A stretch of DNA of 63,003 nt, filler included, from Hausera hauseri (taxonomy: Eukaryota), in the NCBI GenBank assembly GCA_046269625.1. It is 11 parts of 11 records of this genome, joined end to end, with 100 filler letters (N's around TTAATTAATTAA, not from the genome) between each part and the next. Parts side by side here need not be neighbours in the genome. Positions count along the whole stretch, not along the records: positions 35,215 to 40,866 come from JBJURY010213300.1; 10 more parts are not named here. One strand, 5' to 3'. A model generated the notes under the pieces. That model ran no database searches. It had not been told where the DNA came from and saw only the letters and a list, made by a program, of their open reading frames with translations. A program made the position numbers and the translations under genes. The first letter of the stretch is position 1. Every line of letters starts with the position of its first letter. Of the stretch, positions 1 to 63,003 are shown piece after piece.

Positions 1-2163
1 GGGTTCATCTCCATTCGGGAAGCAGTTCACACTCATATCCCAGATATGCGTGCAAAAGCTCCAGTCTTGCGGAGGCATTGAATATGCATACGTACAGTTC
101 TGTAAATAGTATGTGGAAGTATTACATTTAATCATATCCAGGTATATCGGTCCAAACCCAATGATTCTCTGTGTGTAACTCCACACGACAACAGCATCAG
201 TAACACTATAGCCAGCACTGTGACACACAGCATTCGCCGTGTAATAGTTATAATAGTCATCACATACAGTCCCCCAATCGGACGTCGGGTTCGGACGCAC
301 AGTCACAAGCCCAGCATATGGCGCAGTCCCGACAATCTTGATCTGCCATCCAGCTGGCCTTTGGAAATATGACGCATTCGATGTCGCCGTTAGTATCTTG
401 TAATTAGTGAATATATAACCATAACCAATATCAATCAAGAATAGAATATCAATATAGGTTCGCAGGTCAGAAATGTACCATCTGGGAAGCGGTGGGTCAC
501 TAAACATGAACTGTATAGTCCCAATCTCCCCAACACTCGTCGACGACAGCTGAATTATACGAGATAAGGCCACCGGAGTATATAAGGAAAGATTAGCATA
601 AAATCCAGAGGGTGTTTGGATTGTGTTATTGAACGTCACAGTGTAGACAATGACGGGAGAGCTATAAGTCGGGATTTGACCACGACAATCCAACGCAAGG
701 GAGTCAGTACACGTAGTCCACGGATTAGTTGGGGTTGAGAATGTGTATGAGCAGTTCTGCAAATAGTAGTTAGCCGCTGTGCACTTCACGTCAGACAAGT
801 ACATCATGATCCCAGTAAAGCGTGAAGCAAGCAGAAATGCGACAGAAATATTAGTGTACCCAAGTGAGTGACAAACAGCCATAGCAGCAACGCCATCAAA
901 CCCATTACCACAAATATAACCCCAATAACTTCCAAGATGAGAGGAGGGACGCATCTGAACGGTACCTTTCCCAGGTATAGATCCAGGTGCAAATCGAAAT
1001 TGCCATTCCGCAGGATTCGTCGGTGATGGAGTGCCACAATTCACAGACACATCCTCATCATGGCGGCAATTGTGCCGTTTGACGAATTCAGTGGAATAGA
1101 TGTAGCTGCAGTTCTGTAAATAGTACGTCGAGGAATTGCACTTCACATCGTCCATGAAGATAGTGTTCTTCCCAGGGCCTCTGTAATAAAGAGCCATCGC
1201 CCGAGTAATGCTCGTGTATCCAAGTGAGTGACAAGCAGCAAGCGCAGCAGACGCATTGAAGTAATCATCACACACAGTCCCCCAAGGAACAAGAGAAGTC
1301 GGCCGAACAAGCAGAAGCCCCATCGTGCCATTACCTTGAATCATGAACTGCCAACTCTCTGGTGGTGGGATGTATGGGGGTGCATTTCCATTCGGGAAGC
1401 AGTTCACTGTCACATCCTCGTAATGTCGGCAATTGTTCCATGTCTGTGAAGGCGTTGAGTATATATACGTGCAATTCTGTAAATAGTATGTAGAGCTCGT
1501 ACATTTCACATTGTCCATATAGATCGTTCCAGTCCCAATAATACGCAGGGAACGCGCTGTAACAAGTTGAGCACTAAGCACGGGGTACCCGGCACTGTTG
1601 CACGCGGCAGTAGCAGCAAATGAGTTAAAATAGTCATCACATACAGTCCCCCAATCGGACGTTGCGTTCGGGCGCACAGTCAGAAGCCCAGCATATGGCG
1701 CAGTCCCGACAATCTTGATCTCCCATCCTGGCGGCCTTTGGTAGTAAGATGCATTCGAAGTCAATGTTGCCAGTTTAAATAAAAGGTCAGCGTAAGGCGG
1801 ACCGAAATAAAGAAGAAACCAATCAAGGTCAGTTCGCGATGGCTCCAGGTACCACCATGGCAGTGGTGGATCAGTAAAGCGGAATGACAGCACACCAATT
1901 CCGTACTCAGTTGACTGGGACAACACAGTAATACGTGATATGCCAATAGTAAAAAAAGCAGTCATCCGCGATAAAATACCGGTGACAGTTGTATCAGCCA
2001 AATAGAACGTGCCAACGTATGCAATCACTGGGGCATCATTTGTCGGAGTAAACGTGGTGGCGTCTAGCTCGCCGTCAGCATGAAAGCCACCTCTGGCTAC
2101 ACTCCAAACTCCTGCCAATAGCAGTAACGTAAAGGAAAAGATAACCTGATATGAGCCTCTCAT
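1..2163 (-). CDS. Secreted or surface multi-SRCR (scavenger receptor cysteine-rich) protein, 3'-truncated by the window edge (>=721 aa)
   Basis: Manual translation from ATG 2163 stays open to base 1. It has a signal peptide MRGSYQVIFSFTLLLLAGVWSVARG and four SRCR domains (WGTVCDDYF...ACHSLGY...MDDVKC...YLQNC...NCRHDEDVSVNC). It is absent from the ORF track because it has no stop in the window. Confidence 0.9.
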   Translation of the reverse strand, partial: MRGSYQVIFSFTLLLLAGVWSVARGGFHADGELDATTFTPTNDAPVIAYVGTFYLADTTVTGILSRMTAFFTIGISRITVLSQSTEYGIGVLSFRFTDPPLPWWYLEPSRTDLDWFLLYFGPPYADLLFKLATLTSNASYYQRPPGWEIKIVGTAPYAGLLTVRPNATSDWGTVCDDYFNSFAATAACNSAGYPVLSAQLVTARSLRIIGTGTIYMDNVKCTSSTYYLQNCTYIYSTPSQTWNNCRHYEDVTVNCFPNGNAPPYIPPPESWQFMIQGNGTMGLLLVRPTSLVPWGTVCDDYFNASAALAACHSLGYTSITRAMALYYRGPGKNTIFMDDVKCNSSTYYLQNCSYIYSTEFVKRHNCRHDEDVSVNCGTPSPTNPAEWQFRFAPGSIPGKGTVQMRPSSHLGSYWGYICGNGFDGVAAMAVCHSLGYTNISVAFLLASRFTGIMMYLSDVKCTAANYYLQNCSYTFSTPTNPWTTCTDSLALDCRGQIPTYSSPVIVYTVTFNNTIQTPSGFYANLSLYTPVALSRIIQLSSTSVGEIGTIQFMFSDPPLPRWYISDLRTYIDILFLIDIGYGYIFTNYKILTATSNASYFQRPAGWQIKIVGTAPYAGLVTVRPNPTSDWGTVCDDYYNYYTANAVCHSAGYSVTDAVVVWSYTQRIIGFGPIYLDMIKCNTSTYYLQNCTYAYSMPPQDWSFCTHIWDMSVNCFPNGDEP

Positions 2164-2499
2164 CACTCCTCACCAACGAGCTCGCGCCCAGACGAAGACA
2201 ACTTGATTGCTTTAACTTTTAACCAATGAGTGTGTCTGCTAGAAAAAATAGTAAAAATAATCCTGTGTCGATAACAAGTGAGATGCGATCAATATTAACT
2301 TAATCTATAATAAAATTCTAACCCTTACCTTCGATCTGTTTCTGATCATCAACAAATATAACGTGAGACACGTACAAGATACAACGAAAGAAAATCAAAT
2401 AAAAAAAAAAAGAAAAAACAGAATGACATAGAATGAGTTACTGTGTCTGGAGTAAAAAACAAATTCTGTAGGTTGTTAACAGAATACAAAAGATACATC

Positions 2500-5400
2500 T
2501 CAAACACGTCACATTCTCAGCTTCAACTACTGTCGAAATGAATCATAAACAATGCAACTACCAGCGCGATTTCATACAACCACGTCACCGGTAATCCTAC
2601 AACGCGTCCCAGATGCACTCAATATGGAGTGGTGAGAGTCCTCTTGTAAGAGGCTCGGTTCGATTAGTCCAGTAACGTATCTTTGATGCTTGAATAGCTC
2701 GGCAAGAACACATTTTACTTCCTTACATCACACACACTGAGCTTCTCTTCCTGCACCGGCCACACACAAGTATGCACACAGGTTCGTCAGGATCAACTGG
2801 ATCTCCCACAGCAAAATAGAATGACTCAAGCAACTAATGGCTGAAGCAAGAAAGTACGCATCAGAATTTAGCGAATTCCATCTGCGCAATCCAACCCACC
2901 CTCGAGTCCGCACTGCACACGGCGCGCTGAACCACATCCTCTCTAATATGACGCCGCTCCTTCGATGAGCAGCAAATAACTTCACAACAGACAAAACATT
3001 ATGCATACAGTGTATCACTAATATTCCGCTCATTACCTCACCGTGACATTCCACCCACAACAGCACAATCTGATACGTTCACACACCTCAGTATTATCTG
3101 GGAAGATATAGGATTGACTCCAATTCTTGACGAAAAACTGTCACCAGCACCGGCACACCTATCTAGGCAAGCAACCCCACCCCCATTGAAAGCCGCAGCA
3201 CAGTCAGTCACCGACACACCAAACACGACATTCCTTCCAGACACCCCCCGGTAGATAGTTGAAGGCACCGCAGATTGTTCCATCTCTGCACTGTGTGACA
3301 CAAACGGTTCCACAGCGTACAGATAGTTATGATTGAAATAATATTAACGCCAAGCAAGTGCCGGCTGAGAAATGACAAACACTATCTTACCAACAAGCTC
3401 CAATCTCTTATGACACAGTCTTTCATCTCCAGTAGTAAATTTAGCACATCCTCGATCTATACTAGCTATGATCAAGACAGCTACAGTGTCGTTGTTATCA
3501 CCATACATACTACAACGGAAACTTGAAGGCATGCGAGGTCTAGTGACATCTCGATGAGTATGAATAATAGACAACAACGAGTTTCTCACTATCCATCAAC
3601 AACCACTATCCTCAGCAGCAGTTCAAGATATGCTTGCACGTATCTAGCCGGAATCATCACTTGTGTTCACGATACTGAAACAATTTAGTCCGTCATGGGC
3701 GCATACATCACGATGGCAACTGACTTGAATATTCCTTACAATTGTCTCTACAACCTCTCGCAAGATCATGCAAAAAAAAATATATCGCGTACATAAACGT
3801 TAGACAGGTCGATCAGCTTCGATTGAAAAGCACTCCGTTGGACACAAGAAAACACTATAGACGGGAGGTCGTTAAGACGCGGTCACAAAACAATAGCACA
3901 CTTCCAACCAAGCTCTGTTATTGTCTGTTCGCGGGCGGCCGTTCCAATGACAAGCACGGTATCCTCGAACTCCACCTCTGCCGGCATACACACAGTACAT
4001 AGGGGAAATCTCAACCGTATGCTAACGTTGAGAACGGAAACAATACCAGGGGACGTAATTATGAGGGAACATTTCTGTGAGCCACGATGACATCATACAA
4101 GCTCGCCTCACTATAGACTATTGTCCGCCTCAAAAAAACGCAGAGGCGTACTCTCTGCGTGTTCATGGTCTCTCGACAAACAATCTGGTCGAGCCTCCCA
4201 CTCAAGCCCACCTTCCATCATCGCCGTTGATCGCGATATCCATCATTCCAATATTGTCCACTAGTGAGGAGATGAAGCCCACTGGTGAGGATATAATATG
4301 CGCATTATTAACGTCATTCATAAACGGTTGTGTGATAAGTGGAAGTGTTGGAGAGTGCCACAGAACAGCTCGGACGAATTGTGGGTTGCGCTTGCCTATC
4401 GTGTGTGTGATTGGCTTGCTATGACATTTCTCAAGGCCTACAGTTGCAGTTCTTGTTGATTCATCTCTTGAACGTTTTTCACTCAAATTCTTTTTGTGCA
4501 GTATACAAGGAATTGTTGCCATGTACTTTGCAGTCATTCTCCTGCTCGTTCCGTGATAACAGCGTCGCACATCCGAACGGCGCTGCAACATTGAGTACCA
4601 CATTGCAGATATGAACCTGCTGAATTTCTTCTCGTAAGTTTATTTCAGGATAGAGGGCGACGCCGTTTGAAAAGTTACATCAGACTCAAAAATTGTGTGC
4701 AATGAATGTCATAGATTTTGTGGTCGTCGTGATGTATGCACACAAGTATCTTAGTGTGCGCGTCCGTCCAATCCACTGGTTGTTTCAAAACAGAGGCAGC
4801 GTTATCCTCCATTCTCTCGCCGTCTACGGAATGATTTGGCGTCTTTTCTCAATCAGTTGACAGCATGCCTCGCCATGGTGTTCACATATGAAAGTCCTTA
4901 CTATCGGAGATCTACGCAGATTGCAAATTGCTACTTTATCACCGTTTCATACCAGCAAGAACGAGCAAACAATCTCCATGATACTAAGGGCTGCGAAGTA
5001 ACAACTTATGTCTGGTGTTGAACGTGTTGTTATGCTTGCAGAACGAGTATTGAGTGTTCGCTATCTTTTGTTATCGTAGAATGTTGAAATATGAGAAGTG
5101 AAATCCACATTGTTGCATCCAAAAGTCTTTCCCGGTACCGGCTCTTCTAGTAAATGTTGCCTAACAGATGTGTCGTCCAATAAGAACTGCCTATCATCCC
5201 TGTTTATTGGGAACAAGGGTCAATCCATATTCAACAAAATATTTCACAACATTTCTCAGACTGCCGGGGTTCAACGCGCCCCTGCCACTAGACTTGTAAG
5301 TTATATATCGAGTAAACTGTCGTCTCAGTGAAACACCTGCCACCAGTCGTATGGTGTGCAATTGTTCTTGTTGGGTATATTGCCTGTAATTCAATTTTGG

Positions 5401-8400
5401 TTGTGATGGTGTTTAACCATACGTCTAGGAGGGCGTCACACATTGCTTCCAAGTCCCTTTTTAGGATGGGAAATGAGCATGCGGCCAGCACCTGGCAGTT
5501 AGCATAATATGTAAAACCATGTGAGTTGGATCGGTAAATGCAAAACCTTGACTGATAGCTACTTCCAACGCCGTGTTACAATTGACTGATGATCCAATAT
5601 CGCCTTCTTTGACGATGCATTCTGCCTTGAAAGGTGTTGCGCATCGTCCAATGACGCAACCGCTAGTCATTTCGACTCCATGTATCTGCTGTATAGGTTC
5701 CATTAATCAGGGACAATCCCGCATCTTGACAAGCACATCTTCAATCAATTCACGCGGGATAAAATCATAAAGCTTTACAACAGCTAAATAACATATAAAA
5801 AACGCATTGATTGCTGGCAGGATCGACGAATGAACGTTACCAGTGCAACCAACGCATGAATAGCAGAGTGGCGCTGGAGGAATCCATGCTGATGAAATAA
5901 CAGCAGTATGCTATGTACGGTGTCATTAGTTGTGGAATACCACTGTATGTTGTATTTCAAATAGTAATGCCTCTACATTCATACAGTCCCAAATTTCCTG
6001 CTCACTTCTGCATGACTACAAATCTTGTGTCTCCCAATTCTGCTCGTAATGATCCTAATTCCCAGAAGTACTGTATATAAAATGCACATCATAGCCAAAA
6101 CATTATAAACTCTGCAGTTGTAGGTCTCGGTAACTTGAATTCGTCAGAAAACGGCTTGACAATAGACACCTTAAGGTGGTCCTCTACTGCACCAGCGTAC
6201 CCAGACATGTGCTGCAACACACTGACAATCTCCCGCTCGCTGGGTGCTGAATGGCTCACAACTTGCAAGCATTCATCAACTGCTGTGTTTTCGATTTGTA
6301 AGCACAATATCTCTCCGCAAATATCAGCCAAGGAACGTATCAGACTCTTTGTGGTTGCATAATCCACAGCGTCACTGTTGAAAATTCAGATATGCGCCGG
6401 AACGTTGAAACCTGTTACATTCATCCAATTGTTCCCATAAACCACATAGCGCCGTTGGATGCCATCAGGGATTCCATACCATATTGTTAATGTCTGGTCT
6501 TCTAACCTGTCTGCAATATATTGAGTCTCGTAGATGATAAGAACACTGGAGATGTTAGAGTCTCAAGGCATGATAATGGCTGCGGCAACAATTCCCACAG
6601 CTTGTAGAGTCGCATTCGACGACGCAGAACACATTATGGTAGGGGTAGCTTCCACATCTGTGTTGGCTGAGATGGTCTTCATAAGATCCATATGCGCGAC
6701 TTTGCTCACAGTATAAGTGACATCCATCTTCGCACGAGAGAAAGATCAGCGTTGCATCAAACATCTAGATGCTACACGTCGAGCTGCTATTGTTAAAGTC
6801 TTGCTCTTGCTAGCTATCGCAACTCGTGCCATACTACCGGACAGCCTTCTGTCTGTGTATACTGCCTGAGTGTTGGTAAGTACAGCTACCCAGGGAATTT
6901 TCATCCCGTTCAACTGTTGCCTGTGGTTGTAACGAGATTACTCCCAATCAATTTGACGATCTAAAACAGCTGGGGAGAGAGTTACTGAAGGCACCCCAAT
7001 GTGAGCTTCGGAAGCTAGGTAGGTTGTTGCTCACCGTTTGTAAAATTGATGAATAGTGTTAAACGCCAGATGCGCGGTACCTCATGCCAACGGTGCGGCC
7101 TCAGCTTCTGCAAGATCCTGTAGTTATTTATTGCTATCATTAGTTTGTGTCACAAGGACTTTACCTTTCAGCTGTTTCTGTTCTTTAACCCTTCCTGCCT
7201 TACACAGAGTTATTCTCTTCTGTTTCAGTAAAATTCGGGTTGCAGACGACACGTACTACCGCGGAGTCCATAACGTCAAGTTGTGCCTTCTTTCACACTG
7301 TATCACAATGGAGGTCCTATGTTGCTTAGCCTAGAGAATGTCAAGATTGCGGCTAAGCTGCGATTTCAGTGAGAAAGCCTCTTAATGGCCCACAACTAAA
7401 AACATAACCTTAAACTGCGGCCTCATATAATGCATGCCATGGGCAATGATCGCACGGTAATCTGTTCAGATTCCCCAGAGATGTCCGTAAAAAGCACCCA
7501 TTGTCTGCTATTGCAACACCTTGGGTACCAACAAGTGATCGGTCGTTGTTCTCATGCTGGTTCATCATGATGATCAAGTTCGAACGCTTTCGCGCCGATG
7601 CCAAAAATTAACACACAATTCTAACTGTTCTCTCCACCATAGGATCATTAACTGTACTTCCTCGTCGGCTCATCCTTTGAACATTCAGACAGTTATGCAG
7701 CGCTGTATGCGTATTAACATCAACAGCAGGTATAGTTTCAGCACATGCTGTCTTTTCGACGTCAGTCACTGCTTCCGTCCATTTTACCAATGTGACAAAC
7801 ATAAGTCACTATGAGCCAACAATCTAGCGTAGTCTGTTGTTACCCGCAAGTAAAATAGTTATTATGCGACCTTAAATAAACCACACATCAGATATCATTC
7901 ATCGGTAATGGCGTTTCTTCGTATTCAGATCTCTCATCGTTGTGATTTAAACAACAGGACGCCTGCGACCCCTTCCACGACCAATTACTTCACATAGCTT
8001 CACTTCCTGGGAGTTGGTCCGTTGTTGCTGAACCTCATTCGTCCTATCTGTTGCAACAAAAATAAATATGTCGACTGCATGCGTCAACATCTCAGCAAAT
8101 ACTGCCGACAAGTTCCCAACAGCAGAACATCCGCGTACGTGTAAATGTACAACGCATAGCAACCGAGTCAAGCGAGAGTGGTAAAATAGAGGCGCACAGA
8201 AGTCTCCATCGAAGCAGCCATCGACGGTGACGCATCATGCTGAACCGAAGGGCCTACACTCGCCTAAGCATCCACACAAACGAGGAGTGATTAAAGCCGA
8301 GAATCAAACTCACAGAGCCTGCCAGCGCCACAAATGCACAGCATAGACACGCCACTCGGAAGCTTCTCTCAATAGATCGAGCCGCAAGCAGTGTTTCTGC

Positions 8401-8500
8401 CCTGCCAAAAAGTAGCACTATCACAAATCATAGTGTAGAGCACGCTCCTCTCGCAGCATGCGCGGTTTACACCATACCTTTCTGCTTTGAATCCTTCCTG
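2500..8500 (-). pseudogene. Large decayed intronless gene of unidentified family, possibly with degenerate GBP/RHD3-like GTPase regions
   Basis: A chain of protein-like minus-strand ORF fragments (2728-3066, 3038-3313, 4202-4603, 5461-5703, 6089-6367, 7410-7802, 7947-8171) broken by stops and frameshifts. The family hint is weak and the boundaries are approximate. Confidence 0.4.
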
Positions 8501-9337
8501 TCCATATGCCCTTTTGGTTCGTGCTGATAATTGATCAAATGCATTTGACACAGTTCAACACCGAAGAAACGAAATCTCCCTGGAGAAGCTTTTCATTTGT
8601 ATGCACCAGTAATTGATAGCATCGACGACACAAGTTTCACACGCCAACAAGCAGCCTCCCCTTGTCGCATTCACACAAGCTATAGTACGTCTGCACTATT
8701 CGCTTTGCTAAGCTCGTTCTCTCGATTTGGGTATCCCCGTGTCTCTTTCGTGCTGTTTGTATCGTGTAAGTGGGTGCCGGCTCGTAAGACACTTTGTTGT
8801 GCGGCTGTCAATCTCTCCTCATGCCTTGCCCTCATTTGTCGCCCTGCACACCCATATATTCCCACTCTCACAGTGATAGCAGTGTTTTAAATATGAATTC
8901 TAGTTTTGCCGTATTTTATCTAAGCCTAGTATTAGCCGTGATCTCCACGGTAAATGCACCGCTGTAGTGCATTTTTCTGTAAATGTGTGAAAATGTTTCC
9001 TTTTAATATTAACCAATGTGCCTACATATTTAAAGGGAAGGACATGTTCAATGAGTTTCGAGGCAAGATGCAAAGGCTATGTGTATTGTACAAATTCTTC
9101 TGCTCGTACTATGCTCTTCCATATTGTATTAGGTCACACGCCTTCGCTTTTTAACATTTCTCCTGGCATCATGCAGCGACCCGTGTATTGCGGTCCGGAC
9201 GGAATGCTGGGTAGTGTTTGTTCTCTTTTTCCGAAAATATCATACATCCTCCCATTGTAGTCTGCCGTATGGCTTAAACGTTTATGACCCGCTTTACATG
9301 TTCACGTGGCGCTGCAAAAATAGCGTTGTCTGTTGCC

Positions 9338-9437
9338 NNNNNNNNNNNNNNNNNNNNNNNNNNNNNNNNNNNNNNNNNNNNTTAATTAATTAANNNNNNN
9401 NNNNNNNNNNNNNNNNNNNNNNNNNNNNNNNNNNNNN
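9338..9437. other. Artificial 100-nt contig linker; identical linkers at 13839, 18164, 22879, 30945, 35115, 40867, 46964, 51708 and 56897
   Basis: N-run + TTAATTAATTAA (stops in all six frames) + N-run, repeated ten times with the same length. Confidence 0.98.
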
Positions 9438-10437
9438 TATGGCAAAAGTACTTAATAAATGCTAAGTAATTCTTATATTGATTAAGCAATTCAGGTGAAT
9501 TTGAAGGTGAAGCACACTAAATCGATAAATCTTTAAGCATACACAGATAGAAAAGCATATATGGCGATTACGAATCCGACGTCAGATATTCAAATACTTT
9601 ATTACAAAGCCATTAATTATCAATTGGAACTCGAAAACTCGATCAAGCATGCACTATTCGAAGAAGCTAATGACGAAATTCGATTCGCAATGGTCGAAAA
9701 CCTATATGGCAATCAATATTAGTGCGCTGCTGTGCATTGCGGTGTATAAAAACAAGGTTTTCCAATATCGCAAAAGTACTTAATAAATGTAAGTAATTCT
9801 TATAATGATTAAGCAATTGAGGTGAATTTGGAGGTGAAGCACACTAAATCGATAAATATTTAAGCATGCACAGATAGGAAAGCATATAAGTCGATTTCGA
9901 ATCCCATGTAACATTCGAATACATTATTCGAACTCGATTAATTATCGATTCGAACTCGAAAACTCCATCAAGCATGCATCATTCGAAGAATCTAATGACA
10001 AAACTCGATTCGCAATAGTCGAAAACCTATATGGCAATCAATACTAGTGCGGTGCTGTGCATTGTGGCGTATAAAAACAAGGTTTTCCAATATCGCAAAA
10101 GTACTTAATAAATGTAAGTAATTCTTATACTGATTAAGCAATTGAGGTGAATTTGAAGGTGAAGCACACTAAATCGATAAATCCTTAAGCATACACAGAT
10201 AGAAAACCATATATGGCGATTACGTATCCGATGTCAGATATTCGAATACATTATTCCAAATCGAAGAATTATCGATTCGAACTCGAAAAGTCAATCAAGC
10301 ATGCATTATTCGAAGAATCTAATGACGAAATTCGATTCGCAATAGTCGAAAACCTATATGGCAATCAATACTAGTGCGGTGCTGTGCATTGTGGTGTATA
10401 TAAACAAGGTTTTCCAATATGGCAAAAGTACTTAATA
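9438..10437. repeat. Tandem repeat, ~327-bp unit, 3 copies, running into the contig end
   Basis: TAT(G/C)GCAAAAGTACTTAATAA recurs at 9438, 9766, 10091 and 10418. Confidence 0.92.
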
Positions 10438-11558
10438 AGTACTTTATCTGTTATAACATACACTGAATATCTAGGTAATACGTAGGCAAATGTTGTAGCA
10501 TTGTAACCATTCATAAAAGAATCGAATAATTCTTGACAGTCGTTAAAAATTGTTTGATGTGATGTATTTTTATCAGCAACATCATTTTCAATATTGATAT
10601 TTTCATTTAGAGTTTCGTTAACAAAATCATCGTACAGAATTAATGGAAAACGACAATCCATGGCATGGATCATCAAGATACTCGCAATGTCCTTGTGGTA
10701 TTGTGACTTGGAATGATTGATGTTCATCGAATATCTTTTATTATATTCTCGTTCAGACTCCAATTGATTAACCGAGTCCACTGAACCAGCCAGTATACTT
10801 GCATAATAAACACAATCAATCGTATACACCGTATTGATAATTTCTCGATCCTGATTCAAAACATACGTTGAATCGTATTCAGTCGTAAGAAGCTTAAAAG
10901 TAAATCTTTGCTGTAAGGCTTGATGGAGCAACAATAATCGATTGCCTTTAAATATTTTCGCTAAAGTTTCCGTTAATTTAGCTAGAGCTTCAATCGGAAG
11001 CAATGCAACAATTTCACAAACCAATGGTAAAATGGTTTCGAATTTCTGAATATCGCTTAGATAGGGAATTTCAAATAAAATGATTAAAAAATTCATTGTT
11101 TCAAAGGGTTTTTCTCGATTGTAAAATTCGCTGTTCCGCTTAGGATTCTGAACAAGCTGATTTAATCCTTTTCGAATATTCATAAAGAAATCAACATTAT
11201 CATGTTTTTGATAAATACGAAATAAATTATCGGAGTCATCTCCATCGTCTGACATTGAAAGTAAATTTGATGACAAAGATCTGTTCAACAATAATTTGTG
11301 CAGCAAATTTGTAGAGTTATCCTGATTAGCATTGTTTAAAATAATAGAGTTATCAGAAACGTGCCGAATTCTGACAATAACTTTAATATTTTCTTCTTGA
11401 GTCTTCATATGGATATAAAATTTATTTGAAAATATATTGAACGTTTGTCCGAGAATGTCTTCTGAAGTCTTCTGACACCAACTTTGTTGTGACTTATCCT
11501 TTGCATATGGATAGAGATAAAAAAGGGGTGTAACATATAAATCCAACATTACGAACAA
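10371..11558 (-). pseudogene. UBE3A: Chimeric ORF: UBE3A/E6AP pre-HECT fragment flanked by kinesin motor N-terminal fragments
   Basis: UBE3A-like segments LPLVCEIVALLPIEALAKL, QQRFTFKLLTTEY, CVYYASILAG and DCRFPLILYDDFVNETLNE. Kinesin-like segments ENIKVIVRIR and SFMNGYNATTFAY. No HECT catalytic domain and no kinesin P-loop are present. Confidence 0.75.
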
Positions 11559-11806
11559 ATAGATGTATTTGAACGGTTAAACAGAACGATATCTTGTTAT
11601 TATTTTTAAACCACAAAAATTGAATTTTTTTTTATTGATTCCTATTTTAACTTTTTGACAACAATATTACTTCATAAAAAAGTATTTGTACATATATATA
11701 CACATATACACTGAGTGTCTAGCACGTTGACTGTCTAGTAGACGAGATTGATTTCTGAAAGGAGAATGTTGAAGAATTGTAAGATGACGTAATCACACAT
11801 TTGAGA

Positions 11807-13354
11807 TCATATTTTGAAATTACAGCCAATGGTCGAGCAGGTTGTTATTTTCTGATCTGTTGAACGATACCGTTGATCGATATGCTGCTGAGAAACGAAA
11901 CGCGCACACGACCGCGGCACCACAGAGCTTACTTCTACTGAAAACTCTGGTGTACGTACTTCTTGTCGTCGGGCTATCATTTCCTCTGTCCTTACCTGTT
12001 CGAGTCGTTCATTTAATCGATCTATACCTATGGTCAATGTTTCTAATTGGTTTCTATTTTAATTTTTTTCTTGTATTTGTTCTTGTTCGCATACGATAAC
12101 CGCTACTTACTTTTGTATTCCATTTAACCTTTGGCTTACATGCCTCTCATTATTGTCAATCTGTTCTCTATTCTTATGTATCGCTGTTATATTGTCAATA
12201 GTTTGTTGTCGTAGATTATATATTTGTCTGGAATGGGCATCTATATTTTGTATGAGTTGGTCAGTCTTTCCTTCCAGTTCATTTAGGCCTATATTATCAT
12301 TCACTTTTTGTCCTATTTGGGTAATTCTCTCTTCAACTTCGTCCAGTCTTATACCATTATTCGTAACGTTTGTCTATATTATATTTCCTCCTCTTTGTCG
12401 GGGTATATCCTGGATTTCTTTGATTAGTGGTCGTATACTATAGTCCGTTCGATTTTGTCTCATTCGTAGATCATCTGCGTTTACCTGATGTACTTCATAA
12501 CGTGTCCTGCATTCTAATTTTTGGTTAGCTACTCTTTGTATTAACCGTAGTGAATTAGGTGTGTTACGATATTACCCTCGGGATGGCCTTCGTCGTCCAT
12601 TAACCCCTCTTATCCCTTGATGTTGTACCGGAACGGGAGACAATTGTAACAAATCAATGTCAATTAGTGTTCCTGGGGCTGACGTCGTACTTAAAGTGTA
12701 TGAACTGTTAGTAGGGCTAATGTTTTCTTCATCTAAATCAATTTCGTTAATTGCTGTTGATTGAACTTGTGCCAGTCGTCCTCGGGATCGGGTATTGTAC
12801 TGATGTCCCTGCGCCATTGTTCTTAGAGAAGGCTAGAATGCTATCCATTTTATTATATGTATATGGTACAAATTTCTTCTATAGGTAATTCACACACAGT
12901 GCATTTTGACAACATAGAGTTTGAGGAACACAATTTTTACAATAAATGATGTGTCCGCATGGTAAATAAATCGTATTCGATTGATTATTTTTACAAATTA
13001 GACAAGTCCAAATTGCACGGCCAATATATGTGCGTCTCTTTTCCACTTCTTCCTCTTTTTACTTTAATACTGAAATCAAGTATTGAATTCTTTGATAATA
13101 GCTATCATCCATTAATTGTATTTGGTATATATTGGTAATCATGTCTGGTAATGCTTCATACTCTGCCTTCTCACTAATTTTAATGGCGATCATCGGCAGA
13201 TACTTGGAGTATCCTAGCTCAGTTATTCTACTGAATAGAGGATCATTATATAATTTGTACCATCAGTATACCAAATTACGTGGTTGGTTCCCGACTGTTA
13301 GCAATTGGGTTGCCCACTAGAGTCATACTATCGGCGTTCCGGGATACTATAACA
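11807..13354 (-). mobile_element. 5' end of a decayed LTR retrotransposon: putative LTR 12818-13354, PBS and coiled-coil gag N-terminus
   Basis: The minus strand reads TGTT...AACA followed by TGGCGCAG (PBS-like). Broken ORFs start with YNTRSR and continue into coiled-coil sequence. Confidence 0.45.
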
Positions 13355-13465
13355 CATTCACTCAATTTAATATACTAAATTTGTACACATAAACTAATAA
13401 ACATTTATTTACTCCAATCAAATTAATATTAACTATTAGTCAATGTCCATCTCTGGTAAAATTGT

Positions 13466-13738
13466 TTAGCTATTCCCTTCTGGAAATTGGAAATAAGACA
13501 CTCGTCTTACTATAAGACTTTTGCAAAATGGGCAATTCATTGTTTGATTTGAGCATTTCTCACATGTCTTTAGATGACCGCGCGGTAAAAGAATAACTTG
13601 TGCTACATCCACATAGCAGATCACACATTCGAGATCACGTAGATAGAGATTATCAAGAATGTTTTGATCAGGATCCTTTCCTTCTCTGGGGATATAAAAT
13701 TTAGGTTCTGAAGTAATTTGTACGCATTTAGTAACCAA
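13466..13738 (-). CDS. IAP/MDM2-type C3HC4 RING finger C-terminus, probably degenerate
   Basis: CVICYVDVAQVILLPRGHLKTCEKCSNQTMNCPFCK; the usual PCGH is mutated to PRGH. Confidence 0.75.
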   Translation of the reverse strand: MVTKCVQITSEPKFYIPREGKDPDQNILDNLYLRDLECVICYVDVAQVILLPRGHLKTCEKCSNQTMNCPFCKSLIVRRVSYFQFPEGNS

Positions 13739-14289
13739 CCTGGTTGAGTTTCCGCTTGATATTTAATGTATTGCAGTATATTTTCACGCCTTACCAGATG
13801 TCGAGATATTATTGATATAGCTACTGGGATATCCTGATNNNNNNNNNNNNNNNNNNNNNNNNNNNNNNNNNNNNNNNNNNNNTTAATTAATTAANNNNNN
13901 NNNNNNNNNNNNNNNNNNNNNNNNNNNNNNNNNNNNNNCTGAGAGTTAGAATGGATGTGGTTCTGGATGGGTAATTGGTGAGAGAAAATGATACGCACAT
14001 GCACGGTTAATTGGGCGGAGATAGGAAGCATACAGATACGAAAGTGATACACACAACCAAGTGTACTGTGGATTCAAAAGGCTTTTGCGTCAAACTTTTT
14101 GTTTAAATTTCGCGACAAATTCTTTTGTTTAAATGTCACGAAAACGCCATACTAGAATTATTGACATTATACAAATTTACTCTTAAAAAATCTTAACCGT
14201 ACTATGACTAAAAATCATACAACTGTACCAACAAAATAAGACAGTAAAATATTTGTTCCAAAATATACAAAGGAAATTAATTATATGCA

Positions 14290-15680
14290 ATAATATGCAT
14301 AGTCCACACTTGTTCTTAATCCATTACCGTTTATCATTAAAGGGGTTCAGTGCCTTTTTCGAAGCGATGGTCATGAATTGGTGGTTCTTTGTACCAATTC
14401 TCTCCTTGTCAACAATTGTCCTACAACCAGTTTCGTATGCTTGCAGATAACTGTTATATTGCTAATCTATCTGTTTCCAATTAATTCCTTTATATTTCAG
14501 GATTGATTTGTTTTGTGTTTTCAGAACGTAACATTTCGGCCGTAATAAAATTTTCTCTTGATACTGAACACAACCCTTACGTCTTTAAATTTCCCTATCA
14601 CAGCTGAAAATCGAGATGAGTACAGTGGATCACTTACGTCACAGGTGGACGTGTCCAGCTACGCATTTTCAATCATTGCCGATAAAAGTTTTAATCATAA
14701 ATCAACACCACAGCACTCAATAAGTTATCCGTGTCACAGGCATTGATATTAATTTCACAGTTAAACTGTTGCTTATAAGTTTCCGAGTCGATGCAGTTCA
14801 ACTCATCCGCAACTTGTAAAGATTAAGAACAGCTTGACCGATGTACGAGGGCCTGTCTAAAATAATTACACATTTATCGAGGAGAACGGCAACTAGGTTA
14901 TCATCTATAGTAATGCTCTCCTTAAAATGCATTTTGTTAGTATATGTAATAAGCTTCTTAGTATTATTACACAGCCTCAAGTTGGACCTTTTCACATTCT
15001 ACACTGTTTTGCCATGTAAGCTATTTTTTCAGCTTAAAGAAATCTTTCTCAGAAGGATTATTTGCTTTTAGTAGTGTTTAAATTAATATAATACTTAAAC
15101 ACAACCCTGGTCAAATTGAACAGTACGATGAACTCTTTCAACAACGGCATCTAATTCCGTGAAAACTGCAAAACCGATAGTGAATGACATAGTTGGTTTT
15201 GCGCTTGTGTGTCAACAATTTTTTACCTGTTGATCCAAGAACACACTGATTAATTAGGGTTAAAGCAGCTGATCTAATTTGTCATATTTGTCAGACGGAA
15301 TACTTAAATCTACCTCAAATACTAAGCCTCCTTAACAGTATCTAGATAAAGCAATTGCTCAATCAGACATCAATTTATCGTCATCGTAAATCCATGTCAA
15401 ATTCGTAAACAGCAGAGGTTGAGACAAAGCCCAGTCGTACAAATTATTTACATCTATATATGAGACTGGTACTTTTATTGCTGGTAACTCTGCTTATTTA
15501 CAAATGTTATGCCACTGCGAATACCCGATAGAAAGGAATTGTATATTTAAGATATTGAATGAGTTCAATCCTAAATGGACTAGATTTCAATGTTGTTGAA
15601 ACCGAGAACTGAAACGTAGTTAACGGCTGCTAAACCATCCTTCAACTTCTTTCCTAAGCCGATCAAATACATCTAACAAT
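14290..15680 (-). pseudogene. polB: Polinton/Maverick protein-primed DNA polymerase B, C-terminal half, decayed
   Basis: YIDVNNLYDWALSQPL and ILDRPSYIGQAVLNLYKLRM motifs, with many stops and frameshifts. Confidence 0.85.
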
Positions 15681-15779
15681 TATATGTCGAGTTTCATGTA
15701 TACTAACATAATACAAAAGATTGTTACACGTGTATCTCGACCATTCAAGTTGCGCATTCTGATAATCACTATCGCTAAC

Positions 15780-15896
15780 TGTGGTGCCCACAGCGGCCGG
15801 CGCCCTCTGTCCCATTTGGTTGTACACGTCCGGGCGTCCGTTGCCGCCGTGTCGGGCCCATAGTCGGGTCCGATCTTCCGCCTCGAGATCACCACG
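15780..15896 (+). repeat. Short GC-rich Gypsy LTR copy (~117 bp) with no adjacent internal domain
   Basis: TGTGGTG...CACCAC ends; clearly similar along its length to the LTR at 56526-56642, which follows a PPT. Confidence 0.85.
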
Positions 15897-16627
15897 AGAT
15901 AGCGATGCCTAATCAGTCTTTGGGAGAAAAGCATAAAGATGGCATTAGAGGCTCTAAATAAAGATCCAGAATCGGAGGTTTACTCTCAGTCAAGTTGGTT
16001 TGATTCAAATGTTACTCGCTGACCGCCGTTAGTCGTCGTACGGATCAAATGAGCATAATAACGTGAAAGACGATCGAATCAGTTCACTTGAAAATTCATC
16101 CGAAAAAGCCGGTAGTGTGGGTAGCGGTTTGAGTAATACTCACCGTAATCGACGCAAAAAAACAAAAACCGAGTTATTCTTTTCCAAATGATCCGAAAAC
16201 TAATTTGAAACCTCAACATTCATTTAATGGTAGTGGACATGTGCACGATGAGCAAGATAACATTGGCGAAGAACCTAGCGATGAATCGTAAAACGTTAAA
16301 CATTGCCAATGATCTTTTTTTTCGTCGAACACCTACATGTATATGAACTAATACTCTATCTCTCAGCGATCAAATCTAACTGTTCTTATTTTCATTTTAC
16401 CATGATCTCTCTTGATTTATCTCTATGGATCTTTGTCTATATTTCACTCAGAAAGTCACAAGAAAAGCTCGTTGACAAAAAAATTCGTTCATTTAATCCA
16501 TTCTCCCCTGCGTCATTCAGTTTTTACTGAACGATTTCATGTGGTCAATAACTATGCGGCTCAAGTAGTTTTTATTCTTTTCTACTACATCAGTTTTTAG
16601 AGATAGAAATTCAAATCGGACGACAAA

Positions 16628-17340
16628 ATGAACATTTTACAAGTTATCAAAGAAGACAATGTAGCAATATTAAAATTGTGCATCAAAAAATCCAAAGGGA
16701 TGATCTATGATCATAAAGGACGGAATATTTTCCATTATGCTGCCCAATCCCGAAATTTGGATATTCTCCATGCTGTCAAAATTTTTGGAGTTAATTTTTT
16801 AATATTTTCGGATAGAAAGCCCTATCAACCGATTCATGAAGCCGCAAAATGTGGAAATACCAAAGACGTAAATCTATTTCTAAAATAGGGAGCTTCGGAT
16901 TCAGCGAGGACTGACAATGGTGAAACACCGCTTCACATTGCTGTGCAATTCGAACAGGAAAAAGTAATTGAAATTCTGCCAGAGGAAAGAAATACACTCA
17001 ATGACAATTGACGGAATTACCCCACTTTATATAGCGGTTAGAAAAAAACTTCAACATCAGCAATATTTTAATTCGTGCAGGGGATAACGTAAATGTTACC
17101 GATAACGTTAAAAATTCCCTCTTACACATCTACTTTGGGAATCATGAAAAAATGTGCAAACTGTTGCTGAGGAACGGTGCTGATGTCAATGAAATCAATT
17201 CAAACAACAACACCGCACTCCATGTTGCAATAGTTCAACATTCGTCAGATATTGTGAAACTACTGCATCAGCACAACGCATCATTGGATATCATCAACTA
17301 TACTCAGGAAACTCCGATGTCATTGGCATAGAACATAAAA
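16628..17340 (+). pseudogene. Ankyrin-repeat gene, frameshifted
   Basis: GRNIFHYAA, QPIHEAAKCGN, GETPLHIAV, GITPLYIAV and NNTALHVAI repeats spread across shifting frames. Confidence 0.85.
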
Positions 17341-17814
17341 TCGGAACTTACGACTGACGTCAGAATATCAAATGATCCACAGAAAATCGAAAAATTAAAA
17401 ATCATCAGTAAAATATTAAATATGCTCATCGAGAGCCGAAATTCACTAGCACATAAAGTAAAGATTTTTAATGCTGTAATGAACGTCAACATCAGCAAGG
17501 AATTCAAACGTCCCAGTTACATATGACAGAAGTCCGAAGGATTCGATCATTGTTCTAAATACCCATTTGTTTATTTCACAAAAACAGATTCTTTGTTTTG
17601 TATGTACAAAAAATTCTTGTTTAAATGTGGTAAATAAAATAAAATCAACATTCAATCAATTTTGAGTTTATTCCTGCCATTTTAGTGTAGACACTATTTC
17701 AATCTGAACTTTTGTTTCAGCTGTTTTTTGATAAAAGAATTTCAGTGATTGACATTCGGATTTAAATTTAAATTTATTCAATCCACATTACTGGCATTCT
17801 TTTCTATTTCAATA

Positions 17815-18163
17815 CTAAGGCAGGAAGATAGTGCATTTGTTGTGTGCTGCTCCTCTGTATTTTTTATTTAAATGACCATGATCTCTGACTTTAGAGTTCG
17901 TGTTTCCATCTCTATCCATGTTTAATGATTTACAGACTTCATCCCTGCCGCAGTAATCACAATTTATTGCATCTAGAAAATTGTCACTATCCTTTTTAGT
18001 CATGCTTATTGTCTTATTAATATTAAATATTTTATAAAAGTATCATTTAATTCAATTATTAGATTAACAAATTTTTCAATAACATTTTCACCATAATATT
18101 CAACATATTTTGATTTTATTAATTCAGGATATTCTGATTTTAAATACATTCCAAAACATAATG
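17815..18163 (-). pseudogene. polB: Polinton polB N-terminal fragment (CxxC...DHxH region)
   Basis: CDYC...KVRDHGHLNKKYRGAAHNKC. Confidence 0.8.
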
Positions 18164-18263
18164 NNNNNNNNNNNNNNNNNNNNNNNNNNNNNNNNNNNNN
18201 NNNNNNNTTAATTAATTAANNNNNNNNNNNNNNNNNNNNNNNNNNNNNNNNNNNNNNNNNNNN

Positions 18264-21200
18264 ACTCTAAAAACTGCAATCACTGCTCCTACAACATAAT
18301 CTGTTGACTTCCTCATCGGTACATGTTCAGCGATTTCATTATTACCACAAACCTTTCCTGTAAAAAATTCTCCATTCAAAATTAAGCACTTATACACTGC
18401 TTCAGGCCAGTCGCTGCACATTTCTGGCATGGCTAAATTATCTTTCACTTTGCCAAATTTTCTTTCACTTTTCCACTGGACGTTCACAATCGCTAACGCC
18501 CAGATTGCAATTCTAGGATCCGACTTTCTCTCACATTATAATTTACTGGTTGATTGCAGTCAACGATGTTTGAGGAACGGCACCACTGGCGACATTTCTG
18601 GACTTGTAAATAGCATTTCGACTACCGCGCAGTCGACCGGAATGCGGAAGTCAATCTTAAAAAGGTCAGTAAATAATTCGACTTTTATAACAATAATTCC
18701 ATTCGTAAATTTTTAAATAATAATATTAATATACGCTCGAGGTTCGATGTCGATAATTATGGTACTGCTACCAACGTTGGTTCATTCGGCGAAGTCACAT
18801 CATCCAACATCATTTTCAATTCAACCATTTTACACCAAATACCACTTGACTGCACATCACCTAACAACTCACAAATCGCATTTGCTACTACTCAAGCCGT
18901 TTCACCACTTTTACCAAATCTCTCACAATTACCTGCAACTTTACAACAGTTCGTCAACACAGCATGTCCACGCGTACTTAAAAAAGACCGTACGTTTACT
19001 CCCGCAAACAGTACTTTACACCATATAGTTACACAACATCAACGACCAATACGCCAAAAGGTACGGCCTCTGTCACCTCGTCGTAGACAGGCCGTAGAAG
19101 CCGAATTCTTTGGACTAGAATGTTTCGGCCTAGTACGCCGTTCCAAATCACCTTGGTCATCACCTTTATACGTTGTACAAAAAGAACGGTACTTTTTGGC
19201 CATGTGGTGACTACCGACAGCTGAACAACTTGACTATCATGGATGCATACCCTTTATCACTCATCAAGGATATCTTGCATCGTCTTAATTCAACCACTAT
19301 ATATTCGACCATTGATTTAGCTAAAACATACCATCAAATACCGGTAGCACCCAAAGACAGAAAAAACTGCAGTAACTACTCCTTTTGGTCTCTATGAATA
19401 TTTATTTATGCCATTCGGTTTGGGGAATATTACACAAACTTTTCAGCGGCACACTGATTCTATTTTTTCCGATTTCCCGTTTTCACACCTTATATCGATA
19501 ATATTTTAGTCGTTTCATATTTGGCCAAACAACTCGAATAACATCTTTGCGCAGTATTCCAACGTCTTAACTACCATAATCTCCAAATCAATTTCTACAA
19601 ATGCCATTTTTTCAAAAAGCGCATTAACTTTTTAGGCCACGTTACTACACCAGACGGTCATTCTCCCCAATCAAACGGAGTCGAAGCTCTTAGAAACATC
19701 CAGTTGCCACGTACGACCACCGAAATGCGTAGCTTCCTAGGTACACTAAACTTTGTACATAAATACGTACCATATTGCTCCGAATTGACAGCACCATTCG
19801 CACACCTAAGCGGCGGCAAAAAACATCAGCCAATCCAGTAGACACCTGAATTGATTGACAACTTTGACAAGCTACGCGACGGAATTAAGACCGGCGATAT
19901 TCTTGCTTTCCTAAAGCCTGATGCAGTAGTCGCTGTACCCCACCAGATCTACAAGGGAGAAAATCAACCATTAGAATTTTTCTCTCGCAAATTAACAACA
20001 CCTGAAACCAGATATTCCACGTTCGATCGAGAACTATTGGTCATTGTTTTCGCTTTAAAACATTTTTCCCACCTACTTTTCGCTCGTCATTTCACTCTAC
20101 AAACCAGTCACAAGCCCTTACTTAACATCATGGCTACAAAACACCCTTCTATACGCCAAGAACGGCAAATATCACACTTATAGACATTTAACTTCGATAT
20201 TAAACACATTAACGTGGTTAACAATTTAGTTGCTGGTTTTTTATCTAGGTCGGTTAGTTCAATTAATTTTTCACCGATCTTTACGCAAGACCGACTTCAA
20301 CAGAACCAACCACCTCAGGACATGCTTATTTCTTTTAAATCTTGCACAGTCGTTGACGGCGTGGCTTTAGACACTTCCAAACCAGGCCATTCCGTAATAA
20401 TTCTAGCACCATCACTGCAGAGGCAAGCATTTCACAGCGTGCATTCACTACACCATCCCAGTGCTAAAGCCACTTTTCGTTTACTCCATTGACAAGTAAT
20501 TTGGCCGCCAGTGCGTTCTGATGTGCGGGCATTGGTTAAGCAGTGTGTGGCTCGCCACAAATACAAAACAGCTAAGCATTTAAAGCCACCACTATTCCAC
20601 TTCTCCTGCACATCGCGTTTTGAGTCCGTGCATATCGACATCGTTGGCCCTCTTCCTCCAGATAACGGTCATCAATTCATCCTTACCATGACGGATTGTT
20701 TCTCGCGATGGCCAGAAGCCATCCCTCTGTGAAGCACAAACACCGACACCATAGCTGACGTTTCCATTCGCACATGGATTAGCAGGTTCGGATCATCTCG
20801 CTTCATTATCACGGATCAGGGTCTACAGTTTGAATGCAACCTGTTCAAATCCCTTGTTAACCGATAGGGGATCTATCACATACATACTACGCCTTATCAC
20901 CCCAAATCGAATGGCTTTCTAGAACGTTTCCACCGAACATTGAAAACGTCAATAAGAATTCTCGCATAGTCCAATACTAGTTGGACGAATCTTCTTCCGT
21001 TTGTTCTGCTCGGCTGGCGGAACACTCCATCCACTTCCACAGGATGCTCAATTACTGAAGCCTTATTCAGAGCTCCTGTCCGATCATTATTCGAACTAAC
21101 CGCCCTAGACGACACTCCGACAAATGAGACGATACGGGCGGCGCAAAATCACTTCATCGAGGTCAGCAAAGATTTGTTCTGCAGGATACTTCACAAATAC

Positions 21201-22110
21201 AAAACATACTTACCCGAAGATTTGTATTAGGCGAAATTCGTATGGCTAAAGAATCAGGCGCCTTGGGGTTTTTAGCCGCGGTACCTGGATCCTTACAAAC
21301 TGATACAGCTGCACTCATATAACGCCATTATCTCTAAGGACGACAAAGGCTATACAGTAAACATTATTAACTTAACACCAGCTTACTTTGTCGACGACAC
21401 CTTACCAACCGACACGTCAACCTCTTTTCTCACTCCTTTACTCCCTGCTATCCCTATGTCTATTGCTACACCACTTCCACCTTTCTCGTCTACGCTTAGT
21501 CGTGCTCCATAATTTTCTAAACTTTCTACTTCTATTCCTATCACTCCCTCTGTATCATCTCCCTCTTCCACTCTTTTACTCAACACAATTCCAATCTCTA
21601 CTCCAACTTTTTCCTCTCTTTCTTTATCCACCACTACACCTGTCATCACTCCTTCGTCTTCTAACACTCTTTTCAATGCCTTTAACCATCCGTCTTCAAC
21701 AATTCTTCTTCCTTCTTCGTCTTCTTTTTCTCTTTATTCTGACTCATCTTCGCACAATACACCACCTACACCTAAATATACCAATTTTTCCCCAACCTAA
21801 ATCTCTGCAAACAAATACATTGCAAAAACACACAACACGCAGAGTCACATTCAGCAAGTATAGCAAAGAAAAATCAGTCGAAGGTATTCAACGTCTTATT
21901 CACACAAAGCTCAGCTAACACGAACACTTTTCGTTTTGCGATTTTTTTCTGTCCTTTTTTTACACTTCATAGCTTAAACTTTGCCACGGGGGTGGTGTGG
22001 TGCCCGCGTCGATCGTCGCCCTCTAATCCATTCAGTTGGGCTCGGTCGGGCTTCCGCTGCCGGCGCGTCGGACACATAAGCAGGTCCCCGATCTTCTGGC
22101 TCGAGACGCG
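18264..22110 (+). mobile_element. Ty3/Gypsy (CsRn1-like) LTR retrotransposon, decayed: PR-RT-RH-IN, S/T-rich tail, PPT, 3' LTR from 21996
   Basis: ILGSDFLSHYNLLVD (protease), PCGDYRQLN and YIDNILV (RT), RYSTFDRELL (RNase H), RFESVHIDIVGPLP and YHPKSNGFLERFHR (integrase). A G-rich PPT precedes TGTGGTGCCC. Confidence 0.93.
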
Positions 22111-22205
22111 CGGGATCCGATTTAATTAGAATTAACATCAAAAACAGTGTATGATTTACTACAAACACAAACACTACCACCACCCCAATGGTTGAGTGAA
22201 AATCA

Positions 22206-22699
22206 ATGACAAATCTTTACATTAAAGGATTATTAGAAAATTTTAACGATGATCCATTGGAAGCCCTGGTACCGGATAAGTTGAAAATCGAATCACTTAA
22301 AGCCGCATTAGAAGATGACTTTCGATGCAAAGGTTACGGATTCATCGACTGCATAACCGACAAAAACGCCAGAGATGCACTGTCATGCATCCCGTCAAAG
22401 ACCCTCAGTACAGTGCGAAATATGCCAAGGAGAATGAGAAGGACAAAACAAATTTATATGTCACAAACATTCCAAAAGATTGGACAAGCAAAGACAGTGG
22501 CAAATTAAAAGTATATTTCGAAAATTTCGGTCCTATTCAGTCCGCATTTTTAATGATGGAAAAGTCGACGAACAAAACCCTCGGCGTTGGTTTAGTACAA
22601 TTGGTTAACGAAAACAATGCTCTCGACGCTCTTCAACAGAAGAAAACTGCACCGCTCAACATTCTGAACTTAATTGACACCCGATGCATTACTAAATGA
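22206..22699 (+). pseudogene. Two-RRM RBMS/shep/SUP-26-like RNA-binding gene, intronless and frameshifted
   Basis: TNLYIKGL...CKGYGFID (RRM1), then AKENEKDKTNLYVTNIP (RRM2) in another frame. Confidence 0.75.
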
Positions 22700-23329
22700 A
22701 TGGAATTTCATCTGCATTCAGGAAATTGGGTTTTGCAGCGGTTTGCCATACCGCGGTCAGTTGTTATACAGAATCTGGAAAGACAGGGATATTTATCAGT
22801 AATCGGACATTTGACGCTTATCAACAGTTAGTTTTTGAAAATCCGTAACACATCCGGTGCACGTGCAATTCATACCAGNNNNNNNNNNNNNNNNNNNNNN
22901 NNNNNNNNNNNNNNNNNNNNNNTTAATTAATTAANNNNNNNNNNNNNNNNNNNNNNNNNNNNNNNNNNNNNNNNNNNNTGATACATAGAAGCACGCTTGT
23001 GAATTGAATATAGGCGAATAATTATTGTTGTTATTCATTTGAGTTTTTGTGCATTTTTTTGTTTGATATTTTCGTTTTCTTTTTTTGCAATTTTTTATAG
23101 AAACATATTTATTTAGCTCTTATATTATATCGTTGAAAATTATTTGCTGAAATTTCATTTCAGATTGCCAATGTTACTTATTTGCAATGGGTGCAGAAAT
23201 AAAACGAAATATAATCAAATAGACATTTATTTATGAATATCTATTGTTTAATCTGCATAATAATTACAATGTAAATATAAAAGCCAGATACAAAATAACA
23301 ACAAATCCATCGATAAAAACTATGTCTCA

Positions 23330-26300
23330 CTACCGATCATCAAATGAATCACCAACATCCAAGAGCAATTTAAAACCCTTGTCCTGTACCTGACCCAACA
23401 AATCAGGAATATGTACAAAACGTGCAGGACAATCCTCACTGTCAGGATAATTTCCATTATGAAACACGACCATCAAATGGTAACGTTCCTTGTAACTCCA
23501 TGCACATGTCACTTCCTGATGAGACAAATCGAACTGCCGTTTAGTCGGCTGGGTTGTCGCCTTCACCTCCAAATAAATATTATCTGTAGGACCATCCGGA
23601 CCACGTTGCACAGTTAATTTAAAATCATACGGTAACATTGATTCATCATGGTCATTTATCCATCGAATTTGCAGCACCGTCCATTCACCAATGACCATTG
23701 CTGAACGTAATTTGTCATATACCAACTGTTCACCAATTCTCCCTGATTTCATCATTGCCTCTTCTGTTCCTGTAATCCGTCGACATGGTTTCTTTGCATT
23801 GTCCATTGGACTTTCCTTTGCGACAAGTTTCCGCTTAGCCGTTACAGATGTGGTTGCCAATGGAGACGGCGGCATTGAAATGACACCTGCTGCTGATGAA
23901 GGACGACTGACAGTTGGTGTATTGATTGGTATGGCTTCTGACGGTGCCGGCGAATCACAAATGGACTGGCCATCTGCAGGTGACTCGTCGATGTGCACTA
24001 CTGACAAGTCACAGACTTCTCCTTCTTCAAGTGACGATAAACTGATTACATCGGCAGCTGGCTCTTCGTGAGGAGAACAGATCGTTACCGAATCAGCAGG
24101 AGATGGTGGCTGCCAACAAGGACTGGGTCGTTTGTCATTGGTGGTGGTGCCTCCGCCAGCGCCACTGTGGAACATTGCAAATAATTTGTCGATAACAAAT
24201 GATTGTACACGTAATCCGTGTGATCGGACGAACGACGTCAATTGGCTGCTGTCACTCTCTTCCACAAGGTCGAGTAGACCAAAACAGAATTTTCTGAATT
24301 TCGGACGCAGATATCGATGGGTATCTCTATCCAATAGCCACTGGGATAAAGCATCCAAAACTTGTTTGGCTGTGTCGATTCCATCAGCAAGAGGAATTCC
24401 ACCGACTAACAATTCATATTGACCTCCAGCGACATACGAATTACTGTCGCTGACCAATGATACGACAACAGCTCGATGAGATGTGCAATAACTAATTAAG
24501 TCATCGAGAGATGTTGACAATTCAACCATTTCATCTCCCTGTTGAAATTGGACAAGAGCACACAACCAAAGTCCACATTGACCGAGTACGTCACGTGGAA
24601 CATTATAGGCAAACCATCGACTGATAATTTCATCGAGGTGAAGAGACAGACTACGTAAGGAGACGCTAGGTACGAATGAAGTGCGGTTGACAACAGAACG
24701 AGAAGTGGAATCCTCTAAGACTGGCAAACGGGAATATCGACTGATAAATTCGGCTGCAGTGAGATACATATCAGTGTTATATGGATGAAAATTTGTACGG
24801 CAAGCAACATTGTCAATGTATCTACCCATGTCAACGGCAAGGAGGTCGGTATGAGCAGCATGATCACGGACTTGTGAGAATGCATTGACATTGGCAATTG
24901 ATTGCCACATGTAAATACGCATTTTGTCCGTTATATCGCCATAGCAACGGTATCGTCCACTGAGGCATGGTAACAATGGCAAATGTACAAGACTAGTGCC
25001 CGTGCTGATGCCCGTGCCGGTGGCGGTATCGACAGATTGGCAATACAAAAAATGAACCATATTGAATACATCGGTGATAATTTCCATATCGAGACAGGAT
25101 TGTTCAATAGGATGGTCTGGTTGAACGAGCTGCAATAAACCATTTAATGTTGGCCACAGAGCATTAACTGATGGGTACTTATTGACACCGATGATGCCAA
25201 TGAATAGGTCATCCATACCAGCGTATGCAGTGATCAATGGACGCAGACCATCAGTTACGCAATTCGTTGAGGTCATGATTTGCTGTAAATCATCACGGAG
25301 TTGTACAGTACGTGGACGATGCGAAGGTAATGTCCAATAACAACAATTAGCTAATGACAATTGACAGAGATCGGTATCATCAGATCCATAATCATCAGGA
25401 ATAAGCACTAATAACTGACCACCAAGTGCATTACGTAAGCGATTAAATAAACTTTCCATGGTATGTCGTGAGAAATTCTGTATAATCCAACGATATAAAT
25501 CACGTGCCTGAATTCGAGTCAGCATCAATGATTTATGGATAAAAATACGTTCCAATAAAGCATAGACAGCATCAATACCAACATCAGACATCATTCGTAA
25601 TTGATGAGGTAATGCAGCATTACTGAATACAACGGGACAAAATGGAAAATATGCTAATAAACTATCTGGTGGTGTCAATTTATTTGGATCAGCAGTTAGC
25701 ATAAATGATACAGAACAAGGAATAAGTAATTGATTATCGATTAATGGAATTCGATGATCCGGTTGATATAAATCATGAAATGATGCTAATATTGGTATCC
25801 ATGGGTTTTGTTGTATTGTTATAATCCATGGATCATTATCAATATGCGCTGACGATGACGACGATGACATTCGTAACCACCATCGATCAAGATAACGTAA
25901 TAGAGATAAATTTAAACGGGAATTACGCAATGCTAACAGCTGACCAATTTCAGGATAATCAACACCACCATCAGGTAATGATTCACGATACAAACCAAAT
26001 GAAGCACCAGCCATAATAAAAAAGTCACGCCATTCATCAAGTGTACCAGTACGAGTACGAGTACAAATACGATCAGAATCATTATCAGTCAAATATTCAT
26101 CATCAATTACAGAATAATTACAATGTCCATGCAATAAACTGACGGCATTATCAACAGGATCAATAAGACCAGGCAAATGAACATGACTGAGATTCGTACC
26201 ATTACGTAATTCCTTTGTAATGGTACCATCGATGTTATGACTTATGACACAAAATTGCATTTTCTGTAATACCGATTCACGTTCATTACGATTACATTGC

Positions 26301-29300
26301 TCGACAAGAAATTTCGTTGCAGAAATGAGCCAATTCTGATCAATTTTCAATGATAAACCGGGTATAATACAATGATTAATAACAGAAACGGCAGACAGTT
26401 CTGGAATGCCGAGTCGTTGTAAAATATATCGAACCGGATTGACAACAGCAGTTCGTGAGTTTGAAGTTGTCTGAAATCGTTCAATAAAATCCCCATTGAC
26501 AATAAATCGTAATGAGGCAAACGAATCCGATCCAGTTGAATTGATATAATTTGATGATGCGGCACATGATGGGATAAACAAGGGCAATTCGGTATTACGA
26601 ACACTAACAAATTTATCCGGATGACCGAATACTGGCCATAAAGCAATGTCAGCTAATTGAGATAGAATTCTGTTGACGGTAGCCATATTTGTTTCTTGTT
26701 GAAGTGCACCATACAATGATCGAATGAAACAATTAATAAAATTCTCATCACGTACGTCAGTCAAATTTAATGTCGGCAACAAATTGCCAATATGCGATAA
26801 GGAAAATGACTGACAACCGAGCCATTTCAATACGGTTAACGTTCGTTCTGTAGCAAATTTGATAATAAATGGAGATAAACTCATCAATTGTAGTCGATTT
26901 GATAGATGAATATTCGTATCGTCATCGGTAATCGAATGAAGTAATAAGGAAGTCGGCGAACAGAGATTACCATGGCAATCCGGTAACCAATTTAATTGCG
27001 ATAACATTTGTCGTAGTTTATGAATAAGAATGTGAAATGGACTGTCAAATGGAATTTCATTTGGCATTGGGATGCAATCAATAATTCTAATAAGATAATT
27101 GTATGATGATGAATTGTTGTAGATGAGAGAGAACTGTCGGACAGTATCAATAAATATATCCGCTGATTGGCAAATAAGCCATGTATTCCATGGATTATCA
27201 CAAAGGATATCCTCACGCGATGCAGGAATAGAAAAATCCGCATTGATTATAAATCGTAAGCCATAACTGCGAATTGGTAAAAATGCAAATACCGGCTGAT
27301 CATCGTCATCATTATTATCATTATTTGCAGTACAACCACCTTCAATTTGAATTGCTATGGTAATAACAGTGTTATCAATACCAACTGGACTGTGCTGCAT
27401 CAATGTCTCATTCAATACAGCTATTGTTCTACTGCATGTAAACCAAATGTACTTTTCACCTTTATCCGTAACAACAACTCGCTTTTGTGACGAACATTCC
27501 CATTCGTTAAGTTCGATACTGCGTAATAATTTATCACCATCACGCAATACGATACGCCGTATTTTACGCAGAAATAATAGAAGCGACGGTCGAATATGGT
27601 CAGCAATGCCAATACGAATATTCGATGATAACGATGAATTGATCGGTAAGAGAAATGTTGTTTGCGTACCGTATTGGGGCAGTGGATCACACCAAATTGG
27701 AATAAGAGCATTTCCATTGTCGATAGTTTTATCGAATTTCACATGGAATCCATTGGAATGGACTTCTGGACAATCAGATACGAGAAATACCGATTTAAAT
27801 CCAATTCCCTTTCTACCAATTTTATCAGCCCGTTGAGACAATTTCGTACTGCATCCGATATCGCATAATGCTCGAATATCATCTTCAGTAAAACCCAATT
27901 CATTATTCCGTACTTGCAAAACGAGTTTATCATCATTTGCCAAATTGGACAGCCAAATAAATTCCAATGTCGGTACAGAATCATTAGCATATCGATTATC
28001 ATCGGCATTTTGTACTAATTCCAATACGAAATGCATTGGATTAGCATACAAATCTCCAGATAAATGTTCAACAAGTCTTGCCATTCGTTTATTGAAATTA
28101 TCGACGAGTTTACCATCAGTTACGGCTAATTCGATTCCAATACCGAATTCGTTTCGTCGAATATCATCGATAATTCGTTGCTTATCCATGTCATTTTGTT
28201 GCTGTTGTATTATTGTTGTTGTTGCTGCTGCTCCTGCTCCTACTCTTGTTGTTAATGACGACGATGATGCTGATGATAATGTCGTATCAATTCGTAACGA
28301 ATGTTCGTCATCAGATTCGTTATCGATTATTGGTGAATAAATTCCATATTTGACTGGATTGCTATTGACTACGACCGCAACAGACGATGATGGCGGTAAC
28401 GACGGTGGTGACGTAAGGTCCGCTGTCAACGACGACGACGACGATGATGGTGGTGACGTAATAATCGATAATGCCGCAATATGTAATGGATCGGTTGCAG
28501 ATAAACACGTACACAACATTTGTAATGATGAACGGCTGAATAATGTCAACAAATCATTCAATTGTTGTAGAGAATTATCGGAAAACAAATGATGAACGAC
28601 AGGACTGATGAATGATGTGAGGAAAATCAGAAGGAAATCGGAAGGAATGACAGATGGTAAATGACGAATAAATCCAATCCATTCGGTATGCAATTTATCA
28701 TGAAAACATTTGACAAATTGATCAACGATATTGGCCATTACGAAACTGGTAGAAGGATCAGCAGAGCTGATAATAGCAGATATGATATTGGCGACAATGC
28801 GCTCCACTATAGAATTATCCTTGTCAGCAGCGGCAGCATGGAAATCAATATCCAATTGATCCAAATCAATTTTACTATGCAATCGTAATGATCCACAATC
28901 CGTCATAACAACCCGCACATTCATTGATGCAGCCAACAACGCATTGTCATTAACAAATGAATCAATATCACCCCAATGACGATAATAAATCTGTCGCCAA
29001 TGTAATGCCGAACTGATTTCGTGTAGCAAAGGAACAGATGCAATGGATGCCATAACGGCATCGCGTGATGAACACAACAATTTACCCGATGCACATGTTG
29101 CCATTGACATTACCATACGAATATCGACAACCGCCGGTATTCCATCATCCAATAAATGAGACTGATTCAATTGCCGATTATCCCACAATTGTTTCATTTC
29201 ACGGACAACATTTTCTGTCATTTGCAAACCCAATTTCTGCGGTAATGCATGCTGTAACATTTCATCAGCATTACTATCCATTGGTAACATGTGCATTTGC

Positions 29301-29704
29301 CGTATGACGAATGACGGATCAATTGCGATACATTTGCAATGATTGGATACTCCTTCTTTCTCTTTACTTGTATCCTCATTCTCCTTCTGTTTCTGCTGCT
29401 GCTGCTGTTGTTGTTGATTAATTCCATTACAATTTGTCCGTGAACGTAACAAACTCAATTGCTCATCAACCAAATCCAATCCTGACGTATTCAATGGCCA
29501 TCGAGACAAACCAACCATTCGCAAAACGTCCTGCTCAATAGCGATGACGTCATCTATTGACAATTTGTTGTTTGTATTTGTCAATTTTACTGAACGATCC
29601 AAGAACAATGTGGTCATCATTTCCTGACTAATTGGCATGTCTATATCCCCTGACAAAGCCAAGCACTGACGACGACGACGGACAAAACGTGATGGTGATA
29701 ACAA
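23330..29704 (-). CDS. NO VEIN-like protein: sacsin-type GHKL/HATPase domain plus C-terminal DUF3883 (PD-D/ExK-like)
   Basis: 2124-aa open frame with LYANPMHFVLELVQNADDN, NNELGF and IGRKGIGFKSVF. The C-terminus reads GRIGEQLVY...WIN...LPYDF...YLEVKAT...SHQE. Confidence 0.9.
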   Translation of the reverse strand: MLSPSRFVRRRRQCLALSGDIDMPISQEMMTTLFLDRSVKLTNTNNKLSIDDVIAIEQDVLRMVGLSRWPLNTSGLDLVDEQLSLLRSRTNCNGINQQQQQQQQKQKENEDTSKEKEGVSNHCKCIAIDPSFVIRQMHMLPMDSNADEMLQHALPQKLGLQMTENVVREMKQLWDNRQLNQSHLLDDGIPAVVDIRMVMSMATCASGKLLCSSRDAVMASIASVPLLHEISSALHWRQIYYRHWGDIDSFVNDNALLAASMNVRVVMTDCGSLRLHSKIDLDQLDIDFHAAAADKDNSIVERIVANIISAIISSADPSTSFVMANIVDQFVKCFHDKLHTEWIGFIRHLPSVIPSDFLLIFLTSFISPVVHHLFSDNSLQQLNDLLTLFSRSSLQMLCTCLSATDPLHIAALSIITSPPSSSSSSLTADLTSPPSLPPSSSVAVVVNSNPVKYGIYSPIIDNESDDEHSLRIDTTLSSASSSSLTTRVGAGAAATTTIIQQQQNDMDKQRIIDDIRRNEFGIGIELAVTDGKLVDNFNKRMARLVEHLSGDLYANPMHFVLELVQNADDNRYANDSVPTLEFIWLSNLANDDKLVLQVRNNELGFTEDDIRALCDIGCSTKLSQRADKIGRKGIGFKSVFLVSDCPEVHSNGFHVKFDKTIDNGNALIPIWCDPLPQYGTQTTFLLPINSSLSSNIRIGIADHIRPSLLLFLRKIRRIVLRDGDKLLRSIELNEWECSSQKRVVVTDKGEKYIWFTCSRTIAVLNETLMQHSPVGIDNTVITIAIQIEGGCTANNDNNDDDDQPVFAFLPIRSYGLRFIINADFSIPASREDILCDNPWNTWLICQSADIFIDTVRQFSLIYNNSSSYNYLIRIIDCIPMPNEIPFDSPFHILIHKLRQMLSQLNWLPDCHGNLCSPTSLLLHSITDDDTNIHLSNRLQLMSLSPFIIKFATERTLTVLKWLGCQSFSLSHIGNLLPTLNLTDVRDENFINCFIRSLYGALQQETNMATVNRILSQLADIALWPVFGHPDKFVSVRNTELPLFIPSCAASSNYINSTGSDSFASLRFIVNGDFIERFQTTSNSRTAVVNPVRYILQRLGIPELSAVSVINHCIIPGLSLKIDQNWLISATKFLVEQCNRNERESVLQKMQFCVISHNIDGTITKELRNGTNLSHVHLPGLIDPVDNAVSLLHGHCNYSVIDDEYLTDNDSDRICTRTRTGTLDEWRDFFIMAGASFGLYRESLPDGGVDYPEIGQLLALRNSRLNLSLLRYLDRWWLRMSSSSSSAHIDNDPWIITIQQNPWIPILASFHDLYQPDHRIPLIDNQLLIPCSVSFMLTADPNKLTPPDSLLAYFPFCPVVFSNAALPHQLRMMSDVGIDAVYALLERIFIHKSLMLTRIQARDLYRWIIQNFSRHTMESLFNRLRNALGGQLLVLIPDDYGSDDTDLCQLSLANCCYWTLPSHRPRTVQLRDDLQQIMTSTNCVTDGLRPLITAYAGMDDLFIGIIGVNKYPSVNALWPTLNGLLQLVQPDHPIEQSCLDMEIITDVFNMVHFLYCQSVDTATGTGISTGTSLVHLPLLPCLSGRYRCYGDITDKMRIYMWQSIANVNAFSQVRDHAAHTDLLAVDMGRYIDNVACRTNFHPYNTDMYLTAAEFISRYSRLPVLEDSTSRSVVNRTSFVPSVSLRSLSLHLDEIISRWFAYNVPRDVLGQCGLWLCALVQFQQGDEMVELSTSLDDLISYCTSHRAVVVSLVSDSNSYVAGGQYELLVGGIPLADGIDTAKQVLDALSQWLLDRDTHRYLRPKFRKFCFGLLDLVEESDSSQLTSFVRSHGLRVQSFVIDKLFAMFHSGAGGGTTTNDKRPSPCWQPPSPADSVTICSPHEEPAADVISLSSLEEGEVCDLSVVHIDESPADGQSICDSPAPSEAIPINTPTVSRPSSAAGVISMPPSPLATTSVTAKRKLVAKESPMDNAKKPCRRITGTEEAMMKSGRIGEQLVYDKLRSAMVIGEWTVLQIRWINDHDESMLPYDFKLTVQRGPDGPTDNIYLEVKATTQPTKRQFDLSHQEVTCAWSYKERYHLMVVFHNGNYPDSEDCPARFVHIPDLLGQVQDKGFKLLLDVGDSFDDR

Positions 29705-30944
29705 TTCAACAAGTTACGTAAGCAATGGCGGAAAGAAATCCAAATGAATTCTGGCACTGGATACGTCATCAGACAAACATGCAATAACACTTGAACATAC
29801 CGAGATGATGACAGCACAGCAGTTTTTTGTGGATTGCAGAAGATACCGTTTGTGATAGACCACCTGACAATCAGTTGGTAAATTGATGTGTCACCATGAT
29901 AGATAAATTGAGGATTTCTGTGAGCGTCATGATGCTGCATTCCTTCTTGTCAACAAAATAAACTGAAAGAAATGTGTGGATATCGTTTAAGAAAGGCATA
30001 AATATAACTTGATGCCAATAATTCAGTGGAACTTTCCGTAACTCGTCATCAGCATTAGGAATTAACGCAAATTGTCCTTTATTACTGTCAGTCAGACAAA
30101 TGTCAAACGCACCAAATCCGATAGCCAAATGAAATAATTCACCAAATAACGCCTGATCCTGAAGCATATTCATTAACGTACGTACGGCAATTTGCGGGTC
30201 TGTTGTGGATGTTTCTGCAGTCGGCTACAGTTTGTGACTGGCCATTACAGGACGTTCACCATTCAAGAATGGATTGAAATTTGTCTCCGATACATCATAG
30301 AATGTTATTCTCGTCAATTTATCTATTCGATCTGTCAACAGTCCAATCACTTGCAATGACTGGCGAATGGCTGCCATTGTATCACGTCGTAACAATTAGG
30401 AAGTTTTCGTATTCAGCAATTTTTTCTGGATCGAGTCTAATTTATCTGTGAAGGCAGCAGTTTTCAATGTTTTGAAATTGGTTATTTTGATACCAAGATT
30501 ACGTGCAGATGGCATGACGTATTTCCTGCATAAGAAATCCAGGAAATGACGTTCATTATTGGTGGTAACGACGGCATATTCTTCATCATGATTGGAAGAT
30601 TCTGATGTTGGGAATTCGGCACAATCGTAGATAAGATTTGAGAGAGTAACTGTTGGCGGAGGAATTGTCATTGATGGTGTACTAAGGATTCTTTCACGGA
30701 CTAAAGGAATCTTTTCCAATGGACCTAACATACAACGGACATTAACAGCACCTCCACATATTTTATCAGCCAGTCCACAGACATCGCAAAATGTGACAGC
30801 AGGACGTAGCTGTAACATTGCCTCTATATGGGAGGTAAAACTTTGAACAAGATCGATATGTTGTCTCATTTGTGGAATACTGCGGAAATTGTGATAAAAA
30901 TATTGTTTTATGGAATCTGGTTAGATAGTCTAAAAACATATTTC
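29705..30944 (-). pseudogene. Disrupted 5' portion of the NO VEIN-like gene
   Basis: Collinear protein-like frame with in-frame stops near 30396, 30226, 29871 and 29714, plus one frameshift near the homopolymer at ~29823-29828. Confidence 0.6.
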
Positions 30945-31044
30945 NNNNNNNNNNNNNNNNNNNNNNNNNNNNNNNNNNNNNNNNNNNNTTAATTAATTAA
31001 NNNNNNNNNNNNNNNNNNNNNNNNNNNNNNNNNNNNNNNNNNNN

Positions 31045-31123
31045 TGTTCATTATATTTTTTAATACCTTGTGAATTTATTGGGAATTTTATTCCTTCTAA
31101 ATTTAATATTTCTGATTTAAGAT
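31045..31123 (-). pseudogene. polB: Polinton polB N-terminal fragment cut by an LTR
   Basis: LNLEGIKFPINSQGIKKYNE resembles the equivalent segment WCITFPPSLDEIKKFSRIN in the polB copy at 37413-38120. Confidence 0.55.
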
Positions 31124-31243
31124 TATGGTGCCTGCGTCGACCGTCGCCCTCTGGCCCATTCGGTTGGGCACGGCCAGATTTCCGCTGCTGGCGCGTCGGG
31201 CACATAGGCAGGCCCAGATTTTCTGCCTCGAGGCTGCACCATA
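31124..31243 (+). repeat. Short GC-rich Gypsy LTR copy (120 bp)
   Basis: TATGGTGC...GCACCATA inverted ends; similar along its length to the LTR at 21996. Confidence 0.85.
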
Positions 31244-33080
31244 TGATTGCGACGTTAGACGATGTCTCAATCAGGTGATTTCCGTTGCACAACGGATACA
31301 GCTGGGATCAAATTAATAAATGTCCTATGCACGATGACCGGCTGCGATCATCAACAGCCATCAGTCTATTCGGGCATGTTTAATAATGATCTGGAGATGG
31401 CTGCGAATAAAATTTTTGAGGTTATGTCAAGCAACAAGGTTGATGATGGCTGGTATACAATAAACAGACAGGAAAAAGCTAAAAAGAAATCAGGAAAAAC
31501 TGAAAGCCAATGGAGTGACGATAATTTTTCGAATATCAAAAATCGAATTTCTTACCGAACCCAGAAGACTTTCGGTTTAAAATCTTCCAATTCATTTTAT
31601 TCTTATTTCATTAATTTATCAAATGGAGTATGTCAGATAAAAGAACGCAAATTAAACAAAAATCTATCCGCGATATACCATTCGTAACAAGGTACAGAGA
31701 ACCTGTCAAACAACATGGCTTTGTGCTCAAATTGAATTTGTTCAATTCGATTTTACTTCTGTGAATTCCAAGACAATCCGTACAAATATTCGCCATTCGA
31801 TGACACGATTAATTTGGAAATCGGACTGGAGATATGTTTGCAAATATTGAAAACAGCCCTGATCGTATCAAAAACAACAACAATTAAAATGCGAAAAACG
31901 AGACATAAAACAATTAACAGGCTTTATCAGTTTGTTTCCTTACAGGAGTAGCATCTCATTCCTGTCTATATGCACAAATTCTGTTGGCCTTTTAATTCTG
32001 GTGTTCTGATAGTTTGAAACAGAAAACAACAAAGTTATGCGATCTGTTTTTATTGTACTCTTAACATAAAAACTTGTAGTAATACCGTCTGTATAAAAGT
32101 AAAACGCAATTTCATTGTGCTTCACGATAGATTTTCATCCTAATCCTATGCTTAACCGGGACCATTTTTCCTTGGACGGTGGAAAACCACCTTTAACTCA
32201 TCAGCAACAATCTGGATCAGCATCTCTAATCAAACCCGTTGGGTCCAGTTCAAATTCAAATTCTTCACTTATTCCCATGTTCAAATGCCTTATAGTCATT
32301 CCAATGGTACACCTGTCGGATTTTTCTAGCACAAACGAATGATCCCAGGTGATATTCGAAATCGATCTCAATACTGATAAATAATTTGTACAGTCGGATA
32401 TTTTTTTCAGCATTGTTCTATTACAAAACTGAAAATTTATTCATGTTTATTTACTGTAACAATCAGTTTGCCAACGCCGAAAGTAAAAAAATATCAAATA
32501 ATCGTTAATGGCAAAAACTATAGTATTCTGTGCGATAATCCTTTATTAAAAGTTTCGTCTTTCAATACGAAGTTTAATTGTAAAATCTTATGTAATTTTT
32601 ATTTCATGCGATACTGAAAGATGCTGTAATTTATAAGGTGTGTATAGGTACAAAAAATTTGTTTGAATAATGTAAATATGTTGATAAATTTTTTTTTGAA
32701 TTTGATTTAAATACAATTTTAGCAACCAATTTCTTTTCCCTGAATCAACTTTACAATTTTTAGTCATATTGTGAGAAAAAAATTTAGTTTTATTATCGAC
32801 GATCTGAATTAATTTGTTAATCAGTTTTCTTCATTGAATTGATACAGACAATTGATTTTAGTTTTGGTGATTTAGCAATATCTATCTACAGTTTTGTCTC
32901 TAAAATCAGATTTGTCGTGATTTCATCAGCATCTCTTTGTGCAGACGGATATTAATCATTTCGTTACAAATTGGTGTCAGACGTTTTTCGGATATTCAGT
33001 GAAAAATTTTCAAGAAATTTATTTAACTATTTGCACAACCGTTTATTAAACGTTTTCCTAATATCATTTGTATTTCGAAG

Positions 33081-33566
33081 ATGCCAAAGGACTCACGTAA
33101 AATCTATCAAATTCTTATGCGTGAAGGATCAACATACACGCTTGAATACTTTGTAGAAGGAATCGACACGTTACAAGCTATTCCAAATTCACTGATTGTA
33201 TTCAACATGCCTAAACGAATTCATGATGACATTACATACAAATCAAAGTTTGAAAATCTTTTCAGAGTTTGACAAAGAAGATAAATTTATTTACCTATCA
33301 GGTTTTCATCGAGTTAAAGTTCTATTGAAATCAAGTGCAGCTGCCGTGTTGGCTCGCATAAAAGCAAATAATGTTTTCCCGAAATATTCAATTTCGTCAT
33401 CAGAGGATAATCCAAAAGAATTGATGCAATATATATATTTGCTAACCGAACCCATCCAATGGATTATATGGAGTTGCCAAGAAAAGAAAATCGATTTCTA
33501 ATTTCACTACCGGCATCTCCGCCGGATGATTGGCAACCAAAATTGCAAGCTTTACCGCGATTAATT
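33081..33566 (+). pseudogene. RCAN: Calcipressin/RCAN-like gene, intronless and frameshifted
   Basis: KFENLF-SEFD...FIYLSGFHRVKV...ARIK, and NRFLISLPASPPDDWQ matching the FLISPPxSPP signature. Confidence 0.8.
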
Positions 33567-33690
33567 ACGATTTATTGACAGCCATTGCTTCGTTGAGTCT
33601 CAAACACTGCGAAATTGGTGGCCGAAGGATACATAACTGCTTCCAGGTAACATTTCTTTCAACTATCATATAAAGCCATGATTGTATTAT

Positions 33691-33955
33691 TGTTAATGTT
33701 TTTAGTCCGTCTAGATCAAGTGTGTTCAAAACACAACAATTCCCACAGGTGCTGGAGCACTGCACACAAAACAAACCGATATGTATAAGAACGACTTTAG
33801 ATGGCATGTATTTAATACAATCATGGTTTTATAAATGCATGCCATCTAAAGTCGTTCTTATACATATCGGTTTGTTTTGTGTGCAGTGCGCCAGTACCTG
33901 TGGGAATTGTTGTGTTTTGAACACACTTGATCCAAATGGACTAAAAACATTAACA
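33691..33955. repeat. Near-perfect inverted repeat with ~124-bp arms and a 17-nt loop
   Basis: 33691-33814 is the reverse complement of 33832-33955 with few mismatches. Confidence 0.95.
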
Positions 33956-33956
33956 G

Positions 33957-34715
33957 ATAATGATTTAGCAAACGAACCTGACCGAACGACAGTACTATCC
34001 CAACCAATAAACCACTCTATGTTGAATCCAAGAACGATACTTATCGATTCACAGCCCACATGCATAAATAATGTTAAGACCGGTGCATGTCGAAATATTT
34101 CTAGTAGGGAACTAATGATTACTAACTGAAGATTTCGATAACAATTTTGCGTGAGGAAGTCTCAATTCTGGTGTACGATTACTAAGATTGTTTCCACCTC
34201 GGCTATTTAAACTAGCCGAAATAACAAATAATTCGCATGCATTTATCGTCATTAACAGTATGGGTGGCGATACGGGGTTTAGAATTGGCGCGTTGATAAT
34301 GCAACAATTTGCCGTTGATCATCCCAAACAAACCAAATACAATTGGCATTATTTCTCAGCCCTATAATGTCTACGGCGATCGCTGAATCATACAATAGCG
34401 TATTTTATAGTCATACAACACTAGATACGTGTGATTTGTCTATACTTTTTAATAATTTGAAAGAAGTACATACAAATTCAATACCGTACCCAAGGATACA
34501 CCACGCAATAATGAGGCATTCTCCAATTCTGCACGAAACACGATTTAAGTATGCCAGTCCATCGGTCGAACAAATTATAAGAAGTGTTTCCTCGAAAGAT
34601 TACCAAACGACTAAAACCGACTTAAGTATAGAGAAATTCATATCGATTGTTATGAATTATCGTGATGCAGTTAAGCCTAGAGATGCTATGATTGCAATTC
34701 AGAAATGCCGAGTAG
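33957..34715 (+). pseudogene. TUBA: Divergent alpha-tubulin relic with an internal deletion
   Basis: NPRTILID-PT-INNVKTG, SMGGDTG, STAIAESYNSVFYSHTTL, TNSIPYPRIH and YRDAVKPRD. The segment between LFNN and LKEVHTN is missing relative to canonical alpha-tubulin. Confidence 0.85.
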
Positions 34716-34756
34716 CAATGGCCACACTTTTGAGGGGAAACTCGGTCACCCTGCAA

Positions 34757-35114
34757 TTTGGGGCCCGCCCTGCCGGGACGGAGGTCTCGACCGTCAACCC
34801 TGCGCCGGTCGGTCGGACGGTACCTTCCGCGTCGGCCCTACAGCACGCCCCCAGGCGCACCACTTCTTTCCCCTCTATTTTCTTTTTTCTCAATAATACC
34901 CACATTTACACAATCAATACACCACATTTACATATTGTAACTCTTCGTACCTTCATTTCTTTCCTACTTAACTCTTCAGAATTTGACCTCACCCATAACG
35001 GCGCTATAATACCTCTCACCGGAACCCTACCGTCTTTTTCAAGTTACACCTGCCTCCACATACATCCTCGTATCCGTAATGGCATGAATTCTACGCCAAC
35101 TATTGACACCACGG
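34757..35114 (+). mobile_element. Putative 5' LTR (34757-34864) followed directly by a ubiquitin-like leader and the Gag start
   Basis: TTTGGGGCCCGC resembles the LTR start TGTGGTGCCCGC, and the repeat ends GCACCAC. The downstream peptide CLHIHPRIRNGMNSTPTIDTT matches the peptide preceding gag at 52380-52443 on the minus strand. Confidence 0.65.
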
Positions 35115-35214
35115 NNNNNNNNNNNNNNNNNNNNNNNNNNNNNNNNNNNNNNNNNNNNTTAATTAATTAANNNNNNNNNNNNNNNNNNNNNNNNNNNNNN
35201 NNNNNNNNNNNNNN

Positions 35215-38200
35215 ATATACCGTATCTCCAGTGAAATCCAGGTCCAATATAGGGATGTTTTTAGGATTCGCGACCCATTTGAAATTATCATATTGCAATT
35301 GGGCGCTTTTTGCATATCTATACGAGTTGTTGGTATCCAGGTATGATATATATATGAGGATTCCTTGGATGGATCATACTGTGCCATATACTTGTTATTA
35401 GCCTCGCTATACCGATGAATGGCCTGGCAGATTTTACCTCTAATTCCTCTCTCGATCATAAGGATCATGTCGTAATCCTTAATGATCTGCAGCCTACTAC
35501 CAGTATATTACAGCATAGCTGCCCAACTCATTCCTGTAGCGATAAAGAAATGAGCCAAATCCAATGCATGGCTCCTCATTGTAACATCCATGAAACTCTC
35601 AAAGACATTTGTCAGAAGCAGCACTTCCGTCTTGAGGTATATGTAGTTGTATTCCCCTATTCTTCGGCAATGGAATTCATGCCAGACGTTCTAGGCATGT
35701 TGGTAGTCTTTATTACTGATATCACAGTCCGATAACTCTCTATAAAAGGCATCCTTTGGAGGTAATGATGTCTCATCCAGTGTGTCCCGTGATGGTATGT
35801 AGTCGTAGGGAAACACTCCTTTCCTCTTGACCTCGTAAAAGTTAGTTAGGAAGAACCGCTTCGTCTCCGTGAGTTCTTCTGCAGGGAGGTTCTTCACTAA
35901 ACTATCCAGTGACAAGCTCATAAAGCAGAAGCTCTCTATGAATTGAAGTCTAATGCGGCCCACATGTTTGGTAAATGTGATGTATTTTTCCTCACTGTTT
36001 GGATTCACATCTATATTGTGATAATCGATTGTCTTATTCTGTGACGAATTGATATCGGTATTCTGTATAATGACATCTGCGTCCAATCCGGGAAAATCGG
36101 CAATCGAGTTAGACTGAGAGTTATTAAACGTTATCGGTCCGATTGAATTATCATGATGGCTCGTACCTTGATGTGATATAGTAGAAATGATCTGAGACTT
36201 AAGCGAATCGACAGAATACGAAGTAGATTACCGAGATTCCGAAAGATTAATTTGATTTGAATTAACCACAAATGCACTGTAAGTGCTTTTGTTGGGCAGG
36301 ACTAAATTGAGATCGGTGATTTCCACAATCGTTGGAGTTAAGAGATCATCACGAACATTGTCGGAAATTGATATTAGGTAAGGTTCTGGATCTTCTCAGA
36401 TTAATTCTGGTACAAATGACATGTAACTTGTTGGAAGATTCAGAATACGAAAAAACGTCTTTTCTTCAGGTGTCAAAGACACATTATTTGTCGTTTGATT
36501 ATTATCTTGAGAATAATTTATGTTACATTAAGACTCATACTGACTGGACTTTTCAGTTTTGCAATAGTTAATTCGATTGAGAAAAGTTAGTGCGTCATCA
36601 TTGTCATCAAATTCCAACAAAAATGAATGCACATCGAAATTACCAATTTTCCACCTTTCACTTTTAATTGAAACTCGATGAGTGCCAAGACGATACAAAT
36701 TAATCCGATTTAAATCGAATTTCACGTCCAATGTTTCGCCGCTTTCAATTTTTATGTACAGAATAAATTCCTGAGGTAAAATATCAATTTTGCGATCAAG
36801 ATTATCAATAAGTAAATCGAAAATTTTCGAACCCTCACTGTATCTTAACAAAGCAACGTCTTCAAAACACGAGGTCATCAATTAAAATAGTAAATCCGAT
36901 TTCAATAAAAAATCTAATTCCGCATTCTGTATTTAAATATTTAAACAACCATAATTTTTTTACATTAGTGATTTCACATATAGTTTACCAGTTGGGTGAA
37001 TGTGGGCACCACATATATTACCATCAATGTTGCCCAGTTTCCGAACAATGAATTGAGAATCATAGTCACTGAAATTATGGATCGCTACAGGCACATATGT
37101 GCATGTTTTGCAGCGAAGATTGCAGTTTTTGCATGCTGCGCCCCGATATGCACCTGTAAAATGGCAGTGATCCCTGACTTTATGATTATCCTTGGTGAAG
37201 GACTTGTCGCACAAGTAACATGTTGTTGACTTGCGCCATTCTTCTTCTTGCTGCGTCAACATGTTCATATTATCCTTTTGCTGCTGATGCATGTTTTCAA
37301 GCTTATGAGCCATGTCTTCAAGTCTCTTCATGAAATGTGCTACTGCAGTTGGACTTCTGAATAAAAATGGTTCACTGTCCATTCCTTTGGTATACATGCA
37401 ATACGATGAGAGTTAATGATATTGGTATGCCGTTGTGCTGCTATGTAAAGAACTGGGAGGGCAGCTGTGAACTGGCAGGATAATAGCTTCGAAGTCGCAA
37501 CAGATAACTACTGGGACCTTGATCTTGTCGAACTCATTGAATTCAATGTAGTCTTCGTTGGGAAATTCTGGCCGTACACAGTAATTGTTGCTGCAGTACA
37601 TCTTGTGCACTGCAAGCTTGTCCACTGCTGAATCACCACTGAAATGAGACAGGCATTGCTTACATATCTCTATTTGTCCATGATGATTCGTAATTTTGGA
37701 TTTGACTAGACGCTCAAAGTTCTTGATCCAAACATAATGTTTCTTTTCTCCATCATTTAGTAGCTGCAGATCCCTATGATCTTTAAATTCAGTATCATAT
37801 ATCTGTAGAGGATAAAATTTATCCTCCTCATCCAATCCAAATATGTTAGTTGATATTTTGTTAATTCGACTGAACTTCTTAATTTCATCTAAGGATGGAG
37901 GGAATGTGATACACCAGAAGTCATAGTTGTGCTGCACATCCTTATATTGCCAAACTCCTGAAGCATTATGTTGATCAGACACTAGTTTTGATAGAATGGC
38001 ATACATGAAACACATTGTCATTATTATGTACATTGATGCATGCTTTTTTATTAGCGATCTAATCGGGGAGTTGAGTATATTAACTACCCCGCATGGGGGA
38101 GAATCTGTGCATATACACAAGCAATCTCTTGATTATTACCAGAGTCCATCCGCTCTTCTTACTCTGGCTCTCATCAGCTTCACGGATCAGCTTTGCATGC

Positions 38201-38460
38201 TCTTCATGCAGCCATTCTACTGTATTGGTGGCTTCAAAAATGGGTCTATTTCTAGTCTTGAAGGCCCTTTTGGACTCTTCGCCATTAACACTGACGTATG
38301 TGGCATTAAGTTTCATATTAACCTTAAGGGACGTGAGCTCAGCTATGTTGTCCTGGAGAATCCCTACTGTTTCTTCCTTTGTGTACTCAAGAAACTCCTC
38401 AATGGTTGTTTGACCAGCTACATCAATAACATATCTGCGGCATTTTCTATTTAATGCTGC
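35215..38460 (-). pseudogene. polB: Polinton/Maverick protein-primed PolB, decayed and interrupted by an insertion at 36017-37013
   Basis: CFMYAIL, KHYVWIKNFERL, VICCDFEA, KVRDHCHFTGAYRGAAC, HNFSDYDSQFI, RKGVFPYDY and IERGIRG motifs. Confidence 0.92.
36017..37013 (-). mobile_element. 997-bp cargo insertion with LTR-type ends and a 5-bp TSD, carrying a non-transposon ORF (36528-36881)
   Basis: The minus strand reads ATATA|TGTGGTGCCCACA...TATCACA|ATATA. Removing the insert and one TSD restores polB codons D-G-N-I-D-V-N-P-N-S-E-E-K-Y. Confidence 0.85.
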
Positions 38461-38475
38461 CGCATCAACTGGCCG

Positions 38476-39127
38476 CTATCTTTGACTTTTTGATGGAGCC
38501 GCTACGCCTGATGCGTTTGATGTGCGTTTTAGTCCTGCATCTGGATGTACTGCTGCATCTGGCTGTGGTACTGCAGGCTGTGATGCTGCAACTGGATTAT
38601 GTTCATTAAAGATGATCTTCTTTGACTTTGATGTGAAGTCAGTCAGATGATGTTTGTGATCTTTATAAAACTGTATGTATTCTCCATGACATACAGCCTC
38701 ATCCTGGGCAGATATAATAAATGATCCTATTGAATTTGTGACCATAATAGCTCCTCATGGTATTGTGGCAATTCAGAGGGCTGTGTATTGCACATGTGCA
38801 ATACACATATGAACTGCACCCTCGATTTTTCTTTGGCACGAAAGTCGTTATTGGCATATTGGTACTGAATAATTGTTTTTTTGACTTGGTGAAGGAAATC
38901 AAATGCTGTTTATGGACGTTGTAAAAGTCGTCATAATTGGTTTGGCACACTACCGCACATGTAGGGCATATATAATACTGAACCCTGTTGTACATATGGT
39001 TGAAATACTTCTTCATAATATTGTGGCAATTTTCAGATTCATGGATTTGAGCCATGCAATAGCTGTAGAGTTTGCACATCTGAAAATCAATTAATTATTT
39101 GAGGAGCACAATTAAAAAGCTCACCAT
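38476..39127 (-). CDS. Polinton gene or PolB N-terminal extension with a duplicated Cys/His module; likely 45-nt intron at 39080-39124
   Basis: Two copies of C-x3-IH-x3-NCHN...YYICP...FYxxHKxHLxxFTxxxK. The minus strand reads ATG|GTGAGC...TTTTCAG|ATG. One frameshift. Confidence 0.55.
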
Positions 39128-39904
39128 TCCTTGAAGTGATTTTGGAAATAATGAAAAATATATACATATCACCATGCACTGACCCGCTTATTGATCGGTT
39201 TTAATGCACTGTTGTTTTAAAGCATCAATTAAATTAAATACAAGGCGACGCCAAATTTAAGGTCTTCGACAATTGGGATTCAAATGAATTTATTAGATTC
39301 TTCGAATAATGCATACTTGACCGAATATTCGAGTTCGAATAGCTAAATATTCGACTTGTAAGCTCGAATTCGAATATCTAACATTATATTCCAATTCAAC
39401 ATGCATGACTTTCTAACCCGCCCCGCTATTAGATTTATAGATTTCCGCTTAACTGGGCTTTAAATGCAGATTTTGCTTGATTTGAAATATTGATTTTGTA
39501 TCTATATAGTACATTTTCATGGAATAACTTTCATGTATAAGGGGGTTTTTATATATTAGGAATCGACTGCCGCTGTTATATTTTTCGAATAGTTGGATAT
39601 TCGATATTCGAACCAAAAAAACTATTCAAATTTTGAATATCTGACTTGAGATTCAAGATTGCCATATTCCATTTCCTATCTGTCCCCGCTAATTATAATA
39701 TCGAATTTTGCTCCCTTAGGGCCTAAAAAACCTATGCGGGTTCTCCCTCAGTTACACTTTGAATCGATATTATTCGATAACTAATCGATAAATTTAAATT
39801 CTAATTGCACATTTATATACTGCACCATGTTTGTGTTCGTATGCACCCGGTCACATGTCCTAATCACCAATATTGGAAATATCACAAATCCCGTATTATT
39901 GATT

Positions 39905-40157
39905 TTTTCACTTGCACATGTGCTGCACACCTGCACTGTGCACTAATCGATTATCACCTTGTCCAGATCGATTCGATCAATTATGCCATGTGCGACGATC
40001 GATTTGTCAAATGTGCATAGCGACGGGGCCTAGCGGCACCGTCGCCTAGCACACTACCGATCCATAGTACACAGTGTGCACTATGGATTGACACATGTGC
40101 AAAATTGATTAATCGATTACCCCCGGGGTGGGACAGAATCCCCATTTTTGCACTACT
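39905..40157. repeat. Putative Polinton terminal inverted repeat ending CTACT
   Basis: About 250 bp similar to 41290-41575 on another contig; the similarity stops at ...CTACT in both. AGTAG/CTACT is a Polinton-type terminus. Confidence 0.7.
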
Positions 40158-40589
40158 GATTTCGAAGAATACTACTACGTAGCACGATTTATCACTCAAA
40201 TCCATGAGTGGATTTTGAGCTAGTCTCAAATTAAATTTTATTTTTTGTTCACATTTTTGCTGATAGATCCGCTCCATTTGCTAGCATAACGTCGTGATAC
40301 ATATCGATGATCTTGGCTAATTGAGATGCATGGAATGACACCTCAACGAACCCTGTGTGACTCCGATGAGCTGAGATATTGAATTTCCGACCATTTTCAT
40401 TGAAAAACCGGAACTGGCTTTGAACATACATAGGATTTTCTGGGCCGGTTATCCACAATACCAGCCACTGTTATATATCGTTAGAACCGCGCCGATGAAA
40501 AAGCGATAATGTTTTTTGGTTCCCGTGCAATTCCCCAAAACCACTTTTTCTTTAATATCGATTACACAATCTTTTGAACACATTTCCTG

Positions 40590-40819
40590 TTTTTGTTTAA
40601 ATTGTCACGTGGTGCACATTTTCCGTGGCAATATTGCGTAAAAGTTACATGTGGAGTTGCCAAAATTGCGTAAAATTTGCGGGACATTGCGCAAAAGCCA
40701 CCGGAAGTTACTCAAAATTGACCGAAAGTGACACAAATCGATACGAAATTGCGAAAGGTATCACGTGACCGGAAGTTGGAAGAGGAGGTATGGCTCAGAA
40801 CATCCATTTTTATCCTACT
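40590..40819. repeat. Second putative Polinton terminus (TTTTATCCTACT)
   Basis: Same terminal 12-mer as 51339-51350; contains TCACGTG and CCGGAAGT motifs. Confidence 0.55.
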
Positions 40820-40966
40820 CTATCGATGTACATATTGATCCAAGATTCCATTATCGCTGCACACGCNNNNNNNNNNNNNNNNNNNNNNNNNNNNNNNNNN
40901 NNNNNNNNNNTTAATTAATTAANNNNNNNNNNNNNNNNNNNNNNNNNNNNNNNNNNNNNNNNNNNN

Positions 40967-41096
40967 CGGAAATAGTCAATAAAATGGCTTTAATTATTCA
41001 ATTTTTAATACTATTTTCAATTTAAATATACCACTTTTTGCTTTCTAAATAACTTAAATTCTATCACGAATAAACATTTAAATATATAAAAATAAA
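40967..41096 (+). repeat. ~130-bp direct repeat with a second copy at ~46148-46277
   Basis: CGGAAATAGTCAATAAAATGGCTT...AAATATATAAAAATAA occurs twice, about 5.18 kb apart. Confidence 0.9.
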
Positions 41097-41289
41097 AATA
41101 TTAACCTGAAAATAAAATTAAATATTACAATCGACCTCACTTATAATAAATCCGTCTCGGCTTTTATAAGTAAATCGATAAGCTTTGAAGAATCGATTTA
41201 CAAATTTTTGTGAAAAGTAATCGATTTTTCAAATGTCTTAGTTGACAGGTAAACCCGAAACCTAATTAACAGTTACAATTTCGATAAAT

Positions 41290-41575
41290 GATTTTTCAAA
41301 TATCTGCACCTGCACTGTGCACCAATCGATGCGCACTGATGAGCACTATCGATTAGCACTTTGTCCCGATCGATTCTATCAAGACTGCAGTGTGCAGCGA
41401 TGGATTTTTGAAATGTGCAAAAGTGCCCTTCGCAACGGTGCCTAACGGCACCGTCACTTAGCACTCTGCCGATCGATAGTGCACAGTATGCACTATCGAC
41501 TAGCACATGTGTTCTATCGATTTATCGACGCGCACACCCCAAGGGGTGGGCCAGAATTCCTATTTTCACCCTACT
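41290..41575. repeat. Putative Polinton TIR fragment ending CTACT
   Basis: Similar to 39905-40157. Confidence 0.7.
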
Positions 41576-41582
41576 CATTCGC

Positions 41583-42310
41583 TCACATCCATCTTCTGAC
41601 AATTTTATCTTCCTCCATAATTCCTTTGAGATTGTTATGAATTTCGTGAACCTTATCGTACTTGCGGTAAGTTCTTCCGTGCAGTTCGTTATAGATCTCA
41701 CGGTATATTGCCTTAGAATTCAGAAGGAACACTGGACTGGTATGATAGGAAATGCGAATAAGACATTTTAAGAAATGAAATATTCTAAGGAAACATCGGC
41801 ATTTATACTTTTTCATATTCGATATCAACCAATCAGAACGCTCTGAGTCATATTGAAAGTAAGATATATTTAATGCAATTGTATCAAATATATGTTCATA
41901 GTCTAATGACTTTATTCCGAGAATAATAATTTTTCCAGTATGGAAAACATTAACACACAGCGGATTGAATTCTGTTAGACGTAATGCTGGAAATAATTCT
42001 GGTTCATATGAACATGGTACTTTTTGTGCCAATTCATTCAGATTGATATTTTCATTCCGATTCATACTTATGGTAATTGACTGAAGCCTTTCTAATTTAA
42101 TATTTAGTGGTAAATCTGTTTCCACAATAGGTTTTTTACAGCCGATAATACGACAACTACCGCGTGGAAACATGATGATTTTGTGATAGGCATAATTAAA
42201 AATACACTGCTTTGGTTTCCAGTCGTTAAATTGGAGATGTTGTACATGTTTTGCATCTGTTTGCGCCTTATAATTAATATTAACTAAAATTTTTAAAATG
42301 TCACACTCAT
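41583..42310 (-). pseudogene. Divergent core-only TATA-binding-protein-like gene with a frameshift just after the ATG
   Basis: LVNINYK...KIIMFPRGSCRIIG (repeat 1) and INLNELA...SYEPELFPAL...VNVFHTGKIIILG (repeat 2, TBP signature). Confidence 0.85.
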
Positions 42311-42314
42311 ACTT

Positions 42315-42372
42315 CTATTTATACTTATTTTTAACCAATCAGAATAAAGTATCACGGTAAAGAGTATAAATA
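42315..42372. promoter_or_regulatory. Putative bidirectional promoter: two divergent TATAAATA boxes around a CCAAT box
   Basis: TATAAATA on the minus strand at ~42316-42323, AACCAATCAGA at ~42334-42344, TATAAATA on the plus strand at ~42365-42372, and ATGs at 42310 (minus) and 42406 (plus). Confidence 0.5.
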
Positions 42373-43259
42373 CACTTGACAGTGGGGAAAAATCATTTTT
42401 GCAAAATGGAATACAAACAATGCTGTTTTCGAGTTGACACTGACAAAAATGGAAACGTAATTATTGACCCAAATGAACAAAATGATGGTACAATAATTGA
42501 TGATGATGAAATTATGGATGAAACTGTTTGAAACTGTTTCATTTGAAAATAAAAGATAATATCGTAGAGTTACATTGTCACAGAACCTTTCATATGGATT
42601 TAGAGTATTTCTGAATCACCAAATATTCGGAAGATTTTCGCGAATAATATTTTAATTGATTGACGAAACCATTGTGAAATTTTCTATGTCATTATTTGTC
42701 AACTTTTCCTCAGCTTTAATGACCCTGGTTTTTAATAAATACTTTTTTCAAAGACAACGTTTATGATAAAAAAGTTTAAATAATCGTCAATACTTAACAA
42801 CAAATATATAACAAAAAATAAATCTGAACTTTTGACAAAATTTTCTATTTTTGAATTTTCTATAATCCCATTATATTATGTCATAGACAACACAAACAAC
42901 AAGTACTTTTTGTTTGAATTTAAACTGAAACAATATATTTTAGAAAATTAAAACAATTGAACATAAAAATGAATTATCGCAGTTAGAAATTTTCCCAAAT
43001 TTTTTGTCTAAGTATTATATATCTTATAGTATAGTTCTAATTAATTTGGTGTAACAGTTTGAAAATGTTTATTGATAGAAAATCATGTGTATTTCACGTC
43101 AGAGATGGAACTGTGTCAATGTGTCTGAATCAAGTAAAGTGATGTTGAAGTTCTGTCTCTGTTTCGTGTAACGTCTAAAATGTTCTGATGTTAATGAAAG
43201 AAATTAATAAGCAGAGACAAATAAGAGAAAATCATTTATTCAAAAATTTTATTCAAAAA

Positions 43260-45671
<2,412 letters not shown>

Positions 45672-48339
45672 TTACTTTCCTCATTTTATTTTTATCGAAT
45701 TATTTTAACTGGAGTTGATGACTTCCTTATTTTTAGATTTTTAACATTTTTTATTTAATTTTCCATCAAATTAAAAATAACATTATTTAACTATAAATTA
45801 ACAGTTAGTCAAATTTTTCAGTGACATGAATAATTTATATATAATGTTTAAAAGGAAATCTGTTTTATTATTGTGAAAAATATTAATTTTAACATGTTAA
45901 ACTTTATTCATATTTATATGATATTCACATGTCAATTTCGTGTCATTTTCCGTGCGGTAAAGCAACAAATTTTTGGTATTGAAATAATCGTTCTATAGTC
46001 AATAAAAATCGTAAACACATAAAAAGAAACTACATTAAAATTCTCATATTTAGTTATAGTTTACAATGTGCTTAATAAGTTCAATGAAATTGAGAATATC
46101 AAAAATTTACGGAAAATTCCATCATGTCATTTATTTGAGAGAAAATCCGGAAATAGTCAATAAAATGGCTTCAGTTATTCAATTTTTAATACTATTTTCA
46201 ATTTAAATATACCATTTTTTGCTTTCTACATAACTTAAATTCTATCACGAATAAACACTTAAATATATAAAAATAAGAATGCATGTTCAACTTGTGGGAA
46301 CATTAACTCAAAGAATCCAAGAGCTTTGTTGTGTTTGTACCTGACAAAGATCGTGGGTCATAACGTTAACTGCTTATCTCTAATTTCCTAGTAAGACATC
46401 GCTTAACAACTAAACACATGTGATTCACGTTGACCCTAGGCAACTTTAAGATATAATCCTGTTCAGATTGTAATAGGACTTGAACTGAGCATCGCGTATG
46501 GCAAACACTGAAGTTAAACGATCACTGCCATTCTTAAAAGTGTCTAAACATGCAAAGTAAATTAAATAAAAACTAGAAATACCATGTCTCTGTATGTCAA
46601 ATAATTTTTATCTGACATCTGACAGTTAATAAATTATGTATCCTTATCTAGCAGCGTATGGATTTTTTATCTCAGGTAAATTCGGTAGTTTCATAATTGG
46701 AATCGTTCTACCTTCGTAAGGTGCATTTGATTTGCCATTTTTTACTTTTCGTTTTCTCTATCGTGAATAGCATTCTTTTTTTTCTTGGGAATTCCTGATT
46801 CTGGATAATATCCTGACGCATCGTTATTGTCAGAGCTTGTTGATGTATCCTCAACGACTGATTTACCGGTTTTGTAGTCTACATGATTTTCTAATTTGCC
46901 TCGCCATTGTTTTTCATGGTAAGCTTTGATAAATTTACCAAGCGGTGAAAATAATGCACCGACNNNNNNNNNNNNNNNNNNNNNNNNNNNNNNNNNNNNN
47001 NNNNNNNTTAATTAATTAANNNNNNNNNNNNNNNNNNNNNNNNNNNNNNNNNNNNNNNNNNNNTGGGATGTGTTTAGGATTTTTGGATAATCGTTTGTAT
47101 TATTGTGCTTGAGTTGTGCAAGTATTGCAGCAGTTTGAAACATTTTGTGGGATGTAAAACACTGTTAATGTTAATTAACAATTGTCTTTGATAATGATTG
47201 GCAAGAATTTATGAAAAAGGGATGTATCTTACGGTCGAGATTCACTGCTGAAAATATCAAGTCAGAATTATGAAGAAAAGTAGGAGTTTCGAACAAAACA
47301 AAAGTTACGAAAAAGTTAACAAAGTTAAATAACAAAAGTTTTATATTGGTTTCGTTAATTAGCTAGCACAGTCAATGAAGGTCGAATTTTTACGAGGTAA
47401 ACATTTGAGCTGATTACATCAATCTAATTAATCTTTGTAGATTGTAGGTCCCATGGAGTGTCCGAAGATTAATTTGATTGCATTAGATTATGATTTAGGG
47501 TTCATGTACGAAACCCCATTAGGCGGTTGTCAGATAAGAGTTTTAATTTCCGGACGCATGTGCAAACCCAAACGTCAATTTAGTTATCGCTCCAGGTTTG
47601 ACTAACGATAATGGTCATCCAAATTACTATATAAACCGCTTCCAAATGACCACAAAAAGAAAGAAGAGAATCGAACGTAAAGCGTGCCACTAAATACACA
47701 CCTTATTGCCTCGGAGGTGAGATATTTTATTTTGTTAACGTAATTATATATTTGTCAAGGACTATTATCAACAGTAAAAAACGATTGTGAATCTTTACGA
47801 TCTAACAACTGAGGTAAGTCGTTGACTTTATACTGGTTGTAATCCTTAATATTAGAGACTGAAAGAACCTAAAAGAGTTACCAAATCAATTCTATTGGCA
47901 GGAAATCCAACTGAATTCATCGGAAATACGATATTTTGAAGCAATGAATGACGAGATGACCAATAATGAAGAAAACTTCGGAGATGTTTTCGGCCAAGTT
48001 GATCATACCGGTAAACATTTATATTGATTGTCGATACCATTATTATTATTCTTTCAATATATTATTACAAAACCGTCTATTTTATGTACAATTTATAATT
48101 TAATAAATGGTTTTAAAATGGTAATTTAAATTTGAATTTGAATGATTGTGCTATGTTTGTTATATCAATAATTTACTGATTAAGAATAGAAATTGAAAAC
48201 TCCTTTTTCAGAAAACGATAAAGGTGCAGGCTAGCCCTTGTGGTAGCTGAACCACCGGACGAACTCATCGCAAAAGTTGCACAAGCGCAACTTCCATAAA
48301 TAAAATGTTAACAACAACCAAAACAGTATGTTTGCAAAA

Positions 48340-50567
48340 GGATTTTCAAATGAGCCATTCCTGTATAGGGGATTAAAAGCAGCATCAGTTTTATGAAGCG
48401 GTTGAAAGAATTAGTCCACAGCATTGAGGATATTAAACCGAAGAAAAGGATTATAACATCAATTGAAGAAGCCCAGTGGAAGAAAGCTCCGGTTTGTTTC
48501 TTATGTGTTAAAGCATTTACCACTGACAATCGCAAAGTTCGGGATCACTATCACAATCACTGGAAAATATTGTGGTCCAGCATGTAATTCATATAATCTC
48601 CGCTGTTGAACTGTCCAATTTAACCCCGTGATATATCACAGTTTAAGCGGATATGATTCACATTTTATTATCAGGGAACTGGGAAATGTGAATGGTGAAA
48701 TTGTCGTAATTTCACACAGTGAAGAAACATATATTACTTTCACTGTGCATTTTGGAAACATGCAGCTGGGTTTTATAGATAGCTTGAAATTTAGGATCAC
48801 AGCTTGGATCAACTTGTGAAAAATCTACCAGGAAGTGAACTAAACGAAACCAGAAGATATTTCCAGAATGATAAATTCCATCTAATTAAACGAAAAGGTA
48901 TTTTCGCTTTTGACTACATAATTTTATGAACAAATGGGATGAAACAAGCCTACCTCCAATGGAAAATTTTTACAAAAAATTTTCGGATTCGGAAATTAGC
49001 GATGAAGATTATACACATGCTCAAAATGTATGTAGCTCATTCAACTGTAAGATTCTGGGTGATTACAGTGATGTATACCTATTAACCAACGTGTTTCTTC
49101 TAGTTGGTGTTTTGAGAGCTTCCGAAATGTGACTATGGCAAGCCATAAAGTTGATCCTGCTTATTTTTTCACGGCTCCCGGAATGACATGGTCGGCAATG
49201 TTAAAATACGAGGAGCTCAGCCGCAAGTGTTGAAGGACTTTGATATGATATTAATGTTGGAGCGGGAATACGAGGAGGAATATGCCAAGTAGTCCATCGG
49301 TACGCTTTGTCCAATAACAAATATGAGTGACTATGATTCAACAAAACCATCATCATTTATCATGTACCTTGACGCAAATTATCTCTATACATGGGCGATG
49401 AGTTGCAGTTTGCACTATGGAAATTTTCAATGGGTTGATAATCCCAGTCAAATTAATATCATAAACATTCCACCAGATGCAGAAACAGGGTACATTTTAG
49501 AGATTGATATAGTTAACCCAATATCGCTATATGACGAACATGACCAACTACCATTCCTACCAGAATCCAAATTACCACCAAATGGAAAATTTAAAAAATT
49601 ACTGCGTCATTTGGGTAATCGGAAACGATGTGTCGGTCACTATGTTGCTTTACAGTATGCAATGAGAAATGGTGTACAAATTACAGAAATCCACAGAGCT
49701 TTGCAATTCAGTCAATCAAAGTGGCTTCAGCCGTACATTCAATTTAATACCGATCTGTGGACTGCTACGACTAATGGTTTTGAAAAGGATCAATTCAAAT
49801 TGTGTAATAATTCGGTCTTTGATAAGACCATGGAAAATATCCGCAATCATTAATGTATTGAATTGGTCAATGATTTGGAAGAGAGCAAAGAAATTAATTG
49901 CAAAGCTCCATTTCCTTTATAGTGACATTTACACAGAAAACCTGGTGACTATTTGCATGGCAAAAGCGGCACTCAAGTTCGACAAGCCAATATATGTGGG
50001 CATGAGCATTCGGACTTGTCAAATACACTCATGTATGATTTTCATTACAATGTAATGAAATCTCGATATCAGCAGCAGATTCAATTAATGTACATGAATA
50101 CAGATTCCTTTATCTACGGCATTCAGACGATTGATGTATTCATGGATTTTCTTGATTTGGATTCTTACTTGGACAATTCCGATTACCCAAAAATCCACAT
50201 CAATTATTTAACGGTAAGCAAGAAAGTATTGGGGAAATTCAAGGATGAGGCAGGTAGCAAAATAAAACACAAATTTGTTGGATTGAGACCTGAAATGTAC
50301 CCCATGGATGTAGACGGACATGTTAAAAAAGAGCAAAAGGTATACAGAGGACATCACTGGTTAAGTATATAACATATGAGGATTAAGTGGATTGTCTCAG
50401 AAATGAAACGGTGCTTTTGTCATCTATGAAATCCATCCGATCCCAACGTCATTTTATCACAACAGTTAACCAGTTCAAAAATCCCTCAACTCCTTTGATG
50501 ACAAGAGACTGATTTTGCATGATGGCATATGTACTCGAGCCCATGGACATTACGATTCTCATTATGA
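48340..50567 (+). pseudogene. polB: Polinton/Maverick protein-primed PolB, decayed
   Basis: KVRDHYH, HSLSGYDSHFI, YLDANYLY, KLCNNSVFDKTMENIR, YMNTDSF and SFDDKR...AHGHY motifs. Confidence 0.93.
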
Positions 50568-51129
50568 ACAGATCTATGAATAATGATTGTACAAAAACAT
50601 GAATTCAGACTTGTATTATACTCTATGAACAGATTTTTTTGTTCCCTAATGAATTTAGTTTTTTGTTTTGCTTCTATAACTTTTATATACGCAGGTTTTT
50701 ATGAGTCATACTTTTTAAATAGAATTCGATTTTTCATGTTATCTTCTTTTATCTCTCCATTGGCGTTATTTTGACTTCATTGACAAACATCTCATCAATA
50801 CATTATGAAAAATTAACAACTATTAACAGCATCATATTTATCTAACCCTGATTCCAACTAATAAAACATACTAAATTTATGTAATAAATTTTGATGTAGT
50901 TCAATGTTTGTGAGACAAATTTTTAATCGGCATAATTTTTGTCGCCCTTTCTCACTTAAGAAAACGAATATTGTCACAAATGTCACCAAACAGTTTAATC
51001 GACTTTTTATCATTATGTGATCATTAGTTTGTGGATTTGAAATCAAAATAATGTAAGTTGGAATGTCACTGTTATTATTAATTTTGGTCGATTTTACCCT
51101 TCGTAATTTTTAAAATTAATACAATGATA

Positions 51130-51350
51130 TATAAAGCACCCTCTTGTATGGGAAGGCACCGATCCGTACTTACGTGATTCACGAAAGATCGCAAACTTGT
51201 ACTTATTATAGCATCACGTGACTAATCACTTGTGTCACGTGACTAATTATGTGCTTCACGTGACGCGTAGGCGTACCACGTGACTGTCACGTGAAGCGCG
51301 CATGGACCCGTTTGCCCCTTTGGTCCAGACCCTTCCTTTTTTATCCTACT
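51130..51350. repeat. Putative Polinton right TIR with an array of CACGTG E-boxes, ending CTACT
   Basis: Five CACGTGA motifs within 51214-51294 and a TTTTATCCTACT terminus downstream of polB. Confidence 0.65.
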
Positions 51351-51840
51351 CACATGACAGAAATGAAAATCAATAATGATAATTAAAACAAATCAAATTG
51401 TACTATATATATTCTCTAAATATAATAATAAAATAAACTACCCAAATGACCTTGATCATTTTACAACCCCTAGTTCTTAATACAGTGTGTTACCTCCTTT
51501 AACATCAATGGCAGCTTGAAATCATTAATGGTAGTGAAATTAAATTTTCAGTGGGAAGGTCTGTCAGGAGCTCAGAATCTTGCTTACATTTATTGCTTAC
51601 TTACACTAATGAAACAGAAAATAGATCAGATGTGGTGATGGTTACTTTTAGTAACATTGAAGCACACGTGTTTCAACTTGTGTGTATGTAATCAGGCCAA
51701 AACCTAANNNNNNNNNNNNNNNNNNNNNNNNNNNNNNNNNNNNNNNNNNNNTTAATTAATTAANNNNNNNNNNNNNNNNNNNNNNNNNNNNNNNNNNNNN
51801 NNNNNNNTCACATTTAATATTAGATCGAATTGTTGTTATA

Positions 51841-51959
51841 ATGGAGAAGATATGGTACGAGCCAGAAGACCCAGCTGGTTTCGGTAATCAAAGCTCTTAT
51901 TTGAAGGGGTAATGCATTTAACAAATAGCGACGAAGAAATTCTGGATTATGCTCAGATT
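51841..51959 (+). pseudogene. Polinton integrase N-terminus, truncated by Gypsy sequence
   Basis: MEKIWYEPEDPAGFG resembles the YYDPxxPxxFGG start of Polinton rve integrases; the match is short. Confidence 0.55.
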
Positions 51960-52470
51960 TTACGCCAAAGGTATTGAAATTAGACAAAGATGTGAGCAAG
52001 AATTCAGAAGGCTTCTGTAGCCCATGGCGTTGTCGTTGAAGAATCTTTGAATGAATGAATGGATTGACGGCTCAGTAAGCTTGAGAACAGCATTATAAAG
52101 TTGAGTATATGGGTCGGTGTGATGAAGAATATCGATGATATTGATAGTTTTAGTTTTAATGGAGGCTGGTAAATGATAAAAGAGACTGTTGGCTTTGGAT
52201 AAAGAGTCGACGACGCCTTGTGATTGGAGGCAGAATTGATGCAGTTTTAGCCAAGTTTGAGTATAGTTTTGGCTGTCGAGGAAGTATTCGGTACAGGGTG
52301 AATGAGTGAGGAGTGTGTGTTTCACGCACCTTGTTTGGGTCAGTGAATGATAAGGATTTGTGGTTTGGTGAGTTTGTACGTAGTATTAATTGTGGGTGAT
52401 GAATCTATGCCACCACGGATACAGAAGTGAATGTGAAGGCAGACACAAGTTGTTGACGGTTGGAGGAGTT
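51960..52470 (-). mobile_element. Gypsy gag N-terminus (end of UBL plus DUF7041-like capsid), inverted relative to pol
   Basis: CLHIHFCIRGG, then TWL...KANSLFYHLP...DPYTQLYNAVLKLTEPS...MGYRS, similar to CsRn1-type Gag. Confidence 0.7.
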
Positions 52471-52474
52471 CAGC

Positions 52475-55400
52475 AAAGGCAACAACCTGCAAAAAGACAG
52501 CCGACACATTTCTTCTGCTGTATTCACATTGGAAGCAGCAGTCGTCACTACAACAAAGCAAAACATTAACTTTCTTATAGACACCGGCGCAGCAGTCTCT
52601 CTACTACCACAAACACAACACATCCAAAACCATTTCATTTCAAAAAAGCAAATGTTCACGTCCGGTGAACCTTTACGAATTTTTGGCGTTACCAAACTAA
52701 CGTTCAATCTTCCACACTTTTCAAACACATTCACATGGAAATTTACACTAGCCAATGTACGCACACTTATACTGGGTTCAGACTTTCTGTCCCACTACAA
52801 TTTACTTGTAGATTGAAAACGATGTTCCTTAAAGTGCAGAAATAATCTTAATCAAATTATCAGCATTTCGGACATTACCCGGGCGATCGCTTCCAACGAG
52901 TCAATACTGAAGCAAACGACTTCCGATTTAAATTATTTTTATAATCATACATTATACAGAGGTTTTTAATACGGTGACAAATACGAGATTTCCAACTGCG
53001 TGGCACCTATTACTAATAGCACAGCTGCCAACACCATCTCCAACACGAACATTCTTCACCCAATACTACCCAGTCGCAACATTTCGTCTATAACTCATAC
53101 CTCAACTGCATCCAGTCACGATGCATCGACACCATCTGATAACTTTTAATAGTTGCCTTCTGATCTACAGAAATACATTTCGTCTTCCTGCATGAGTATG
53201 CTGCAGAAGGACAAAGCATTCGTACCACCTAGATCCACATTTCATCACATAGTAACAGCACATCAAAGAACAATACGTCAAAGGATCCGTCCGCTATCGC
53301 CTCGTCGCAGACAGGCAGTGGAGGCTAAGTTCCGCGAACTGGAAAGATCAGGAATAATCAGAAGATCCAAATTGCCATGGTCTTTACCACTGCATGTGGT
53401 TCCAAAGAAAGATGGTACATTTTGCCCATGCGGTGATTACTGCCAACTCAACACCATAACAACAATGGATGCTTACCCTCTACAATTAATCAACGATATC
53501 TTTCACAGGCGCCATGGTTCGACCATTTTTTCCTGCATTGATTTGCACAAAGCATACCACCAAATTCCTGTGGCCCCAGCAGACATTCCGAAAACGGCTG
53601 TCATTACAGCTTTCGGCCTTTACGAGTACCTTTTCATGCGCTTTGGACTCCGTAGCGCTTCCCAGACCTTCCAAAGGATATCACTACAGCCATATAAGGC
53701 TTAGACTTTGCTTATCCCTATATTGATGATAACCTAAATGCCTCATCTTCCACGAAACAACACTCCAAACACTTTCGTCTAATTTTCCACCGCTTGCACC
53801 AAAACAGTTTGCAAATTAATTTCGCCAAATGCTCTTTTTTAACATAAGGTCAACTTCCTAGGACATGTTATTAGCTCCTCCGAACATTCACCTCAGCCAG
53901 ACCGCATCACACAGCTCAAAAACATACAACTACCACGTACATCAACAGAGATGTATTCTTTCCTCAGAACCCTGCACTTTATTCATAAGTATGTTTCACA
54001 CTGCTCCACCCTAACCGCTCCATTTGCTTCACTAAGCTCTGGCAAGAAAAAACAGCCTATTCAATGCACCGCCAAACTAGTCAACGCTTTCGATCACCTT
54101 AAAGATAATTTAAAAACCGTAGAAATCCTGGCCTATCCCGACTCCCATGCATAACTCTTCTTAACCACGGACGCATTCACAACAGCTGCAGGTGCTGTCC
54201 TTCATCAAGTAAAAATGGATCCCATAAGGCACTAGAATTCTTCTCTCGAAAATTCACAGCACAAGAGCAAAGATATTCCACCTTTGACCGAGAGTTGCTT
54301 GCAATGGTCTTTGCCGTAAAACACTAAGCATTTTTTAACCGCACGATCCTTTACAATCCAAATTGACCACAAGCCCTTGCTTCAAATTCTCACCCTGAAA
54401 TCGCCTTCTCCACGTCAGGAGAGGCAAATATTGTATTTGTCCACATTTAATTTTGTAATTAAGCACCTAAATGGAGTTGACAATTTAGCAGCTGACTTCT
54501 TGTCCCGATTGGTCAGCTCGATTGATTTTACACTAATTTTTCCTCAATCCAAACTTCAGCAAAACCAGCCACCTCCTGACGTCCTTAAATCTTTTAAATC
54601 TTGAAAAACCATCGACGGTGTGGCCTTTGACACCTCCAAACCTAATAATCCAAAAATCATACTTTTTGAGTCGCTTCAAAAGGAAGCGTTCCACAGCGTA
54701 CATTCGTTGCATCATCCTGGTGCCAAGGCCACTTGCCGCCTCTTACAATGCCAAGTAGTATTGCTCTCGATGCTCTCTGACCTGCAGGCATGGGATAAGC
54801 AGTGTGTGGCATGCCAAAAATACAAAGTTACTAAACACCTAAAGCCACCACTATTTCATTTTCCCTGCACGTCTCGTTTCGAATTTGTCCACATTGACCT
54901 TGTAGGCCCATTACCCTTAAACAACGGTCATCAGTTCATCCTCACAATGATGGACCGTTCCTCGCGATGGCCAGAGGCCATCCCGCTTCGGAGCACCAGC
55001 ACAAAAACAATCGCAGACGTTTTCATCCGAACTTGGATCAGAGGTTTCGATCACCTCGCCACATCATTTTAGACTAAGTCCACAGTTCGAATCCAACCTG
55101 TTTAAAGCTCTTGTCAGTCGATTGGGAATTAACCACATTCACACGTTTCAATATCATCCTCAATCGAATGGCCTTCTCGAACGCTTTCACCGAACGATGA
55201 AAACATCTCTTAAAATCCTTGATGAGTCCAATCGCAGTTGGACCACATTCCTTCCGTACGTTCTGCTTGGCTTGGGGAACATACCATCTATTTATACAGG
55301 CTGTTCACCTGCAGAAGCATTATTTGGCACATCTATCAGATCATTATTCGATCTAGCTGAGCTGGACAATATTCCTACAGACGAAACCATACAAGCACCA

Positions 55401-56642
55401 CAGTGATACTTCGTTGCAATCAGCAAATACTCATTTTGTAGACTATTACACAGAAATAAACCTCACATACCCTACAATTTATATATTGCCAAGTTCGTCT
55501 GGCTAAANNNNNNNNNNACAACATCATCATTCTCAAAGATGACAAAGAAGTAACAGTCCACATCAACAACACTAAACCGGCTTTCTTCATTGGCAACACG
55601 TCTCCCATCGAAACCACTTCTCCACCAACATCTTTACACGACGTGCAGCAATACAACAATTCAGCTACCATCTCTGCTCAATTTCTTAACCCACTTTTAC
55701 CACGTTTTCTCCCAAGACTTCTAATTTAATTTTTCTGACAGTTCAGCCTCTTTTTTCCCATCCCATTTTGCACCTTCAAGCCCTCTAACACCTCCTCCAT
55801 CCCCGTGTGACAATTTGCTTTCTCCTTTTACAACACCTCCTCCGCCAGACATCTCTTCCACTTCAGCAATCTCTCCAACATCTTGCTCTCTTTCGTTTTG
55901 TATCTCTTCGCCATCTTCTCTCTCTCTTTCTCCTTCCACGCATTCCTCTTCTTCGGCGCTTTCTTTCTTCTTTTCTCTTCACACGTCGACTTTTACCCCT
56001 TTCATTTCCACTTCGCAACTTCCGCCTCTCTCTACTTCTATCCCATCTCTTTTCCTCTCTCTACAACTACCTCTGTTTCATCTTCCACTTCCACTCTTTC
56101 ACCTTATACAATTTCAAATTTTACTCCACTACTCATCTCTCTTCTTTCACCCTCCACTACACCTTTCATCATTCCTTCGTCTTCTAACACTCCCTTGGAT
56201 ACCTTTAACCATCCGTCGTCAACAAGCTCTCTTCTTCCTTCACCTTTTTCTTCTCTTCATTCTGACTCGTCTTTGTACGACGCAACACTCACAACAAAAT
56301 CCAACAATTTTTTTCTCCAACTTCAAAGTCTGAAAGCAAACACATGACATAAATACAAAACACGCAGAGTCACATTCAGCAAGTATATCAGGGAAAAATC
56401 AGTAGAAGGCACCCAAAGTCTTGTCCACACTAAGATCAACTGACATATATAATGTTTTGTTTAGAGCTTGTCTCTTTCCAACTATTTTCGTCTTCATAAT
56501 TTTCACTTTGCCACAGAAGGGGTGATGTGGTGCCCACAGCGGCCGGTGCCCTTTCGCCCATTTGCTTGGGCACAGCCGGGCCTCCGTTGCCACCGCGTCG
56601 GGCCCATAGTCGGGACCGATCTCCCGCCTCGAGATCACCACG
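52475..56642 (+). mobile_element. Ty3/Gypsy (CsRn1-like) element, decayed: PR-RT-RH-IN, S/T-rich tail, PPT, 3' LTR 56526-56642
   Basis: FLIDTGA, PWSLPLHVVPKKDG, YIDD, RFEFVHIDLVGPLP and YHPQSNGLLERFHR motifs; PPT AGAAGGGGTGA followed by TGTGGTG. Confidence 0.94.
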
Positions 56643-56996
56643 AGATAGCCGTGTTAGTTCTCACTCAAGTAACACAGATCTATCGACATACGATTATTCT
56701 ACTCAACTTATTGAATTCAATCGAACTCAAATTAGTCCTGGTTTTCTCAATCAAAGGATTTCATCTTCATCGTCTCAAAAAGAAGGTGATGAAGTTATGG
56801 ACAGCTCTATTCCACCTATAACTGAAGATACAGACTCACTATTTGACAATTCAATACTTCCTATTCCATCAGTTATGACGTCTAGTAAAGACAGCGNNNN
56901 NNNNNNNNNNNNNNNNNNNNNNNNNNNNNNNNNNNNNNNNTTAATTAATTAANNNNNNNNNNNNNNNNNNNNNNNNNNNNNNNNNNNNNNNNNNNN

Positions 56997-57681
56997 GAAT
57001 ACTGGAAAAGATGGAGGAAGGAACTGTTGATAAATTGGAGGACAAAGGAAAAATGGCAAAATGGGAAAACTGATATCAACCTTGGGGATAAAGTTTGGGT
57101 ATTGGAGACAACAGAAAGAAGAAACAGGTGGCCAATAGCAGAAGTGACTCAAATATTCCCCGGACGGGATGGGGTCGTCCGAGTCGTTGAAATCTCACAG
57201 AATGGTGAGACCTATCGGCGATTCATCAACAAAATCTGTAAATTGGAGAGTGAGTCGAATGAATGGAACAACATAAGGATGGAAAACATTGGTGAAGAGA
57301 CATCCATGGACCGGATTGCCCAAAGGAGGGGGGAAATGTTAAAACCAGATCGACTGGTTGGGGAATCCAGTCAAACTTCAAAGGGAGACACGTAAGGGTT
57401 GTATATAAAATTGTATATAATAAAACTATATATACTGTATATATGTGTGTATGTATGCGTATAAATGTTTGTGTTCATGTCAGTTGTACTGTGCATGAAA
57501 AGTTGTACAAACTAAGGGTTGTTAAAGGTTAAAATGGATGAATGAGTATGCGTGACATAAAATAGAGTGCAAATAATAATTGAATGATCTCTGGCAGGGT
57601 TCGGGGAACTGGGAAACCAGGAACGGCCATAGAAAACTGTTGTTTATATAACTACTTGAGAATAGATGGAGAATTCTAACA
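56997..57681 (+). mobile_element. BEL/Pao LTR retrotransposon 3' end: DUF5641, PPT and LTR ~57337-57681
   Basis: KW...INLGDKVWV...WPIAEVTQIFPGRDGVVRVVEI; purine tract AAAGGAGGGGGGAAA followed by TGTT...AACA. Confidence 0.85.
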
Positions 57682-57825
57682 ATCAAACTTATTCTTCGCA
57701 TTAGAAATTCTGAAGTCAAAAGAAAACCTGATCAAAAAGTGAAAGAAAAATTATAATTCAGAGATACTCACAAACATAATGACGATTAAGAATATTAACC
57801 CTAAATCCAGCCAAGAAGAGATTAC

Positions 57826-57999
57826 ACTAAAGTCTTGATTCAAGAAATGGTTCGTCAAATTCTCCATACAAGTTTTCATAAAGAAAAAGCAAAAATTTTA
57901 ATTATCTAGCTGACTAAAGTTTTGATTCAAGAAATGGTTCGTCAAATTTTCCATACAAATTTTCATAAAGAAAAAGCAAAATTTTTCATTATCTAGCTG
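57826..57999. repeat. 87-bp tandem duplication
   Basis: ACTAAAGT...ATCTAGCTG at 57826 and 57913. Confidence 0.9.
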
Positions 58000-58189
58000 A
58001 TGACTTTGACATTAATTATAAATAAGCCAAAAGTGAATTTAGCCATTATGAGGCTGATTCTAGAAAAGTAATTAATGAAAATGTATTGAATTTGCATATC
58101 TATTTTATAGCAATAGCTATAGACAATTCATTGAAAATATTGGGCTGAAATTTAAATTAAAATTTAAAAGTTACAATTATGACAATATA

Positions 58190-59383
58190 ATGACAATTTT
58201 TATGCAGACAAGTGATTTCAAAACCATACCAAAATTCAAGGATCCACAAAACCCAAGACATTTTGATGATATTATTTATTCGTTTCATGAAAAACGAACT
58301 CAGATGAAGACGATAATATCCTATCTTCCTATTTTAAATGTATGGACATCTCCAGAAGTGAGATATTGTGTATTCCGAAGGAAGGAAAATTTGGGGTTAA
58401 ATGATAATTTATTCACCAAAGATATTGAAATGAGACTGGTGACTGTAAATAATGATGTGCTTGACAAAATTGAAAAGGTATTCATTGAAATTGCGAAAAA
58501 GAATGTTTATGAGAAGTTTATCGTGGACAAACATTATTTTCGCACAAACTGTTTAATCCTTCGTTTTCACAGTTCACTACATCTGCAAAATGATTACTTC
58601 GAATCGACTAAACGACGTTTGCAGTTTAATTCATACTGGAAACCAACTCAAAGATTTCTTTGTCTCAACCAAGTATGTAGCTGTCCGTTTCCTTTTTGTC
58701 TTCTCAACGATTCTAATTCACTGTACATATATGATTATTATGATGAAGAAAGAAGTCACATATATAACAGTGCTAGAAGTGATGATTGGCAAACAAAGAA
58801 AAGAATAAATTGTTATGATCCGGAAATTGCAAGATTGTGGGAAAGTAAAGACGATTTGCAAAGGGAAATTGAAAAGTTAAAGAGTGAAACGGAAAGATTA
58901 ATGTCGATCATAGAGAGAACTTCTCGAGAAGCGACTGCAAAAAGATCAACTGTTCGTCAATTGAAAATATATCTTGAAATTCGACAAGAAACTTTAAACT
59001 CTATAGTCGCTGAAAGACAGAAATGGATTTCCACTGATGCTTTTACATTCGTCGAAGGACTCTTAATCGAAACCGAGAATTCCAAGGTATTTGTGTGTCG
59101 TATTAATAACATTGTTCTGTGTTACCGTTATTTTCCTTGTGTTATGAGCCCTGCCAGATGTTGTGTGCGTAAATGCATGTTTGCAAAAATTCGTATGAAT
59201 GTTTATGATCAATTTAATGGTAGAGAGATTTCCCCGGAGAGCAGCCCTCTGATATCAATGGCTGCGAAAATGACCAAAAGAACTAATTCGAAGGGAATAT
59301 TATATGCCTATATTTCTGATAAGGGAGGTTGGGAACATATGGGGTTATATATACTAAAAGAACGAAATCCAGAGATAAATTAA
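58190..59383 (+). CDS. Hypothetical 397-aa protein with a central coiled coil, possibly a Polinton accessory gene
   Basis: A long intact ORF in AT-rich DNA on the contig that carries the TBP-like gene and packaging ATPase; no family recognised. Confidence 0.65.
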   Translation: MTIFMQTSDFKTIPKFKDPQNPRHFDDIIYSFHEKRTQMKTIISYLPILNVWTSPEVRYCVFRRKENLGLNDNLFTKDIEMRLVTVNNDVLDKIEKVFIEIAKKNVYEKFIVDKHYFRTNCLILRFHSSLHLQNDYFESTKRRLQFNSYWKPTQRFLCLNQVCSCPFPFCLLNDSNSLYIYDYYDEERSHIYNSARSDDWQTKKRINCYDPEIARLWESKDDLQREIEKLKSETERLMSIIERTSREATAKRSTVRQLKIYLEIRQETLNSIVAERQKWISTDAFTFVEGLLIETENSKVFVCRINNIVLCYRYFPCVMSPARCCVRKCMFAKIRMNVYDQFNGREISPESSPLISMAAKMTKRTNSKGILYAYISDKGGWEHMGLYILKERNPEIN

Positions 59384-59865
59384 GGGTGTTCAAGGTAACA
59401 AGGGATGCACGGAGTCACAAGGTGCGCATAAACAAACGTGCTGATCAAGTGGGGAATAAGAGGAAAGGTTTCCCGATAAAAGATAAAAAAAAATTTATTA
59501 AAAGGAAATTAAATGGGCCCAGGAGAAAATTAAAAAGGTTTATGTTGGGAAACGAGTTAACGGTCGGTATGACCACTTATTTAAAAGAAGAATTAAACAG
59601 TTTATTATGTGGTTACGATTTAAATCTTCCATTTTATGGTAGCAGAGCGTGGTTAGTGCTCTGCACCATGTTGGGGGTCAAATTAACAATTAAACTCATT
59701 TATATATCTATTTTAAACTTTCCATGCTGAATTGTTCAAAGAATGTTGCGTAAATGGTCAACACTGTGAATGTGGCGATGATGAAATTGAAATCAATATT
59801 ATCGAGGAAAAAGAAGAGAGTGATATTCAGGATTGATCATGTAGAGGTGGTATAATGACAGATTG

Positions 59866-60333
59866 TTATTGTTGTGTTAATAAAGTTGTTGTATACGCAC
59901 ATGTTGCTTTTTGAAAAAGACAAATCGATAAAAAACTAACAAAATCACTATAATTCACATCCTTTAAACCAATTATAACAATTTTCCCCGTATGAAAGAC
60001 ATTTGCACATAGGGGATTATAGCAAGTTAATCTTAGTGCAGGAAATAATTCTAGTTCATTGAGACTGAGGATATTCCTCGCCAATGTGTTGAGATCTATG
60101 GGTTCACAAAAATGCATGTCACTGTAATTGACTGTATACTCACAACTGAAATATTGTAGGGTAAACTGCATGGATCAGTGGTCTTTTTACATCCAGTTTT
60201 TGACATTTTGCATTGGAAATGAATATAATGATATATTATGGGTGTCGTAAAACACACTGTTTAGTCTACATCCGATTTTGAATTTATCCTATGAAACTGT
60301 AGTGAAACCTTTGTAATTAATGTTGCTCAACAT
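59866..60333 (-). pseudogene. Second TBP-like gene, decayed
   Basis: MLSNINYK...KQCV...IDLNTLA...ELELFPALRL...NPLCANVFHTGKIVIIG, collinear with the 41583-42310 copy. Confidence 0.82.
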
Positions 60334-60661
60334 GTTTGTAAAAAATGATTGGTGAGGTATTGGTTTGTGTATTTTTTTCAACTGACTTGATTAGTTCATT
60401 CAGATTGGTCAAATCTGATTGGTTCATTCAAATTGGAAAAATCTGACTGGCTGATACAGGACAGGTCGCATTGGCATTATTATACTTTCAATTATTTCAA
60501 AAATCCTTTCGGAGAATGATGAGTTTTATTCTGCTGTCCTTAATTACATCTACTTTTAGAATTGCTACATTGAAAATACTGATGTTTTACTTGGTCGAGC
60601 GATTGATGAGATGCTAGGCTTTCCAAACTGTAAGACAAATACTGAATAGCTGTTCGATTAC

Positions 60662-61192
60662 ATGAGAAAGCTGAAAGAGCAATTGGATATTACATATTCT
60701 TATGGGGCTGCTGGCGTCAGAATTGTAGGTGTGAAGCCCACGATATTTCATCAATTGTTCAAATGTCAAGAGTTGAAGATTGCTCAAATGAAGATGACAC
60801 AAATGAAAGCTCCAAGAAACTATATGGGATACCAGATGAGTTTCCTAAAATGTCAGAGAACAATTGAACTACAGGATCCAGAACCTATCCGACAGACTCA
60901 TTTTGGATACTATGTTAAAGACATTACGGATATTAACTACAACAAACTGGCTGCAGAATTACAGGCACTTGGAATAAGCCCTGATAAGTTAAATCATGAG
61001 AGACAGCATTATTTTCGGTCAGACGCAGTAAAATTCAAAGATTTTATGGGCTGTGATATACCATCAATGAATATATCCCAATACATAATGGCATACATTA
61101 AAGTATATGTCAAAGAATTAAAAGAAAAGGATGAGGAAAGTCGACACATGTGGAAAATTGTTGAAATTAAGTGTTGTTATATGTTGTGTTAA
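60662..61192 (+). CDS. Hypothetical protein, probably a Polinton accessory gene
   Basis: 176-aa ORF between the TBP-like gene and the ATPase; no family recognised. Confidence 0.45.
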   Translation: MRKLKEQLDITYSYGAAGVRIVGVKPTIFHQLFKCQELKIAQMKMTQMKAPRNYMGYQMSFLKCQRTIELQDPEPIRQTHFGYYVKDITDINYNKLAAELQALGISPDKLNHERQHYFRSDAVKFKDFMGCDIPSMNISQYIMAYIKVYVKELKEKDEESRHMWKIVEIKCCYMLC

Positions 61193-61256
61193 TAAATCTC
61201 GTTATTGTTAATCTTCACTTTTTGATAAACAAACGTTATATACATAGTTTTAAAAA

Positions 61257-61454
61257 ATGAACTTAGAAGCTGAAATTAAACGACTTACAAATGAGATATG
61301 TAATGGGAACATTGATTGTATTCAATTCCTGAAAGCATTAGAACGGTATCAGCCTTTAACAAAAGAAGACTATATAGAAGTTGTAGTCCGAACAATATGT
61401 ATGACAAACATTATACAAAAATTTAAGATAGAGAAATGTATTGCTTGTATGTAG
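61257..61454 (+). CDS. Small Cys-containing hypothetical protein
   Basis: 65-aa ATG-initiated ORF within the Polinton gene cluster. Confidence 0.35.
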   Translation: MNLEAEIKRLTNEICNGNIDCIQFLKALERYQPLTKEDYIEVVVRTICMTNIIQKFKIEKCIACM

Positions 61455-61559
61455 TATTCTCACAGGTGCATTTGTATTATTTTTATAACGTGTTGTACGT
61501 TATTAAATGTTTGTTGTTATAAACAAAATTGATATACACACACGTAATTAATAAAGGAG

Positions 61560-62309
61560 CTTAATAACAATGCAGTATTCCAAATAGTTGGGCCTACTGG
61601 TAGTGGAAAAACCCACTTTGTATATCAGTTATTTTAGAGAGAGATTACATGTTTGAAAACAAGTTTAGTAGGATCTTTTGGCATCAAGGTGGAGGTGGGG
61701 AAAGCGGACTAACAAAACAATCAAAATTATTAACTTATAAATTAGTCAGAAAAAAAATTCTGACTCAAACAACCAAAATTATGTATTTCCTTTAAATTAG
61801 ACAAGGTGGAGGTGGGGAAAGTGGTCTAACACAACGTGAGTTTTGCAAGTTAAAAGGCATAAAGGTCATCAATGAATTTGACGAGAACTGGTCTTCACGT
61901 CTTAAAAAGGGTCATTGTTATTGACGATCTGTTCCAGGTGGCAAATAAGGAAGCTAATTTCACTAATTTGTTCACAAAGTAGCAAGACATAAATGGTCAT
62001 GGGAATACTACTCAAAACCTTTTCCATCAGGTAGGTAATCATCGTACTAGGAATTTAAATGTCCATTACTTGGTCATATTTAAGAACCCGAGAGATCAAA
62101 CCGTAGTGGATTATTTGGCCAGACAAGTATTTCCTAATAATAAGAAATATCTTATAGATGCATTCATGGATGCAACAAGATCACCACATGGATACCTCTT
62201 TATCGACTTTATTCAGTTATATCCTGATGATTACCGACTTAAGACAAACATATTTCATCCTAAATGCATAACCATCTATAATCATGAATTTTCGCAAAGT
62301 GTATATTAA
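61560..62309 (+). pseudogene. Polinton A32/FtsK-like DNA packaging ATPase, decayed
   Basis: IVGPTGSGKT, IDDL, TQNLF and HYLVIFKNPRD...LARQVFP...DAT...HGYLFIDF motifs. Confidence 0.92.
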
Positions 62310-63003
62310 AGTCAAACCAAAGGCTAATATGTCAAAGGCTAATATGCCAATGGCTAAAAAGCCAATGGTTAACAAGCCAATGGCTAACAAGCCAATGGCT
62401 AAAAAGCCAAAGAGAAAGCCAGTTAAGAAACCAATATCCATATATGAAACTGTGGCTAAATTAGTTGCTGCGAGAAAATTGGAACTACCTAGGAGATGTA
62501 TACGTGTATAAACAGGGCATAAATAATTCAATACATGGATAATATTGAGGCCAATTGTTAGAACAATTCCGTGTTTTGAAGCACTATTAAGGAATGGATC
62601 ACGTAGATGGGAACTGTTACAGGCGTTTCCGCCATTCGTATTGAAGGATTTCATTGAAGTTCTACACAACATTGTGATGAGCAATATCAAAATTTAGAAT
62701 TATAAAAAGACAGAGAACAAGTATCCAGATATATTGCTGGAAATGGCTAAGGCCCGGGCATTAGGTACCAAAAGATGCATTATGCAACAAAGATTTCAAG
62801 GAACTAAAAAGTCCAAGACGAAATATTTCGGTGCTAAACGACTACATCAAATAAATCAAGAGGAAAATGGATTCGTATGGGCTGCATTAGTACCATTCCT
62901 TATCTGGCTTTCCAGTTATATACTTCCAGCAGCTGCAACTGCAGCTGTATCATATGGTACAACAAGGGCCATTGGTGCCATAGATAATGCAATTAATAAG
63001 AAG
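62284..63003 (+). pseudogene. Basic Polinton virion/core-type (PX-like) gene downstream of the ATPase
   Basis: K/P-rich pentapeptide repeats, FIEVLHNIVMSNI, then QEENGFVWAALVPFL, resembling the QxGxGF-hydrophobic motif of post-ATPase Polinton proteins. Confidence 0.5.

Follow-up and report, generated by a model that had tools for sequence, protein, structure and literature searches.

What is the 997-nt sequence that interrupts a Polinton-type polB gene in this stretch of Hausera hauseri DNA, and how did it come to be there? The original prediction was that a Gypsy long terminal repeat (LTR) family had mobilised a piece of host gene capped by only 13 nt of LTR. The window, by which we mean the whole stretch analysed (positions 1-63003; 63,003 nt), consists of 11 contigs of 4-9 kb each with ten N44-TTAATTAATTAA-N44 linkers between them, and adjacency across the linkers is artificial. 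The insert lies on the contig at 35215-40866. The resident LTR heads with which it was compared, the TGTGGTGCCC heads, number four besides the insert (15780, 21996, 31124 and 56526) and lie on four other contigs. Two related sequencing runs, X1 and X2, were used for depth, contig joints and sequence differences; at the insert and polB the X1 material comprised 15 of 192 joints, 12 of 2979 loose ends, 40 of 918 differences and 16 of 75,481 pieces. Papers are cited by accession for what the available portion of each text states.

The insert (36017-37013, minus strand) reads from TGTGGTGCCCACA at its start to TTATCACA at its end, has a GC content of 33.7% compared with 40-41% in the flanks, and sits as a TG..CA element between two copies of TATAT (36012-36016 and 37014-37018). 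The coordinates predicted for this perfect target-site duplication (TSD) within polB hold. The direct repeat around the insert is 6 nt long (TATATT), hence TSD readings of 4, 5 and 6 bp fit equally, and TG..CA falls at both insert ends under the 5-bp reading only (general TSD ranges are given in PMC8220671). Pairs of TGTG and CACA with a 5-bp repeat number 6 among 4826 in the window, with about 4.7 expected. Because such pairs occur at chance level the TSD is no proof by itself, and the proof comes from empty sites. Among the X1 joints listed, three contigs skip from 36011 to 37024 and one from 35996 to 37014, which implies a single copy of TATAT at the unoccupied site. An empty-site polB allele, sought as a check on the original prediction, is thus present among the contigs of this related run. 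Furthermore, 13 records among the X1 loose ends listed end at 36018, and X1 depth over the insert is about 100-fold below that of the flanks. The insertion is genuine.

By its homology to protein-primed polB and its endonuclease VII domain, the target is a Polinton-type pPolB. It is decayed and lies on the minus strand in two portions, one upstream of the insert (37019-38238, with polB homology and an Endonuclease_7 domain) and one downstream of it up to the contig end (35215-36011, with polB homology). The two flanks are collinear with a viral-contig polB (residues 259-609 and 618-835), gave E values of 3e-53 and 5e-46 in tblastn against the L001 polB and profile scores of 107 and 251 bits, and also align to adjacent portions of a second polB in the window. 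Summed depth, which in X1 and X2 is not copy number, is about 1e5 in X1 and 1e3-8e3 in X2 over Polinton-type sequence at 35215-40128, and suggests that this sequence exists in an extremely large number of copies in the related genome. Among possible targets polB is just a very abundant one. The idea that such insertions load genes into Polintons finds no support at this site, where the interrupted polB carries several stop codons of its own and the insert breaks an already stop-ridden gene instead. Tandem units of about 325 nt at 9438-10438 and 39260-39415 are 72-78% related to a stretch upstream of the polB on the insert contig.

The insert is itself repeated. X1 covers at least 36098-36935 of its interior, as many as 29 contigs coinciding at a single position, and the ratio of insert depth to polB-flank depth is 0.0070 in X1 and 0.0076 in X2. 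Median X1 depth over the insert is 1148 compared with about 5 for single listed pieces, or about 200 times as much. The insert sequence is a repeat in both related runs; from the depth we infer a copy number of order 100 in the related genome, and depth together with contig counts points to dispersal. Such repetition is what a solo LTR predicts and is at odds with single-copy host DNA carrying minimal caps; the insert is hence likely to be a solo LTR with a probably captured piece rather than host DNA merely capped by 13 nt. A contrary possibility raised with the original prediction, that of an ordinary long LTR of another family, agrees with the repetition in both runs, but the ends of the copies are not visible there. 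We consider that the insert is a solo LTR of a Gypsy lineage, probably CsRn1-like, whose LTR of about 1 kb consists mostly of what is probably a captured, predicted PH-like gene piece, and we give this reading a probability of about 0.5. Several traits of solo LTRs occur together here, namely TG..CA ends, a TSD and a pol-free repeat of about 1 kb, and the insert has no terminal inverted repeats (TIRs), internal direct repeat or transposase.

The 5' tip of the insert (37001-37013, minus strand) matches the start of two LTR heads, 15780 and 56526, at every base, exactly as predicted, these heads being on other contigs. The window has three exact copies of this 13-mer and no more (15780 plus, 56526 plus and 37013 minus), and extension of the match, including extension by way of a small deletion, is not significant (p 0.21-0.24). 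The first seven bases, TGTGGTG from 37013, fit the CsRn1-clade 5' integrase motif TGTGGYG (PMC3601003, Table 3), so that only 6 of the 13 bases are family-specific; the chance of these six further bases matching the resident family is about 1e-4. The insert's other end also agrees exactly over 13 nt with a repeat at 39945-39957 that is unrelated, which calls for caution on 13-mer identities. That end, TGTGATA, had been described as an att-like look-alike, a description not sustained by comparison with the LTR heads, to which it has no match beyond chance (p 0.39-0.73). In the element's own orientation the 3' end (36017-36038, minus strand) is coding to the last base and has AATAAG at +976, 22 nt from the terminus and in the zone of LTR polyadenylation signals, a weak point in favour of an LTR. 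The final TATCACA fits the CsRn1-clade 3' motif MSYYAMA, which ends in ACA, ATA or AAA (PMC3601003), at 5 of 7 positions by eye.

A 13-nt identity without extension is also a feature of a different origin, in which the insert would be an integrase chimera, one-off or recurrent, by the mechanism originally predicted: plus-strand synthesis would have copied 13 nt of U3 before a switch to a co-packaged foreign template, and the integrase would have used one true end and one cryptic ..CA end. The length of the identity matches that of integrase recognition, specificity being placed in the terminal 8-15 bp (PMC3601003), and the reading frame of the insert breaks off at the final base of the element. 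The 15780 head likewise begins a foreign block inside a polB, but this block has no demonstrated end or TSD. Non-Ty DNA with TG..CA ends and a 5-bp TSD has laboratory precedent with Ty1 (PMC2939329), but under overexpression or in a Ku mutant, and the animal LTR retrocopies described in the available text of PMC5131818 keep both LTRs. As the donor must moreover be multi-copy to explain the X1 and X2 depth, we regard a chimera as unlikely.

The exact 13 nt would also be accounted for if a short resident solo LTR of about 120 nt had inserted first and a later break had been repaired with about 970 nt of filler templated by a multi-copy gene, with deletion of almost the whole LTR interior. We think this quite unlikely. 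It would explain a possible intron in the insert, and the 31124 copy hints at short LTRs, but a multi-copy donor is needed and both breakpoints are required to lie within about 13 nt of the ends. The last 10 nt of the insert match the heads at about +107-116 at 7 of 10 positions by eye, a likeness at the 3' end that is not significant. Both insert ends also fit TGTNR and the target is AT-rich, which together with the repetition of the insert sequence and the 5-bp TSDs made by TDD-4/5 (PMC2836005) would suit a non-autonomous Ginger2/TDD-type DNA transposon carrying a gene piece and moved by a Gypsy-like transposase. We hold this to be highly improbable: the terminal inverted repeat of the insert is only 4 nt long compared with about 40-300 bp in Ginger, by which this origin is largely excluded, and the identity to LTR heads behind a Gypsy pol would be left unexplained. 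Other routes we consider improbable.

The resident heads give some idea of the lineage to which a solo LTR would belong. Two of the four lie downstream of a decayed Gypsy pol and a purine tract: the 3' LTR head at 56526-56649 (plus strand), behind which a Ser-rich frame stays open as far as the contig end, and that of a sister subfamily at 21996-22106 (plus strand), followed by RRM-coding frames. The resident pol has the domain order RT, RNase H, integrase, and this order together with the end motif suggests that the Gypsy lineage is probably CsRn1-like. The head at 15780-15903 (plus strand) is inside another decayed polB and is followed by at least 1.6 kb that includes an ankyrin relic; the second end of the block was not found, and the block adds at least 1.6 kb beyond what polB needs. 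The head at 31124-31243 (plus strand) may be a solo LTR of 120 nt or, alternatively, a head followed by a 142-codon frame, and its flanks match at 3 of 4 positions. Its ends, TATGGTGC..GCACCATA, form a perfect 8-nt terminal inverted repeat that differs in mirror fashion from the other heads.

Homology among the four heads stops at about +107 to +135. Of five heads, the insert's included, four (the insert, 21996, 31124 and 56526) are followed by a sense frame of at least 80 codons starting within 250 nt, 15780 being the exception; the background rate is 0.27-0.32, and a post hoc test gives P 0.02-0.04. The content of these frames differs, with RRM after 21996, 142 codons after 31124 and Ser-rich sequence after 56526; the ankyrin relic lies farther from its head. 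A wider reading would make the LTR a swappable cassette, in which subfamilies keep the integrase tip (down to 13 nt) together with differing host-gene pieces (PH-like, RRM, ankyrin or Ser-rich) that are read into Gag, so that each insertion or solo LTR would scatter fragments, into Polintons among other places. We find this doubtful. The resemblance of 31124-31243 to a 120-nt solo LTR counts against it, since resident LTRs may on that account be short and the sequence after the heads may be flank.

Several other candidates in the window were tried and rejected. Resumption of polB near 17330-17520 as the second end of the 15780 block had a score that shuffled sequence also reaches; a TAAC duplication that would define a 279-nt solo LTR at 15780 is one of four such 4-bp matches and has no polB behind it; a head-like match at 11924 lies within a coding frame. 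An LTR 19-mer matched 31 loci, all unrelated beyond the pattern, and an LTR 21-mer had no hits in metagenome contigs. Structured RNA was rejected for the LTR heads, which gave z scores of -1.0 to +0.4 and no Rfam family match. The polB broken by the 15780 head and the ankyrin-relic block (about 16630-17330) is a third, more diverged Polinton relic at 13939-18163 (minus strand). A gag-like frame at 51960-52385 (DUF7041, E 0.0012) is on the minus strand, inverted relative to a protease-pol that starts near 52500. The stretch at 56997-57395 we take by eye to be a BEL/Pao-type integrase C-terminal region, followed by a purine tract and TGTT, an LTR start unlike that of the insert.

The insert is largely coding. 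A 117-codon ORF (36528-36881) and a Ser-rich continuation had been predicted and both are present, but the continuation is no separate decayed piece: the two form a single 288-codon frame with three stops. Of 2000 Markov nulls one reached this frame, and 85 of 2000 reached the 117-codon ORF alone. The frame is stop-free onward through the element's last base, and about 87% of the insert is one reading frame. On the minus strand it comprises a globular part of 116 aa from the ATG (36531-36878), weakly predicted to be PH-like, and a continuation (36017-36530) that becomes increasingly Ser/Thr/Asn/Asp-rich and has no stop at the element end. Between the frame and the 13-nt tip is an AT-rich leader (36882-37000, minus strand), which may be U3/promoter sequence or contain a candidate intron of 62 nt (36988-36927; GT-AG, 19% GC, branch-like CTAAT). 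The leader could be an AT-rich promoter as readily as contain this canonical-looking intron; an intron on the sense strand, if real, would argue against repeated passage through RNA.

The three stops (36528-30, 36396-98 and 36228-30) each overlap a site where the whole of the X1 depth carries a different letter (19, 10 and 24 contigs; probability by chance about 3e-4). The insert differs from X1 at 19 sites among the 40 of 918 differences listed, distributed 5/7/7 over the codon positions. Since the stops are private to this copy and the differences are even across codon positions, relatives probably keep the frame open, and the copy at 36017-37013 has probably decayed neutrally.

Pfam returned nothing for the insert at E<=0.1, hence it contains no transposase or RT, in keeping with the original prediction. 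A parental gene of 36528-36881 did not emerge from the protein, viral-contig or metagenome-contig searches. A word search among longer proteins gave 0 of 241 candidates, phmmer against 1.84 billion representatives gave two hits, both bacterial repeat proteins that we judged spurious, and homology was found in 0 of 28 stretches of viral contigs and 0 of 164 of metagenome contigs. PDB sequences gave five repeat-summed hits only, exact look-up found 0 of 5 window proteins, and a 20-mer from the insert had no hits in viral contigs. As no parent gene was found, a captured host gene is unproven and the cargo is possibly an orphan gene of another mobile element. A single-sequence model of 82 residues has strands followed by a C-terminal helix, with a pLDDT of 47.6 (45 for an earlier 116-aa fold). 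Its top VIA structural rows are mostly PH, FERM-F3 or RanBD, but at Z<=4.3; Foldseek with this model gave nothing at E<=0.001. Atlas scores for the cargo reach at most 0.83 and serve as leads only, and a second Atlas search gave no usable match. On these models a PH-like cargo is no more than plausible.

The solo LTR reading is consistent with a model of three steps. A template switch during reverse transcription would first have moved a gene piece into a master element's LTR, after which nothing but the 13-nt tip recognised by integrase was still alike to sister families. In the full element the frame would have read through the 5' LTR and on into the interior (gag). Finally, the family would have amplified and one copy integrated into polB, where recombination between its LTRs may have left the solo copy that has decayed neutrally since. 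Counting against a solo LTR are its length, 997 nt being long for the CsRn1 clade, and the uneven X1 depth, which drops from about 2400 close to the 3' end of the insert to 300-530 close to its 5' end; a full-length element with two such LTRs, a PBS or gag was not seen.

The claim of a mobilised gene piece thus stands in part. An integrase-type insertion, gene-like content other than pol and an LTR-derived first 13 nt are all retained, while the minimal-cap host DNA is not, the insert being a repeat in both runs. The general gene-trafficking route proposed with it gains nothing from the window, in which we found no second capped cargo bounded by a TSD, or from the searches for a parent gene. 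Nor does it at present explain the intronless genes, as the NO VEIN-like and CDC48 contigs have no LTR-head-like 10-mer. Two intact, single-frame intronless genes are present, a NO VEIN/sacsin-like gene of 2127 codons (23330-29713) and CDC48/p97 (43260-45671), the latter scoring 1337 bits against human-type p97, 1251 against plant and 1160 against yeast chains, which points to an animal as the probable host. The window further contains a related pair of TBP-like coding stretches, one at 41583-42314 (PF00352, E 2e-12) and the other on a different contig at 59962-60059, an inverted repeat at 33691-33955 (124 nt, 95% complementary, 17-nt loop; its Rfam MIR825 match is far below the gathering score) and, by eye, decayed RING-like and coiled-coil frames at 11800-13836 (minus strand), upstream of a 401-codon frame at 10371-11576.

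If the solo LTR reading is true, gene capture has taken place inside the LTR itself and not between LTRs. Solo LTRs, the commonest end state, would then carry gene fragments and be mis-annotated as host gene families, and the locus would show how little LTR sequence cross-related families share. Should the insert instead be a repair filler or a chimera formed once, it would be a curiosity for which laboratory precedent exists.

Among known systems the insert is most directly compared with solo LTRs of CsRn1-clade Ty3/Gypsy elements (PwRn1, AgCR), with which it shares TGTGGYG, a short TSD, a pol-free repeat of about 1 kb and empty sites. It is however about three times the mean clade LTR length of 330 (PMC3601003; CsRn1-like LTR lengths are 146-381 in PMC2582038), and about 87% of it is a single frame that exits the 3' end. 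CsRn1-like elements are reported to have 4-bp TSDs and ends in AAA or ATA (PMC2582038), whereas the TSD of the insert is ambiguous (4, 5 or 6 bp); the 4-bp reading fits but shifts the end by one base.

In their content the chimeras of LTR-mediated retroposition (Tan et al. 2016, PMC5131818) are similar, in that a partial gene piece is joined to LTR sequence, likely by template switch, and can be amplified again. In those chimeras, as far as the available text describes them, the gene piece replaces the internal ORFs between both LTRs, whereas in the insert it lies inside the TG..CA unit. In the insert we found neither direct repeats nor sequence from the interior of an LTR element, and with no LTR pair flanking the gene piece it is not an LTR-mediated retrocopy by structure, though similar in working. 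Friedl et al. 2010 (PMC2939329) report that non-Ty DNA bearing no more than TG..CA ends is integrated, with a 5-bp TSD, when Ty1 integrase is overexpressed, and that yku70 cells give rise to Ty-plasmid composites. The insert resembles such products in being foreign DNA with the same ends and TSD, but they are single laboratory events and it is a natural repeat. Ginger1 and Ginger2/TDD share with it TGTNR ends, a 4-5-bp TSD and, for Ginger2, an AT-rich target (PMC2836005); unlike them, it has neither TIRs nor a transposase. A TRIM, with two short LTRs around a PBS and PPT (PMC4558846), was considered and rejected, the insert having no internal direct repeat. The extra ORFs of rotifer LTR elements are, in the available text of PMC5408684, separate third ORFs beside gag and pol.

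Among the papers that literature searches brought up, with subscription literature mostly outside the scope, none appears from its title or abstract to describe a Gypsy LTR of an invertebrate that consists mostly of a captured frame. Coding frames within LTRs are familiar from other retroelements: the sag frame of MMTV lies in U3, and GAG of Ty1 begins in the 5' LTR and crosses the LTR end. The insert is like both in having a coding frame within the putative LTR, and like Ty1 in that the frame also crosses the LTR end. MMTV sag and Ty1 GAG are element genes, however, whereas the frame of the insert is an orphan, predicted to be PH-like, that covers most of the unit.
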